A stretch of DNA of 64,000 nucleotides, taken from contig JAMWBK010000012.1 of NCBI GenBank assembly GCA_029953675.1, forward strand, positions 558,001-622,000. Direction: 5' to 3'. The position numbers were made by a program, and so were the translations under genes. Below are positions 1 to 64,000 of this stretch, in pieces. The stretch is from Rhodosorus marinus CCMP1338. Its lineage: Eukaryota > Plantae > Rhodophyta. Positions within the stretch are counted from its first letter, which is position 1. Every line of letters begins with the position of its first letter. The notes under the pieces were generated by a model. That model was not told where the DNA came from and did no database searches. It saw nothing but the letters and a program-made list of their open reading frames with translations.

Positions 1-303
1 GGAAGAGTGTAATGTGATCAAACCCACCAATGCTAACCCGCTTTTACGTCTGTTTCTTTTTTGAAACCTGCTCTCCTGATTTCAGGGTTTTGGAACACGA
101 AACAGTTTTGCCTTTGATAATTACTTCCTTTTCCGGCCAATCACTTCCTCCCGTACTCTATTGTGCCCTCTAACAGTCCAGAGAGAGACAAATAGCTCGC
201 GGTTGGATTTCGTCTCCGCAGCTGAACCGTGGTTAGCCGACAAGTTCTCTAAGAGGTTTTGTGAGTTTCAGAGAGTTTTCATCATCTCCATCAACTCGAA
301 GGC

Positions 304-310
304 TATATAA
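304..310 (+). promoter_or_regulatory. Putative TATA box of the gene at 413-1102
   Basis: TATATAA about 110 bp upstream of the ATG at 413; similar spacing to the TATA boxes of the Cys-rich paralogues. Confidence 0.5.
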
Positions 311-412
311 ACCACCTCGCTGTGGCGGTAATTGGATGTTGAGCTGAAGTCCCAAGGCAGAGAACCCATTGAGAGGAGCAGGGCCAAAGTTTGAAAGTTG
401 AGAGGTTTCACC

Positions 413-1102
413 ATGAAGACGATTGCGATCATTGCGATGTTGGCGGTTCTGGGCATGGCGGTTGCCCAGAATGAGAGCATGGAGGAGAACGTGACGGCGC
501 GTTTGATCAATCCCCCGCCGATTGAGAAGCACTACTGCTCGTACTACGCTGACAAGTACGATGTCGTCAAGCTGTGGGGCCTCGACAAGAAGTGCTACAT
601 TATCTACGACAGTGGAAAGTACGCCAAGCTCGGTTATGTGTGTGTCTCCATCGTGACCTACCACGGCAAGACCTGCATCGCGTTCAAATTCTACGCCGCC
701 AAGGGCTACAAGTTCACCGGACTCTACGCTGGTGCTAGCGTGGACTGCAGCATCCCGACGAAAAACCCGTACTACGTCAAGGCCAAACACTACTATCCTG
801 GAAAGACCCTCTACGTCTGCTTGGATACTTTCTACGCCTATGGCCCGACCGGATGCTGCAACTCCGATATCTGCCTTTACTTCAAGGTTACGGCGAAGAA
901 GTACATCTGCAAGTACTACTACGGAAGGCTCTCCAAGAAGATCGCAAACAGACTCAGCGGGGGACACCACAAGCATCACAAATGCTACTACGGGCACAAG
1001 ACCTATTGGGGCTTCCCGGCCTACGACGTTTGCCCGAAGTACAACTTCTACAGCGCCTGCTCCGCGCCGTTCAAGTGCTACAACGAACCCGTACCCTTGT
1101 AA
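413..1102 (+). CDS. Secreted Tyr/Lys/Cys-rich protein of unknown function (229 aa)
   Basis: ATG at 413 (the track starts at an upstream TTG); N-terminus MKTIAIIAMLAVLGMAVAQ looks like a signal peptide; strong C/G third-position bias; no introns. Confidence 0.8.
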   Translation: MKTIAIIAMLAVLGMAVAQNESMEENVTARLINPPPIEKHYCSYYADKYDVVKLWGLDKKCYIIYDSGKYAKLGYVCVSIVTYHGKTCIAFKFYAAKGYKFTGLYAGASVDCSIPTKNPYYVKAKHYYPGKTLYVCLDTFYAYGPTGCCNSDICLYFKVTAKKYICKYYYGRLSKKIANRLSGGHHKHHKCYYGHKTYWGFPAYDVCPKYNFYSACSAPFKCYNEPVPL

Positions 1103-1656
1103 TTGTAGAGGCAACCTCTCTCTCCACACGGCGTCCCCCGAGACGGCAAATACACGTGGAGCTTGCGGTTCACGACTACCTAGAGGTGTGCGCATTAACA
1201 AGGAAAAGTTTTCTTGGCACTTTTACATTAAAAAAGTAAAACGAAATTCAAGAAACGTTCTGCCCATGCCAGACTTCCGGTACACGCGCATAGATCAGTT
1301 CAATGAAAACAGATTGTTCGAAGCCTTGTGGCGTCTGCCTCTGAATACAGCTTTCGTTCCAATAGCGTTTCTAACAACTGGACTCGCTAGGTCGCGTGGG
1401 TGCGAAAATCAATTGCTCATTGCTTCCAGCTCAGGATTCAGTCGTTATGCTGATCAAATAAAGCTGGCTAGAAACATAATTACAGACATCAAGCCACGGA
1501 CCAACCTAAACGGTAGCAAAAAGTCCACGCCCGTAACGGGCCATTTCGGAAAGGCCGGCTGTCCCAAACAGTGCGGTTGTCATCTCCGTCCGATGAAACA
1601 ACCGTCCGATTGCGTCCGATAAGTATCAGACGGTCTGATAAACGACCCGCGTTTGG

Positions 1657-1838
1657 TCGACCTCTCGCTGGCTTCGGGCGCGAACGCCCTGACCGTCTTC
1701 AATCGTTGTTTACCCGCTTAAGTTTCCTGCTGTGGCGCATGAATGCCGCTTTGATGTTGGAGGCGCGAGTACTTCGCCGCGCTTAGTCATTTTTTCCCCT
1801 CGGGGTTTTTTTTTCAGCCTCCGATTAAACCATTCGTT
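1657..1838 (+). mobile_element. Family A non-LTR retrotransposon, short 5'-truncated 3' end
   Basis: Near-identical to the last ~180 bp of 27787-32370; flanked by CGTTTGG at 1650-1656 and 1839-1845 (TSD). Confidence 0.85.
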
Positions 1839-1932
1839 CGTTTGGAAAAGATAAATTTCATTCACTGAGGACTTCCGCTCCGATATATAAACATATATCG
1901 GTTTATAGGACCTGAATAGAAAATATTCATCA

Positions 1933-2155
1933 CCTAGTACCTCCGGTCATTGAGTGCTTTGGGTTTACGGATTCCGTTGGTTCCTGCTGGCCTCGGGATT
2001 TGTTCCACGCACACCTTGACCGTCTCTCCACGTTATTTCTAGCTGTGGCGTATGAACGCTGCTTTGATGTTGGAGGCGTGCGATCTTCGCCGCGCATAGT
2101 CTTCCTCTTCCCCTCGGGGTTTTTTCTTTCAGTCTCCGACTAAACAAGTTCATTC
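1933..2155 (+). mobile_element. Diverged family A-like 3' fragment
   Basis: Decayed match to the RLE C-terminus and the CCCCTCGGGG 3' UTR of family A. Confidence 0.75.
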
Positions 2156-2542
2156 AATGGGAAAGAAACAGAAACCTTCGTCAAATAAATGGCCCGATCA
2201 CAACCGATTGCCATCCGACGTTCTCGAACTGTTCTGGAAATGCGCGCATCATCTAGTCCAAGCCCCCGCCAACGCAACCAATGCTATGACAGCCTGTCGG
2301 TGTCCAAAAATTACAATTCATTACATGATCGCGAGAGTTAGTCATCGAAAAGAATTAATCATAATTCATGATCTGAGAAAGAGCTCTCATGCTAGGGTTG
2401 TGTCAAGTGGGTAGGGGTTTTGGCCAGTGGGTCGGGTTTTCGCTGGTTACCCCTCTAAATCCCCCTGTTTTCACGGGTTTAAACAATTCTAACTCGTAAA
2501 CAGGGAAAAACTCGACCCTCTTTGCACAACCCTACTCATACC

Positions 2543-3409
2543 GCTGCATATGGCCGACTCCTCGCGCAGATGGTCTCATCTTCTCGCGCTCGCGCCCGCC
2601 TACGTAGTCTTGGAGGGGTTATTAGCTCTCAGTGGCTCATGACCGTACCAGCCTTTCCGCCACTCACACTGTCGGATTTCGAAGTGCGTACTTCACTGCG
2701 CTTATACCTCGGCTTACATCAGCCCCCTTGGCCGTACGAGATGGGTTCGTCGTGCCCTCTCTGCTCTCAGACTGAAGACAACGCAGATTTTGGCGCCCAC
2801 CTGCTCGCTAGTTGCCCGGCGGTGAAAGGTGCTCGAACCCGCCGCCACACACGGATCTTGAACCTGTTATACCGGGAACTTCGGCCTATAGTCCGGCAAG
2901 CCGGTCTGGAAATCGAACGTGAGAAACCTTTACCCGTCGCGGACTTTCAAAATGATGAACGCCGTGTAGCCGATCTGGTGATCACCTGTGACGACAGCCG
3001 CCGTACCACATACGTTGATCTTGCTGTTCCTAACCCTCAAGCTAGTCGTTATCTCCCGGCTGCGGGGGAGCGCCGTGGATCTGCCGCCGCCAGCATGAGA
3101 CGCCGCAAAGAGATCAAATACGCGGGGGCTTTGTCTTCCCCTGGTGTTCGTGCTTCGGCACTAGCACATCGCTTGGTACCCCTGATCATTGAGTGCTTTG
3201 GGTTCATGGACTCTGTTGGTTCTCGCTGGCTTCGGGAGTTGTTCCGCGAACGCCCTGACCGTCTTCAATCGTTGTTTACCCGCTTAAGTTTCCTGCTGTG
3301 GCGCATGAATGCCGCTTTGATGTTGGAGGCGCGAGTACTTCGCCGCGCTTAGTCTTTTTTTCCCCTCGGGGTTTTTTTTTCAGCCTCCGATTAAACCATT
3401 CATTCATTC
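2543..3409 (+). mobile_element. Family A, 5'-truncated copy (CCHC knuckle + RLE)
   Basis: ORF 2522-3352 matches the C-terminus of the 954-aa ORF; (ATTC)n tail; TSD ACTCATACC at 2534-2542 and 3410-3418. Confidence 0.92.
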
Positions 3410-5344
3410 ACTCATACCAAGAAATAATCAGGATTCAATGGTTGGCCCGGAGATGATTGATGATTAGACTAACGTTGATTGAAATATTAGCCGATTTATT
3501 GGGCCTGTTTATCGGAGAAACGATCAAACCTGTGTTTTTGGAAGAATTAAAATCATATACACTATAATTTTATGGTCGTTATATGGGGTGCCGTGCGCCA
3601 ACAGTGCTCCCAGTAGGTAATTGGGATTTATTTTCCGGTATTTCCTGTAAATCGAAAATGATATGGATTTCGAGGGTTCTTGGGGTAAGCAACTGGTAAT
3701 AATATCGGTAAAATTGGGGATTATTTTTTTTGCCAAAATCGGCTCTAACGAACCCAAACGCCAGGGAAAATGAAAAAAAGTACCGCCAATTACCGACCTC
3801 CAAAATGGAGCGAAAAAAATCAAAGTTTTCTTCAAAACCCCGAACGGTTGTCGAAATTCAGGTACTATGAACACCCTGAGTACAACGTCAAGACGGAATA
3901 CACTGCGCCATACATCAAAGGATCGAACGGTCGCAGATCAATCTAGATTAATCATAGAATTTACGGGGTGCTTTGTTTAATCGGGAGTCTAACGTCTACC
4001 GTATATCTTAGACGTCGAGTAGCAAGGATATATATGTACTGTGTAGGTTGCTTGGGCAATGGGCATGAATTTGGAGAGGAGTAAGTGAGAAGCAAGACCA
4101 GACCAAAGCAAGTGAGCATTCAATGTGCGAATCTTAACGCCTGAGGATGTGTGTGCACGTGCGAGATCGGAGTCAATCTCCCCTGAAGCCCGTACTACTC
4201 ATTTAGTTGTACGAATGTTGTAAAACGCGGTGACTTGATCCGACCTTTGTTTCACACTAAGTTATAAGAAATACAATCTAAGTGTACAAGAGCTTTTGGA
4301 GTCCTTCAGGCGACATCTGATGAAACTTCGAGTTCCGCCGGATAAAGAGGGTGCTATACTTCCATATGCACAACCTTGTTTGTCGAGTAATACGGTTGTT
4401 TCTCCTTCTTCAGTCGACTGAGGAAAACGTTCGTAGGGGGGGAATGGCTGGGAGGGAGGAGGGTTGGGGGTTCAGCCTTTCTCTTCCCCTCCTTTAGCCA
4501 GACCAGCTCATCACCCAGATGACGAACTATCTGCAAACATTCATATGTTCGTGATTCCACTAGTCCATATCAGGCACTTGTTCTTCGGGTCATGTCTGCG
4601 TCTGTCATGTCTGCGTCTGTAGTAAACAATCCGGCTACACGAGCCCGTGCAAACTTCCGTTGCAAGTCATCGTCATTGGGACGGTAACAAAACTCTCATT
4701 TTCTTGTCCAAGTACTATGTCCTTTGGTTCATGTTCTCTGCCTACACAGTCTTTGCCTTCCTCCTCTATGCGTCTTTGCAGTCTTCCTTCGCCAGCGTAG
4801 GCGCTTCTGCCTCCGGTTAGCTATCATTATGATGCTCAACTGCTCTCCACAAAACCTCCACATCCCCTTCTACGCTTCGGTACAAGCAGCCAGACGAGGT
4901 CCGCCTTTGCCAGGGACTTCCACAAACCATAAAACTTCTCTATAATCCAGCTCATCGTCATCTTCTCAGTTCACGCAGCTCTCAGACGGTGAGCTGGGCT
5001 CATAACCTGTTGGACCTGCAAGTTCTTACAGAGCTATAGAGACCTTTGGTGCGCATACACAGTTCCCTTTACTCAAGAACCCTCTGATCATAGAGTGGCT
5101 ACATATTACATACACTACCTTGGTGCTAGATATAGGAGAAGCTCGTTCTGGAATCCAACGGAATCACATTCGCCAGGAACGTATGCGTTGTCAGAACGGA
5201 CAATCAGACACGTTCCCGCGTATTGGTCGGGGAATGACTGATAGCTCACCAAACTGTCCCATTGGCGCAGGTTTTAGTAGGATAGCTTCAAGCGCCATAT
5301 ACGCGTTGTAAGACAAATTAGGTGGTGTGTTAATTCTACAACTT

Positions 5345-6160
5345 TCAGCAAGGGCTTCTTGTCGACGAGTAAGGAGCAATGCATTTGGGTGGTGGCCTGC
5401 TCTTTGTTTCAGATTTGTTGACATAGCACTGATCGCAAGTTAAACCGCTGCTTGCTGGCTGGCACGACTCTCCGCACTTGTTCCCGAAAGTTACAACCGC
5501 TTTTTCGGGATGTGCAAGGCACAGTGTGTTACCCCAGCCGCAGGTTGTTACTCCCGTTACTGGGTTCATAGCGCACGACGGAGAGCCGGTACTTGCGCAA
5601 TCACTCGTCACCGTCATCTTGATGCCGAAGTAATCCCGCTCGTTGACAATGCATCCGCCCCTCTTAGTTTTACACTGGTACAGTTTCGGCCGCTGATTGT
5701 TTGGTATGGCGCAAATCACGTTCACCTTTGCCACAAAGCTTGCAAGTTTGCAATCACCAGAAGTAGCAATCTCCATGAACTTGTTCTTCAAGGCTCTGTT
5801 CATGACCGTTGGTATACCTTCGTCATACCACTCCTGCGGACACTCGCAGAGATCGCATTCCAAAACATTGTCCGAGTCCAGGTTGCATGTAACCTTTCGA
5901 AAGTGGAGCCTATTCTTCAGCAAGTTCGGTTGGCCCGGGCAAGAACCTCCGCATTGCTTTCCTTCGCTAGCAAGGCATGCCACCACTTGGCAGTTGCTGT
6001 CACAGCATGAATTGCATTCATCGGAATCGCAATAAATCGGGGTCGGAGTAGGAGTTGGCGTTGTGAGTTGTTCCTGTAGAGACTCTGGCGTTTGCAATGT
6101 GACAGCTACCGTTGCGCCCACCAATCCAAGCATCACAAAGACCAATCCTTGTATCCTCAT
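5345..6160 (-). CDS. Secreted Cys-rich protein, paralogue 1 of 5
   Basis: ATG at 6160; hydrophobic signal peptide, TPTPTP linker, 26 Cys aligned with the other paralogues. Confidence 0.88.
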   Translation of the reverse strand: MRIQGLVFVMLGLVGATVAVTLQTPESLQEQLTTPTPTPTPIYCDSDECNSCCDSNCQVVACLASEGKQCGGSCPGQPNLLKNRLHFRKVTCNLDSDNVLECDLCECPQEWYDEGIPTVMNRALKNKFMEIATSGDCKLASFVAKVNVICAIPNNQRPKLYQCKTKRGGCIVNERDYFGIKMTVTSDCASTGSPSCAMNPVTGVTTCGWGNTLCLAHPEKAVVTFGNKCGESCQPASSGLTCDQCYVNKSETKSRPPPKCIAPYSSTRSPC

Positions 6161-6239
6161 CGTTGTCACTTTTCAGTTGTCTTCTCTGCTATGTCAATCT
6201 CGTTCTCTTGTCAGACAATGTCTAGCTGAGTGATCTAGT

Positions 6240-6290
6240 CAACCCCGGACTAACTTGAAGCACCTCATCTCAATTCCTACTCTTATAGGC
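6240..6290 (-). promoter_or_regulatory. Conserved TATA/5' leader block of Cys-rich paralogue 1
   Basis: Minus strand reads CTATAAGAGTAGGAATTGAGATGAGGTGCTTCAAGTTAGTCC; homologous blocks lie at ~15905, ~22393, ~41473 and ~45756. Confidence 0.65.
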
Positions 6291-7042
6291 GTGCCCCGGC
6301 GGCTAGCAACTAGCTGTGGGCGGCTTCAAGCAGGTAGGCCTGCCTGCAAAACACGACACACGCTGCAGTATCATAAAAGCTCTTTCTGCGAATAAAACGC
6401 AATCGTTCATCATCAGCTACCGCGGTGAACAGTTATCAAAAATCGCCATGATCACTTAACCGCATCAATTGATAAGCTCTTGAGCAGCTACTGTCAGAAA
6501 GGATTCCCTACCTGCTGAAATGCGCCGCGCCAGAGACCATATACCAAATAAAACCACAATCATTAAAGGACGCAATCAGACCTTTTTCTTATCGGGCGGA
6601 GATGACCACTGTGGAAATTTCCAATATCTGCTATCGAAATTCCGTATTTGAGTGAGGGTGGCTTCCGGTTTAGATTCCATTACAGTCAGGTTGACATCTA
6701 AAAAAAACTAGCCCTTCGGGTTTGGTTCTAAATATAGTATTTACCTCGCATATCTTATACAACGTAAGGTTTATGGTCAGTGGAAGGCGATTCCGGTGCG
6801 GACTGGTCATAGAAGAGTCCGGCCAATAGACAGGGGTGGAGAACATGTTTTCGTTTCTTGGGGTGGCAGTAACCGACAATTCCACGTCCAGGGTGCGCGG
6901 AAGGTTTCCTATTCTTCGGAGCGCAGAGAAATCCCAATTATTCCGCCTGACTCCAAGTGCGGCGGGTCTACCATTCCCAAACCACCACTCCTAACCCCAC
7001 CAGCTAGTAAAACCAACAACCCCTATAGTTGGTTGTCTCCCC

Positions 7043-7110
7043 AGTTCCTAGTTCCTTAAACCATTCATTCAGTTCCTAGTTCCTTTTCACGCCCTGCGTG
7101 GCGCTGAGTG
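7043..7110 (+). mobile_element. Family A micro-insertion (15 nt) inside a family B 3' UTR remnant
   Basis: AGTTCCTAGTTCC - TTAAACCATTCATTC - AGTTCCTAGTTCC, followed by TTTTCACGCCCTGCGTGGCGCT (B-type UTR). Confidence 0.7.
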
Positions 7111-8338
7111 GATGGATTTACTAGCCTGAGTGGGGAACACTATTTTGATGGGTCAGGAGTAAAAGGACAATTCCACGTGCAGGATCGTCGCGGAGAGTTT
7201 CTTTCTCTTCTGAGCGCAGAGAAATATTAGTATTTCCTTCCCTCTTTATTTTTTCAGTAAGAGAACTAAGTATTGGAATATCAACCTGAGGGGGAAAGTC
7301 TCCAGCCTCCCCATGGTGACCTGGTTCGTCCCGTACAAGGACAAACTAATAATTTTAAAAAACAGATATTGAACATACAAAGAGAGTTTGGATGGACACG
7401 TATCTTCAACAGCAAAACTGCGAATGATAACTGTTATCAAAACTCTCACCTGGTGCGGCAACGCGTATATTTGGTAGCAACCATGAGACTCAGCACTTAA
7501 ATACATTGATTCAATAAACGGGGTTGATAGACCTATCATTCATTCAAATCAGGCTAAGGTGGAAGGATCACGTAACCCGAGGAATAGGGCGAAGGGTGAA
7601 AAAAACGATCTGCTTACTCCAGATTAAGCTTTGTAAAGGACGGACCGCCAAATGGTCGCGTCTCCCATGGTTTAACGCGAAGAGAGGTGGTTTTACTTTA
7701 CGAAGCCAGGACGATTGTGCAACCGGAGGCATGGCGCGAATAGGGAAAACGGCTTTTAGTCGAAATAAAGTGTTGTAAAGGACTGACTGGTCAATGGTAG
7801 TATCCCTCATGGTTTGTCGGAAGAAACGAGTGCCACCATGCAGCTACGGCTTCTCCTGATGGAGATTTTGGCACAACGCTCGAGGGCGCAACCTATCAAA
7901 GGAGCTAATTTTAGAACTGGTCGGCTTGTGGGGGCATCTCCGCCGGTTTCATCTGTTCGAGAGTGAGAACATATTGGTGCAAAGATGAATCCGGGAGAGA
8001 TGCCACCACCAACCGCCCAGTCGCAGGCTTAGCTGCTTTGATAGATGACCATATAGAACATATGACCATCAAGAACATATGACCATCACGAGGGGCTGTA
8101 CTTCCGCGAGACTACCCGTTCCTTCTGGGGGGCAAAAATCACGGTACTAACACCGACCTGTCCTTGACAGCAACACTTGAGGAGGAGTTTTGTGACGCGA
8201 AAGCATTCCTCGCGCGGTGTTATGTTATGGCGAACGCGTAGCATAATTCAAGAACCCCCCATAACAAGCGATCAGTCAGTTCTTTCGCTTATTGGAACGA
8301 TCATCACTGTATATACGCAGACGACTCGCTAGTGCAAC

Positions 8339-8866
8339 GGGGCTTACGGTTGAGGTTGAGTCGGAACTGCCCAGATCCATCTCGGACTCTGCACCGCCCC
8401 GTTGTATATCCGATCTCCTCGTCTCCGACGCTCCTGCCAGACGCTCAACATATGTGGACCTTGCGATTACCTGCCCCGTGGCCAGCGCCCACCTCACCGC
8501 AGCCGCCCGCCGCCGGGGGGCCGCGGCTTCAGCCCTTCGAAGAGTTAAGGAACGACGGTATGCTGAGAGCATGGCCAGTCTGCCTTGCGCTGAGGGTCGC
8601 TCTCACCGGTTCCAGCCATTCATTGTGGAAAGCTTTGGTCACGTGGATAAGTCGGGTTTAGAGTGGTTGCGGAAATGTTTTGCTGAGCATCCTACTGAAT
8701 ATTTGGCGCTCTTGAGGCGTTTAAGTGTCTCCCTTTGGCGATATTCCAGCGACATGCATTCCGAGGCGCGCCATCGGCGCCTGGGGTTGCATGCTTCCCT
8801 CCCTAGTTATTAGTTCATCTTCACGCCTTGCGTAGCGGTTCAGGCTATGCTAGTAAAGTCCAGTCC
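8339..8866 (+). mobile_element. Family B1 5'-truncated copy (RLE domain)
   Basis: ORF ends RRLGLHASLPSY; 3' hairpin and AGTAAAGTCC tail; TSD AGTGCAAC at 8331-8338 and 8867-8874. Confidence 0.9.
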
Positions 8867-10079
8867 AGTGCAACCACATGCGCCACTGAGGGTCCCGCGG
8901 CTGCGCACGATACCAGGATATCTGCAATTGAGAAAAGAAATGGTACAGATTTCAACGATTTTATGGCCCCGTTGGTAAGCCAAATCAATCATTCCAACCG
9001 GCTCGTCCAGATTCTGAGGCCCCAAAGCGTGCCCAAATGTTTACCCAATGATTGCTGGGTCGGTTCGGTCGGGTTGCAGAGGGCGAGGAGCTCGTCTAGC
9101 GGGGCCTTGTGAAAAAGGTGTGTATGCGTGTGTTTGTCTATGGAAGGATAAGAAACTTTTGTAGAAATTGAACAGGTGACTGTGCTGCTGCTGACGCCGT
9201 AGCCTCATCAGAGGTGCACTTTCTCTAGGGTGCAGTTAAAATAATAAGATGTTGGAAGGAATTCGGCTTTAGGATCTCTACTGCTCATACTCCGTCTCGC
9301 ACGCAGCTCACAGATATCAACACTGAAGCACTCACTTCGTTGATTCCCAGGATACTCACAGGGAAAGCAAGAATATGGCCCAAACCACCAGAATATGTAC
9401 TTCATGAATACTAACAGAAAAGGTAAAAACGGAAACGGGCGATTCTTCACTATGACGGTCGTCTCATCTGGCAGTGGCACAACCATGGCGCTCTCTCGCA
9501 GCCAGTGAAACTGGGAAAATCCCGAAAAATGGGTTAAAGCCAGTCCTGCAGAGGGATCGCTCGAGTAAAAACATCACGGTGCCTCTACCTCCATTGATTT
9601 CTGATGTCTAATTCTAAGAGCGTCTTGACCACTACTCGGGTATTATTACTATCAGAGTATAGTGTGTTGACCAGGGCGCAGTAAAGAAGTGTACCTACCT
9701 CCCTCTAATCGGTCCCTAGGGGATTACTAAAGCTACTGAAATTGGTAATCGCTGTTCTGGCTTCTACAACAAGCTCCATGACTCTGAAAGAACCTCAAGT
9801 TTCAACTTTTTGTCTTCCCTCTAGCGCAATTCCTCACGTTCCATGATGCTCTTAGTAAAAAGACACCATCCCCTTTGTCTTCGCGTTCCTACCGCAAGAG
9901 TCTGAGGGTCGCGAAGCAAAGTACGCGTTGCTGAGTGCCTCGTGTACCTAGCAAGAGAGTTTTGATTTAACGATTGTATGTTGAATATGAGTGTCAGTCG
10001 AAGATCTTCTCTTAGTACCTGTCTTCGCGTTCAACCATGGGAGGTAGCTGCCATTGACCAGTGGGCCCTTTACAACACT

Positions 10080-12360
10080 GGCTTTATTGGGCTTTACTGG
10101 CTTTATTGGCTTTATTAGCATACTGGCTTTATTAGCATAGCCTACAGCGCTACGCAAACCGTTAAAAGAAACTAAGAAGTAGGTAGGGAAGCGTGTAAAC
10201 CCAGGCGCCGATGGCGCGACTCGGCAAGCATGCTGCTCGAAAATCGCCACAGAGAGACACTTAAGCGCCGCAAAAGTTCCAAGTACTCAACAGGATGCTC
10301 AGTGAAACATTTTCGCAACCACTCCAAACCCGACTTCTCCACGTCACCAAAGCTTTCCACAATGAAAGGCTGGAACCGGTGGGAGCGACCCTCAGCGCGA
10401 GGCAGGCTGGCCATCCTCGCAGCATACCGTCGTTCCTTCCCGCGGCGAAGGGCCGAAGAGCTGCTCCCCGGCGGCGGGCGGCAGCCGTGAGATGGGCACT
10501 TGCCACAGGGTATGTAATCGCGAGGTCAACATATGCTGAGCGTCTGGCGGCAGCATCGGATACGAGGAGATCTGCGATACAGCGGGGCGGTGCCCTATCC
10601 GAGACCGATCTGGGTTGTTCCGATTCCACCTCAACCGTATGCCCTACCCGAGTCAGACATTCGCTGAGAATGTACTTGAAGCGAGTGTGACGCCTCGTAC
10701 GAAGACCTCTCAACAATCCGCATGAACCTAAGAAATGGTAACCACAAGCATCGATCCGACTCTCACATCCCTGATAGAAAGACGGCCGATTAGAGTGCCA
10801 CGGAGCTTGTGGCAAACCCAGGTAAATCCGTGCGGCAGAGCGAAACTGGAAGGCATCCAGACGGTGACCCAGTGATGACGGCAGGGTCTTTAACCACAAA
10901 TGTGAAAGATGGCCTCCCATGCCGCGGAGGCGAGCGGCGGTGGTAGGCGGTGTGAGTGGAGAGTTGAGCAAGATTGCGTGAGCGGCACTGTGTTGGACCC
11001 AGTTGAGGCTATGTTGTATCACATCAGTGCGGGAGCTCCACAATCGGCTCAGACCCGGGTAATCGGCAACCGGTGACCCGGGGCTAGCTTCCCCCTCGTC
11101 GGCGAGTACTCTGTCTATGGTAGAGTCCTCGAGCGCCTCAGTTCGTCCCCATACTGTTATACAGCTCCTTCCAGGAGCGAAATATGGATCGGATCTCGTC
11201 CGGCACGGCGTTACACTTGCTGAACGCCTGTTGCAGAGCATCATAATTACTCAAAAGCGGCGGCGGAAGGGTCACGGGGTCTTCGCTATTCAGTGCTCTA
11301 GCCAAAAGGCAAGCACTTCGCATCTGAAAACTCACCAAGGTGCGAAGTGCGGTAGCCCAGGAGGCGACCGCCGCTGCCGAGCATACGAGTCCACGGTCGG
11401 CCACTCCAAATCCGCCTAATCGTAAAGGGAGGGCAATCTGGCAACGAAATAGGTCCCTGTCAGGAGAGCTTCCACATGCAGGGGTTCATAGCAGCGTTCC
11501 CCAGTGCTTCAGCGTTGCCTCGTCCGCCTTGGCTGCCATTCACGAGCCCCAGTGCGGTGGAAGGCTTCGCAGCCAGTAATTCAGTCGGGGGCCGGCACAA
11601 AAGCGGGAGAGCCGGCAGGCCGATTGGAGCATGCTATCTGGTAGGCGCTCAATGGCGTCGGTGAGCTGCTTATGGCGCTCTAAAACTCGTTCGCAAGAGT
11701 CCTGGACAAAATTGTCACTCGCCAAACCGACGCCATGGTGCTCGAGCCCCGCATGTTCACCAAGGGCCCGGAGACTAGGTGGCAGGGAGCCCCTCGAAAC
11801 TTCACGCGGGCCGAGAAAACGGCATTTTTCGGGTTCTGCGGTTAGACCTACGCCACGTGCGATTGCCTCGATCTGGGTCAGTCCCCGAGCCAAGGGCTCA
11901 GGAGTGCCCCGCAACGTCACGTCGTCATGGTAGGCACAGATGCGAAGCTCCGGCACCTCAGCCGCCAGTCGCTGGAGCACGAGCTGCAAGGCACAGGCGT
12001 GAAGTACCGGCCCACAAGGATCACCCTGTTGAACGCCAGTACGTGCTGCAAAAACAGAGCCCTGCGTTGTCAAGTAAGGGAGGCTCCCCCCTGCTTAAAT
12101 ACCGGATAGGAACGGCCACGCCTCCGGGAATACCCTGCGAATCACCTCCAAAGCATGCGTCCGCGAGACGTTGTTGAACGCGTTACGGAAGTGAACCACC
12201 AAAACGCCCCAATCAGGCCTACTGGCTCGCTCGAGCTCGATCGTATGGGTGATTAGTTCGCAAACCCCGGAAAATCCCACCCCTAGCTGCCAAGGCGCCA
12301 TAAAGGCGGTGGCTCGCTGGCGTAGGCGCTGGCATAGCCACCTCCCGGCGAGTTTCCGTT
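10080..12360 (-). mobile_element. Family B2 long degenerate copy (RT + CCHC + RLE, frameshifted)
   Basis: ORF pieces contain GVQQGDPCGP, AYHDD, FRNAFNNVSR, CQGC..H..C and YVDLAIT; multi-unit AATAAAGCC tail at the left end. Confidence 0.88.
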
Positions 12361-13145
12361 GGGCTTTACTAGCATAGCTGAAGCGCTACGCAAGGCGTGA
12401 AAAGGAACTAAGAACTAGGGAGGGAAGCGTGCAAACTCAGGCGCCGATGGCGAGCCTCGGCAAGCATGCTGCTAGAATATCGCTCCTCAGCGAATTTTTG
12501 ACTCGGATAGGGCATACGGTTGAGGTTGAGTCGGAACTGCCCAGATCAATTTCGGACTCTGCACCGCCCCGTTGTATAGCCGATCTCCTCGTCTCCGACG
12601 CTCCTGCCAGACGCTCAACATATGTGGACCTTGCGATTACCTGCCCCGTGGCCAGCGCCCGCCTCACCGCAGCCGCCCGCCGCCGGGGGGCCGCGGCTTC
12701 AGCCCTTCGAAGAGTTTAAGGAACGACGGTATGCTGAGAGCATGGCCAGTCTGCCTTGCGGGTCGGTCTCACCGGTTCCAGCCATCCATTGTGGAAAGCT
12801 TTGGTCACGTGGATAAGTCGGGTTTAGAGTGGTTGCGGAAATGTTTTGCTGAGCATCCTACTGAATATTTGGCGCTCTTGAGGCGTTTAAGTGTCTCCCT
12901 TTGGCGATATTCCAGCGACATGCTTTCCGAGGCGCGCCATCGGGCGCCTGGGGTTGCATGCTTCCCTCCCTAGTTATTAGGTCATCTTCACGCCTTGCGT
13001 AGCGGTTCAGGCTATTCTAGTAAAGTCCAGTAAAGTCCAGAATATCGCCACAGGGCGGCACTCAAACGCCGTAAAAGCACCAAGTACTCAGTAGGATGCT
13101 CAGCGAAACATTTCCGCAACCCCTCTAAACCCGACTTATCCACAT
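12361..13145. mobile_element. Family B3 fragment (minus) interrupted by a family B1 fragment (plus, 12484-13038)
   Basis: The host sequence resumes after the insert; TSD AGAATATCGC at 12474-12483 and 13039-13048. Confidence 0.88.
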
Positions 13146-13146
13146 A

Positions 13147-13302
13147 ACCTGGCTTTATTAGCATAGAATAAAGCGCTACGCAAACCGTTAAAAGGAACTA
13201 AGAACTAGGTAGGGAAGCGTGCAAACCTAGGCGCTGATGGCACGCCTCGGCAAGCATGCTGCTCGAATATCGCGACAGAGAGACACGTAAACGCCGGAAA
13301 AG
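13147..13302 (-). mobile_element. Family B2 short 3' fragment
   Basis: 3' UTR hairpin, AATAAAGCC tail and last codons of the RLE ORF. Confidence 0.8.
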
Positions 13303-13597
13303 TTTACTACACTTAATCCGGAGTAAAATCTTTTTTTGCCTTCCCCACCATTCTGCCTTCGCGTTGTTTGAATGTATGACGGCTTCAGGCGCTAACTTAT
13401 TTATTGGCCATATTCATTCAACGTGTTTATTGGTGCCAGAGTCCGATGGTTACAACTAAAAAGTACGCGTTGCTGAGCGGCTCGCACCATGTGAGACAGT
13501 TTTTTATCACAACTCTCTTTCTCATTCGCAGTTTCGCTGTTGAACTGGCGTGTCTGTACGCAATCCGTTTTCTCTAAACAAATGTCCACTAGTAAAT

Positions 13598-14396
13598 GGA
13601 CTGGACTTTACTAGCATAGCCTGAAGCGCTACGCAAGGCGTGAAGATGAACTAATAACTAGGGAGGGAAGCATGCAACCCCAGGCGCCGATGGCGCGCCT
13701 CGGAATGCATGTCGCTGGAATATCGCCAAAGGGAGACACTTAAACGCCTCAAAAGCGCCAAATATTCAGTAGGATGCTCAGCAAAACATTTCCGCAACCA
13801 CTCTAAACCCGACTTATCGACGTGACCAAAGCTTTCCACAATGAATGGCTGGAACCGGTGAGACCGACCCTCAGCGCAAGGCAGACTGGCCATGCTCTCA
13901 GCATACCGTCGTTCCTTAACTCTTCGAAGGGCTGAAGCCGCGGCCCCCCGGCGGCGGGCGGCTGCGGTGAGGTGGGCGCTGGCCACGGGGCAGGTAATCG
14001 CAAGGTCCACATATGTTGAGCGTCTGGCAGCAGCGTCGGAGACGAGGAGATCGGCTATACAACGGGGCAGTGCAGAGTCCGAGATGGATCTGGGCAGTTC
14101 CGACTCAACCTCAACCGTATGCCCTATCCGAGTCAAAGATTCGCTGAGGATGTACTTGAGGCGAGTGTGACGCCTCGTACGGAGACCTCGCAACAGTCCG
14201 CAGGAACCCAGGAAGTGGTAGCCACAAGCGTCAATCCGGCTCTCACATCCCTGACAGAAAGACGGCCGATTAGAGTGCCACGGAGCCTGTGGCAAACCGA
14301 GATAGATCCGTGCGGCAGAACGGAACTGGAAAGCATCGAGACGATGACTCAATGACGACGGTAGAGTGGTTAACCACAAGTGCGAGAGGTGGCCCC
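13598..14396 (-). mobile_element. Family B1 5'-truncated copy (CCHC + RLE)
   Basis: ORF 13651-14421 matches the other B1 copies; B-type 3' end. Confidence 0.9.
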
Positions 14397-14881
14397 CCAA
14401 TAAAAGTCTATTTTTAGACATCTACTCAGTTGAAATCGAGGGTTGAGTTTCTAACTCAATTGATGTTCACAGCTGTCATGCGGAGTTTTGCTGCTGAACG
14501 TGCATGTCCATAAGCCCATCCATTTTCTCTAAATACATGTCCACCAGTGGAATAGATGTCCACTAGAGAAATAAATGTGTACTTTGAGACATATGCTCAT
14601 CAGTTCATTTCAGGAGGTGGGTTTCCAACTCAATTGATGTTCCAATAGTCAGGTCTCCTTTCCAACCAGCTCGTCACTCTCTGTAGTTCCATTTCAAGTT
14701 GTAGCCTTCCAGAAACATACGAGAGGGTGTACCTTGCTAATAATAGACGGGGATTACTCCATACTCGATTGAATACTGGCGACGAATATTTTGGCACATC
14801 ACCACTCTCAGGAGAGCGCTAAAGGTTGCCGGAACCGGGATGTGCAATCCCATTTTAACTCACCAGTCCTAGTATGCAGGT

Positions 14882-14920
14882 ACGCCTTGCGTAGCGCTTC
14901 AGGCTATGCTAGTAAAGTCC
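14882..14920 (+). mobile_element. Family B1 micro-insertion (39 nt: hairpin + one tail unit)
   Basis: TSD AGTATGCAGGT at 14871-14881 and 14921-14931. Confidence 0.85.
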
Positions 14921-15055
14921 AGTATGCAGGTGACGAAAACATTCATTCTGATCATTGCCCAGACTAGGTAGTCCGTTGAAAGGGATCGTAATCGTGGTCT
15001 CACCCAATCAATACTCGTACGTACACGTGCTAGCCAATCACTGCGCGCAAATTGA

Positions 15056-15112
15056 ACGAAAATTACAGAAAAATCCTATGGTAGCTCCATAGGATTTTTC
15101 TGTAATTTTCGT
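15056..15112. repeat. Perfect inverted repeat, 26-bp arms, 5-nt loop
   Basis: ACGAAAATTACAGAAAAATCCTATGG-TAGCT-CCATAGGATTTTTCTGTAATTTTCGT. Confidence 0.92.
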
Positions 15113-15610
15113 ACCTAGCTGGCCACACTTCATGTCAGGGGTGTGACATTCCAACAACCGAGCTTGTAGGAATGTCCCCCGGAGCTAAAAGAGATAACCT
15201 CTAAAGCCTCATATTGTACTCGCCGAAACTCCCAACTGACACCCCGAGACGCAGCTGTATATTCCCCACCCTGATTAGCTCGAAAACAACACTCAGAAAG
15301 AGTAGTCACCGCTGTGAGGTGATGTCAGTGAAGCTACCCCACTGTCAGCGTCACTATGGTTTTGGCGTTTGCTTTGTTTTCAAAGCTACTGCCGTAAGCA
15401 TGATGTTCTTCATGGATAGATGGAACCAAACTCCAAAACACAGCTTTTTGCTTCGTGAACGAGACTGTAACTGACCTTCGACAGGACATCACGCATCACT
15501 TAAAATGTGCACCACCAACCAGTTAAACATCGGTATTTCGATATCAGGTATTGACGAATGAAAACGACGTTACATACTTTTGGAACTTAACCATTGATTC
15601 CGATGGTTTT

Positions 15611-15657
15611 GTTGATGCTAATAAAGCCGTTGCTAGTAAAGTCCAATAAAGCCGTTG
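15611..15657 (+). mobile_element. Nested family B tail-only micro-insertions
   Basis: CTAGTAAAGTCC (15633-15644) flanked by AATAAAGCCGTTG twice, which itself contains a B2 tail unit. Confidence 0.65.
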
Positions 15658-15890
15658 AACAAAACTAGGTCATGAGTGTGTTACATCATCGGCTCCCCAT
15701 ACTCTTTTATTCCGAACCAACCATAGTTGATGGCTTCTAGGATCACTGTATATGCAATGCCTCGCGGAGGACGAAAGGACGGTGCTAATTTCACGAACAT
15801 AGCCTCTCAAAGATCTCCACGGTGTATAGTGCGTACAATTCCAGCTGCTTGGGGCCGTCCAGAGTAACTACTTGCCCCCGGGGTGGCCCC

Positions 15891-15945
15891 TATAAGAGTC
15901 CAGTCTATAAGAGTGGGACTTGAGATGAAGTTGCTTCAAGCTAGT
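15891..15945 (+). promoter_or_regulatory. Conserved TATA/5' leader block of Cys-rich paralogue 2 (TATA duplicated)
   Basis: CTATAAGAGT-CCAGT-CTATAAGAGTGGGACTTGAGATGAAGTTGCTTCAAG. Confidence 0.65.
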
Positions 15946-16034
15946 GCAGAATCTACCAAATCACTCAATTAGACATTGGAAGGGAAAAACCAGTGGAGCG
16001 AAAAGCTAGAGAAAGCACTTGAAAAGTGACAACG

Positions 16035-16868
16035 ATGAAGATATACGGATTGGTTTTCGTGGTGCTTGGGTTGATGGGCACTACCGTAGCTGGTACATTG
16101 CGAACGCAAGATTCTGTGCGAGAACAACTCCCAGCCCTAACTCCTACTCCGACTCCGACGCCGGTCCCGACCCCGATTCCTTGCGACTCCGATGAATGCT
16201 CATCATGCTGCGACAGCGACTGCCAGGTGGTGGCATGTTTTGCTAGCGAAGGAGAGCAATGCGGAGGTTCTTGCCCGGGCCAGCCGAACTTGCTGAAGAA
16301 TAGGATCCATATTCGAAAGGCTACATGCAATTTGGGTTCGGACGACATTTTGGAATGCGATCTCTGCGAGTGTCCGCAGGAGTGGTATGAAGAAGGTATA
16401 CCTAAGGTCATGAACAGGGCCTTGAAGAACAAGTTCAAGGAGATTGCTACCGCTGGCGAATGTAAACTCGCAAACTTTGTGGCAAAGGTTAACGTGATTT
16501 GTGCCATACCAAATGAACAGCGGCCAAAACTGTACCAATGTAAAACTATGAACGGCGCGTGCATTGTCAACGAGCGGGATTACTTCAGCATCAAGTTGAC
16601 GGTCACGAGCGAGTGCTTTAATACCGGCGTTCCGGAGTGCGGTATCAACCCAATGACGGGGGTAAAAACCTGTTACTGGGGTACCACAGTATGCTATAAA
16701 GTTCCCGAAAAAGCGGTTGTGACTTTCGGGAACAAGTGCGGAGAGACGTGCCGGCCAGTAAGCAGCGGTGAATCCTGCGATCAGTGTTATGTCAGCGAAT
16801 CTGAAACAAAGCGCAGGCCACCACCGAAATGCATTGCTCCTTACCTCCAAACAAGATTCCCTTGCTGA
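16035..16868 (+). CDS. Secreted Cys-rich protein, paralogue 2
   Basis: ATG at 16035 in the GACAACGATG context; signal peptide, PT linker, 26 Cys. Confidence 0.88.
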   Translation: MKIYGLVFVVLGLMGTTVAGTLRTQDSVREQLPALTPTPTPTPVPTPIPCDSDECSSCCDSDCQVVACFASEGEQCGGSCPGQPNLLKNRIHIRKATCNLGSDDILECDLCECPQEWYEEGIPKVMNRALKNKFKEIATAGECKLANFVAKVNVICAIPNEQRPKLYQCKTMNGACIVNERDYFSIKLTVTSECFNTGVPECGINPMTGVKTCYWGTTVCYKVPEKAVVTFGNKCGETCRPVSSGESCDQCYVSESETKRRPPPKCIAPYLQTRFPC

Positions 16869-17161
16869 AAGTTGTAGAATTAATACTGGAGGGTACCATC
16901 GGTAGACTCTGCGCATCATGTGCAATGTGCATCAGCAGCTTTCGAGCAGTATGCGTTGCTCGGAAACCCTAGGAAAAAGAGCAAAAAAACATAGTGAAGA
17001 CGTAAATCACGCGCCTGCAACATCAATAGCACCAGCCTAGCCAGCCTTCACACAGGAGAAAAGGGTCTACTACAAGAACAGCCTCTCGGGTCGCTCACGG
17101 CAGATTTAAACTATCGTACAACTCACAGGTCAGAATAGCTCATCTAGTACTAGTGGTGAAC

Positions 17162-17930
17162 GACCCTGCCGTCATCACTGGGTCACCGTCTGGATGCCTT
17201 CCAGTTTCGCTCTGCCGCACGGATTTACCTGGGTTTGCCACAAGCTCCGTGGCACTCTAATCGGCCGTCTTTCTCTCAGGGATGTGAGAGTCGGATCGAT
17301 GCTTGTGGTTACCATTTCTTAGGTTCATGCGGATTGTTGAGAGGTCTTCGTACGAGGCGTCACACTCGCTTCAAGTACATTCTCAGCGAATCTCTGACTC
17401 GGGTAGGGCATACGGTTGAGGTGGAATCGGAACTACCCAGATCGGTCTCGGATAGGGCACTGCCCCGCTGTATCGCAGATCTCCTCGTCTCCGATGCTGC
17501 CGCCAGACGCTCAGCATATGTTGACCTCGCGAGTACATGCCCTGTGGCAAGCGCCCATCTCACGGCTGCCGCCCGCCGCCGGGGGGGGTTGCTGCTTCGG
17601 CCCTTCGCCGCGTGAAGGAACGGCGGTATGCTGAGAGTATGGCCAGCCTGCCTCGCGCTGAGGGTCGCTCCCACCGGTTCCAGCCTTTCATTGTGGAAAG
17701 CTTTGGTGACGTGGAGAAGTCGGGTTTGGAGTGGTTGCGGAAATGTTTCACTGAGCATCCTGTTGAATACTTGGAACTCTTGCGGCTTAAGTGTCTCTCT
17801 GTGGCGATATTCGAGCAGCATGCTTGCCGAGGCGCACCATCGGCGCCTGGGTTTACACGCTTCCCTACCTAGTTCTTAGTTCCTTTTAACGGTTTGCGTA
17901 GCGCTGTAGGCTATGCTAATAAAGCCAGCC
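17162..17930 (+). mobile_element. Family B2 5'-truncated copy, frameshifted
   Basis: CCHC/RLE coding pieces; TSD AGTACTAG at 17146-17153 and 17931-17938. Confidence 0.88.
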
Positions 17931-18058
17931 AGTACTAGCAGATAGCGGAAGAAAACTAAATCGCCAAATGATCATGCAATGCAATTAGAAGGAAAAACAA
18001 CAATGTGAAAAAATTACTTTGGTAGCTGACAACCTACGAATCCCTACTGGCAACAACA

Positions 18059-18955
18059 GTGACTTTCCTCCTGAAAATCGATCTCGAGAACGCGTTTAAT
18101 CCCATTGAACGGGGCTTGCCAAAACGCATCCTTGACGTACGGTTTCCGGAGTTGCTCCCACTTTACCCCTACTTCTTTGGCTACTGTCGTGATTCCGCAG
18201 AGGGCCCTTACCACTTCGGATGGTTTCCTGAAGAAGGCTCCGCTCCTCCGCGCAAGACCGGCTTTTCCTCCACTCACGTACAGGCGTTCAACAAGGCGAT
18301 CCAGTCGCACCAGTGCTGCATGCCCTTACCTTTTCGCCGTATCTTATGGCGATGCACGCTCTATTTCCCCGAGTCAAGGTACTTGCGCGACATGATGACA
18401 TTAGCTTTGTTGGCCCCTACGACACCATTCAAGAGTCATTTCAATGGATGCAAAGAGTTTTAAGATTTCTGGGCTCACGACTCCACCCGGATAAGTGCGC
18501 CCTCTTTTGGTCAGATGATCGACTCGCCGAGACTCGTTCATCATGACTTCCACGGGGTTAACATCACGCTGACAGGAGTACTGGTACACTCTGTTCCAGC
18601 GGGCACCCGGGCTTTCGTGCTCCATGCATGCCGCACGTTGCAAATTGCACACGTCAAGCTCGAAAAGGGATTCAGAAACTCCCCGAAGGCGAGTTGCAGG
18701 CGAAGCTCGCCTTCGTTCGTTACTGTGCTGGTCCCCGATTGGACTATCATCTCAGGTGCCTGGCTCTTCCTTTTGGCGAGGTTCTTGCTACCGAGGTGGA
18801 CGTGCGAGCTCTTCTGCTTGTTTCATTTTCTCGTAGGCGTAGAAAACTCAATTATATCCGCTCCCTCGCGCTTTCCGCTTTTCAAGTGAAGCTTGAACGC
18901 GCGGACTCCGGCGTTGACGCGGATCTGCACTTGGCTGCGGGAGCGTCACCTGGAT
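18059..18955 (+). pseudogene. Degenerate RT of a third CRE-like lineage (family C)
   Basis: Frameshifted pieces: KIDLENAFN, LHALTFSPYL..RHDD..VGP, RYCAGPRLDYHLR; divergent from A and B. Confidence 0.75.
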
Positions 18956-18959
18956 CATG

Positions 18960-19130
18960 TACCGATCGCACATATACAGGTGCCTCTTGAGGCGTTCAAA
19001 TTTATTGCTTACTGGTAGTTCGCAATGCTTGCAGATCGTTTTAAGCTTGACCTCGTCGTACGGCGGATGCTGCAGCGTTGGCATCCGGAGGGTGCGAAGC
19101 AGCGCACAGTCCTTTCTCCTCGCCATCTGC
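18960..19130 (-). pseudogene. BED-like zinc-finger remnant (possible DNA transposase or retroelement N-terminus)
   Basis: ICKHCELPVSNKFERLKRHLYMC = C-x2-C-x13-H-x3-C. Confidence 0.4.
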
Positions 19131-19339
19131 ACCGTATTAGCTCAGCTAGACTGTCTGAGCGGCGCATACAGTCCACTCTTTGACTTCATGCATGCTAGCA
19201 GCAGAATAAACGCAACCCCTTCCTCGCACTGCTTTTGAGGCGCGGACTGCGGTTCAACAGAGTGACCCCTGGGCGCCTTTTTTGCGAGCCTGTGGGCTTC
19301 TGGTCTGGTCGTTTTGCTTAGCCTGTGTTCAGATTTCCC

Positions 19340-20626
19340 GGGTATCCAGCCAGCGGCCGTGGTCGGGTCTCGGGGCACCGCCCTCTCGACTTTGAGCGCG
19401 TTGGGTGTGTCCAGTTTCCGAAATTTGGAGTTCAGTATTTCCAGTTGATGATCTACACTCTAGTGTCTCTGAAAGTGCCCGTGGTTTGCTTCTCGAGCTC
19501 CAATCGGCGATGTCATCCTGTACCAGTCTCCCTGACGACCTGAACCCGCGCCTGGCTGGCTGGCGAGCCCTTTCTGTGTGGGTTCGGGGCCCCACGACCC
19601 GAACTTCTGCCGGTTCTGTACCATTTGCACTTGATCCGGAAGTGGCTGACGAGACGGAGGTCCCTCGCGATCCTCCTGGGGATGGACCGGGCTATGGGAG
19701 TAGCGTCTCCGCACGCACGGATGCGTTGCAAAACACCCTTCCTTGGGACTTGCCCGTTCTGCCTTTGGCCGACATCTCGCTCAGATGATATCATTTTCCC
19801 GAGGTCGGGCCCGCCTGCGTAGTCTTGGGGGATGTATTAGATCTCAGTGGCGCATGACCGTCCCGGCTTTTCCGCCATTTACACTCACAGATTTCGAAGT
19901 GCGCCGTTCTTTACCTTATACCTCGGCTTGCATCAGCCGTCCTGGTCTTCCGAGATGGGTTCGCCGTGCCCTCTATGTTCTCAGAAGGAAGACACGGCGG
20001 ATTTTGGCGCCCACCTGCTCGCCAGCTGCCCCGCTGAGAACTGCGGCCGAATCCGCCTACATACACGGATCTTGAACATGTTATACCGCGAATTTTGGCC
20101 TATCGTACGGCAAGTCGGTCTTGAAATTGAACTTGAAAAGCCTGTGCCTGTCGCAAACTATCAACATGAGGAAAGCCGCGTGGCTGAGCTCGTGGTCACC
20201 TGATGATAGCCCCCGTAAGATGTACGTTGCTCTTGCTTTTCCTGATACTCAGGCTAGTCGCTATTTGCCGGCGGCGGGAGAGCGCCGTGGATTTCCCGCT
20301 GCCAGTATTAGACGTTGCAAAGAGAGTGAAATATGTGAGAGCTTTGTCTTCCCCAGGCATTCATGCTTTGGCTCTAGCTCATCGCCTGGTACCTCTGGCC
20401 ATTGAGTGCTTTGGGTTTCTGGATTCCGCTTGCTTCGAGAATTGTTCCGCGAACGCCCTGGCCGTCTGCCCTCGTTGACGTTGTTTTTGTTTACCCGTTT
20501 AAGCTTCTTGCTGTGGCGTATAAATGCAGCTTTGATGTTGGAGGCGCGCGATCTTCGCCGCGTTTAGTCTCTTTTTTCCCCTCGGGGTTTTTTTTTTCGG
20601 TCTCCGATTAAACAAATTCGTTCATT
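19340..20626 (+). mobile_element. Diverged family A-like (A2) copy, frameshifted
   Basis: Collinear with roughly 31070-32370 of family A (GAHLLASC, LEIELEKP, CCCCTCGGGG UTR). Confidence 0.85.
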
Positions 20627-21404
20627 CAGTCTATTCATACCGCAACATCACCAATTATAAGAATTTACGTTCACAAAAGATTCTGAATGGTAGGTCTGTC
20701 CACTAAGCCTCTTCCACTGGCCTTGTGAAGTTCGGATATAACTTTAGTGAAGTATTTCAATGTCTTCTGGAGCCGACGAAATCGACGTGGAAGGATTACG
20801 ACGCGGATAAGCGGCAAACAGAGACGGTTATGGGCTGACATACGATGCTCTGCGGTGGCAAACACATTTATTCACACTTATGAGTAAATTAGAATTTGTT
20901 CGATACGTTGACGTCCGATTCAGCGGTACAAACACATTCATTCAGTGTGTACCCCTTTGTTTGTTGGGTTGGGAAGTTAATCGGGGACGTCCACACCTCC
21001 TGATTCAGAAACATTTTCATCTTCTACTTGACGGGAGGGAGGGGGGGTAGAATGCAAAATATTCCCCGCCTGCGATCCCGGGCCTGGTGGGGAACTAAAG
21101 TCCCCATCATGCCGTGGAGGGAACGTGACATAAAGCAATTACCACTAATTACCGATATTACAGTTGATTACCGGTAATAACTTAAAAACCGTTGACAGTG
21201 GGGGTTTTCGGAATTTCCGGTGATACCGGTAATACACGAGGATTGAACTGGGCTAGTATTTGTCGGAGGAGGTCGCGCAGAAGTCCTCCAGGTCCAGGTC
21301 GAGTGTGATGAGGAGTGTCCCATTGGTACTTAATTGGAACTTATTAATTCCAATTACATACCCTAGTCTAAACCAGTTTATTCAATCTTGCTGATAACCA
21401 GGAC

Positions 21405-21735
21405 TCGGTGGATTTGCCACGGCCGGCCACTATGAAACGTCTTAAGGAAGAGATCGGAGGCTTTGTCTTTTCTTTGCGCCGGGCATATGCGCTTCGGCTT
21501 TAGTTCATGGCCTGCTGCCTCTGGTCATTGAGTGTGTGTTTTGGGTTTACGGGTTCTGTTGGTTCTTGTTGTCTTCGGGAGTTGTTCCGCGAACGTCCTG
21601 ACCGTCTTTCTTCGTTGTTTACACGTCTAAGTTTCCTGCTGTGCGTATGAACGCTGCTTTGTTGTTGGAGGCGCGCGATCTTCGTCAACGGCGCAGTCTT
21701 TTCTCTCCAGCCTCCGATTAAACAAATTCGTTCAT
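21405..21735 (+). mobile_element. Decayed family A-like 3' fragment
   Basis: Match to the RLE C-terminus and CAGCCTCCGATTAAAC end. Confidence 0.7.
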
Positions 21736-22526
21736 TAGTTCAATATCATTCACTGATGAATGGACCAACCAAACTCCAAAACACAGCTCTTGGTTCGTAA
21801 ACGTGTTTGTGACGGACCCTCAGCAGGACGCTCCTGCCTTTAAATATTAGAATTTCTATATCCGGTATTGGCCTTAAAAGCTACAAAACTTATTTTTAGA
21901 ACCTAATCATCGATTCAATTGTTTTTACTTAAAAATCGATGTGTTTATTCAGAAAAGGAACAGAAATATAGGAGATAGTCAAGAGACTACCGCCGGTGCT
22001 GATTTTACGAACATAACGCGCTCTGCAGGGAATAGCAGGGACGAAGGTCTGGAAACACCAGCATTAAAGTCAAGGCAGTGGTAGCGATCCTCAAAGTAGG
22101 ATGCTGTTGGTGGTTATATTTAGCCTCAGGCGTGAATGCGCATGTAGTTCAGGGAAACCGTTCACAATATAACTGTTCAAAAGCTCAGTGGTAGGGGTGG
22201 TGATTAATAGATCAACCACTGCAAAGAGCGGCGACAATGATTTTTGGCACCTGTTCACCACGTTGGCTTGATGATGAGCGAATATGCCTATTTGGAGAAA
22301 GAGCTAATGATACAACAGGGAACGTCATGTTTTTGGAGGCAAATCTAGCTGCTTGGAATCGCCCGCAGCAACTTGCTTGCCGCCGGGGCGCGACTACAAG
22401 AGTGGGACTTGACATGAAGTTGCTTCAATTCAGTCTGGGGCTGAACAGATCACTCAACTACGTCTCACGTGACAAATAACAGAACGACATCGGCATAGCA
22501 GAGACGACAACTGAAAAGCGACAACG

Positions 22527-23360
22527 ATGAAGATGCCCGGATTGGTCTTCGTGGTGCTTGGATTGGCGGGCGCGACGATAGCTGTCAATTTTGGAGAGCA
22601 AGATTCTCTGCGGCAGCAAATCCCAACCCTAACTCCTACTGTAACCCCGACCCCGACCCCGGTTCCGATTTCTTGCGATGCCGATGAATGCTCTTCATGC
22701 TGCGACAGCGACTGCGAAGTGGTGGCATGTCTCGCTAGCGAAGGAAAGAAATGCGGAGGTTCTTGCCCGGGCCAACCGAACTTGAGTCAGCAGAGGCTCC
22801 ACTTTCGAAAGGTTACGTGCAACTTCGACTCGGACAACGTTTTGGAATGCGATCTCTGCGAGTGTCCGCAGGAGTGGTATGACAACGGTATACCAAAGGT
22901 CATGAACAGGGCCTTGAAGAACAAGTTCATGGAGATTGCTACCACTGGTCCTTGCAAACTCGCAAGGTCTGCGGCAAAGGTTAATGTGATTTGCGCCATT
23001 CCAAACGACCAACAGCCGAAACTGTTCCAGTGTAGAACCAGGAGGGGCGGATGCATTGTCAACGAGCGGGATTACTTCAGCGTCAAGATGACGGTGACGA
23101 AGGAGTGCTTTAATACTGGCGGTCCGGTGTGCCAAAAGAACCCGATAACCGGGGTAATAACGTGCGGCTGGGGTACTACAGTCTGCGATAAAGTTCCCCA
23201 AAAAGCGGTTGTAACTTTCGCGAACAAGTGCGGAGATACCTGCCAGCCGGTAAGAAGCGGTGACTCCTGCGATCGGTGCTATGTCAGCAAAACCGAAACA
23301 AGGCGCAGGCCACCACCGAAATGCATTGCTCCTTACCGCTCAACAAGACGCCCTTGCTGA
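22527..23360 (+). CDS. Secreted Cys-rich protein, paralogue 3
   Basis: Signal peptide, PT linker, 26 Cys; upstream block homologous to the other copies, but the TATA reads CTACAAG. Confidence 0.88.
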   Translation: MKMPGLVFVVLGLAGATIAVNFGEQDSLRQQIPTLTPTVTPTPTPVPISCDADECSSCCDSDCEVVACLASEGKKCGGSCPGQPNLSQQRLHFRKVTCNFDSDNVLECDLCECPQEWYDNGIPKVMNRALKNKFMEIATTGPCKLARSAAKVNVICAIPNDQQPKLFQCRTRRGGCIVNERDYFSVKMTVTKECFNTGGPVCQKNPITGVITCGWGTTVCDKVPQKAVVTFANKCGDTCQPVRSGDSCDRCYVSKTETRRRPPPKCIAPYRSTRRPC

Positions 23361-23477
23361 GAATTGTAGAAGTAACACTGGTGGCGCCGATCTGTAGACT
23401 TTACGCACCATGTGCAGGACCAGTTGGAGAACAGTATGTCTTGATTGGGTAATAGGCAGAGTTAGTTAAATTCTACT

Positions 23478-23555
23478 TTGAATGAATTAATGGGAGACTA
23501 AAAAAAAAACGAAGGGAAAAAAAGCGCGCGGCGAAGAGCGACTTCGCATAATTAG
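23478..23555 (-). mobile_element. Decayed family A-like 3' end
   Basis: Reverse complement of the T-tract UTR and ATTC tail. Confidence 0.5.
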
Positions 23556-24780
23556 TTTCGGATTGACTTCGTGAAAATCCTGCCTCTAGCTAACGAATCA
23601 AATAGATGGTCTAGGCCAAGGATACTTCAACCCTCGTGTGACTTTACTCAATAGTCTAAAATCTACGAGAGTCGAAGTTCATCCATTGTTTCCCTCAATA
23701 ATAACACTGGAGCGCCCCACAGCGAAGTCGAGGGCAAGAGCGCGTCTGTCTCTGTCCGCATCTCAGTCTGCTCCAGCGGGCTCAGCTGATATGAGGAGCG
23801 AAAGAGGGGAGTCGCATCCCCCATATCTAACTCCGCTTCCACGCTTCGAGCCTATGGCAACGACGTCAACTCCTCCACGAACATCTCAGCAATCTTCGAG
23901 CAAGTTCGACCAACTTCGACCAACTTCGACCGAAACACCCCGGCTTCTCGAGAGAGATCGGAGCTGTGTACCTCCTTAGTCGAGCCTAGTAGAAGAATGT
24001 CGTCCTCTTCCAACTTTTCCGCCCATTATAACAGTTGGATGCGAGGTACATCTCCGACCTGTTCCAAGTCTCAACACGCTCTGCAACATCGATCCCATCT
24101 CCGGTTCGCCAGATAACCAAGCGAGGCCCGGATGCACCACCACGTCGTTTTGCAGCATCCATGGGAGTCCCCTTGGTCTCCCGGTGTTGACTCCTGGACA
24201 TAAAACGTTTCCGCTTCATCCCACCTCGACGGCAATCCCAGGCGCACCCCTTGTAACGCTCCCGCGTTAATGCGATGTCCGAAGGCACCGGTGATAATTC
24301 GTGTTGTCGCCTCCGGTCGTAAGCCGCAACGAGTTTATGAAGCTTTAGACATAACATGCACCCCTGCGTCGACCGCAGCTCGACAGGGTGTCTTTCCTCC
24401 TGTGACCGCGGTTGCCGTGAACAACCCCGGTGGCTCGTTCTCCACCTTCCCAGCATCGTCTAGCAGCTCCTGAGCCACTGCACAAACCTAATTGACAACT
24501 CCATCCTCGCGCGCTGCAGAAGGAGAGGTGGCACGCACGAGAACGGACCAGTAACCCCATGGCACAGACCATCACCACTGCGGGCGCGCGAGGATAGAGT
24601 TGTCATTCAGGTTTCCGTAGTGACTCAGGAGGTGCTATATGTTAGTCTGGGGTAAATACTGTGCTATACGATGCTGGGCAGGTAGAGACCGAGCCACCTA
24701 GGTTGTTGACGGCAACCGCGGTCACAGGAGGAAAGACACCCTGTCGAGCTGCGGTCGACGCAGGGGTGAATGTTATAATA

Positions 24781-24851
24781 GGGTTACGTTAGTCTGGGGT
24801 TACGGGGTTACGTTAGTCTGGGGTTACGGGGTTACGTTAGTCTGGGGTTAC
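24781..24851 (+). repeat. 24-bp G-rich tandem repeat x3 at the 5' junction of a family B insertion
   Basis: (GGGTTACGTTAGTCTGGGGTTACG)x~3. Confidence 0.9.
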
Positions 24852-24859
24852 ATAACGTA

Positions 24860-26604
24860 TTTATGATGGTCTTCAACACGCGTTCAGGAGGTGCAACGCC
24901 GTGCCGGACGCAAATCGGTCCCGCTTTCGTTCCTGGAGGGAGCTGTTATGGGGACGAGCTGAAGCGATTGAGGATTCTCCCCTCGACCGAGTTCTTGCCG
25001 ATGACGGAGAGGCTCGCCCCGGGTCACCTGTTGCAGACTACCCGGGTTTGAGCCGATTGTGGAGCTCCCGCACTGATGTGATTCAACATAGCCTCACCTG
25101 GGGCCAACACAGTGCCGCTCACACAGTCATGCTCAATTCTCCTCTCACGCCGCCTCCCACTGCCGCTCGTCTCCGCGGCATGGGAGGCCACCTCTCGCAC
25201 TTGTGGTTAACCACTCTACCGTCGTCATTGAGTCATCGTCTCGATGCTTTCCAGTTCCGTTCTGCCGCACGGATCTATCTCGGTTTGCCACAGGCTCCGT
25301 GGCACTCTAATCGGCCGTCTTTCTGTCAGGGATGTGAGAGCCGGATTGACGCTTGTGGCTACCACTTCCTGGGTTCCTGCGGACTGTTGAGAGGTCTCCG
25401 TACGAGGCGTCACACTCGCCTCAAGTACATCCTCAGCGAATTTTTGACTCGGATAGGGCACACGGTTGAGGTTGAGTCGGAACTGCCCAGATCAATCTCG
25501 GACTCTGCACCGCCCCGTTGTATAGCCGATCTCCTCGTCTCCGACGCTGCTGCCAGACGCTCAACATACGTGGAGCTTGCGATTACCTGCCCCGTGGCCA
25601 GCGCCCACCTCGCCGCAGCCGCCCGCCGCCGGGGGACCGCGGCTTCAGCCCTTCGAAGAGTTAAGGAACGACGGTATGCTGAGAGCATGGCCAGTCTGCC
25701 TTGCGCTGAGGGTCGCTCTCACGGGTTCCAGCCATTCATTGTGGAAAGCTTTGGTCACGTGGATAAGTCGGGTTTAGAGTGGTTGCGGAAATGTTTTGCT
25801 GAGCATCCTACTGAATATTTGGCGCTCTGCAAATAACCTTTCTTGGGACTTGCACCGTGCTGCATATGGCCGACTCCTCGCGCAGATGGTCTCATCTAGT
25901 TAAAATGTGAACTCATAAATGTTAAAGAAGCGCTCATGGGTTTCTCAATCGCGGCTTCAGCCCTTCGAAGAGTTAAGGAACGACGGTATGCTGAGAGCAT
26001 GGCCAGTCTGCCTTGCGCTGAGGGTCGCTCTCACGGGTTCCAGCCATTCATTGTGGAAAGCTTTGGTCACGTGGATAAGTCGGGTTTAGAGTGGTTGCGG
26101 AAATGTTTTGCTGAGCATCCTACTGAATATTTGGCGCTCTGCAAATAACCTTTCTTGGGACTTGCACCGTGCTGCATATGGCCGACTCCTCGCGCAGATG
26201 GTCTCATCTAGTTAAAATGTGAACTCATAAATGTTAAAGAAGCGCTCATGGGTTTCTCAATCGCGGCTTCAGCCCTTCGAAGAGTTAAGGAACGACGGTA
26301 TGCTGAGAGCATGGCCAGTCTGCCTTGCGCTGAGGTTCGCTCTCACCGGTTCCAGCCATTCATTGTGGAAAGCTTTGGTCACGTCGATAAGTCGGGTTTA
26401 GAGTGGTTGCGGAAATGTTTTGCTGAGCATCCTACTGAATATTTGGCGCTCTTGAGGCGTTTAAGTGTCTCTCTTTGGCGATATTCCAGCGACATGCTTT
26501 CCGAGGCGCGCCATCGGCGCCTGGGGTTGCATGCTTCCCTCCCTAGTTATTAGTTCATCTTCACGCCTTGCGTAGCGCTTCAGGCTATGCTCGTAAAGTC
26601 CAGT
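24860..26604 (+). mobile_element. Family B1 composite insertion with an internal 312-bp chimeric tandem duplication
   Basis: B1 body 24860-25829; units restart at 25638, 25950 and 26262; complete B 3' end at ~26550-26604. Confidence 0.9.
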
Positions 26605-27219
26605 CCAATGTTATGTCTAAAGCTTCTGCAACTCGTTCTGGCTTGCGATCGGAGGCGACAGCGCGAATGATCTCCCGCGCTTTCGAGCACTGCATTCGCG
26701 CAGGAGTGTTACAAGGGGTGGGCCTGGGATTGTCGCCGAGGTGGGCTTCGACGGATACGTTTTGCTTCCACGAGTCGACACCGGGGGATGAGAACACACA
26801 AAGAAATCTCACTGAAAATCCTATCTTCTCGCGCCATTGGGGTTGTAGTATCTACCATGGCCACTGGGCACTCGTTCATCCTCGGTTTCGGGGAACAACT
26901 GTTGCCTACGAAACAGGTGTTCACATCCGCTTATCACCGCGGACAAACTCGGGAATCGAGCACTGGAATCGGACCAGGAGGTGTTTGCTGGTGAAACTGA
27001 CTCATGGCGCGGTCAACCGGTGGGACGGTATGTACATCAGGCGAACTTCCCCATGAGAGTGGTCCTTTAAATGCTTGTAGAAAGTTTTGCATCTGAAGAG
27101 CAAAGCTGATGAGCTGGACTCCCTGAACGGGGGGAGAAAGGGTGAACCTGGAAGTTTAGGAAAATGAACGGCGAGGAAATTTCTTGAAAAGGAAATGAAA
27201 ATGGACCTGTTTTGAGCGA

Positions 27220-27512
27220 GCACAAGTACGTGAATTATGCAGGGGTTTTGTCGTGCTCAGACATTCGTGCTTCGGCTCTAGCTCATCGCCTGGTACCTCT
27301 GGTCATTGAGTGCTTTGGGTTTACGGAGTCCGTTGGTTCTCGTTGGCTTCGGGAGTTGTTCCGCGAACGACGGTTTCTCCTTGTTGTTTACCCGTTTAGG
27401 TTGCTTGCTTGTGGCGTATGAACGCTGATTTGATGATGTTCGAGGCGCGCGATCTTTTTTCGACAGGCATAGTCTTTTTTCCCCCCTCAGGGTTTTTCCT
27501 TTTCAGTCTCCA
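27220..27512 (+). mobile_element. Decayed family A-like 3' fragment
   Basis: ASALAHRLVPLVIECFGF motif and T-tract UTR. Confidence 0.75.
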
Positions 27513-28053
27513 GAGTCTTTCAGCACAAGTCCATGTCCGAATTCGGGAAACCTGGGGGGTTGGGGAAAAAGTTCTGTGAGGGGTCATATCGAAGTCCGAG
27601 ACCTACTCGAAACTTTTATGGAAAGAATGATTTACCAAATCAAATAGTCCACTCATTTGATCCCGAGCCAGAGTCAAGAATTATGATTGGTGATGGTCCC
27701 TAAGAATCACCAATAAAAATTCTTGAGTCGTTTATAAATCAGGTTAAGGATTATGATTAGATGTTCTATAAGATACCTTGATGAATCTTTTACTCCCCGC
27801 GGATACAGTTATTGGTTTCGTGAGGGTGTATGGTGCTGGCTTTTGGTGGTTTTGAGTCGCAATTGTGTTCTTCGGTGGGAGGCGCTTCTTTCTGCAGCCT
27901 TTCCCCCGCATCTTCTAGTGGTGTGGTGCGTGCTGGGGGTTGCTAGCGCCCCTTGGAGGTCGTGGTGGTTTTTCTTTGGTTGCAAACGTTGGGAACAAGT
28001 TCTCTTTTTGGGGGTTTCGTGGGGGAATCGGTTTTTCACACCTTCCAATCGTT

Positions 28054-29178
28054 ATGGTTGGGGTTTCCCCACCTATTCCGGCGGACGGAGCCGTTCTCTC
28101 AGCGCGCGTGGAGCTCTGCGTGGGCGGGTTTAGTACCGCGGCCACCCTCACGGACTGCGCTGACGAGTTAGCCCATGGGATCTGCTCGAAACTGACGAGT
28201 CTTCTTGTGACTGCTTCCCAGGAACACCGCCTGCCCCTGCTGATCGCCTATTTGGAGCGCTTCTCCGCCTCCGCGCCTGCCCTATACCCCCCGGTGCCCG
28301 TCCTACGCAGGGGCTCTTCTGAACAACGCACGACGGCAATGGTGCGTATGATGCCACAACACATCCCTATTGACTCTTCTCGCCAACTATCTCCGTTCCA
28401 CTTTGTTTGGATGACGAACGTGCGTCCCCAGACCCCCTCTCGTGGTCGGGGCCGCGCGCCCGTCCACTACCGCGATTTTCGCGACACCATGGCTTCCTCC
28501 CTTGGGGTGGCCCCGTCTGAATTCCTATATGTGGACTTCACGGGCCCTCATGCCTGTTTTCTTGTTACTGACTCGGCTTACCAGTTCCTTCAATCGCTTG
28601 TAACCACCCCCGCGCCCCAGCGCTCTGCTCTGGCCAACATGATACTGACTCGTCCTCATGTCTCTTTGTTTGTCGAGTTCGATCGTTTTGACGCCGGCTG
28701 GGTTCCTCCGTCGGCCTTGCAAAACCTGGATGCCTCGCAGGCTTCGGTTGTCGCGCTACACACTCATGCGGCGCGGCTCTCGCGCATACAGGCGAGCCTC
28801 TTCGCGCGTTTTCCTCCTCGCGGGGTCCTCCGCACCGCGCTAGAGGCCTTCCTCTCCACTGAGGCCACCCTGCTGGAAGCCCACCCTGCGTTTGACCTTC
28901 TGCCGCCGACTCTTGAGCACCCTTCCTCCCCTCGCCCTGTCTCCGAGGCTCGTGACACCGACATGGCAGAAGCACCATCGGCCTCTCCGAATCCGCTGGC
29001 TCTGGACACCCTCAGTCAAGACTCCGCTGCTGAAAACCCTGTGTCTACTTTCTTCAGGTCTTTTAGTTCCTTCGTGCGCCCTCCACGTAAGCGTCGTGCG
29101 GCTCCTGAGCCTCCCTCCGAGGCACCTCCTCCGGATATTCGATCTGCCTTCCCGACTGAGGGGAGGCCCGATGTCTGA
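28054..29178 (+). CDS. ORF1 of family A element (374 aa, no recognised motif)
   Basis: First in-frame ATG at 28054; open to TGA at 29178; a divergent homologue lies at 53790-55195. Confidence 0.75.
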   Translation: MVGVSPPIPADGAVLSARVELCVGGFSTAATLTDCADELAHGICSKLTSLLVTASQEHRLPLLIAYLERFSASAPALYPPVPVLRRGSSEQRTTAMVRMMPQHIPIDSSRQLSPFHFVWMTNVRPQTPSRGRGRAPVHYRDFRDTMASSLGVAPSEFLYVDFTGPHACFLVTDSAYQFLQSLVTTPAPQRSALANMILTRPHVSLFVEFDRFDAGWVPPSALQNLDASQASVVALHTHAARLSRIQASLFARFPPRGVLRTALEAFLSTEATLLEAHPAFDLLPPTLEHPSSPRPVSEARDTDMAEAPSASPNPLALDTLSQDSAAENPVSTFFRSFSSFVRPPRKRRAAPEPPSEAPPPDIRSAFPTEGRPDV

Positions 29179-32100
29179 GTCTTCCTCCTCCGCGTGCGTG
29201 TCGTCCCGGTTACCCCTGTTTACCAGTGACCGCTCAGCCTGGCATGAGCGTGTTCTCTCGTGGTTTTCGCACCTTGTCGCCTCCTACCCGGACGGTTCCC
29301 TTCCCCTTTGTCGTCAGAGCACGGCCGTACGGCTCCCTCGTCGACTTCATAAGCCCCTAGGATTGGTGTTGGATTTTCTCTGGCAGCAGGTCGCGGCGAA
29401 CCCTCACTGCTCTCTTCGCTGGGAACTCTTGTTCTTTTTTTTCCCCGCCTCGTGCTCACCTCCTCTACCGTCCCCCTCAACCCACATCCTCGCCGGGTCC
29501 ACCCTCGCCGAAAACTGCAAATGTTCCTTTCCGGCGACTTTGAGGACCTCGAACGTCTTTATTTCGCTTCTCTCTCTTCCTTTTCTCCTAGTGCTCCCTC
29601 AGCTTTTAGGTCTTCTCGACAGAATCGGGCGCGTCACGCGGTGGCAGGCGGTGATCTGCGGCGGGCAGCCGGGATCCTCCAGCAGCGGCAACCTGTGGTT
29701 CCATACTCCAATGATCTTTCTTCACCGCTCCGTTTGCTCTTTCCCTCGGAAGGCTCCCCTTGGGACTCCTCGTTTGAATCAGTGTTGGAAGAGTACCGCG
29801 CCGCGCCACATCCCAGTGCGCGGTTAGTGGTCAATCTGGAGGCGGTGCGTGAGTTGGTTCATGATGCTCCGAAGGGCCGTTCCCCAGGGCCCTCGGGGCT
29901 GCGGGTGGAATATCTCCGTTTCTTAAGTGATGAAGGTTTGAAGGCGTTGGCGTGGGTGGTCGAAGCGCTTGTGAATGGTGATCCCCTGTGTGAGTGTGCG
30001 TGGTTCTTGGTCGGGCGTTCGCAGTTGTGTCTGCTTTCGAAGCCCGGCCACACGGCCTCGAGCCCTGCTATTCGCCCTATTGGCCTGGTTGAGGTGGTCC
30101 GCAAATTGGCGGCGCGATGGTTAGTGAAAATCCTGGTTCCCGAATCCCGCCGTTTCTTTGGGCACGTGCAGTTAGGCGTGGGCTATGGTGGTGGCTGTGA
30201 GTTGTTGTCTGTTTTACTCCGTTCGGAAATGGCGTACTCCCCAGATTCTGGGCTCCTCTCTGTAGATTTTACCAATGCGTTCAACCGCGTCTCTCGTCCG
30301 GCTCTCATGCACGTGGTGCGCGAAGTCTTCCCTGTAGGCTTTCCCTTTGTTAGTAGACTTTATTCTCCGCTTGGTCGTGGGGCTACATATGACACCCTTG
30401 GCGCTTCCTCACACACGTTTGCGGCGCGCACAGGGGTACAACAGGGTGATCCCTTGTCCCCTTTCCTACATGCCTGTGGACTACAACTCGTCTTGCTTCG
30501 TCTTCGCTCCGAATTCCCGCAGGTTCGTACAGTTGCATACCACGACGACGTGTGCCTCCTGGGGCCCCTTGATACTCTAGCACTCGCTTATGATCGTCTC
30601 CGCTCCTTGGCTTCGCGGGTTGACCTGGAGGTTAATCATCACAAATCGTTCTACTGGGGAGGTGTAGCTGCACAAGAGCAGCAGGTACCTGCGTCGTTCC
30701 AGGATATTTGGAGACCGGATGGTTTTGTCCACTTAGGCATCCCCTACGGGTCGCCGTCCTTCGTTGAAGGCGAGTTGCTGCAGCTCCTCGGTAAGCACAG
30801 ACAGCTGGTTGCAGAGCTTCGACGGCTACCTCCGGGCTTTCTCCAGTGCTCGTTGTTGCTGTTTCGGTATTGTTGCAGTCAGCGGTTAACCTATTGGCTT
30901 CGCTCACTTCCAACTCATTGGGGCCGGTGGTTGGCCACTCGTGCGGATGCTGAAAGTTTCCGTGACCTGGGGTATTTTCTCGATGAAGAGCTGAGCGCTC
31001 TGCCGCGACCCACCTGTGATGTTGTGCGCGCCCAGGTAGGCCTCCCATTGCGATTGGGGGGACTGGGCCTCTGCAATCGTGTTGTGGTCCAACCTGCAGC
31101 TGCAGTAGGGGCCTGGGGAACCGCACTTCCCACTTTGAGCAGCTTGGGTATCTCGAAGTTCCGCAATTTGATGGCGAGCCTCTCGCGGGGTGTCTTGCTT
31201 CCCAGCGTACCGGAAAGCGCCCAAGACTTGTTTCTGGAGCTCCAAACCGCCCTGAATTCCTGTACTAGTCTCCCTGAAACCGTTCAACCCCGTCTTCCTG
31301 ACTGGCGAGCTGTATTTGACCGCTCTCGAGGCTCCGCCCCGGGGATTCGTCCTGCGCCTGAACCTGTTCTAGGGGAGATTGACCCAGTGGTTGCCGCAGA
31401 AGAAGAAGTTCCAGTTGATGCTCCTGATGATTCCCAGCGCGCTGGGAGCCGAGCTCAAGCACGCACGGATGCGCTGCAAAATATCCTTTCTTGGGACTTG
31501 CACCGTGCTGCATATGGCCGACTCCTCGCGCAGATGGTCTCATCTTCTCGCGCTCGCGCCCGCCTACGTAGTCTTGGAGGGGTTATTAGCTCTCAGTGGC
31601 TCATGACCGTACCAGCCTTTCCGCCACTCACACTGTCGGATTTCGAAGTGCGTACTTCACTGCGCTTATACCTCGGCTTACATCAGCCCCCTTGGCCGTA
31701 CGAGATGGGTTCGTCGTGCCCTCTCTGCTCTCAGACTGAAGACAACGCAGATTTTGGCGCCCACCTGCTCGCTAGTTGCCCGGCGGTGAAAGGTGCTCGA
31801 ACCCGCCGCCACACACGGATCTTGAACCTGTTATACCGGGAACTTCGGCCTATAGTCCGGCAAGCCGGTCTGGAAATCGAACGTGAGAAACCTTTACCCG
31901 TCGCGGACTTTCAAAATGATGAACGCCGTGTAGCCGACCTGGTGATCACCTGTGACGACAGCCGCCGTACCACATACGTTGATCTTGCTGTTCCTAACCC
32001 TCAAGCTAGTCGTTATCTCCCGGCGGCGGGGGAGCGCCGTGGATCTGCCGCCGCCAGCATGAGACGCCGCAAAGAGATCAAATACGCGGGGGCTTTGTCT

Positions 32101-32316
32101 TCCCCTGGTGTTCGTGCTTCGGCACTAGCACATCGCTTGGTACCCCTGATCATTGAGTGCTTTGGGTTCATGGACTCTGTTGGTTCTCGCTGGCTTCGGG
32201 AGTTGTTCCGCGAACGCCCTGACCGTCTTCAATCGTTGTTTACCCGCTTAAGTTTCCTGCTGTGGCGCATGAATGCCGCTTTGATGTTGGAGGCGCGAGT
32301 ACTTCGCCGCGCTTAG
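29171..32316 (+). CDS. ORF2 of family A: reverse transcriptase + CCHC zinc knuckle + restriction-like endonuclease (one frame change at the T8 run, 29435-29442)
   Basis: ATG at 29171 overlaps the ORF1 stop; frame change into the 29452-32316 frame; motifs GRSPGPSG, RPIG, DFTNAFN, GVQQGDPLSP, YHDD, CPLC..H..C, RRH, VADL..YVDLAV, KEIKY, IECFG. Confidence 0.9.
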
Positions 32317-33066
32317 TCTTTTTTTCCCCTCGGGGTTTTTTTTTTCAGCCTCCGATTAAACCATTCGTTCGATGAATAGTGTGAATCTTAATACATCGAG
32401 AATCGCTCAATGAAGATGATTGGAAGTAGGTCGCAATAAGTGAAAATATTGGGTAAGTGATTGTGAAAAGTAAGAAAAATTTCTGAAAACGCAGTATCTC
32501 TCTTTTTTGTTTTGGTTCAGTTTCGGGGGGAGTCCCGAAGCTATAGTTGAGCGCCGTAAAGGAGACGAAAACATGGAGGGTGTTTTAACAACCACACACA
32601 CACAGTCAAAGGATGATGAAAGACAGGAATGATGATGATGATGAATACGAGATTGCGATCAGATGGCCAGTTGTACGCGTCCTAGATGTGAACGTTTTCC
32701 CCAAGCAACTTTGAAGAAGACGAAGCAACCGTCTTGCTCAGCAAGAGGAGAGGTCAAGAAGGATTATAAATTAGACTTGAAATTATTCAGGTAAACCTAG
32801 ACCAATATTTTGTGAAGGGCAGTGTTGGAACTCCATATGGGATCTCGGCATCTCATACAGGCTAGGGCGGGTGATTTAGATTAGAATCAGTTACTGCTAT
32901 ATCTAATATTGACGGAGGGTATAGCGCGTGCAGGGGATGGGATCAAAGGGGTCAACCTGTTCTGTTACAGCTTTGTCAAAACTTGGTAGTGTTCAGGAGA
33001 TAATTCAAGGCTCCATCAATCTATCCCTTATTATCAGATAATTAATTTCGAAACTGGAAATATACT

Positions 33067-34260
33067 CTACTGGTAACGTTTCTTCAAAACACACTTAGCC
33101 AAGCCTCTCCTGAATTCGGTGACAAACTCTAGCAGTCTTGCTCTGGAAACTCTGTGGCGAAGTTTCTCGTTCAGTGCCTCAAGTTGCTCGTCTACTTCGG
33201 CCTTGTCCAATGCAATTTGGGACTCGATGTCGTCCATGCGGGCGGTTATTCCGGAGATATCATCTACGCTCTGGGATTGTAGATCCACAATCGCGAGAAT
33301 TTCGGCGTCTATTCTTGCAATGTCACTCGAAGAGTCGAGCTTCGATGTTAACCTCGCATCCAATTCACTAATAAGCTCCTCCACTTCCACGAGGGACGTC
33401 TTGCCGTTCAAAGCGGTCTCCAGGTCGGTCAATTTTTGCCCTAGCTCCGCCTTCAGGCTTGCGATCACCTCATCAGTATCTGCCCGTGCTGCAGCAACCT
33501 CCGATGAGATCTTGAACTCAAGCCCGGATTCTACACCGTTAATCAGTTCAATCAGAGCGGTCTCCAGGTCAGTCAAGCCCTGACCTAGCTGATCAACATT
33601 TTGGTCTAGCTTCGCGTCCAGGGTTCCGACCAACCCAATAGTATTATCGTTTGCTGCTGCAATCTCCTGCGAGATCTTGTCTTCGAGTCTAGCTTCTACC
33701 TCGGTAATAGTTTGGCCCGTAGCGGCGTTCAGGTCTGTGACGTCTTGTTCTATTTCATCAATTCTTTGGTTTAGCTGTACCTCCAGACCATCGACCAATG
33801 CACCAGCGTGTGCCTTTGCCTCATCCAGGTTTTGAAGAATAGCAGCGGTTGTAAAGGTTACAAGAGTCGTAAGCTGCGCCTCGAGGCTATCGACGCGTGC
33901 AATTGTCGCGTTCAGTTCGGACTCCAAGTGTACGTTGGTTGCATTAAGCTCCGACAACAGGGAATTCTGGCTCTGGACGGTTTGGTTCAAAACTGTGATT
34001 AATGCGGCATTTTGCGCAATCACAACTGTGAGTTCGGTTAAGGACACACGGGACGAAATATCCAATTGGGGACGATAAACGCCGTCAAGATCCTGGTCAT
34101 CGCTACTCCCAGCCCAGGGCAGGTTAGACTCCAATGTTCCGTCCACCGAACGTATCGTGAAATGCTCATCTTGCAGTTGGGTGGACTGACCGAGAACCGC
34201 ATCGCAACCAAACAGAATCGCGAACAATACCACAACCCTAAACAAACCCTTTGCTTCCAT
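33067..34260 (-). CDS. Secreted, acidic, probably coiled-coil protein (397 aa), function unknown
   Basis: ATG start, hydrophobic N-terminus ending ..DAVLG, heptad-like Leu/Glu/Asp/Ala-rich body, several N-x-T sequons, basic C-terminal tail. Confidence 0.8.
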   Translation of the reverse strand: MEAKGLFRVVVLFAILFGCDAVLGQSTQLQDEHFTIRSVDGTLESNLPWAGSSDDQDLDGVYRPQLDISSRVSLTELTVVIAQNAALITVLNQTVQSQNSLLSELNATNVHLESELNATIARVDSLEAQLTTLVTFTTAAILQNLDEAKAHAGALVDGLEVQLNQRIDEIEQDVTDLNAATGQTITEVEARLEDKISQEIAAANDNTIGLVGTLDAKLDQNVDQLGQGLTDLETALIELINGVESGLEFKISSEVAAARADTDEVIASLKAELGQKLTDLETALNGKTSLVEVEELISELDARLTSKLDSSSDIARIDAEILAIVDLQSQSVDDISGITARMDDIESQIALDKAEVDEQLEALNEKLRHRVSRARLLEFVTEFRRGLAKCVLKKRYQ

Positions 34261-34597
34261 TTTCCTCTACCGCCCTCCTCACTCTTGTTCCGGTGACTTC
34301 CCTCCTTTTACAATTCCAGATCGATAAAAATCAGCGCTCCATTGCCCACCTTCCTTGCCTTGCAAAGCATACCGGACATCCTTTGCGATGTACTTGTAGT
34401 CTGCGACATACCCCGCGGCTACACTGCCTCAAGCAACTTCTAGTCCAAACACTTAGGTTTAATTTTCTACGAAAATTCTTACGAAGGAGAGCCATTTTTT
34501 ATTGATTCAATGGTGGTTTTACTAACCACTGGATTCAATGCGTTCAACCACTTCTGGATCCGCGAACTGTTCCGTACGCGCCAATCTAGTGGCGCAC

Positions 34598-34622
34598 CAG
34601 CCTCCGATTAAACCATTCGTTC
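34598..34622 (+). mobile_element. Family A 3'-terminal micro-fragment (25 nt)
   Basis: CAGCCTCCGATTAAACCATTCGTTC, identical to the family A terminus. Confidence 0.7.
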
Positions 34623-35263
34623 GACTCTCGTGGTGGTTCGGTTCCAATCAGATGCCCAAGTGGCACGGTAGGAATACGCAAGAACGATTATCGTTGGAGG
34701 GTACAAGATTTTCCACCTTTTTCTCTCATTGGGTCGGAGAGTACAAGCTTACACTTTGCAGTACGCACCGTGGGTTTTTCGAGCGAAACGAGAAAGCTTT
34801 TTTGATTTTTTCCGGGTCTGTCTTTGCCCTGCATCTCAGATTCTTATAATACAGACCACCACTCCACTCTAGCAGAGCTGCATACTACCCCCTTTTCTAC
34901 GTTAGCTATGCACGCAACGGTCTGCTAAATGACATAAACTTATCCTGCAGTGGATACGTTTTATCTCTTTGCAAATGTGTTTACTCGGAGACTGAAAACA
35001 AAAAAACACGGGAGGGTACAAAAAGACTACCGAAGCCGAGATCACGCAACCCGCGACCACCCCAACTCCCCCCGTCCCCCACCCTCTCAACATCAAAGCC
35101 CGTGTGCGTTCACCACACACAGGGAAACTCAAAACTGCGTAAAAACGACAGAGGGGTGACAGTCGGCGGAGAATACCGAGTACCCGCCGCAACGACTGGC
35201 CACCCCCACACACCATGAGACGAACATGACAGAGAAAATCATGCTCGCTAGAGTTTGAATATG

Positions 35264-35303
35264 TTAAAAATATTCTCTTTCTCCCGAAAGAGAATATTTT
35301 TAA
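35264..35303. repeat. Perfect inverted repeat, 18-bp arms, 4-nt loop
   Basis: TTAAAAATATTCTCTTTC-TCCC-GAAAGAGAATATTTTTAA. Confidence 0.85.
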
Positions 35304-36303
35304 AAAACTGAAAAATTCAGGTTTTTAGAACACATCGGGTAGTCGCAGTTTTGAATGCAATTGTTACCGCTACTGGGGAAAAAAAAACAAAATTTCATTA
35401 AAAAAAGGATGAAATTTACTGGTAGTGAAAACCGTTAAGAAAGAGCGGACATTTCGTCAAGCGCCCAGAAGATCTTGTGAATTTTCTTACTGATTTCTTT
35501 GTCATGTTCCCTCTCATGCCGTGCGGGTGGTGGTGGTTGTAGTTGTGGCATAGTGCAATATCTCATTGTGTTGCATCGAAGCAAGTTTCAGAGCTGGCTG
35601 GTCAGGATCTTGGTTAGCCCCAGACCAACTAAGCCTTTGCTCTTGGAGCGTAGCTACATTATACAATTGATAAATGAATTCTATTTCGTGTGGTACGCTA
35701 GGGTGCGGTCCGCAATAATTCCCTTTGTCACTTGGAAACACAAGCATATACGATTTTTGCCTGGGATCCGGCAATTGTTGCAGGGCAATACGAAAAGCCA
35801 CGCCATCCAAGGACAGCAACCTTGAGGTGAGTGAAAAACTAGTTCCATTTCTGAGAATTGCCCAATTTCGGAATTGGTTGCTTCTGGAAGTTTTCTACGA
35901 ACAGATCTTTTCCGAATGCAGAGCTTTTTCACTGCGCCCTCCAGGAAACTCATCATTCGTCACCTTCGCTGGTCATCGACGGAATGTGCACGTCGATATC
36001 CAACACCGCACAGGAGTTGACAAGCATAGAAGTGCACGTGGACATCTAGGCACACGCATGAGCTGAGAAGGCTATGGAGGAGATGGAATCCTTCAAGTCA
36101 AAAAGGATCCCTTCCTCGAATGCCTCAGAGAACGATTTCCCCTCACTAGTCCTGGTTCTTACTTCCCTTCCTTCTGATCTTCATGACAGCAGCGGGCACT
36201 CGGCATGCAGGGTGGCCTTAAATGTTTTAAAAAATATCAGCCCTCCCCCGTAGTGGCTCGCCCGCAACGCTTTTGTCTCATATTTCATTATATCTTTCAA
36301 GGC

Positions 36304-36406
36304 GAATCCTATCAAAACAGTAACCCCCCTATTATATCTTTCTAATCGAATCCTATCAAAACCGTAAACCCCCAATCATATCTTCCTAGGAGAATCCTAT
36401 CAAAAC
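36304..36406 (+). repeat. 44-bp period minisatellite (~2.3 units)
   Basis: GAATCCTATCAAAAC at 36304, 36348 and 36392 with related intervening sequence. Confidence 0.8.
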
Positions 36407-37063
36407 CTATTTTCTATGCAATCGCTGGTTTGTTTTTTATCGTTAAATTGAATGTGTTTTAATATCCAACTTGATGTCGAGACTTTCTTTTTTTCAAGGA
36501 AAAACCTCAGTTTTTTTGCAAGGTTTTCCTCATTTTTATTTTTATTTTTATTACGAGATTGGCACGTGCTTGGCGGATCAGTTCACACGACTTACTCCAC
36601 GAGGCGGGTACGAAACTCACGGCGTTCTACGATTTATTCCGAGCCTAACTACCCTGAGAGACGAGAAACAAGCAGATGATGACGCGCGTCCAACAAGAAG
36701 GAAGATATCGCAAGACCAACCCCTCCCAGGTACAAACTAATGAATGTGCTTCCAGCAACAATGCGAAGCCGAAAAGTTTTCTTGGTTAGATTGATGTAGG
36801 TCGGGTAAGACACACATGTATTCGTCGATCCCCTTTGAGTCGATGAGGGTGGTAGACCTCCACCAGGATTCCATTCAGACGTTACCACGAATCCAAGCAA
36901 TTCACCATCTTTGACGTGTTTTGGAATGCGTCGAATTAAACGTGGACTCCAGGGGCAGCTACTCCAGATCCACGGAATCCTCAAAATAAGTTTGATATAA
37001 GTTCATTAGACGAACCATGTCCTTCCTCCACCGGTTTCAACCAATTGCTATCTGTAGTTCCTG

Positions 37064-37415
37064 AGTGAAACGACGGTATACTGAGAGTATCGCCAGCCTG
37101 CCTCGCGCTGAGGGTCGCTCCCACCGGTTCCAACCTTTCATTGTGGAAAGCTTTGGTCACGTGAAGAAGTCGGGTTTGGAGTGGTTGCGGAAATGTTTCA
37201 CTGAGCATCCTGTTGAATACTTAGAACTTTTGCGGCGCTTAAGTGTCTCTCTGTGGCGACATTCGAGCAGCATGCTTGCCGAGGCGCGCCATCGGCGCCT
37301 GGGTTTGGCACGCTTCCCTACCTAGTTCTTAGTGCTAGTAAAGTCCAGTTCTTAGTTCCTTTTCACGGTTTGCAGCGCTGTAGGCTATGCTAGTAAAGTC
37401 CAGTCCAATAAAGCC
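37064..37415 (+). mobile_element. Family B2 short copy with an internally repeated 3' end
   Basis: RLE C-terminus, a tail unit in mid-UTR (~37333-37347), then a full hairpin and mixed tail. Confidence 0.85.
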
Positions 37416-37418
37416 AGT

Positions 37419-37500
37419 GAATTGGTTTAATCGGAGGCTGAAAGAAGAGGCCCCCAGCTGGGAAAACAAAAGACTACTATTTAGTGCATCTCCACCTCCA
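37419..37500 (-). mobile_element. Family A-like 3' end, tail-to-tail with the B2 copy
   Basis: Reverse complement of CAGCCTCCGATTAAACCAATTC. Confidence 0.65.
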
Positions 37501-37679
37501 TCGTGATTGCAAACATGAGTTCTCAACACAAATGCAAAGGGGGGATATTGTATAGTATATAATTATTAAAACAATTCAGTACAATAATCGAATCACCCAA
37601 GAAAAGCACAACCCGACCAGATGAACACCCCCGCCGCGCCCCAACAAGAACGGATATACCCGGGTTTACCACAAGGGTT

Positions 37680-38340
37680 TTTGCACTCTAATCGCCTTTT
37701 CTTCTTCCAGGACTCTGGGAGTTGTATTGACGGTTGTGGTTGTCACTTTCTGGGTTCGTGTGGCGTGTGAATAGGTCATCGTACGAAACGTCACACCCGT
37801 CTGAAACCCGGCTGAAGTTCATCCTGGGCGAACATTTCACCAGGGTTGGTCACAAGGTTGAAGTTGAATCGGAAATACCCCGATCAGCCTCCGCCATCGC
37901 GTCCCCTCACCCTTTGCTCCACGGATCTCCTGGTATCGGACGCAGCCGCCACACGCTCAGAATGTGTGGACCTCGCTTTCAAATGCCCTGTGTCAAGTAC
38001 CTAACCCCCCCTTGACGCTCTCGCCGGGGACGGGGTGGGCAGCTTCTGTACTAAGCCGACTGAAGGAACGACGGTACGCCGAGAGCATGGCCTGTATCCC
38101 CTGAGAAGAGGGCCTTGTCACAGGTTCCAGCCTTTCACTGTGGTAAGCTTTCGGCATTGCAGGTTCGATGTGGAGTGCTTTGGGCATCTGGAAAAGTCCA
38201 GCTTGGACTGGCTGCAGAACGTATTAGGGTCCTGTTAAATATCTATGACTACTAAGCCGTTTAATGGCCGCTCTGGGGCGATATTCTAGCAGTATGCTCG
38301 TCATGTAGCGCCTGGGCTTGCACGCTTTTAGACTTAGTTC
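37680..38340 (+). mobile_element. Old, diverged family B-like fragment
   Basis: Decayed RLKFILGEHFTRVGHKVEVESEIPRS and RRY/FQPF motifs. Confidence 0.7.
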
Positions 38341-39082
38341 CGTGGAAGTATGATACTGTTTGGACACTGTTTCCCATAGGGATCTGGGGGTCCTACTTAG
38401 CCTAGCCTATTTTGATTCTCTTACATATCCCTCGGTAGTTGGAGTAAACGGTACAAGTTGCTAGTTCCCCTTTACGCCCTGCTCAACGCTTCAGGCTATG
38501 CAGGTAACCACCAAAAACAAAACGCGAGAAATATTGACTGACCGCAGGTGGGCGCTGGGATATTGACTGAACTTGTATTGCAATCCTTGTAATTCTTGCA
38601 GATAACAAACAGAAATGTCAAAAACCTATCTATTCAGACCGGTTCACCCTTTCTAGCTCATCCAATCAATCCTCGAATGATCGGATGAGCTGGAACACAT
38701 GACCTCAGCAACCTCACCAAGGCTCTCTCTGGAACACTCCCAGACCGTCAGACAGTCAGACGCAACTGCCCAGTACGCCCTGCGCGAGCGCATTAAAAAC
38801 TGTATTAATAACAAATAAGACAACCCCTACTGTCAGCCCTACGATGGTAAACCCACCACATTGACTTCCAATTTGTACCCTTCGCCGTCGAAGGGTTTGG
38901 ACGACTCGTGCAAGCGGCCCAAAACTTCATTACGGAAACTACTGCACATCTTGAGCACAAAGCGGACGCGCAAACGCTAATTCGCGTGGATATTAATCGA
39001 GAGCTATGGCGAGGCACGGCTCGCTTGGCGATCCATGCCATGCGCAAAGATAATCATGTTCGGACGCTGTTCCATCTGAAAA

Positions 39083-40578
39083 GGCTATGCTAATAAATGT
39101 TTAACTCGGGTAAGGCATACGGGTTGAGGTGGAATCGGAAATACCCAGATCGGTCTCGGACACGGCGCCGCCCCGCTGTATCGCAGATCTTCTGCGACCC
39201 GACGCTCAGCATATGTTGACCTCGCGATCACATGCCCTGTCGCCAGCGCCCAGGTCACGGCTGCTGCCCGCCGCCGAGGGGCAGCCGCTTCGGCTCTTCG
39301 ACGAGTGAAGGAACGACGGTATGCTGAGAGCATGGCCAGTCTACCCCACACCGAGGGTCGCTCCCACCGGTTCCAGCCTTTCATTGTGGAAAGCTTTGGT
39401 CATGAGGATAAGTCGGGTTTAGAGTGGTTGCGGAAATGTTTCGCTGAGCATCTTACTGAGTACTTGGCGCTTTTACGGCGTTTGAGTGCCGCCCTGTGGC
39501 GATATTCTAGCAGCATGCTTGCCGAGGCGCGCCATCGGCGCCTGGGTTTGCACGCTTCCCTCCCTAGTTCTTAGTTCCTTTTCACGGCTTGCGTAGCGCT
39601 TCAGACTACCCGGGTTTGAGCCGATTGTGGAGCTCCCGCACTGATGTGATTCAACATAGCCTCACCTGGGGCCAACACAGTGCCGCTCACACAGTCATGC
39701 TCAATTCTCCTCTCACCCCGCCTACCACTGCCGCTCGTCTCCGCGGCATGGGAGGCCATCTCTCGCACTTGTGGCTAACCACTCTACCGTCGTCATTGAG
39801 TCATCGTCTCGATGCTTTCCAGTTCCGTTCTACCGCGCGGATCTATCTCGGTTTGCCACAGGCTCCGTGGCACTCTAATCGGCCTTCTTTCTGTCAGGGA
39901 TGTGAGAGCCGGATTGACGCTTGTGGCTACCACTTCCTGGGTTCCTGCGAACTGTTGAGAGGTCTCCGTACGAGGCGTCACACTCGCCTCAAGTACATCC
40001 TCAGCGAATTTTTGACTCGGATAGGGCATACGGTTGAGGTTGAGTCGGAACTGCCCAGATCAATCTCGGACTCTGCACCGCCCCGTTGTATAGCCGATCT
40101 CCTCGTCTCCGACGCTGCTGCCAGACGCTCAACATATGTGGACCTTGCGATTACCTGCCCCGTGGCCAGCGCCCACCTCACCGCAGCCGCCCACCGCCGG
40201 GGGGCCGCGGCTTCAGCCCTTCGAAGAGTTAAGGAACGACGGTATGCTGAGAGCATGGCCAGTCTGCCTTGCGCTGAGGGTCGCTCTCACCGGTTCCAGC
40301 CATTCATTGTGGAAAGCTTTGGTCACGTCGATAAGTCGGGTTTAGAGTGGTTGCGGAAATGTTTTGCTGAGCATCCTACTGAATATTTGGCGCTCTTGAG
40401 GCGTTTAAGTGTCTCCCTTTGGCGATATTCCAGCCACATGCTTTCCGAGGCGCGCCATCGGCGCCTGGGGCTGCATGCTTCCCTCCCTAGTTATTAGTTC
40501 ATCTTCACGCCTTGCGTAGCGCTTCAGGCTATGCTAGTAAAGTCCAGTGTGCTCGTAAAGTCCAGTAAAGTCCAGTCC
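39083..40578 (+). mobile_element. Head-to-tail family B chain: tail stub, B3 fragment (39104-39604), B1 fragment (39605-40578)
   Basis: B3 ends at GCGCTTCAG (hairpin loop) and is joined directly to a B1 internal sequence; multi-unit tail at 40533-40578. Confidence 0.88.
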
Positions 40579-41606
40579 AGTCTTCATCATCCCTTCACCT
40601 AATTCATGCCCATTGCACAAGCACACTATACAGTATATATATACCCCTTGCTACTCGTCGTCTAAGATATAACGTTGACGCTAGACTCCCAATTAAACAA
40701 TGAATGCAATAAATTCTATGATTATTTAGAATTGATCTGTGACCGTTCGATCCTTGATGTATGTCGCTATTGATCCCATCCGGACGCTGTACCCCGACCG
40801 ACCCAGGCGAAGGAACAAAATTCCACACGCAACCGTAGTCTGAGTGTGACATTGAAACAGTCAAGCGCGCAGCAATATGCGAGGAGCTAGGTCACACTTT
40901 TTTGGAAGTCTGACATTCCAGCAGACAAGGCTTACCGGAATGTCCTACTGAGCTGGAACGGACCTCAAGGACCCTAGCAAAGCCCTCTCCAGAACTCCCT
41001 ACTGAAGCACACAAGCGCAACCGCCCAGATTTGCCCGAGCCGAGATAATAAAATTGTATTATTTAAAAAAATAACCGTCAGTGTCAGGTTATCTAAAAAA
41101 AAGCCCAGTACAACTGTCAGTACTCTACTATAAAAAAGTGGAACCTCAACACGGTCTTCAATCTCCGATTAACCAAACTCATTTCAACATGAAACCCATA
41201 GAAACAGAATCAAAATTTCGATATTTGAAATTGGTCTAATGCAAAAAGGACGAAGCACTGGCGCCGCGCATTCAGCATGTTGGGAAACCGCTCTGCCGAG
41301 CGGCAGCGAAAAGCTTATCAATTAAGGTTACTACGTGACCAACAGATCAATCACAACAAAGCGAGGTGAGCTTAATCTTTTACACCCGTCGACAGTGACA
41401 ATGCGGCGTCATGTGCTGGAGGAAGTCGAGCTATTTTCTGCCACCCACAGCTAACTGTTTACCGTCGCGGCGTCTATAAAAGTGGGACTTGAGATGAAGA
41501 TGCTTCAAGTTAGTCCTGGGTTGACCAATTCACTCAACTAGATATTACCTGACAAGTATGAGACCGAGATTGACACAGTAGCGAAGACAACTGAAAATTG
41601 ACAACG

Positions 41607-42440
41607 ATGAAGATGCACGGATTGGTTTTTGTGGTGCTTGGATTGGTAGGAGCTACGGTAGCTGTCACATCGCGAACGCAAGGTTCTCTGCGGGAACAAC
41701 ACCCAACTCCAACTCCTACTGTGGGGCCTACCCCAACCCCGACCCCGATTCCTTGTGATTCCGATGAATGCTCATCATGCTGCGACAGCCAGTGCCAGGT
41801 GCTCGCATGTCCTGCTAGTGAAGGAAAGCAATGCGGAGGTTCGTGTCCGGCCCCGCCCAACTTGATCGAGAGCCAGGTCAACTTTCGAAAGGTTACATGC
41901 AACGTGGACTCGGACAATAATATGGAGTGCGATCTCTGCGAGTGTCCGCAGGAGTGGTATGACGAAGGTATACCAAGTGTCATAAACCACGCGTTGAAGA
42001 GCAAGTTCAAGGAAATTGCTACCAGTGGCGATTGCAAACTCGCAGACTCTGTGAAAGAGGTTAACGTGATTTGTGCCGCACGAAACAATCAGCAAAAGAA
42101 AGTGTACCAATGTAAAACTCTGAGCGGCGCATGCATTATCAACGAGCGGGATTACTTCGGTCTGAATATGACGTTGACGAGCGTGTGCGGAAACACCGGC
42201 GCTCCAAAATGCAGTATCAATCCAATCACGGGTGTAACAAACTGCTCTTACGGTACGACAGTCTGCTACAAAGTTCCGGAACAAGCGGTTGTAACATTCG
42301 GGAACAAATGCGGAGACCCGTGCGAGCCAATAACGGACGGATCAACCTGCGACCAGTGCTATGACAGCGAGTCCGGAACAAGGCCTAGGCCCCCACCGAA
42401 GTGCATTGCTCCTAAATCGTCAACAACAGACACTTGCTAA
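41607..42440 (+). CDS. Secreted Cys-rich protein, paralogue 4
   Basis: ATG at 41607; TATAAAA at 41475; signal peptide, PT linker, conserved Cys. Confidence 0.88.
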   Translation: MKMHGLVFVVLGLVGATVAVTSRTQGSLREQHPTPTPTVGPTPTPTPIPCDSDECSSCCDSQCQVLACPASEGKQCGGSCPAPPNLIESQVNFRKVTCNVDSDNNMECDLCECPQEWYDEGIPSVINHALKSKFKEIATSGDCKLADSVKEVNVICAARNNQQKKVYQCKTLSGACIINERDYFGLNMTLTSVCGNTGAPKCSINPITGVTNCSYGTTVCYKVPEQAVVTFGNKCGDPCEPITDGSTCDQCYDSESGTRPRPPPKCIAPKSSTTDTC

Positions 42441-42551
42441 AAGGTCTAGAGCTAACACTGGAGACGCCAATCTGTACACCTCACAGACATGCGCAGAACC
42501 AGCTTGAGCACATAACGGGTTAATTCAGGGACATGTGCAACAAATTGCAAT

Positions 42552-42658
42552 GCAATAGATTGATTAAACCATTCGTTCGTCGCAATAGATTATCGACTAA
42601 ACATTGAAGAATTAAACAACGCAATAGATTATCGACTAAACATTGAAGAATTAAACAA
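42552..42658 (+). mobile_element. Family A micro-insertion (20 nt) next to a ~39-bp tandem duplication
   Basis: GCAATAGATT - GATTAAACCATTCGTTCGTC - GCAATAGATT; then GCAATAGATTATCGACTAAACATTGAAGAATTAAACAA occurs twice. Confidence 0.72.
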
Positions 42659-44012
42659 AGTTATTTCATCTAATTGATAAAGCTAAAAGCTCTTGGAACA
42701 TGTGAATTCATAGCTCTCCGTATTAGTCGCTAAAATGATAGCAAATATGTTCAAGATATTACACTTTCAGACGGGTCCTCTGGAGCAATAAAATGTAATA
42801 TATTGAAGAATTGAGTGATTGGGCTACGTTGGATTGAATGAATTTCTTCAATCGGAAACTGACAGCAAAAACCCAGAGGGGGAAGAAAATACTAAGCGCG
42901 ACGAGAATCGCGCGCCGTTGTGCAATAAAAGTTGCTCTTAGTGGAGGGAGGTGATCACGAAATCTCGTGGGTCGTGGTTAGTTTTTTCCCTTGGCAGGGC
43001 GGGGGGGGAAAGGGAGATCAGACGTGTCGGACTACACAGAAAAAAAGCTAGGACAAAAGTTTATCTGATTTCGTCGTGTTTTACACAGTGTCCCTCGCCG
43101 CTTGACAGCCTCCTCGCGGAGTTGTCTCTGACACTCTGGCGACGTCAGAGACAACTCCGGATCGTCATGCCTTTGTTGTTGGATGAGCGTCATCAGCGTC
43201 TCCCTTCGCGTTCCACAGGAAAAATGAATAAACTAATCATCAATGTTGGCATGAGAGGTGAACTCTCGGAAACAGAATTAGTTCGAGGACCTGTCTCTGA
43301 GCCAATACGCTGCTTCCAGGGTGCAAGTTCGTCCCCTCCTCCACCTCCTCGTCATGACAATCACCGTCACCCTTTCTAACCCAACCTCGTCTAGTTCCGT
43401 GATATGGCCAGATCGCCACAACTTCCCGCTCCGGGTCCTTCCAACCCACCCCGTCTCAATACTCAGCATTTACCGGCTAGATCGTGGGTTTTGATGCATG
43501 AGAGCAAATTTAAAATGGAAAAACTTGTTTAATTGGAAGCTGAGGAAAAAAAACCGTACGGAAAAAGACTAGGCGCAGCGAAGTTCGCGCCGCCTCCAAC
43601 AGCAAAGCAACGTTCATAGACACCGCAAAGCCCCATTTTAAGATCGGGCTAAAAACAGGTCAAAAATATGAATGTTTCGTTTTGAACTCTATTTCTTATT
43701 TGAATGCTAATGCGTAGCAAGTAGCAGCCTTCAAAACCACAAACCCCTGGAGAATGTTAATCTCTTAAAAATCAGTCTGAACAAGGTATTTCCCGGAGGA
43801 AAGCATCACCGGAGATTGAGCAGGAATTGTTGCATTCCGTAGAATCTTCCCCACTTATGAAACCCCCCCCCAACCGTAGATGGTGCGTGATATTCAAAGT
43901 GGTCTAGGCTTACAACAATATACGGCGCGAGCTATTAGGTCACAGGAGCGGGGCCTTCCAGCGGATAACGCTTCACAAGAATGTGCCGCTTGAATACATG
44001 ACCTCAACAACC

Positions 44013-44313
44013 AAATACGCGGGGGCTTTGTCTTCCCCTGGTGTTCGTGCTTCGGCACTAGCACATCGCTTGGTACCCCTGATCATTGAGTGCTTTGGGT
44101 TCATGGACTCTGTTGGTTCTCGCTGGCTTCGGGAGTTGTTCCGCGAACGCCCTGACCGTCTTCAATCGTTGTTTACCCGCTTAAGTTTCCTGCTGTGGCG
44201 CATGAATGCCGCTTTGATGTTGGAGGCGCGAGTACTTCGCCGCGCTTAGTCTTTTTTTCCCCTCGGGGTTTTTTTTTTTTTCAGCCTCCGATTAAACCAT
44301 TCATTCATTCATT
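44013..44313 (+). mobile_element. Family A short 5'-truncated copy
   Basis: Matches the family A 3' end; TSD TCAACAACC at 44004-44012 and 44314-44322. Confidence 0.9.
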
Positions 44314-44709
44314 TCAACAACCCGAGCAAAGGTCTTTTTGGAACTCCCAGCCGGGACCCTCACACCCAATTGCTGTTTCGTTCGGTAATCCATTAAAAAC
44401 TGTATTATTAAAAAAAATAATCACCACTGTCAAACCTATGCCAATAAAAGCGCCCACCACCGTCAGCGCCAATACTATTTTTGTGTGTTTTGTCTTCCTC
44501 GCTCCTGTGCGGAGCAAAACAAAACAACATGACATTCGCTCACAAACAGAACAGAGACACTCCAGCAACATTTTTTGCTTGTCAACGGAGATGTGTTGTA
44601 ATGAAACCTTACCAGGAATCGCTCAACTTCGACTGAATTATTGACAATCAGGACGAACTGCTAATTTTAGCAACAAACCGTTGATTCTGAAGGGGTTTGG
44701 GGACATGTC

Positions 44710-45085
44710 TCATGAATCGGAAGCTGAAAGAAAAACACACAGAGGGCCAAAAAAAGACTAAGCGCAGTGAAGATCGAGCGCCTCCAACATCAAAGCAGCG
44801 TTCATATGCCACAGCAAGAAATTTTTAACGGGTAAACAACGAGGACAGACAGTCAGGGCGTTCGTGGAACAATTCCCGAAGCCAACGAGAACCAACGGAA
44901 TTCATAAACCCAAAGCACTCATTGACCAGAGGTACCAGGCGATGAGCTAGAGTCGAAGCACGAATGCTTGGGGAAGACAAGTCCCTCGCATACTTCAACT
45001 TTATTCGACGTCTCATACTGGCAGCCGCAAAATCCACGGCGCTCTCCCCCAGCCGGGGCAAATAGCGACCACCCTGAGGATTAGG
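44710..45085 (-). mobile_element. Diverged family A-like fragment
   Basis: ASMRRRIKLKYA..AHRLVPLVNECFGF motif. Confidence 0.8.
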
Positions 45086-45231
45086 AAATCTAATCCTTAA
45101 GTCACGTATGTTCAGACTGACTGAATTTTGTTTAATCGGAGATAAAAAGAAAAATGCAGATTAGGGTCGAGGAGCACAAGCGTCGAGCCAAGGAAGCGGT
45201 ATCTAGTTACGGCTTAAGTTTCTGATGGTAG

Positions 45232-45490
45232 TTTTACTGGTTATTATTAGCATAGCCTAAAGCGCTACGCAGGGCGTGAAAAGCAACTAAGAATTTGGTA
45301 GGGAAGCGTGCAAACCCAGGCGCCGCGCCTCGGCAAGTATGCTGCTAGAATATCGCCACAGAGAGACACTAAAGCGGCGTAAGAGTTCCAAGTATTCGGT
45401 AGGATGCTCAGCGAAACATTTCCGCAACCGCTCCAAACCCGACTTCTCCACGTGACCAAAGCTTTCCACAATAAAAGGCTGGAACCGGTG
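45232..45490 (-). mobile_element. Family B short copy
   Basis: ESFGHVEKSGLE..RRLGLHASLP; hairpin and tail. Confidence 0.85.
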
Positions 45491-45883
45491 GTTTTACTGC
45501 CTGACTTTACTAGTGGTTTTATGGCTTCGGGCGCTGCGCGCTCAGCATGCTGTTAGTCGTTCGGACCGAGCGGTAACTGTTGAATAACCTATCAATTGAG
45601 GTTTTTAAGTGATGAATAGATCAATCTGGGCAACAAGGAGAGGCGAGGATGAATCTTCATACCTGTCCGCCACGGTAGCTGATGTTAAGCCATGCGCTGG
45701 AGGCAAGTCTAACTACATGGTGCCGCTCACAGCGACCTGTTACCGTCGGGTAGTCTCTATAAAAGTGTGACTTGAGATGAAGATGCTTCAAGTTAGTCCT
45801 GGGTTGCCCAATTCACTCAACTAGATATACCTGACAAGTAAGCGAACGAGATCGACATATTAGAGAACTGAAAATTGACAACG

Positions 45884-46717
45884 ATGAAGATACACGGATT
45901 GGTTTTTGTGGTACTTGGATTGGTAGGAGCGACGGTAGCTGTCACATCGCGAACTCAAGGTTCTCTGCGGGAACAACACCCGACTCCAACTCCTACTGTG
46001 GGCCCTACCCAAACCCCGACCCCGATTCCTTGTGATTCCGATGAATGCTCATCATGCTGCGACAGCCAGTGCCAGCCGTTGGCATGTCTTGCTAGCGAAG
46101 GAAAGCAATGCGGAGGTTCGTGTCCGGCCCAGCCCAACTTGATCGAGAGCCAGGTCAACTTTCGAAAGGTTACATGCAACGTGGACTCGGACAATAATAT
46201 GGAGTGCGATCTCTGCGAGTGTCCGCAGGAGTGGTATGACGAAGGTATACCAAGTGTCATAAACAACTCGTTGAAGAGCAAGTTCAAGGAAATTGCTACC
46301 AGTGGCGATTGCAAACTCGCAGATACTGTGGAAAAGGTTAACGTGATTTGTGCTATACCAAACAATCAGCAACAGAAAGTGTACCAGTGTAAAACTAAGA
46401 GCGGCGCATGCATTGTTAACGAACGGGATTACTTTGGTCTGAATATGACGGTGACGAGCGAGTGCGGAAGCACCGGCGCTCCGATATGCAATATCAATCC
46501 AATAACGGGTGTAACAAACTGCTATTACGGTACGACAGTCTGCTACAAAGTTCCGGAACAAGCGGTTGTAACATTCGGGAACAAGTGCGGAGACCCGTGC
46601 GAGCCAATAACGGACGGATCAACCTGCGACCAGTGCTATGACAGCGAGTCCGGAACAAGGCCCAGGCCACCACCGAAGTGCATTGCTCCTTATTCGTCAA
46701 CAAGACGCACTTGCTAA
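45884..46717 (+). CDS. Secreted Cys-rich protein, paralogue 5 (closest to paralogue 4)
   Basis: ATG at 45884; TATAAAA at 45758; conserved Cys pattern. Confidence 0.88.
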   Translation: MKIHGLVFVVLGLVGATVAVTSRTQGSLREQHPTPTPTVGPTQTPTPIPCDSDECSSCCDSQCQPLACLASEGKQCGGSCPAQPNLIESQVNFRKVTCNVDSDNNMECDLCECPQEWYDEGIPSVINNSLKSKFKEIATSGDCKLADTVEKVNVICAIPNNQQQKVYQCKTKSGACIVNERDYFGLNMTVTSECGSTGAPICNINPITGVTNCYYGTTVCYKVPEQAVVTFGNKCGDPCEPITDGSTCDQCYDSESGTRPRPPPKCIAPYSSTRRTC

Positions 46718-46964
46718 AAGTTCGAGAGCTAGCACTGGAGAAGCCGATCTGTAGAATTTACGCATATGCGCGGAACAGTTTGAGGAAAGTACGAGTTTAT
46801 TCGGAGGCCTGTGGGAAGAACCTTTTGTTTGTGGCGAGCAATAGATTGGAGGTACCGAAGAATTATATAAAGTTGTCTCAGCCAATGGATAAAACTACAA
46901 GCTCTTAAACCATATGAGTTCATAAGTGTCCGTTTTAACTGCTAAAAATAAACAGATTCTATTG

Positions 46965-47112
46965 CTGGTTTTACTGGTTTTTACTGGTTTTTATTGGTTT
47001 TTATTGGCTTTATTGGCTTTATTGGCTTTATTGGTTTTAATTGGCTTGGCTTTACTGGCCTTACTGGCTTTACTGGCTTTACTGGCTTTACTGGACTTTA
47101 CTGGACTTTACT
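46965..47112 (-). repeat. Long 9-10-bp tandem-repeat 3' tail of a family B element
   Basis: Minus strand: (AGTAAAGTCC)2 (AGTAAAGCC)n (AATAAAGCC)n (AGTAAAACC)2, about 16 units. Confidence 0.92.
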
Positions 47113-49292
47113 AGCATAGCCTGAAGCGCTACGCAAGGCGTGAAGATGAACTAATAACTAGGGAGGGAAGCATGCAACCCCAGGCGCCGATGGCGCGCCT
47201 CGGAAAGCATGTCGCTGGACTTTACTAGCATAGCCTGAAGCGCTACGCAAGGCGTGAAGACGATCTAATAACTAGGGAGGGAAGCATGCAGCCCCAGGAG
47301 CCGATGGCGCGCCTCGAAAAGCATGTCGCTGGAGTATCGCCAAAGGGAGACACTTAAACGCCTCAAGAGCGCCAAATATTCAGTAGGATGCTCAGCAAAA
47401 AATTTCCGCAACCACTCTAAACCCGACTTATCCACGTGACCAAAGCTTTCCACAATGAATGGCTGGAACCTGTGAGAGCGACCCTCAGCGCAAGGCAGAC
47501 TGGCCATGCTCTCAGCATACCGTCATTCCTTAACTCTTCGAAGGGCTGAAGCCGCGGCCCCCCGGCGGCGGGCGGCTGCGGTGAGGTGGACGCTGGCCAC
47601 GGGGCAGGTAATCGCAAGGTCCACATATGTTGAGCGTCTGGCAGGAGCGTCGGAGACGAAGAGATCGGCTATACAACGGGGCGGTGCAGAGTCCGAGATT
47701 GATCTGAGCAGTTCCGACTCAACCTCAACCGTATGCCCTATCCGAGTCAAAAATTCGCTGAGGATGTACTTGAGGCGAGTGTGACGCCTCGTACGGAGAC
47801 CTCGCAACAGTCCGCAGGAACCCAGGAAGTGGTAGCCACAAGCGTCAATCCGGCTCTCACATCCCTGACAGAAAGACGGCCGATTAGAGTGCCACGGAGC
47901 CTGTGGCAAACTGAGATAGATCCGTGCGGCAGAACGGAACTGGAAAGCATCGAGACGATGACTCAATGACGACGGTAGAGTGGTTAACCACAAGTGCGAG
48001 AGGTGGCCTCCCATGCCGCGGAGTGGTAGGCGGCGTGAGAGGAGAATTGAGCATGACTGTGTGAGCGGCACTGTGTTGGCCCCAGGTGAGGCTATGTTGA
48101 ATCACATCAGTGCGGGAGCTCCACAATCGGCTCAAACCCGGGTAGGCTGCAACAGGTGACCCTGGGCTAGCCTCTCCGTCATCGGCAAGAACTCGGTCGA
48201 GGGGACAATCCTCAATCGCTTCAGCTCGTCCCCATAACAGCTCCCTCCAGGAACGAAAGCGGGACCGATTTGCGTCCGGCACGGCGTTGCACCTCCTGAA
48301 CGCGTGTTGAAGACCATCATAAATTGTCAAAAGCGGGGGCGGCAGGGTCACTGGATCCTCGTTGGTCAATGCTCGAGCCAAGAGGCAGGCACTTCGCATC
48401 TGGAAGGTCACCAACGTTCGCAGCGCGGTAGCCCAGGAGGCAACCGCCGCTGGCGAGCATAGCAGCCCACGGTCTGCGACGCCGAATCCCCCTAATCGCA
48501 ACGGTAGAGCGATCTGTGCACGAAAAAAGTCCCTGTCGGGAGCAGCTTCAAGATCGAGGGGCTCATCCAAGAGCGTTCCCCAGTGTTGGAGGGTCATCTC
48601 GTCGGCTTTAGCCGCGATCCACGAGCCCCAAGCTGCAGGCAGGCTGCTCAACCAGTAGTTGAGTCTGGGACCGGCACAAAAGCGGGAAAGCAAGCAGACC
48701 GATTGCAGCATGCTGTCGGGTAGGTGCTCAATGGCGTCGGTGAGTTGCTTGTGCCGTGCCAAATCTCGCTCGCAGGATGCTTGGACAAAGTTGTCAGTCC
48801 CCAATCCGACGCCGTGGTGTTCGAACCCTTCACGTTCGCTGATTAGTCGCAGAGTGGGTGGCAGAGAGGTCAGCGACACGTCCCTCGGGGGGAGAAAGCG
48901 ACATTTTTCTGTTTCCACAGTCAAACCGACGCGACGTGCATCGCTTCGATCTCGGTCAGCCCCCTAGCCAGGGTCTCAGGGGTGCCCAGCAATGTTACGT
49001 CATCGTGGTACGCGCAGATTCGAAGATCCGAGACCTCAGTCGAAAGACGTAAAAGTACGAGCTGTAGGGCACAGGCATGAAGAAGAGGTCCGCAAGGGTC
49101 GCCTTGTTGGACGCCAGTATGTGCTTGAAAAACAGTGCCCTCCGTTGTCAAGTAGGGGAGGCTCTCCCCTCCGTAAATACCCGATAGAAACGGCCACGCC
49201 TCCGGAAACACCCGTCGGAGCACCTCTAGCGCATGCGTCCGCGACACGCTGTTGAATGCGTTCCGGAAATCAACCACCAAGACTCCCCACTC
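46965..49292 (-). mobile_element. Family B1 long degenerate copy with a duplicated 3' end
   Basis: RT (DFRNAFN, GVQQGDP, YHDD), CCHC and RLE with small indels; second tail/UTR at ~47220. Confidence 0.9.
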
Positions 49293-49707
49293 TGGCCTAC
49301 TGAACATTAACACCTACGTGAACAATTGTATTCAAATCGAACCGGTTTGTGTATCAAGGCTCGATTTCTCAGAGTTCATGCAACAGATTCGTGTCTGGTC
49401 GAACATACCCTACTGTTCTGGCCGCTGGTTTGGCCAAGCTGTAGCTGCCGCGCTTGGATGGTTGACCAAAAGCTCCGTCGACGAAATTGCCCACACCATT
49501 TCCATTGCAAGTGCCGTAGAAATTACCGCCAACCAAGGTCAGGTGTATTGCAGGGACTTGATCTACGCGAGGTATTCGTAGCGCTCGCAGAGCACACTAC
49601 TCGACCAAAAATTCATTCATTTGGCGCAAAACTTCATTGATCGCTCTCTCTTCTATGACTAAAAAAATGCATGGTCACACTTTTCTTATTTTATCTGGTT
49701 TGGTGAC

Positions 49708-52134
49708 CTGACTTTATTCTGGCTTTATTGGGCTTTAATGCTTGGCCTTATTCGGCTTTATTGGACTGGACTGGACTTTACTGGACTTTACTAGCATAGC
49801 CTGAAGCGCTACGCAAGGCGTGAAGATGAACTAATAACTAGGGAGGGAAGCATGCAACCCCAGGCGCCGATGGCGCGCCTCGGAAAGCATGTCGCTGGAA
49901 TATCGCCAAAGGGAGACACTTAAACGCCTCAAGAGCGCCAAATATTCAGTAGGATGCTCAGCAAAACATTTCCGCAACCACTCTAAACCCGACTTATCGA
50001 CGTGACCAAAGCTTTCCACAATGAATGGCTGGAACCGGTGAGACCGACCCTCAGCGCAAGGCAGACTGGCCATGCTCTCAGCATACCGTCGTTCCTTAAC
50101 TCTTCGAAGGGCTGAAGCCGCGGCCCCCCGGCGGCGGGCGGCTGCGGTGAGGTGGGCGCTGGCCACGGGGCAGGTAATCGCAAGGTCCACATATGTTGAG
50201 CGTCTGGCAGCAGCGTCGGAGACGAGGAGATCGGCTATACAACGGGGCGGTGCAGAGTCCGAGATGGATCTGGGCAGTTCCGACTCAACCTCAACCGTAT
50301 GCCCTATCCGAGTCAAAAATTCGCTGAGGATGTACTTGAGGCGAGTGTGACGCCTCGTACGGAGACCTCGCAACAGTCTGCAGGAACCCAGGAAGTGGTA
50401 GCCACAAGCGTCAATCCGGCTCTCACATCCCTGACAGAAAGACGGCCGATTAGAGTGCCACGGAGCCTGTGGCAAACCGAGATAGATCCGTGCGGCAGAA
50501 CGGAACTGGAAAGCATCGAGACGATGACTCAATGACGACGGTAGAGTGGTTAACCACAAGTGCGAGAGGTTGCCTCCCATGCCGCGGAGACGAGCGGCAG
50601 TGGTAGGCGGGGTGAGAGGAGAATTGAGCATGACTGTGTGAGCGGCACTGTGTTGGCCCCAGGTGAGGCTATGTTGAATCACATCAGTGCGGGAGCTCCA
50701 CAATCGGCTCAAACCCGGGTAGTCTGCAACAGGGGACCCGGGGCTAGCCTCTCCGTCATCGGCAAGAACTCGGTCGAGGGGACAATCCTCAATCGCTTCA
50801 GCTCGTCCCCATAACAGCTCCCTCCAGGAACGAAAGCGGGACCGATTTGCGTCCGGCACGGCGTTGCACCTCCTGAACGCGTGTTGAAGACCATCATAAA
50901 TTGTCAAAAGCGGGGGCGGCAGGGTCACTGGATCCTCGTTGGTCAAAGCTCGAGCCAAGAGGCAGGCACTTCGCATCCGGAAGGTCACCAACGTTCGCAG
51001 CGCGGTAGCCCAGGAGGCAACCGCCGCTGGCGAGCATACCAGCCCACGGTCTGCGACGCCGAATCCCCTAATCGCAACGGTAGAGCGATCTGTGCACGAA
51101 TAAAGTCCCTGTCGGGAGCAGCTTCAAGATCGAGGGGCTCATCCAAGAGCGTTCCCCAGTGTTGCAGGGTCATTTCGTCGGCTTTAGCCGCGATCCACGA
51201 GCCCCAAGCTGGAGGCAGGCTGCGCAACCAGTAGTTGAGTCTGGGACCGGCACAAAAGCGGGAAAGCAAGCAGGCCGATTGCAGCATGCTGTCGGGTAGG
51301 TGCTCAATGGCGTCGGTGAGTTGCTTTTGCCGTGCCAAAACTCGCTCGCAGGATGCTTGGACAAAGTTGTCAGTCCCCAATCCGACGCCGTGGTGTTCGA
51401 ACCCTTCACGTTCGCTGATTAGTCGCAGAGTGGGTGGCAGAGAGTTCAGCGACACGTCCCTCGGGGGGAGAAAGCGACATTTTTCTGTTTCCACAGTCAA
51501 ACCGACGCGACGTGCAATCGCTTCGATCGCGGTCAGTCCCCTAGCCAGGGTGTCAGGGGTGCCCAGTAATGTTACGTCATCGTGGTACGCGCAGATTCGA
51601 AGATCCGAGACCTCAGTCGAAAGACGTAAAAGTACGAGCTGTAGGGCACAGGCATGAAGAAGAGGTCCGCAAGGGTCGCCTTGTTGGACGCCAGTATGTG
51701 CTTGAAAAACAGTGCCCTCCGTTGTCAAGTAGGGGAGGCTCTCCCCTCCGTAAATACCCGATAGAAACGGCCACGCCTCCGGAAACACACGTCGGAGCAC
51801 CTCTAGCGCATGCGTCCGCGACACGCTGTTGAATGCGTTCCGGAAATCAACCACCAAGACTCCCCACTCCGGCCTACTGGCGCGTTCTAGCTCGATCCCA
51901 TGGGTGATCAGTTCGCAACCCCCAGAAAATCCCACCCCTACTTGCAAGGGCGCCATAAAAGCTGTGACGCGCTGGCGAAGGCGCTGGCATAGCCACCTCC
52001 CGGCTAACTTCCGTAGGCTCTCCACCATCCCGATCGGCCGGAGACGCGGGTGGGCCGGCTGGTGGTCAGGTTTCGTGAGCAAGCAAAGCTGTGCCTGCCG
52101 GAGATGTTCCCATGGCGCGGACGCAACTAAGAAC
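49708..52134 (-). mobile_element. Longest family B1 copy: RT + CCHC + RLE, one 1-bp frameshift near 51070
   Basis: ORFs 50985-52082 and 49831-50991 join if the C-run is restored (compare 48485-48495); mixed-unit tail at 49708-49792. Confidence 0.92.
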
Positions 52135-52606
52135 TAGGGGGGCAAACCAGGGCGCCGATGGCGCGCCACGGCAAGCATGCTGCTAGAACATCGCCACAGG
52201 GCGGCACTCAAACGCCGTTAAAGCGCCAAGTACTCAGTAGGATGCTCAGCGAAACATTTCCGCAACCACTCTAAACCCGACTTATCCATATGACCAAAGC
52301 TTTCCACATTGAAAGGCTGGAACCGGTGGGAGCGACCCTCGGCGTAAGGCAGACTAGCCATGCTCTCAGCATACCGTCGTTCCTTCACTCGTCGAAGAGC
52401 CGAAGCGGCTGCCCCTCGGCGGCGGGCGGCAGCCGTGAGGTGGGCGCTCGCCACAGGGCATGCAATCGCGAGGTCAGCATATGCTGAGCGTCGGGCGGCA
52501 GGGTCTGATACAAGAAGATCTGCGATACAGCGGGCCGGCGCCGTGTCCGAGACCGATCTGGGTAGTTCCGATTCCACCTCAACCGTATTCCCTACCGGAG
52601 TTAAAC
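52135..52606 (-). mobile_element. Family B3 fragment joined head-to-tail to the B1 copy
   Basis: RLE ORF 52218-52577; junction within its 3' UTR. Confidence 0.85.
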
Positions 52607-52772
52607 AGTCGCCTAAGTGGCTTTATTAGCATAGCCTATAGCGCTACAGGGAAAAAGTCGCTTGCGCGACGAAAAACAATTTCTTGATGCGCGAGTGTTG
52701 GTAGCTAAGCCCGGTCTGCTTTAGTAAAAAGCGAAAAGAGAGTTCGTACAAGACAGAGCTACCTCGCGAAAC

Positions 52773-53776
52773 TAGCATAGCCTGAAGCGCTACGCAAGGC
52801 GTGAAAAGGAACTAAGAACTAGGGAGGGAAGCGTGCAAACCCAGGCGCCGATGGCGCGCCTCGGCAAGCATGCTGCTAGAATATCAGTTCATCTTCACGC
52901 CGTGCGTAGCGCTTCAGCCATTGAGTCATCGTCTCGATGCTTTCCAGTTCCGTTCCGCCGCACGGAACTATCTCGGTTTGCCACAGGCCCCGTGGCACTC
53001 TAATCGGCCGTCTTTCTGTCAGGGATGTGAGAGCCGGATTGACGCTTGTGGCTACCACTTCCTGGGTTCCTGCGGACTGTTGCGAGGTCTCCGTACGAGG
53101 CGTCACACGCGCCTCAAGTACATCCTCAGCGAATTTTTGACTCGGATAGGGCATACGGTTGAGGTTGAGTCGGAACTGCCCAGATCAATCTCGGACTCTG
53201 CACCGCCCCGTTGTATAGCCGATCTCCTCGTCTCCGACGCTGCTGCCAGACGCTCAACATATGTGGACCTTGCGATTACCTGCCCCGTGGCCAGCGCCCA
53301 CCTCACCGCAGCCGCCCGCCGCCGGGGGGCCGCGGCTTCAGCCCTTCGAAGAGTTAAGGAACGACGGTATGCTGAGAGCATGGCCAGTCTGCCTTGCGCT
53401 GAGGGTCGCTCTCACCGGTTCCAGCCAGTCATTGTGGAAAGCTTTGGTCACGTCGATAAGTCGGCTTTAGAGTGGTTGCGGAAATGTTTTGCTGAGCATC
53501 CTACTGAATATTTGGCGCTCTTGAGGAGTTTAAGTGTCTCCCTTTGGGGATATTCCAGCGACATGCTTTCCGAGGCGCGCCATCGGCGCCTGGGGTTGCA
53601 TGCTTCCCTCCCTAGTTATTAGTTCATCTTCACGCCTTGCGTAGGGCTTCAGGCTATGCTAGTAAAGTCCAGTAAAGTCCAGAATATCGCCATAGGGCGG
53701 CACTCAAACGCCGTAAAAGCGCCAAGTACTCAGTAGGATGCTCAACGAAACATTTCCGCAACCACTCTAAACCCGA
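52773..53776. mobile_element. Family B3 fragment (minus) interrupted by a family B1 fragment (plus, 52886-53680)
   Basis: TSD AGAATATC at 52878-52885 and 53681-53688; same host nucleotide as at 12474. Confidence 0.88.
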
Positions 53777-53789
53777 CTGCAGGTCCATT

Positions 53790-55195
53790 GGCTGCGACCT
53801 CGCAGCCGTTCCTGGGGAGCTAATCGTGCTCCTCCCCCTTAGACCCGGAGGAGTCGGTCCTCGCGCGCTTGCCTCCTAACCTCACCAAACTGGTCGACCG
53901 GCCACTCCGCGAGACTCGCGGGATGGCTCCCCCGGGATTCAACAAAGTAATAGGGACGTTCTCGACCAACATATCCTCCGGCCCCCCTTCCTCGCCACTC
54001 GCACTGGAAGTGGTGCTTGGAGCGAAGGTCTCTAATACTCCCAAACGCCGTAGCTCTGCCTTGTGACTTGAGGTCAGCACAAGGTGCCTCTCCCTGTCAA
54101 AAACGGTAGAGGCGGCTGCGCGCAGATGGCATGAACTCGACGCAAAAACGCTCTAAAACTAACCGCTCCATGCGATGAAAACGAAGCCAATTGGCTTTAT
54201 TAGCATAGCCTAAAGCCTGAAGCGCTACGCAAGGCGTGAAAAGGAACTAAGAACTAGGTAGGGAAGCGTGCAAACCCAGGCGCCTATGGCGCGCCTCGGC
54301 AAGCATGCTACTCGAATATCGCCACAGAAGACACTTAAACGCCGCAAAAGGTCCAAGTATTCAAAAGGAAGCTCAGTAAAACATTTCCGCAACCAATCCA
54401 AACCCGACTTCTCCACGTGACCAAAGCTTTCCACAATGAAAGGCTGGAACAGGTGGGAGCGACCCTCAGCGCGAGGCAGACTGGCCATACTCCCAGCATA
54501 CCGTCGTTCCTTCACGCGGCGAAGGGCCGAAGCAGCTGCTCCCAGGCGGCGGCGGCAGCCGTGAGATGGGCGTTTGCCACGGGGCATGTGATCGCGAGGT
54601 CAATATATGCTGAGCGTCCGGCAGCAGCATCGGAGACGAGGAGATCTGCGATACAGCGGGGCGGTGCCGTGTCCGAGACCGATCTGGGTAGTTCCGATTC
54701 TACCTCAACCGTATGCCCTACCCGAGTCAAACATTCGCTGAGAATGTACTTGAAGCGAGTGTGACGCCTCGTACGAAGACCTCTTAACAGTCCGCATGAA
54801 CCTAAGAAATGGTAACCACAAGCATCGATCCGAGCCCTGCTGTTTCGCTGGGAGAGAGGAATGTGCCCGAAAAACGGTCGAGCCCGAAATGCAGTACGAC
54901 CTGGTGTTGAGAACGCAACCAGCGGGCGCTCTAAGGCCACTGCTCGGTGGGCTTCGCCAGCAGGGCCTGCAGGTACGTTGCCGCGTTCGCTGTGACCAGG
55001 AATGGAACATCCCGACCCTCGTAGTTGGCAAATATAAAGCCTTCCCGACGGCAGCCCAAGGATTCCGCGAACATGTTGCGTAAATCGCGCATGTTCGGCA
55101 CCTGGCCACGGATTGTCTGCGGCCGAACTTTCCGCACCCACAAAAACTGCAAGGTCGTGTCCGTGGTTCCAACATTAGCCTCTGTATGAGGCAAA
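53790..55195 (-). pseudogene. Divergent ORF1 homologue, split by a family B2 insertion (54193-54833)
   Basis: LQFLWVRKVRPQT..RDLRNMFAESLG..FLVT..YLQALL and VVLHFGLDRF align by eye with family A ORF1 FHFVWMTNVRPQT..RDFRDTMASSLG..FLVT..FLQSLV and VSLFVEFDRF. Confidence 0.7.
54193..54833 (-). mobile_element. Family B2 5'-truncated copy (CCHC + RLE)
   Basis: IDACGYHFLGSC..RRHT..YIDLAIT; AATAAAGCC tail. Confidence 0.88.
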
Positions 55196-55579
55196 AATCC
55201 TTTACATGGTAGAATATACCTACCTAATAGCGATCTCCTCTAAATAGAATTTCCACCACCATCGACGGGGATATAAACCGATCGCAAACCTGTGTTAAGC
55301 CGAGTCCAAGGTCTCTTCTCCAAGCTTGGCACGGGGACCAGCTCTATCTTTTCTAAATTACAAGCAGCAGTTCACATCTCTTTCAGGACCAACATAGAAT
55401 TTGATCCTCGTTTTTGTTGTCGTCGCTCCCTCAGAATTGCCAGATAGCCCAGGAGATATTTCGCATCTCGTCTCTCCAAGACCTCTGTGAAAGTCTGGAA
55501 TCTTTAAGACCAAAAACTTGCCGTGCGATAGGTACTGCTTCGGATTTTCACTCCGCACCAATTTCTCGAATGGGTAAAG

Positions 55580-57457
55580 CTATTTTCTAGCGTCATGAAA
55601 CTTCCATTGCCACAACGTTGTCGCGGTGCGGTAGAAGATAACCATGCCGAACAACACCGCCGAGTTAACCCATATGTTATAACCGTTATAGTCGTAGTAC
55701 TTTAGAACTTCCTCGCCGGAAATCGCATTCACCGTTCCAAACGTATTTTCGCAGGGAGGCCAAAAGGTGTCCGTAAACTCATTCAACATGAAGGAGGAGA
55801 AACTGAACGAGTGCATGCTGATGTAGTGCATCCATCTCCACCACCAACCGATGTTCTCCAGGCGGATAAAGAAGCCCATGACCACCATGAACGTCGCATA
55901 AATACATGCAGCGACTGCGAATGCGAGGATGAGGACGGGAATCATCGATGCGACAAACGTCATCAACGCCTCTGCAACAGAGAGAGCGAGGAAGAGGTTG
56001 AGGATGAAGAAAAAATATCTCTGGAAGAGCGGGTTGTAGCCGGTAAGCCAGTAGTTGATTGTCCCCGCGAAGAACGCGAGGATGAATGCCATCACAAACC
56101 CAAGAAGAGTATGAGCCAAGTTGAAGACGATCACACCGTACGCTCCATTCGCCCTCTCCTGCATAACCAAATGACGTTCATCGATGTAGGAAGGAAGGAC
56201 GCTAATGCTCATGAGCACCATAAAGGATGAGATGAAGAAGAGTGCACCGGAAAAATCCTCAACATTGCAAGCCGTCCTCTCCAGTCGTAGCCACGCCGTA
56301 CCCGTATACAAGCCGAAGATGCAGTACACCACTACTCTCATCCACAATACTAGAGGATTTCGCAGCGCATTGAGAGCAATTCGATGAATGAGAGTCACCA
56401 ATTGCCACGGGAACGACGTTTCATAGCTCCTTCCACAGCAACGCGCAGACTTCTCTTGTTCACTATCTTTTGAAGATACATAAATGTGCAAAGCAGCGAT
56501 CTCTGTCTGCATCAACTGATACTCCTTTGTTAGCGGCCAGTTGTCCAAAATATCCTCTACTGCCTGTTTCTCCCCGAAATCTCCATTGATCTTATCGATC
56601 ACGTGCTCGGCAATCGAGGTTAGTGATGGACAAGGATACCCAAGCTCTTCAAAGTAGTTCTCAACTTTGCTAGTTGGGCCAAAGTAGGCAGTCCGGCCCT
56701 GCGCCAATAGTAGAAGTCGATCGCTCATCATAAAGATTTCCGTTGATGGTTGATGAATAGTGCAGACGATAGTGAGGTTGAGATCCTTTGCGAGTTTCCG
56801 TAGGTAGCTGATCAGTTTTAGGCATGCAGCAGAGTCGAGACCGGAGGTTGGTTCATCCAAGAACAGAATCGAAGGCATCGCTAGTAATTGAGTACCCACG
56901 GCGAGTCGTCGCTTCTGTCCGCCGGAAAGACCTCGGACAAAAAGCCCCCCGACTTTCACATCGGCTTGCTTAATCAAACCCAACACTTGAAGAGTTTCTT
57001 CGACCCTTGTCTTGCGCACAGAGGGATCTTTGCAGTAGAATTTCGCGGCAAACATAAGCGTCTCCCGAACAGTTAGGGAGCTATACATGTGGTCCTCCTG
57101 CTCTACATACTTCGCCTCCCTTACGAGCAGATTCTGATTCACACGTTGCCCATCCAAGGTGATACGCCCCTCAGTTCCTTGTGCTATGCGATCAGTTAGC
57201 GCGTCAAGGAAAGTACTCTTTCCAGCTCCGCTAGGGCCCATCACAAAGAGGATATCTCCAGGCGAAACGATACCACTGACCCGAAGTAAGATTTTCTTCT
57301 TATCCAACTTGTTCTTTCCAAACCAAGATCTCCTTGACGCAACTTCCACTCCTACTTCCTCCCATACTAGGGAAGCCCCTTCCATCGCATCAAAGGAGGG
57401 AAGAATATGGAATACATTATCCATGTGCGACACCTCCAGGCTCTCAATGTCCAACAT
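55580..57457 (-). CDS. ABC transporter, subfamily G (White-type half transporter, NBD-TMD)
   Basis: Walker A GPSGAGKST, signature LSGGQKRR, Walker B ILFLDEPT, CTIHQP, C-terminal hydrophobic ABC-2 type domain. Confidence 0.95.
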   Translation of the reverse strand: MLDIESLEVSHMDNVFHILPSFDAMEGASLVWEEVGVEVASRRSWFGKNKLDKKKILLRVSGIVSPGDILFVMGPSGAGKSTFLDALTDRIAQGTEGRITLDGQRVNQNLLVREAKYVEQEDHMYSSLTVRETLMFAAKFYCKDPSVRKTRVEETLQVLGLIKQADVKVGGLFVRGLSGGQKRRLAVGTQLLAMPSILFLDEPTSGLDSAACLKLISYLRKLAKDLNLTIVCTIHQPSTEIFMMSDRLLLLAQGRTAYFGPTSKVENYFEELGYPCPSLTSIAEHVIDKINGDFGEKQAVEDILDNWPLTKEYQLMQTEIAALHIYVSSKDSEQEKSARCCGRSYETSFPWQLVTLIHRIALNALRNPLVLWMRVVVYCIFGLYTGTAWLRLERTACNVEDFSGALFFISSFMVLMSISVLPSYIDERHLVMQERANGAYGVIVFNLAHTLLGFVMAFILAFFAGTINYWLTGYNPLFQRYFFFILNLFLALSVAEALMTFVASMIPVLILAFAVAACIYATFMVVMGFFIRLENIGWWWRWMHYISMHSFSFSSFMLNEFTDTFWPPCENTFGTVNAISGEEVLKYYDYNGYNIWVNSAVLFGMVIFYRTATTLWQWKFHDARK

Positions 57458-60407
57458 GGTTATTCCTCACGTCAAGGACACCAAAAACACTTCCTCCCAC
57501 AATCCTCTCCCCGAGCAAACTTCACCTTCCTGCTCTCGTCATAGAGTCTGGATCTGACACCATTCCTCCTCAAACCCCAATCACCATCCACAACCAGCCA
57601 GGCCCCATGTCCACCATGCCCCACGCGTTCCCTTTATTAATGATCTTCATCAATAGGTATATAAACGTTCTGTCTTGAACGAATCTGATCTTTACAAAAG
57701 AAATCAAATAAAGTTTTCGCTGAAAGAAGAGGACCACTAACAATTGTTCAGCAGCTGCCTATCCCTTTCGAAAATCCTCATCTTGGCTAAGATACGTTCC
57801 AACCAATGGACACCCAACAGCCGAGGTGAACAGGTAAGCCGGTGTCCAGGCCGTGGATTGTGCGAACAGCGAGACTACATTACGATCCAAGCCGGATATT
57901 TATCGTTTTTCTTTTTTGCGGGGTATCGGCGTCAGGATGGTCTCTTAGAGATTGGTTTTCCGTTAGAAGCCTTTGCTCCTTTCCCAGATGGCGGGGACTC
58001 TGGCAGCTCAGCTACACGTCATAAACAGCTTTATCTCAACCGGTTGATGTTATATATAATATTTTCGTCTTTTTCAATTGGGAGAAGAACAATGGGTAAA
58101 AAATTGTTCGTTGGCAGCCGATCGATTAAAATGGTGTTGTGAAAGTAAGTTGGCCGCAGGACTGGAGAAACTCCCTTAGCAATCCCAGAGCGCGGAGTCA
58201 CTTGTGATGAGCCTCTCGTCGCCCTTGCGATTTCTTGCTGCACGCACAAGAGGTCGTTGAGTTATAGTATATAACCTTTTTGTCAACATTCAGCCGCGTT
58301 CATCGCAACATACTCCTTAAACGCCAAGACCAGCTCCACTCACCATCGCCATCTGTTTCATCCTTCCGTTGGGACCAATGAACTCCACTTTTGACCTGGG
58401 CTTTACTAGCTTTTGAGCTTGGAGAAGTACACGGATTAAGCCTCTTCGCTAGTCTTGTTTTATCTCCTGTTCTCCGAACAAAATGAGGTTCCCGCGCCCA
58501 CCTCTAAGCCCCATTCATTCAGTGGAGAATGGATGGCCGGAGATTTGCTGATGTGATCATGCGTACAGAATGAAACTGTTCACGCATCGAACTTTTCTGA
58601 CTACGCATCGAACTTTTCTCCCAATTAAAACGGGCGAATGTCTCCCAACGGTATTTATCCTTAAATATATCTAAAATACTTCTTCGACTTTCTTGCGCGA
58701 ATATTTGCATTAAAATCGTGCTTTTTCACACTACTGAAAATTTGCTCAAAAACCAGGAATTCCAAAAACAAAGATAAAATGAACAGTTTTCCCCCTTTTT
58801 CGTAGGGTAACAAAGAAAACGGTTTGGCGGACAAGGATTAGGTTGCTGTATGGCGATACGCACTACAGTCATCAGCTGCCTTGCTTCTCGGTCCTCAGTC
58901 AGCTTTCCAGTAATAGCAGGCTGAGCTAAATTATGCTCGACTGTGCCAGAATCTATGGAGGTACAACACTTATTTTAGCCTCGATGGTATTGCACATCCC
59001 GATGAAGTAAGTGTATAAACACGATGAATCCCTCCATTCTTTCGAGCTTAGCTAGAATGTAAGGTTATAAACACGATGGAATCTTCGATGCTTTTGAGGT
59101 TAGCTTGAACGTAGATAAGCAAGAAAGTAGGGAAGAAGAACCAGAGTTAGAAAAGAAAATTTAATTTTGGTATAAACTACCTAATTAGGGAGTAATTAGG
59201 AGGAAGTAAATCTTGAATTCTGGAATAATTGAGGAAGTACCCATGTGGACACTTGGGAAGTGTTATGCCACAACCGTGAGAAGGACAAGCTGTCACTCTT
59301 AGGTATTGAGTCATGATTGCCTATAAGCTGGACCCTGTTGTAAACATTCTAACGGTTTTGAGTACTTGGGAAAGCCCGCAGCATTGGAGTGAAGAAGAAT
59401 CTACTCTTCCAACGCGCCTCAAAAGAAGAAGATTAAAGTCCAATCAATTGTCGTTGTTGATTGACGAATATTGGATGTAAATCGGTCGTTATCGGGCTGT
59501 TATCAGTCTGCGTTGTTTTCTTTCCAGTTCAGGTCTGATAAGCATGTGTCGGACCCGAGCGAGGAACTTAATGAAGTCTAATTCCAAGACTTTACTAACC
59601 ACTGTTTGGAACTAGGGCCTAGGTTGACGCGGGCACAGTAAACAAGTGTATTACGATGCTCCCTCTAACAGATCCCTACGGAAGCACTTGCAAATCACCC
59701 TATCCGACCCTCACTGTGATCACTGACGAATACTGCAGTCGGCGTATTCGTAAACGTTGCGCACTAAAGTCCACCCACCCTACCCGTCCGGAATAAATAC
59801 TTCGTCAGCCCACCAACTATCCTGCCGAACACTTGGAACTTCTTTTTTCAATATCTGACATTTCGTTTATATCCCTTTGTTTTCTTCTCTTTCTTTCTGA
59901 CTACTGCTACTCTCACTACCCCTACTGCGCCGAAATCTTCTTCGTGACCTCTGATCGACGTCATCCTATCAATCCCAAGAAACTACTTAAAATTATACTG
60001 GTACTAAAAACTACTGAAATACAAGTATCGTTCTTCTCAGCTGGTTATATTGAAAACCGTCGTGGTTGCTGGAATTCCGGCTCTGGCATTGAATAGTGAT
60101 CATTTTCGTGTGTGACAGACTGTCACTCTCGATGAAATGGTTTTTCTATATGAATGATGAATCACAGCAACCGTCGATTAGCGACATCGGGACTTGGTAT
60201 AATATCCGAAGTCCGAGTAGTGATAGAGGGGATAGAGTGGAGAAGAGTACTCTTCTCTTCTTGAGACGGGTGAGATCTTAAGTGGATTGTATCTATTGCG
60301 TATTGGTGTACGCTTCACCATCGAATCGCATAGACGGTTAGCGGGAAGGAGTTCACGAAAGCGGAATCTGTCTTCTTCAGGTTTATTCAGAGCCTAACTA
60401 CCTAACT

Positions 60408-60611
60408 GGCTTTATTAGCATAGCCTACAGCGCTACGTAAACCGTTAAAAGGAACTAAGAACTAGGTAGGGAAGCGTGCAAACCCAGGCGCCGATGGCGC
60501 GCCTCGGCAAGCATGCTGCTCGAATATCGCCACAGAGAGACACTTAAGCGCCGCAAAAGTTCCAAGTATTCAACAGGATGCTCAGTGAAACATTTCCGCA
60601 ACCACTCCAAA
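60408..60611 (-). mobile_element. Family B2 short copy
   Basis: 3' end of the RLE ORF + hairpin + tail; imperfect TSD CC(T/C)AACT at 60401-60407 and 60612-60618. Confidence 0.85.
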
Positions 60612-60849
60612 CCCAACTAGCTTGTACACTTAGGTTGTATTTCTCGTAACTTGGGTTTGAAATAAAAGGTCGGATCAAATCGCCGCGTTCTACACACTGG
60701 TCAAAAATCGCTCGTTTTCGTTTTCCTCTGTTTGTGAATATTTTAATCAGTGTAGGGTTACGGTTCAGGCCGAGGATCTTCAATCGTAACGGGATAGTAA
60801 TTGATTGACTCTTCCATAAGGGGATCCGGTTGTTTAGTCCTTGTGGATC

Positions 60850-61290
60850 CGAAACCGGGACCTACCCAAGGCATACTTTGTTTTCCAGAGTATAGTCGAC
60901 TCCGCCTGGCAGAATCTCGGAGATTCTGTTGCGCGGTGCAACGTTTCGTTGGCGCTGCCCTTCTGAACTCCGGATCCGCTCCCAATCGATTAAACGAGGC
61001 GGTTGACATGCTAATGGATGCAGGCGATCCAAACCTACCCGGTGAACGGCAGACTTGTCCAAACGCCAGCTGCTCCACCCCAGCCAATCGATTTGCTGCA
61101 AAAGCTTAAAATAGAACGGCCGTAGAAAAGTAGCAGTGGCCCAACTCACGAAAAGACGTCTATAAACCTGTCTAAAAACGGACGTCGCGCCAAGTATGTT
61201 GACCTTGCCGTTCCAAATTCAAAGGCTACTATTCGCATCCTTCCAGTGGAGTTTCCTGCTGCAGCGCATGGAAGCTGCGTTGATGTTTAG
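60850..61290 (+). pseudogene. Decayed RLE-domain remnant of a CRE-like element
   Basis: KNGRRAKYVDLAVPNSKA resembles family A DDSRRTTYVDLAVPNPQA. Confidence 0.45.
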
Positions 61291-61484
61291 CTGGGCGTGA
61301 TTCACGCCTTCAGGCGTCCGTTGCAGGGCGAAGAATGTAGCCATCATCGTTGTCTTGTAAACGGAATGTATTTACTTGCTCACAGGCTAACGAAGCCCTG
61401 ACTGGCGCTACCCAAGAGCTCAATGTTCAGAAGCTGTACTGGGTTGTGATCGCGAAGTCTCTAGCGGACGAAGCTGTCTCGCGC

Positions 61485-63815
61485 CTACTGTGGCATATGC
61501 GTTTTGACCCGTCGGCAGGGAATGCCTTCAGAATTCCTGCCGGCAACCTTCTTGAAGTACTGGACGCTGTGCTTCTTGCACACAGGTGTGTTCTTCGCAA
61601 CGAATCCCCCAGCGTTGGGGGCGCAGACGCACTTGCTCTTCGCGCACTCCTTCAGCTCGCAGAGCCCGCTAAACGGCCTGATGGGTTTGAGGCACTTCTC
61701 GGACGATTTCACGCAGTGGCACTCGTCGATTTCGTTGATACACCTCTCGATCGCCTTCGGGATCATTTCCTCTTTCGGCATCTTCACACCGTTTGTTCCA
61801 ACTCCGAGTGCTTCAGCCATGAGGTGGAACACGTGCGTGTTGTCTTGGTTGAACTTCACGCCATCAGCTCCAGGGCCGTAGGCAAAGATTCCTACATCGC
61901 ATATCGAATGGACTGCTTTTGAGTCCGACGGGTTGAGATTTCCTCCTATGAAGATTCCGTCCTTGTCGTCCTCTGGATTGTTCAGGTACATGCCGACCTC
62001 ATCACTGAACTTTGCCGGCGTCTTTTTGGTCTCGCCAACCCTGTAGTTCACCGTGTGGTCGGGAAAGTTGTTCGCCCCAGCTGCAAGAACTGTCCTCACG
62101 TCCCAGTTATCTGGGAACCCATCACCATCCTTGTCCTCGTAGTCTGGATATCCCGCGCCGCTGCGGTAGCTGCCGATCGCTTTCCTCTTCGCGAGAGATA
62201 GCTCGCGCACCGGCGAAGCCACGTCGCTTGCGAAATAGAATTTGTAGCTCTTGGCGCCGCACTGGACGTCCTTCTGGTAGTTGGTGTAGTCCGAGTTCTC
62301 CTTACATCCGGCATCGGCCTCCTTCCATACCTTGGTATCGACTGTTCCGTAGACATCCCATCCATGTCCATGATCCGCTGTAACGATAAGCAGCGTGTCG
62401 TCCCCGTTCTTCTGAATCCAGTCCTTCACCTTCCCAACGGTGTTGTCTAGCTCGATGGCATCCGCAATCAGTCTATGGGTGTCGAGCTGATGGGCCATCT
62501 TGTCGATGGACCCAGCCTCAATCATGAGGTAAAATCCGTTCTCGTTCCTGCTCAGAACTTGGAGGGCTGAGTCGACCATTTCATCCAAATTCGGCTGTCC
62601 TCGTCCATCCTTAACCTTCTCCGGGTTCGGGCTGTTGGACTTGTCGTAGAGATTCTTCTTGTACACGTTCCTATCCAGCCAGACATTCATATCGCCGGCG
62701 TGGGAAATGTTGAGCAGCTTCTTCGTCTTCTTGTTCTTCGCGGCCCTCTTCATCTGTCCCTTGGTGTATGTGACGTTGTATCCCGCGTCCTCGTACGCCT
62801 TGAACATGTCGGATCCATCATGCGAGGACGAGGGCATGAAGTACTTCCCACCGCCACCCATGAGCACATCAGGCATGACTGGGAATCTGCAAGTGGGGCA
62901 TCCTTCTATCCCTTGACGGGTAGTCTCAGCAGAGGCCCTCCTGTTTCGATTATGTGAGAACACCGCGGCTGGAGTAGCATCCTGCACCTCGGCAGTCGTT
63001 ACAACGCCGACGGACATTCCCATACTCTTTACATGCTCCGCGAGAAGCTCGACCTTTGGATGCTCCAGGCTGACGTCATCGTCTGTGTTAGAATCTACAA
63101 AGACCCCAAAGGCGTTCACCGACGACTTGAATCCAGTGTTGTAGGCAGAAGCCGAGTTCGCTGAGTCCGTGATGATGGAGTCCACGCCAGCCGGGTTCAC
63201 GAGTCCAAAGTGGGGAAGGCTCTGCATGTTCAGAAGATCCTTGTACTTCCCATCTGCCATTCCTCTGGACAGCAGGCGAGCTGCAGACACCATGTTGATG
63301 TTCATTCCGTCTCCAATCATCAGGATCACGTTCTTCGCAACCCTCTTCGTAGGGTGGTGAACGTTCCACATGATGCTTGACACACTTGTGGGCGTGGTTA
63401 CGGTAGTCTTGATATCTCCCTTTCCAAATTTGCTCCCTATCTTCACGTTGTCGTACTTGACCGCAACCACATCGTACAGTTCCGAGGTATCGTCCACGAC
63501 GCTGTCTCGCACCTCAAGCGTCCATCTTCTCTCTCTCCCGTTTACGCCGGGGAAGAACTCCCCCACGCTGTACTCTTCTCCCGTCGCCATCACTGTGAAA
63601 ACAACCTCAATGTCCTCCATGGACGCATCCTCACCCTGCTTTACGTGATACTCAACCTCAAAGTCGAAAACAGTTTCGCACTGAAACTCTGCTGCGTTTA
63701 TTGGGTAGATGCATACGTCGCTGTCCATAACACATCCGAAATGTCTCTGTGACGGCTCCTGTAGAGAAACCGCCATAGAAAAGAGGACCGCAACCACCAA
63801 GACCTTCAAATCCAT
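61485..63815 (-). CDS. phoA: Secreted alkaline phosphatase (PhoA/ALP family) with extra N-terminal domain and Cys-rich C-terminal tail
   Basis: KNVILMIGDGM, TDSANSASA (catalytic Ser), DATPAA..SH, GFYLMIEAGSIDKMAH, VTADHGH; signal-peptide-like N-terminus. Confidence 0.93.
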   Translation of the reverse strand: MDLKVLVVAVLFSMAVSLQEPSQRHFGCVMDSDVCIYPINAAEFQCETVFDFEVEYHVKQGEDASMEDIEVVFTVMATGEEYSVGEFFPGVNGRERRWTLEVRDSVVDDTSELYDVVAVKYDNVKIGSKFGKGDIKTTVTTPTSVSSIMWNVHHPTKRVAKNVILMIGDGMNINMVSAARLLSRGMADGKYKDLLNMQSLPHFGLVNPAGVDSIITDSANSASAYNTGFKSSVNAFGVFVDSNTDDDVSLEHPKVELLAEHVKSMGMSVGVVTTAEVQDATPAAVFSHNRNRRASAETTRQGIEGCPTCRFPVMPDVLMGGGGKYFMPSSSHDGSDMFKAYEDAGYNVTYTKGQMKRAAKNKKTKKLLNISHAGDMNVWLDRNVYKKNLYDKSNSPNPEKVKDGRGQPNLDEMVDSALQVLSRNENGFYLMIEAGSIDKMAHQLDTHRLIADAIELDNTVGKVKDWIQKNGDDTLLIVTADHGHGWDVYGTVDTKVWKEADAGCKENSDYTNYQKDVQCGAKSYKFYFASDVASPVRELSLAKRKAIGSYRSGAGYPDYEDKDGDGFPDNWDVRTVLAAGANNFPDHTVNYRVGETKKTPAKFSDEVGMYLNNPEDDKDGIFIGGNLNPSDSKAVHSICDVGIFAYGPGADGVKFNQDNTHVFHLMAEALGVGTNGVKMPKEEMIPKAIERCINEIDECHCVKSSEKCLKPIRPFSGLCELKECAKSKCVCAPNAGGFVAKNTPVCKKHSVQYFKKVAGRNSEGIPCRRVKTHMPQ

Positions 63816-64000
63816 TATCTTCTCAGTAAATATCGTTCTTAAGCGGAATCACTGAGTAACACTGGGAATCGATACTCAAGCCTCCCTCGCGTTCTCTTTT
63901 ACTTCTTCTTCTAAGACTTTCCTCTCCCTAGCTTTAACATCAGCCCGAGCATTCTTATACTCGAAGGCTATGACTATAGATCACTAAGAGAAGCATTCCC

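Follow-up and report, generated by a model that had tools for sequence, protein, structure and literature searches.

Two copies of a retrotransposon family, named here family B, lie in antisense orientation inside two sibling copies in the nuclear DNA of the unicellular red alga Rhodosorus marinus, in both cases at exactly the same nucleotide. We consider it probable that this double insertion is a by-product of a target preference of the family, CT^AG(W), together with a neutral change that gave one of its subfamilies an antisense copy of the site present in the family's tail. The analysis covered one 64-kb stretch (the window; contig JAMWBK010000012.1 of assembly GCA_029953675.1) and approximately 50 kb of other loci, with around 16 mapped insertions. 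Self-similar repeats make up 42% of the window and family B about one quarter of it; the other repeats of the window were compared with another contig of the same assembly (L001), the identity being 98-99.5%. The ABC-transporter ORF at 55580-57457 on the minus strand is an exact gene product of this contig, and in the B-rich part of the window no gene annotation was found.

Around 22 copies of family B were located in the window, with a common 3' end (ref ~2360) and starts scattered from ref 1 to 2350. The longest ones are at 49760-52140, 47215-49302 and 10121-12362, all on the minus strand, and no full-length copy was found in the window, in L001 or in a further locus, L002. The first of them was taken as the reference (ref):

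49760 to 52140, minus strand: c49760, the longest B1 copy, with the RT ORF (50985-52082) and the C-terminal CCHC/RLE ORF (49831-50991)

The tail of the family has the form GCTAGTAAAGTCC(AGTAAAGTCC)n. At the 3' end, subfamily B1 has ..GCGCTTCAGGCTATGCTAGTAAAGTCC and then AGTAAAGTCC or AGTCC units in varying number, and B2 has ..GCTAATAAAGCC... Every B tail finishes in ..TCC, and the AG of the target comes next. The two nested loci, and the two intact paralogues of their hosts, are formed by the following parts:

12360 to 12483, minus strand: 3' part of host 1, a B3 fragment (end of the ORF, 3'UTR and short tail)
12470 to 12473: TGCT of locus 1, followed at 12474 to 12483 by the first TSD copy, AGAATATCGC, 10 bp
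12484 to 13038, plus strand: insert 1, a B1 copy of 555 nt, 5'-truncated at ref 1811
13039 to ~13149, minus strand: 5' part of host 1, which opens with the second TSD copy, AGAATATCGC (13039-13048)
52771 to 52885, minus strand: 3' part of host 2, a B3 fragment flanked by unique DNA
52874 to 52877: TGCT of locus 2, followed at 52878 to 52885 by the first TSD copy, AGAATATC, 8 bp
52886 to 52918, plus strand: 5' stub of insert 2, 33 nt of B1-type 3'UTR (ref ~2305-2340)
52919 to 53680, plus strand: body of insert 2, a B1 copy 5'-truncated at ref ~1607, which starts ..LSHRLD and ends in the tail TGCTAGTAAAGTCCAGTAAAGTCC
53681 to 53778, minus strand: 5' part of host 2, which opens with the second TSD copy, AGAATATC (53681-53688), and is truncated at ref 2147, after which comes unique DNA
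39096 to 39608, plus strand: c39096, an intact B3 paralogue with the empty site GATATTCTAGCAGC at ~39503-39516
52125 to 52612, minus strand: c52125, an intact B3 paralogue with the site TGCTAGAACATC at 52181

As the first-pass annotation had described, at both loci a plus-strand B1 copy sits in a minus-strand B3 copy at TGCT^AGAATATC, which was read directly in the sequences and coordinates. Insert 1 starts with TCCTCAGCGAATTT (that is, ..LSEF) and ends in the tail TTCTAGTAAAGTCCAGTAAAGTCC; the number of tail units is exactly two in both inserts, and their 3' junctions are identical. After the second TSD copy, host 1 resumes as CACAGGGCGG and host 2 as GCCATAGGGCGG. Once the insert and one TSD copy were taken out, both hosts aligned free of gaps with c39096 and c52125 across ..GGCGATATTCTAGCAGCATGC.., and before insertion they were 5'-truncated fragments of ~205-225 nt. 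Host 1 reaches to ~13149 and not to 13145; there, at about ref 2134, the truncated host borders on the minus-strand copy that comes next, c13149, at its tail, host 1 being the middle member of a head-to-tail array formed by c13149, host 1 and c10121. The intact paralogues are joined to B1 copies as well, c39602 being attached to c39096 4 nt before the CT^AG of its tail, and c49760 to c52125 11 nt past the CT^AG of its 3'UTR (CCCT^AGTTCTTAGTT). The stub of insert 2 is probably the product of a template switch, and the same arrangement is present at L001 2928-2966. A remnant of an earlier mini-insertion was also considered as its origin and was rejected, the expected TATGCTAG end being missing.

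The previous description of the differences between the loci was also correct: the 5' ends of the inserts are unlike (they lie ~200 nt apart, at ref 1811 and ref 1607, to which the stub of insert 2 is added), the TSDs have 10 and 8 bp, and between the hosts there are 7-8 differences in ~205 nt. Over the ~555 nt shared by the inserts, no substitution is private to the pair, and the private events are eight in insert 1 and five in insert 2. Alternative alleles, each of which is found in other B1 copies, separate the inserts at four G/C sites (columns 131, 299, 344 and 538 of the alignment); at three of these four sites insert 1 agrees with c8340. Judging from these alleles, the two inserts are of different source lineages. 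The hosts, for their part, have no derived state in common relative to c39096 or c52125, their 3' ends are unlike as well, and their contexts are unrelated, a tandem B array for host 1 and unique DNA for host 2. The two events were thus independent, as had been claimed, with different flanks, truncation points and insert 5' ends, and with no shared private SNPs when these were sought.

A single ancestral B1-in-B3 insertion, duplicated or gene-converted as a composite and later altered by deletion, would account for the two tail units and the identical 3' junction of both inserts, and for the fact that both hosts are short and of similar extent (ref 2134-2359 in host 1 and ref 2147-2351 in host 2). 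We regard it as highly improbable, considering that the host flanks are unrelated, that neither hosts nor inserts have private substitutions in common and the inserts differ in four lineage-informative alleles, and that the interconversion of the 5' junctions takes two precise deletions, one of which must keep the host GC in register. The adjacent position of inverted B segments also brings to mind the formation of the whole structure from one RNA in one event, by twin priming or snap-back; L1 twin priming is known to yield inversions. The probability of such an event is close to nil here, since the outer and inner parts are of different subfamilies (86-92% identity between B1 and B3, against 96-99% among B1 copies) and the inner copy is bordered by TSDs of its own, in a host that is otherwise colinear.

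All insertions with readable flanks were reconstructed. Those that define the site in unique DNA and in other B copies, and two copies that bear on its limits, are the following:

8340 to 8866, plus strand: c8340, a B1 copy in unique DNA, target CGCT^AGTGCAAC, TSD AGTGCAAC at 8331-8338 and 8867-8874
14882 to 14920, plus strand: c14882, a 39-nt B1 copy in unique DNA, target TCCT^AGTATGCAGGT, 11-bp TSD
17154 to 17930, plus strand: c17143, a B2 copy in unique DNA, target ATCT^AGTACTAG, 8-bp TSD
c60405, a B2 copy in unique DNA: target AGCT^AGTT..
37334 to 37346, plus strand: a 13-nt B1 mini-insertion, GCTAGTAAAGTCC, in sense in the 3'UTR CT^AG of the B2-like copy c37069, target ACCT^AGTTCTTAGT, 10-bp TSD
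15632 to 15644, plus strand: a 13-nt B1 mini-insertion in a B2-type tail fragment, target GCT^AATAAAG, 12-bp TSD AATAAAGCCGTT
45233 to 45490, minus strand: c45233, a B2-like copy with an uninterrupted TGCTAGAATATC (45343)
47090 to 47219, minus strand: c47090, a 130-nt B1 copy in tandem in the tail of c47215, with its 5' end after an internal TCCAG, a 5-nt microhomology with the tail

In 8 of the 9 insertions with both TSD copies readable, CT stands directly before a TSD that starts with A(G/A) (background 0.04; p 5e-11). The four insertions in unique DNA, each in a different sequence, are all at CTAG (p 3.8e-6) and all at CTAGT (p 0.006), and the remaining ones occupy B tails and three distinct CTAGs within B copies. 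CTAG itself is neither rare nor depleted in the window (179 observed, 191 expected). The earlier claim that the insertion is directed by sequence is therefore upheld, CT^AG being the general site of the family. Both B1 and B2 follow this rule. The four B3 copies of the window have all been struck by B1 at or near one of three CTAGs, and B2 copies, B1 tails and unique DNA are struck likewise. The AG at the start of the TSD is at the same time the terminal AG of the tail, and the exact placement of the nick is the one that we infer; the CT on the 5' side is unaffected by this ambiguity.

At least seven copies start 4-16 nt past the CT^A(G/A) of another copy's tail. Those standing behind B tails are c10121, host 1, c39096, c52125, c47090, c39602 (4 nt before) and the second copy in L002. 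The exceptions to the rule are c45233, whose own insertion site, inside tail-like sequence, is GGC^AGTAAAAC with the TSD AGTAAAAC (that is, GC^AG), and the mini-copy at 58398, with an unclear and imperfect TSD, at CA^AG; no TSD could be recognised in c13600 and c24859. The sense junction at 47215/47219, located at the same ref position as the two nested insertions, was evaluated as a third case and rejected, given that it is a tandem in a tail with the TCCAG microhomology. Pure microhomology to the tail (TCCAG) was also discarded as the cause of the insertions, since the targets are CTAG and not CCAG.

The site interrupted in both hosts belongs to the ORF, where the sense strand reads TGG CGA TAT TCN AGC (W R Y S S). 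The first Ser codon is TCC in B1, TCG in B2 and TCT in B3, and the site is CCAG, CGAG and CTAG, respectively. The CTAG of B3 is thus the result of a synonymous third-position change of a Ser codon (TCC or TCG to TCT). The assignment of CCAG to B1 and CGAG to B2 made in the first-pass annotation was confirmed, but not the exclusivity of CTAG for B3, as CTAG is also present, uninterrupted, in c45233 and in the divergent copy at 38270-38300. Three further CGAG copies, all of them uninterrupted, were found in L001. In the window, two of the six CTAG-bearing ORF sites are interrupted, or two of five without the divergent copy. The contrast between 2 of 5 CTAG copies and 0 of 15 non-CTAG copies is marginal when taken alone (p ~0.05), and the strength of the sequence-directed case comes from the family-wide CT^AG rule and not from this contrast.

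The change to TCT, in B3 and in a few other copies, gives TGCTAGAA on the antisense strand, so that the synonymous change of B3 produced a near-copy of the family's own tail site. Regarding orientation, the base that follows CTAG is always T or A in the reading that is used, and C or G in the other one. At the tail site (CTAGT in sense, CTAGC in antisense) and at the 3'UTR site (CTAGT in sense, CTAGG in antisense) the insertions are in sense, and at the ORF site (CTAGC in sense, CTAGA in antisense) they are in antisense. The antisense orientation at the ORF site is explained by the fact that only the antisense reading has A, and not C, after CTAG. When both strands of the window were searched for TGCTAGWA, 19 occurrences were obtained, 12 of them at B 3' ends (two mini-copies included), six at antisense ORF sites and one elsewhere.

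How far the motif extends can be approached from the distribution of the insertions. Approximately 12 of the 16 mapped insertions are within B, compared with 29% of the CTAGW sites (p 2e-4). In a model with CTAGW only (165 oriented sites, 10-16 insertions and 5-6 copies of the site), two insertions at the ORF site have a p of 0.035-0.11, a result that is unusual without being extreme and that suggests an extension of the motif to 8 nt. The excess of B in B reflects either a preference beyond five bases or the addition to it of survival in dead repeats; part of the enrichment could come from the tolerance of insertions in such repeats. Taken to its limit, this would mean that the family prefers just 4-5 nt (CTAG plus T or A), and that the double insertion and the B-in-B excess are a matter of coincidence and survival in dead repeats. 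The p of the CTAGW-only model is compatible with that, as are the high repeat content of the window and its B-rich part devoid of annotated genes. We consider it unlikely, taking into account the proportion of insertions in B, the match of the struck sites with the tail site in the upstream TGCT and in the A at +4, and the copies that start right behind a B tail.

The first-pass annotation had also seen in these loci a self-targeting that builds inverted repeats and inactivates a sibling subfamily. Its structural part is sustained by a prediction: if transcribed, the inverted pairs are expected to form long imperfect hairpins. At locus 1, 12378-12483 is complementary to 12904-13010 (88%) and 12803-12912 to 13040-13149 (87%); at locus 2, one pair of arms has 115 nt with 91% complementarity and the other 97 nt with 86%. 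The RNA fold of locus 1 has a predicted energy of -356.7 kcal/mol, against -278 +/- 7 kcal/mol in shuffles (z -11). An evolved self-targeting which disables the sibling subfamily and builds inverted repeats that feed RNA silencing would be in agreement with these arms, of 97-125 nt with 86-91% complementarity at both loci, and with the stability of the fold. In our opinion it is very unlikely. The inactivation of the sibling could not be maintained, because the hosts were already dead fragments of around 200 nt, that of locus 1 within a tandem array. A device aimed at the sibling is at odds with the fact that this CT^AG rule also governs insertion into unique DNA, B tails (those of the inserting subfamily included) and the 3'UTR CTAG of B2 and B3 copies. 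Moreover, the CTAG comes from a synonymous change, and the flanking base explains the orientation.

Family B is a non-LTR retrotransposon, an RLE-bearing, R2-like LINE, the RLE-bearing group being that of CRE, R2, R4, NeSL and HERO. An RVT_1 domain was detected on 50985-52082 of the minus strand (E 2.9e-16), and the closest solved relatives of this RT are R2 proteins (E 1.5e-9). The C-terminal region was studied with one B1 copy, which was the source for the profile, the model and the fold search:

13600 to 14421, minus strand: c13600, a B1 copy with an intact C-terminal ORF of 256 aa (13651-14421)

The ~250 C-terminal residues correspond to a family of 393 members in a representative library, and in long homologues this domain stands at the C-end, behind the RT. 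In the alignment of 30 homologues over the C-terminal 256 aa, residues C56, C59, H69, C74, H85, and E106 are invariant and D124, D139, and K169 near-invariant. The profile matched the CCHC and RLE region of R2 (9nl3 985-1131, E 2.6e-11; 8gh6 933-1014, E 9e-10). The AlphaFold model of the same 256 aa had a pLDDT of 90.5, and when it was submitted to Foldseek the top matches were R2 structures (E 5e-10, TMq 0.66), followed by PD-(D/E)xK nucleases. In homologues of 1000-1300 aa the only Pfam domain was RVT_1, and the N-terminus of B itself is absent from every copy seen. The insertions carry the hallmarks of TPRT and of LINEs, namely, a common 3' end, variable 5' truncation, variable TSDs (4-12 bp) and no terminal repeats. 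Family B is outside R2 proper, since its targets are not 28S rDNA and are unrelated to each other apart from CT^AG. Nor is it a strictly site-specific LINE, as the four insertions in different unique sequences indicate; the common consensus at its insertion sites is that of a short-motif RLE LINE.

B-like transcripts are present in MMETSP-derived contigs. The ORFs of B are almost never called as genes, and the homologue searches gave a single NCBI homologue (P0004); the gene calls of GCA_029953675.1 avoid B copies, and protein look-ups thus reach few new loci. The homologue search for more Rhodosorus loci with an ORF of family A gave no match, and P0001, P0002, P0005, P0006, and P0007 led to short contigs of transcripts or reads, with no usable target sites. 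In metagenomes, the scan for the B3 right flank AGAATATCGCCAYAGGGCGGCAC gave 0 matches, and that for the 3' end GGCTATGCTARTAAAG, a pattern too short for the collection, gave chance matches only, none of them B-like.

Considering the junctions as a whole, the following mechanism may be proposed. The B machinery would nick the bottom strand at the centre of CT^AG or, on occasion, of CT^AA, the best context being approximately TGCT^AG(T/A)A. The freed primer end (...TACT-3' or ...TTCT-3') would pair with AG(UA) of the repeat in the RNA tail (..GUCC-AGUAAAGUCC-AG..). Such pairing would explain why every tail finishes in ..TCC and is followed by the AG of the target. The top strand would be cut 4-16 nt downstream (mostly 8-12 nt), giving rise to the TSD, and reverse transcription would usually abort, leaving 5'-truncated copies of 13 nt to 2.4 kb. 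The tandem pile-up of B behind tails is attributed to the identity of the favoured target with the 3' end of the element itself (TGCT^AGTAAAG), and the antisense TGCTAGAA of the B3 lineage was struck at least twice in the window, independently, by young B1 RNAs. Primer-template pairing at the nick occurs in telomere-repeat LINEs and in L1, where poly(A) meets a T-rich target. As in these, in B a short microhomology between the nicked end and the RNA tail would fix the register of the junction; the difference is that the tail is (AGUAAAGUCC)n and that the pairing, deduced from junctions alone, would be with AG(UA). A wider proposal is that the RLE of B is a CT^AG nickase with asymmetric flank preference, that the 3' end of the element is a self-renewing safe harbour, and that the antisense decoy of B3 is struck genome-wide, with the resulting hairpins leading to small-RNA silencing of the family; taken in full, we consider it unlikely.

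Most clades of RLE LINEs insert into specific repeats, such as rDNA, spliced-leader genes, tRNA genes, transposons or microsatellites, and HERO is largely non-specific (PMC4640811). By comparison with R2 (8gh6, 9dou, 9nl2, 9nl3), which gives the best sequence, profile and fold matches, family B has the same single-ORF layout, with the RT followed by CCHC and a PD-(D/E)xK RLE, and the same TPRT hallmarks. It differs in the target, which is 28S rDNA for R2 and a dispersed short CT^AG(W) for B, and in the possession of a 10-nt repeat tail. In Entamoeba, the RLE of EhLINE1 nicks at the short consensus GTATT (PMC3118788), and EhLINE1/EhSINE1 resemble B as dispersed elements of RLE type whose sites are set by a short, loosely specific motif. 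The motif of B, read from insertion sites alone, has a palindromic core with an asymmetric flank and, unlike that of EhLINE1, is the 3' end of the element itself, which leads to tandem and nested self-insertions. R4/Dong, NeSL/Togen, some HERO and Utopia elements are similar to B in having repeats as targets, occasional tandems and a simple-repeat 3' end that matches the target (PMC4640811), but B finds its repeated target mostly in its own tail and copies instead of in a host gene family or a pre-existing microsatellite, and unlike them B also uses CTAG sites of unique DNA. Zepp, of Chlorella/Coccomyxa, forms nested clusters of one LINE family (PMC3446292), a nested and tandem build-up of the family within itself like that of B, although Zepp is L1-like and poly(A)-tailed. 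In Drosophila, transposon dimers arise mainly from the repeated use of a preferred site, as TSDs at the junctions and unlike 5' truncations reveal (McGurk and Barbash, doi 10.1101/158386). These are, as in B, independent insertions at one preferred site; the Drosophila dimers are mostly sense tandems, whereas in B an additional site, in antisense, was created by a point change in a sibling lineage. In its behaviour family B resembles a short-motif RLE LINE, the motif happening to be its own 3' end.

In the literature library searched, no paper linking Rhodosorus with retrotransposons was found. The present results give a first picture of the make-up of an R2-like LINE family of RLE type in a red alga, with its 10-nt repeat tail, TSDs of 4-16 bp, abortive copies of 13 nt and short palindromic insertion motif. 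Ordinary biology is enough to explain the double insertion. A single neutral codon change can make a target of a transposon's relative, and no more than a target preference is needed to obtain tandem and head-to-head arrays, the raw material of satellites and hairpin loci. Should the reading of CTAG reside in the RLE domain, family B would also bear on how the RLEs of LINEs acquire their specificity.

A piece of the B 3'UTR, ~30-40 nt long, was found directly before a 5'-truncated body in two unrelated B copies.

52886-52918, window: 3'UTR stub of a B1 copy lying within a B3 fragment
2928-2966, L001 (another contig of the same assembly): 3'UTR stub of the second copy

In both cases the stub ends ~20-25 nt short of the B 3' end, and the recurrence of this arrangement suggests a template switch that takes place repeatedly as reverse transcription ends. 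Very short products of the family were also detected, all of them with the sequence GCT(A/C)GTAAAGTCC.

15632-15644, window: 13-nt mini-insertion
37334-37346, window: 13-nt mini-insertion
40551-40563, window: 13-nt mini-insertion

Their 5' boundary is identical in the three cases and clean TSDs (12 bp and 10 bp) flank two of them; they look like TPRT abandoned after 13 nt, at one fixed point.

Insertions of B next to or into other B copies, and a rearranged B1 copy, were located as follows.

47090-47219: 130-nt B1 fragment, inserted in tandem behind c47215 (the B copy at 47215-49302, minus strand)
49760-49800 and 52125-52145: junction regions of the B copies c49760 and c52125
24859-26604: B1 copy with an internal tandem duplication
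25829-25949 and 26141-26261: two occurrences, within that copy, of a 121-bp foreign piece

The 130-nt fragment matches the 3' end of c49760 at 100% identity and begins immediately past an internal TCCAG that shares 5 nt of microhomology with the tail; its insertion is probably very recent. The 5' junction of c49760, a B1 copy, fits insertion at the CT^AG of the c52125 3'UTR. The remainder of this host 3'UTR was expected after the c49760 tail but is absent, and the tail continues into AAAGCC-type repeats. Either the sequence between the tails was deleted, or priming occurred inside the host tail with the 5' join upstream. In the copy at 24859-26604 the duplicated unit consists of positions 2019-2209 of the reference B1 copy plus the 121-bp piece, and a short tandem repeat (GGGGTTACGTTAGTCT...) lies immediately upstream of 24859.

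The window also holds family A, another RLE LINE family related to B.

27940-32374, plus strand: near full-length A copy, 954-aa ORF with RVT_1
ends at 1840, 3410, 20628 and 44311: truncated A copies

The C-terminal domains of A and B share 41% identity, the A tail is a (CATT/CGTT)n repeat, and the N-terminal 412-aa ORF of A had no Pfam match. Since copies on different contigs are 98-99.5% identical, family A has probably been active recently.

Outside these elements the following were recognized.

55580-57457, minus strand: cellular gene, ABC-2 type transporter
61485-63815, minus strand: cellular gene, alkaline phosphatase
33067-34260, minus strand: cellular gene, repeat-rich ORF with a weak apolipoprotein-like match

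The assembly's annotation places no genes in the B-rich 45.5-55.5 kb. In two Rhodosorus transcript contigs, L002 (JGI 3300016967, 5040 nt) and L124, 5'-truncated B copies are fused to sequence that is cellular or copia-like, and in one of these contigs two B 3' ends stand in tandem; B fragments are thus transcribed by read-through in another strain.
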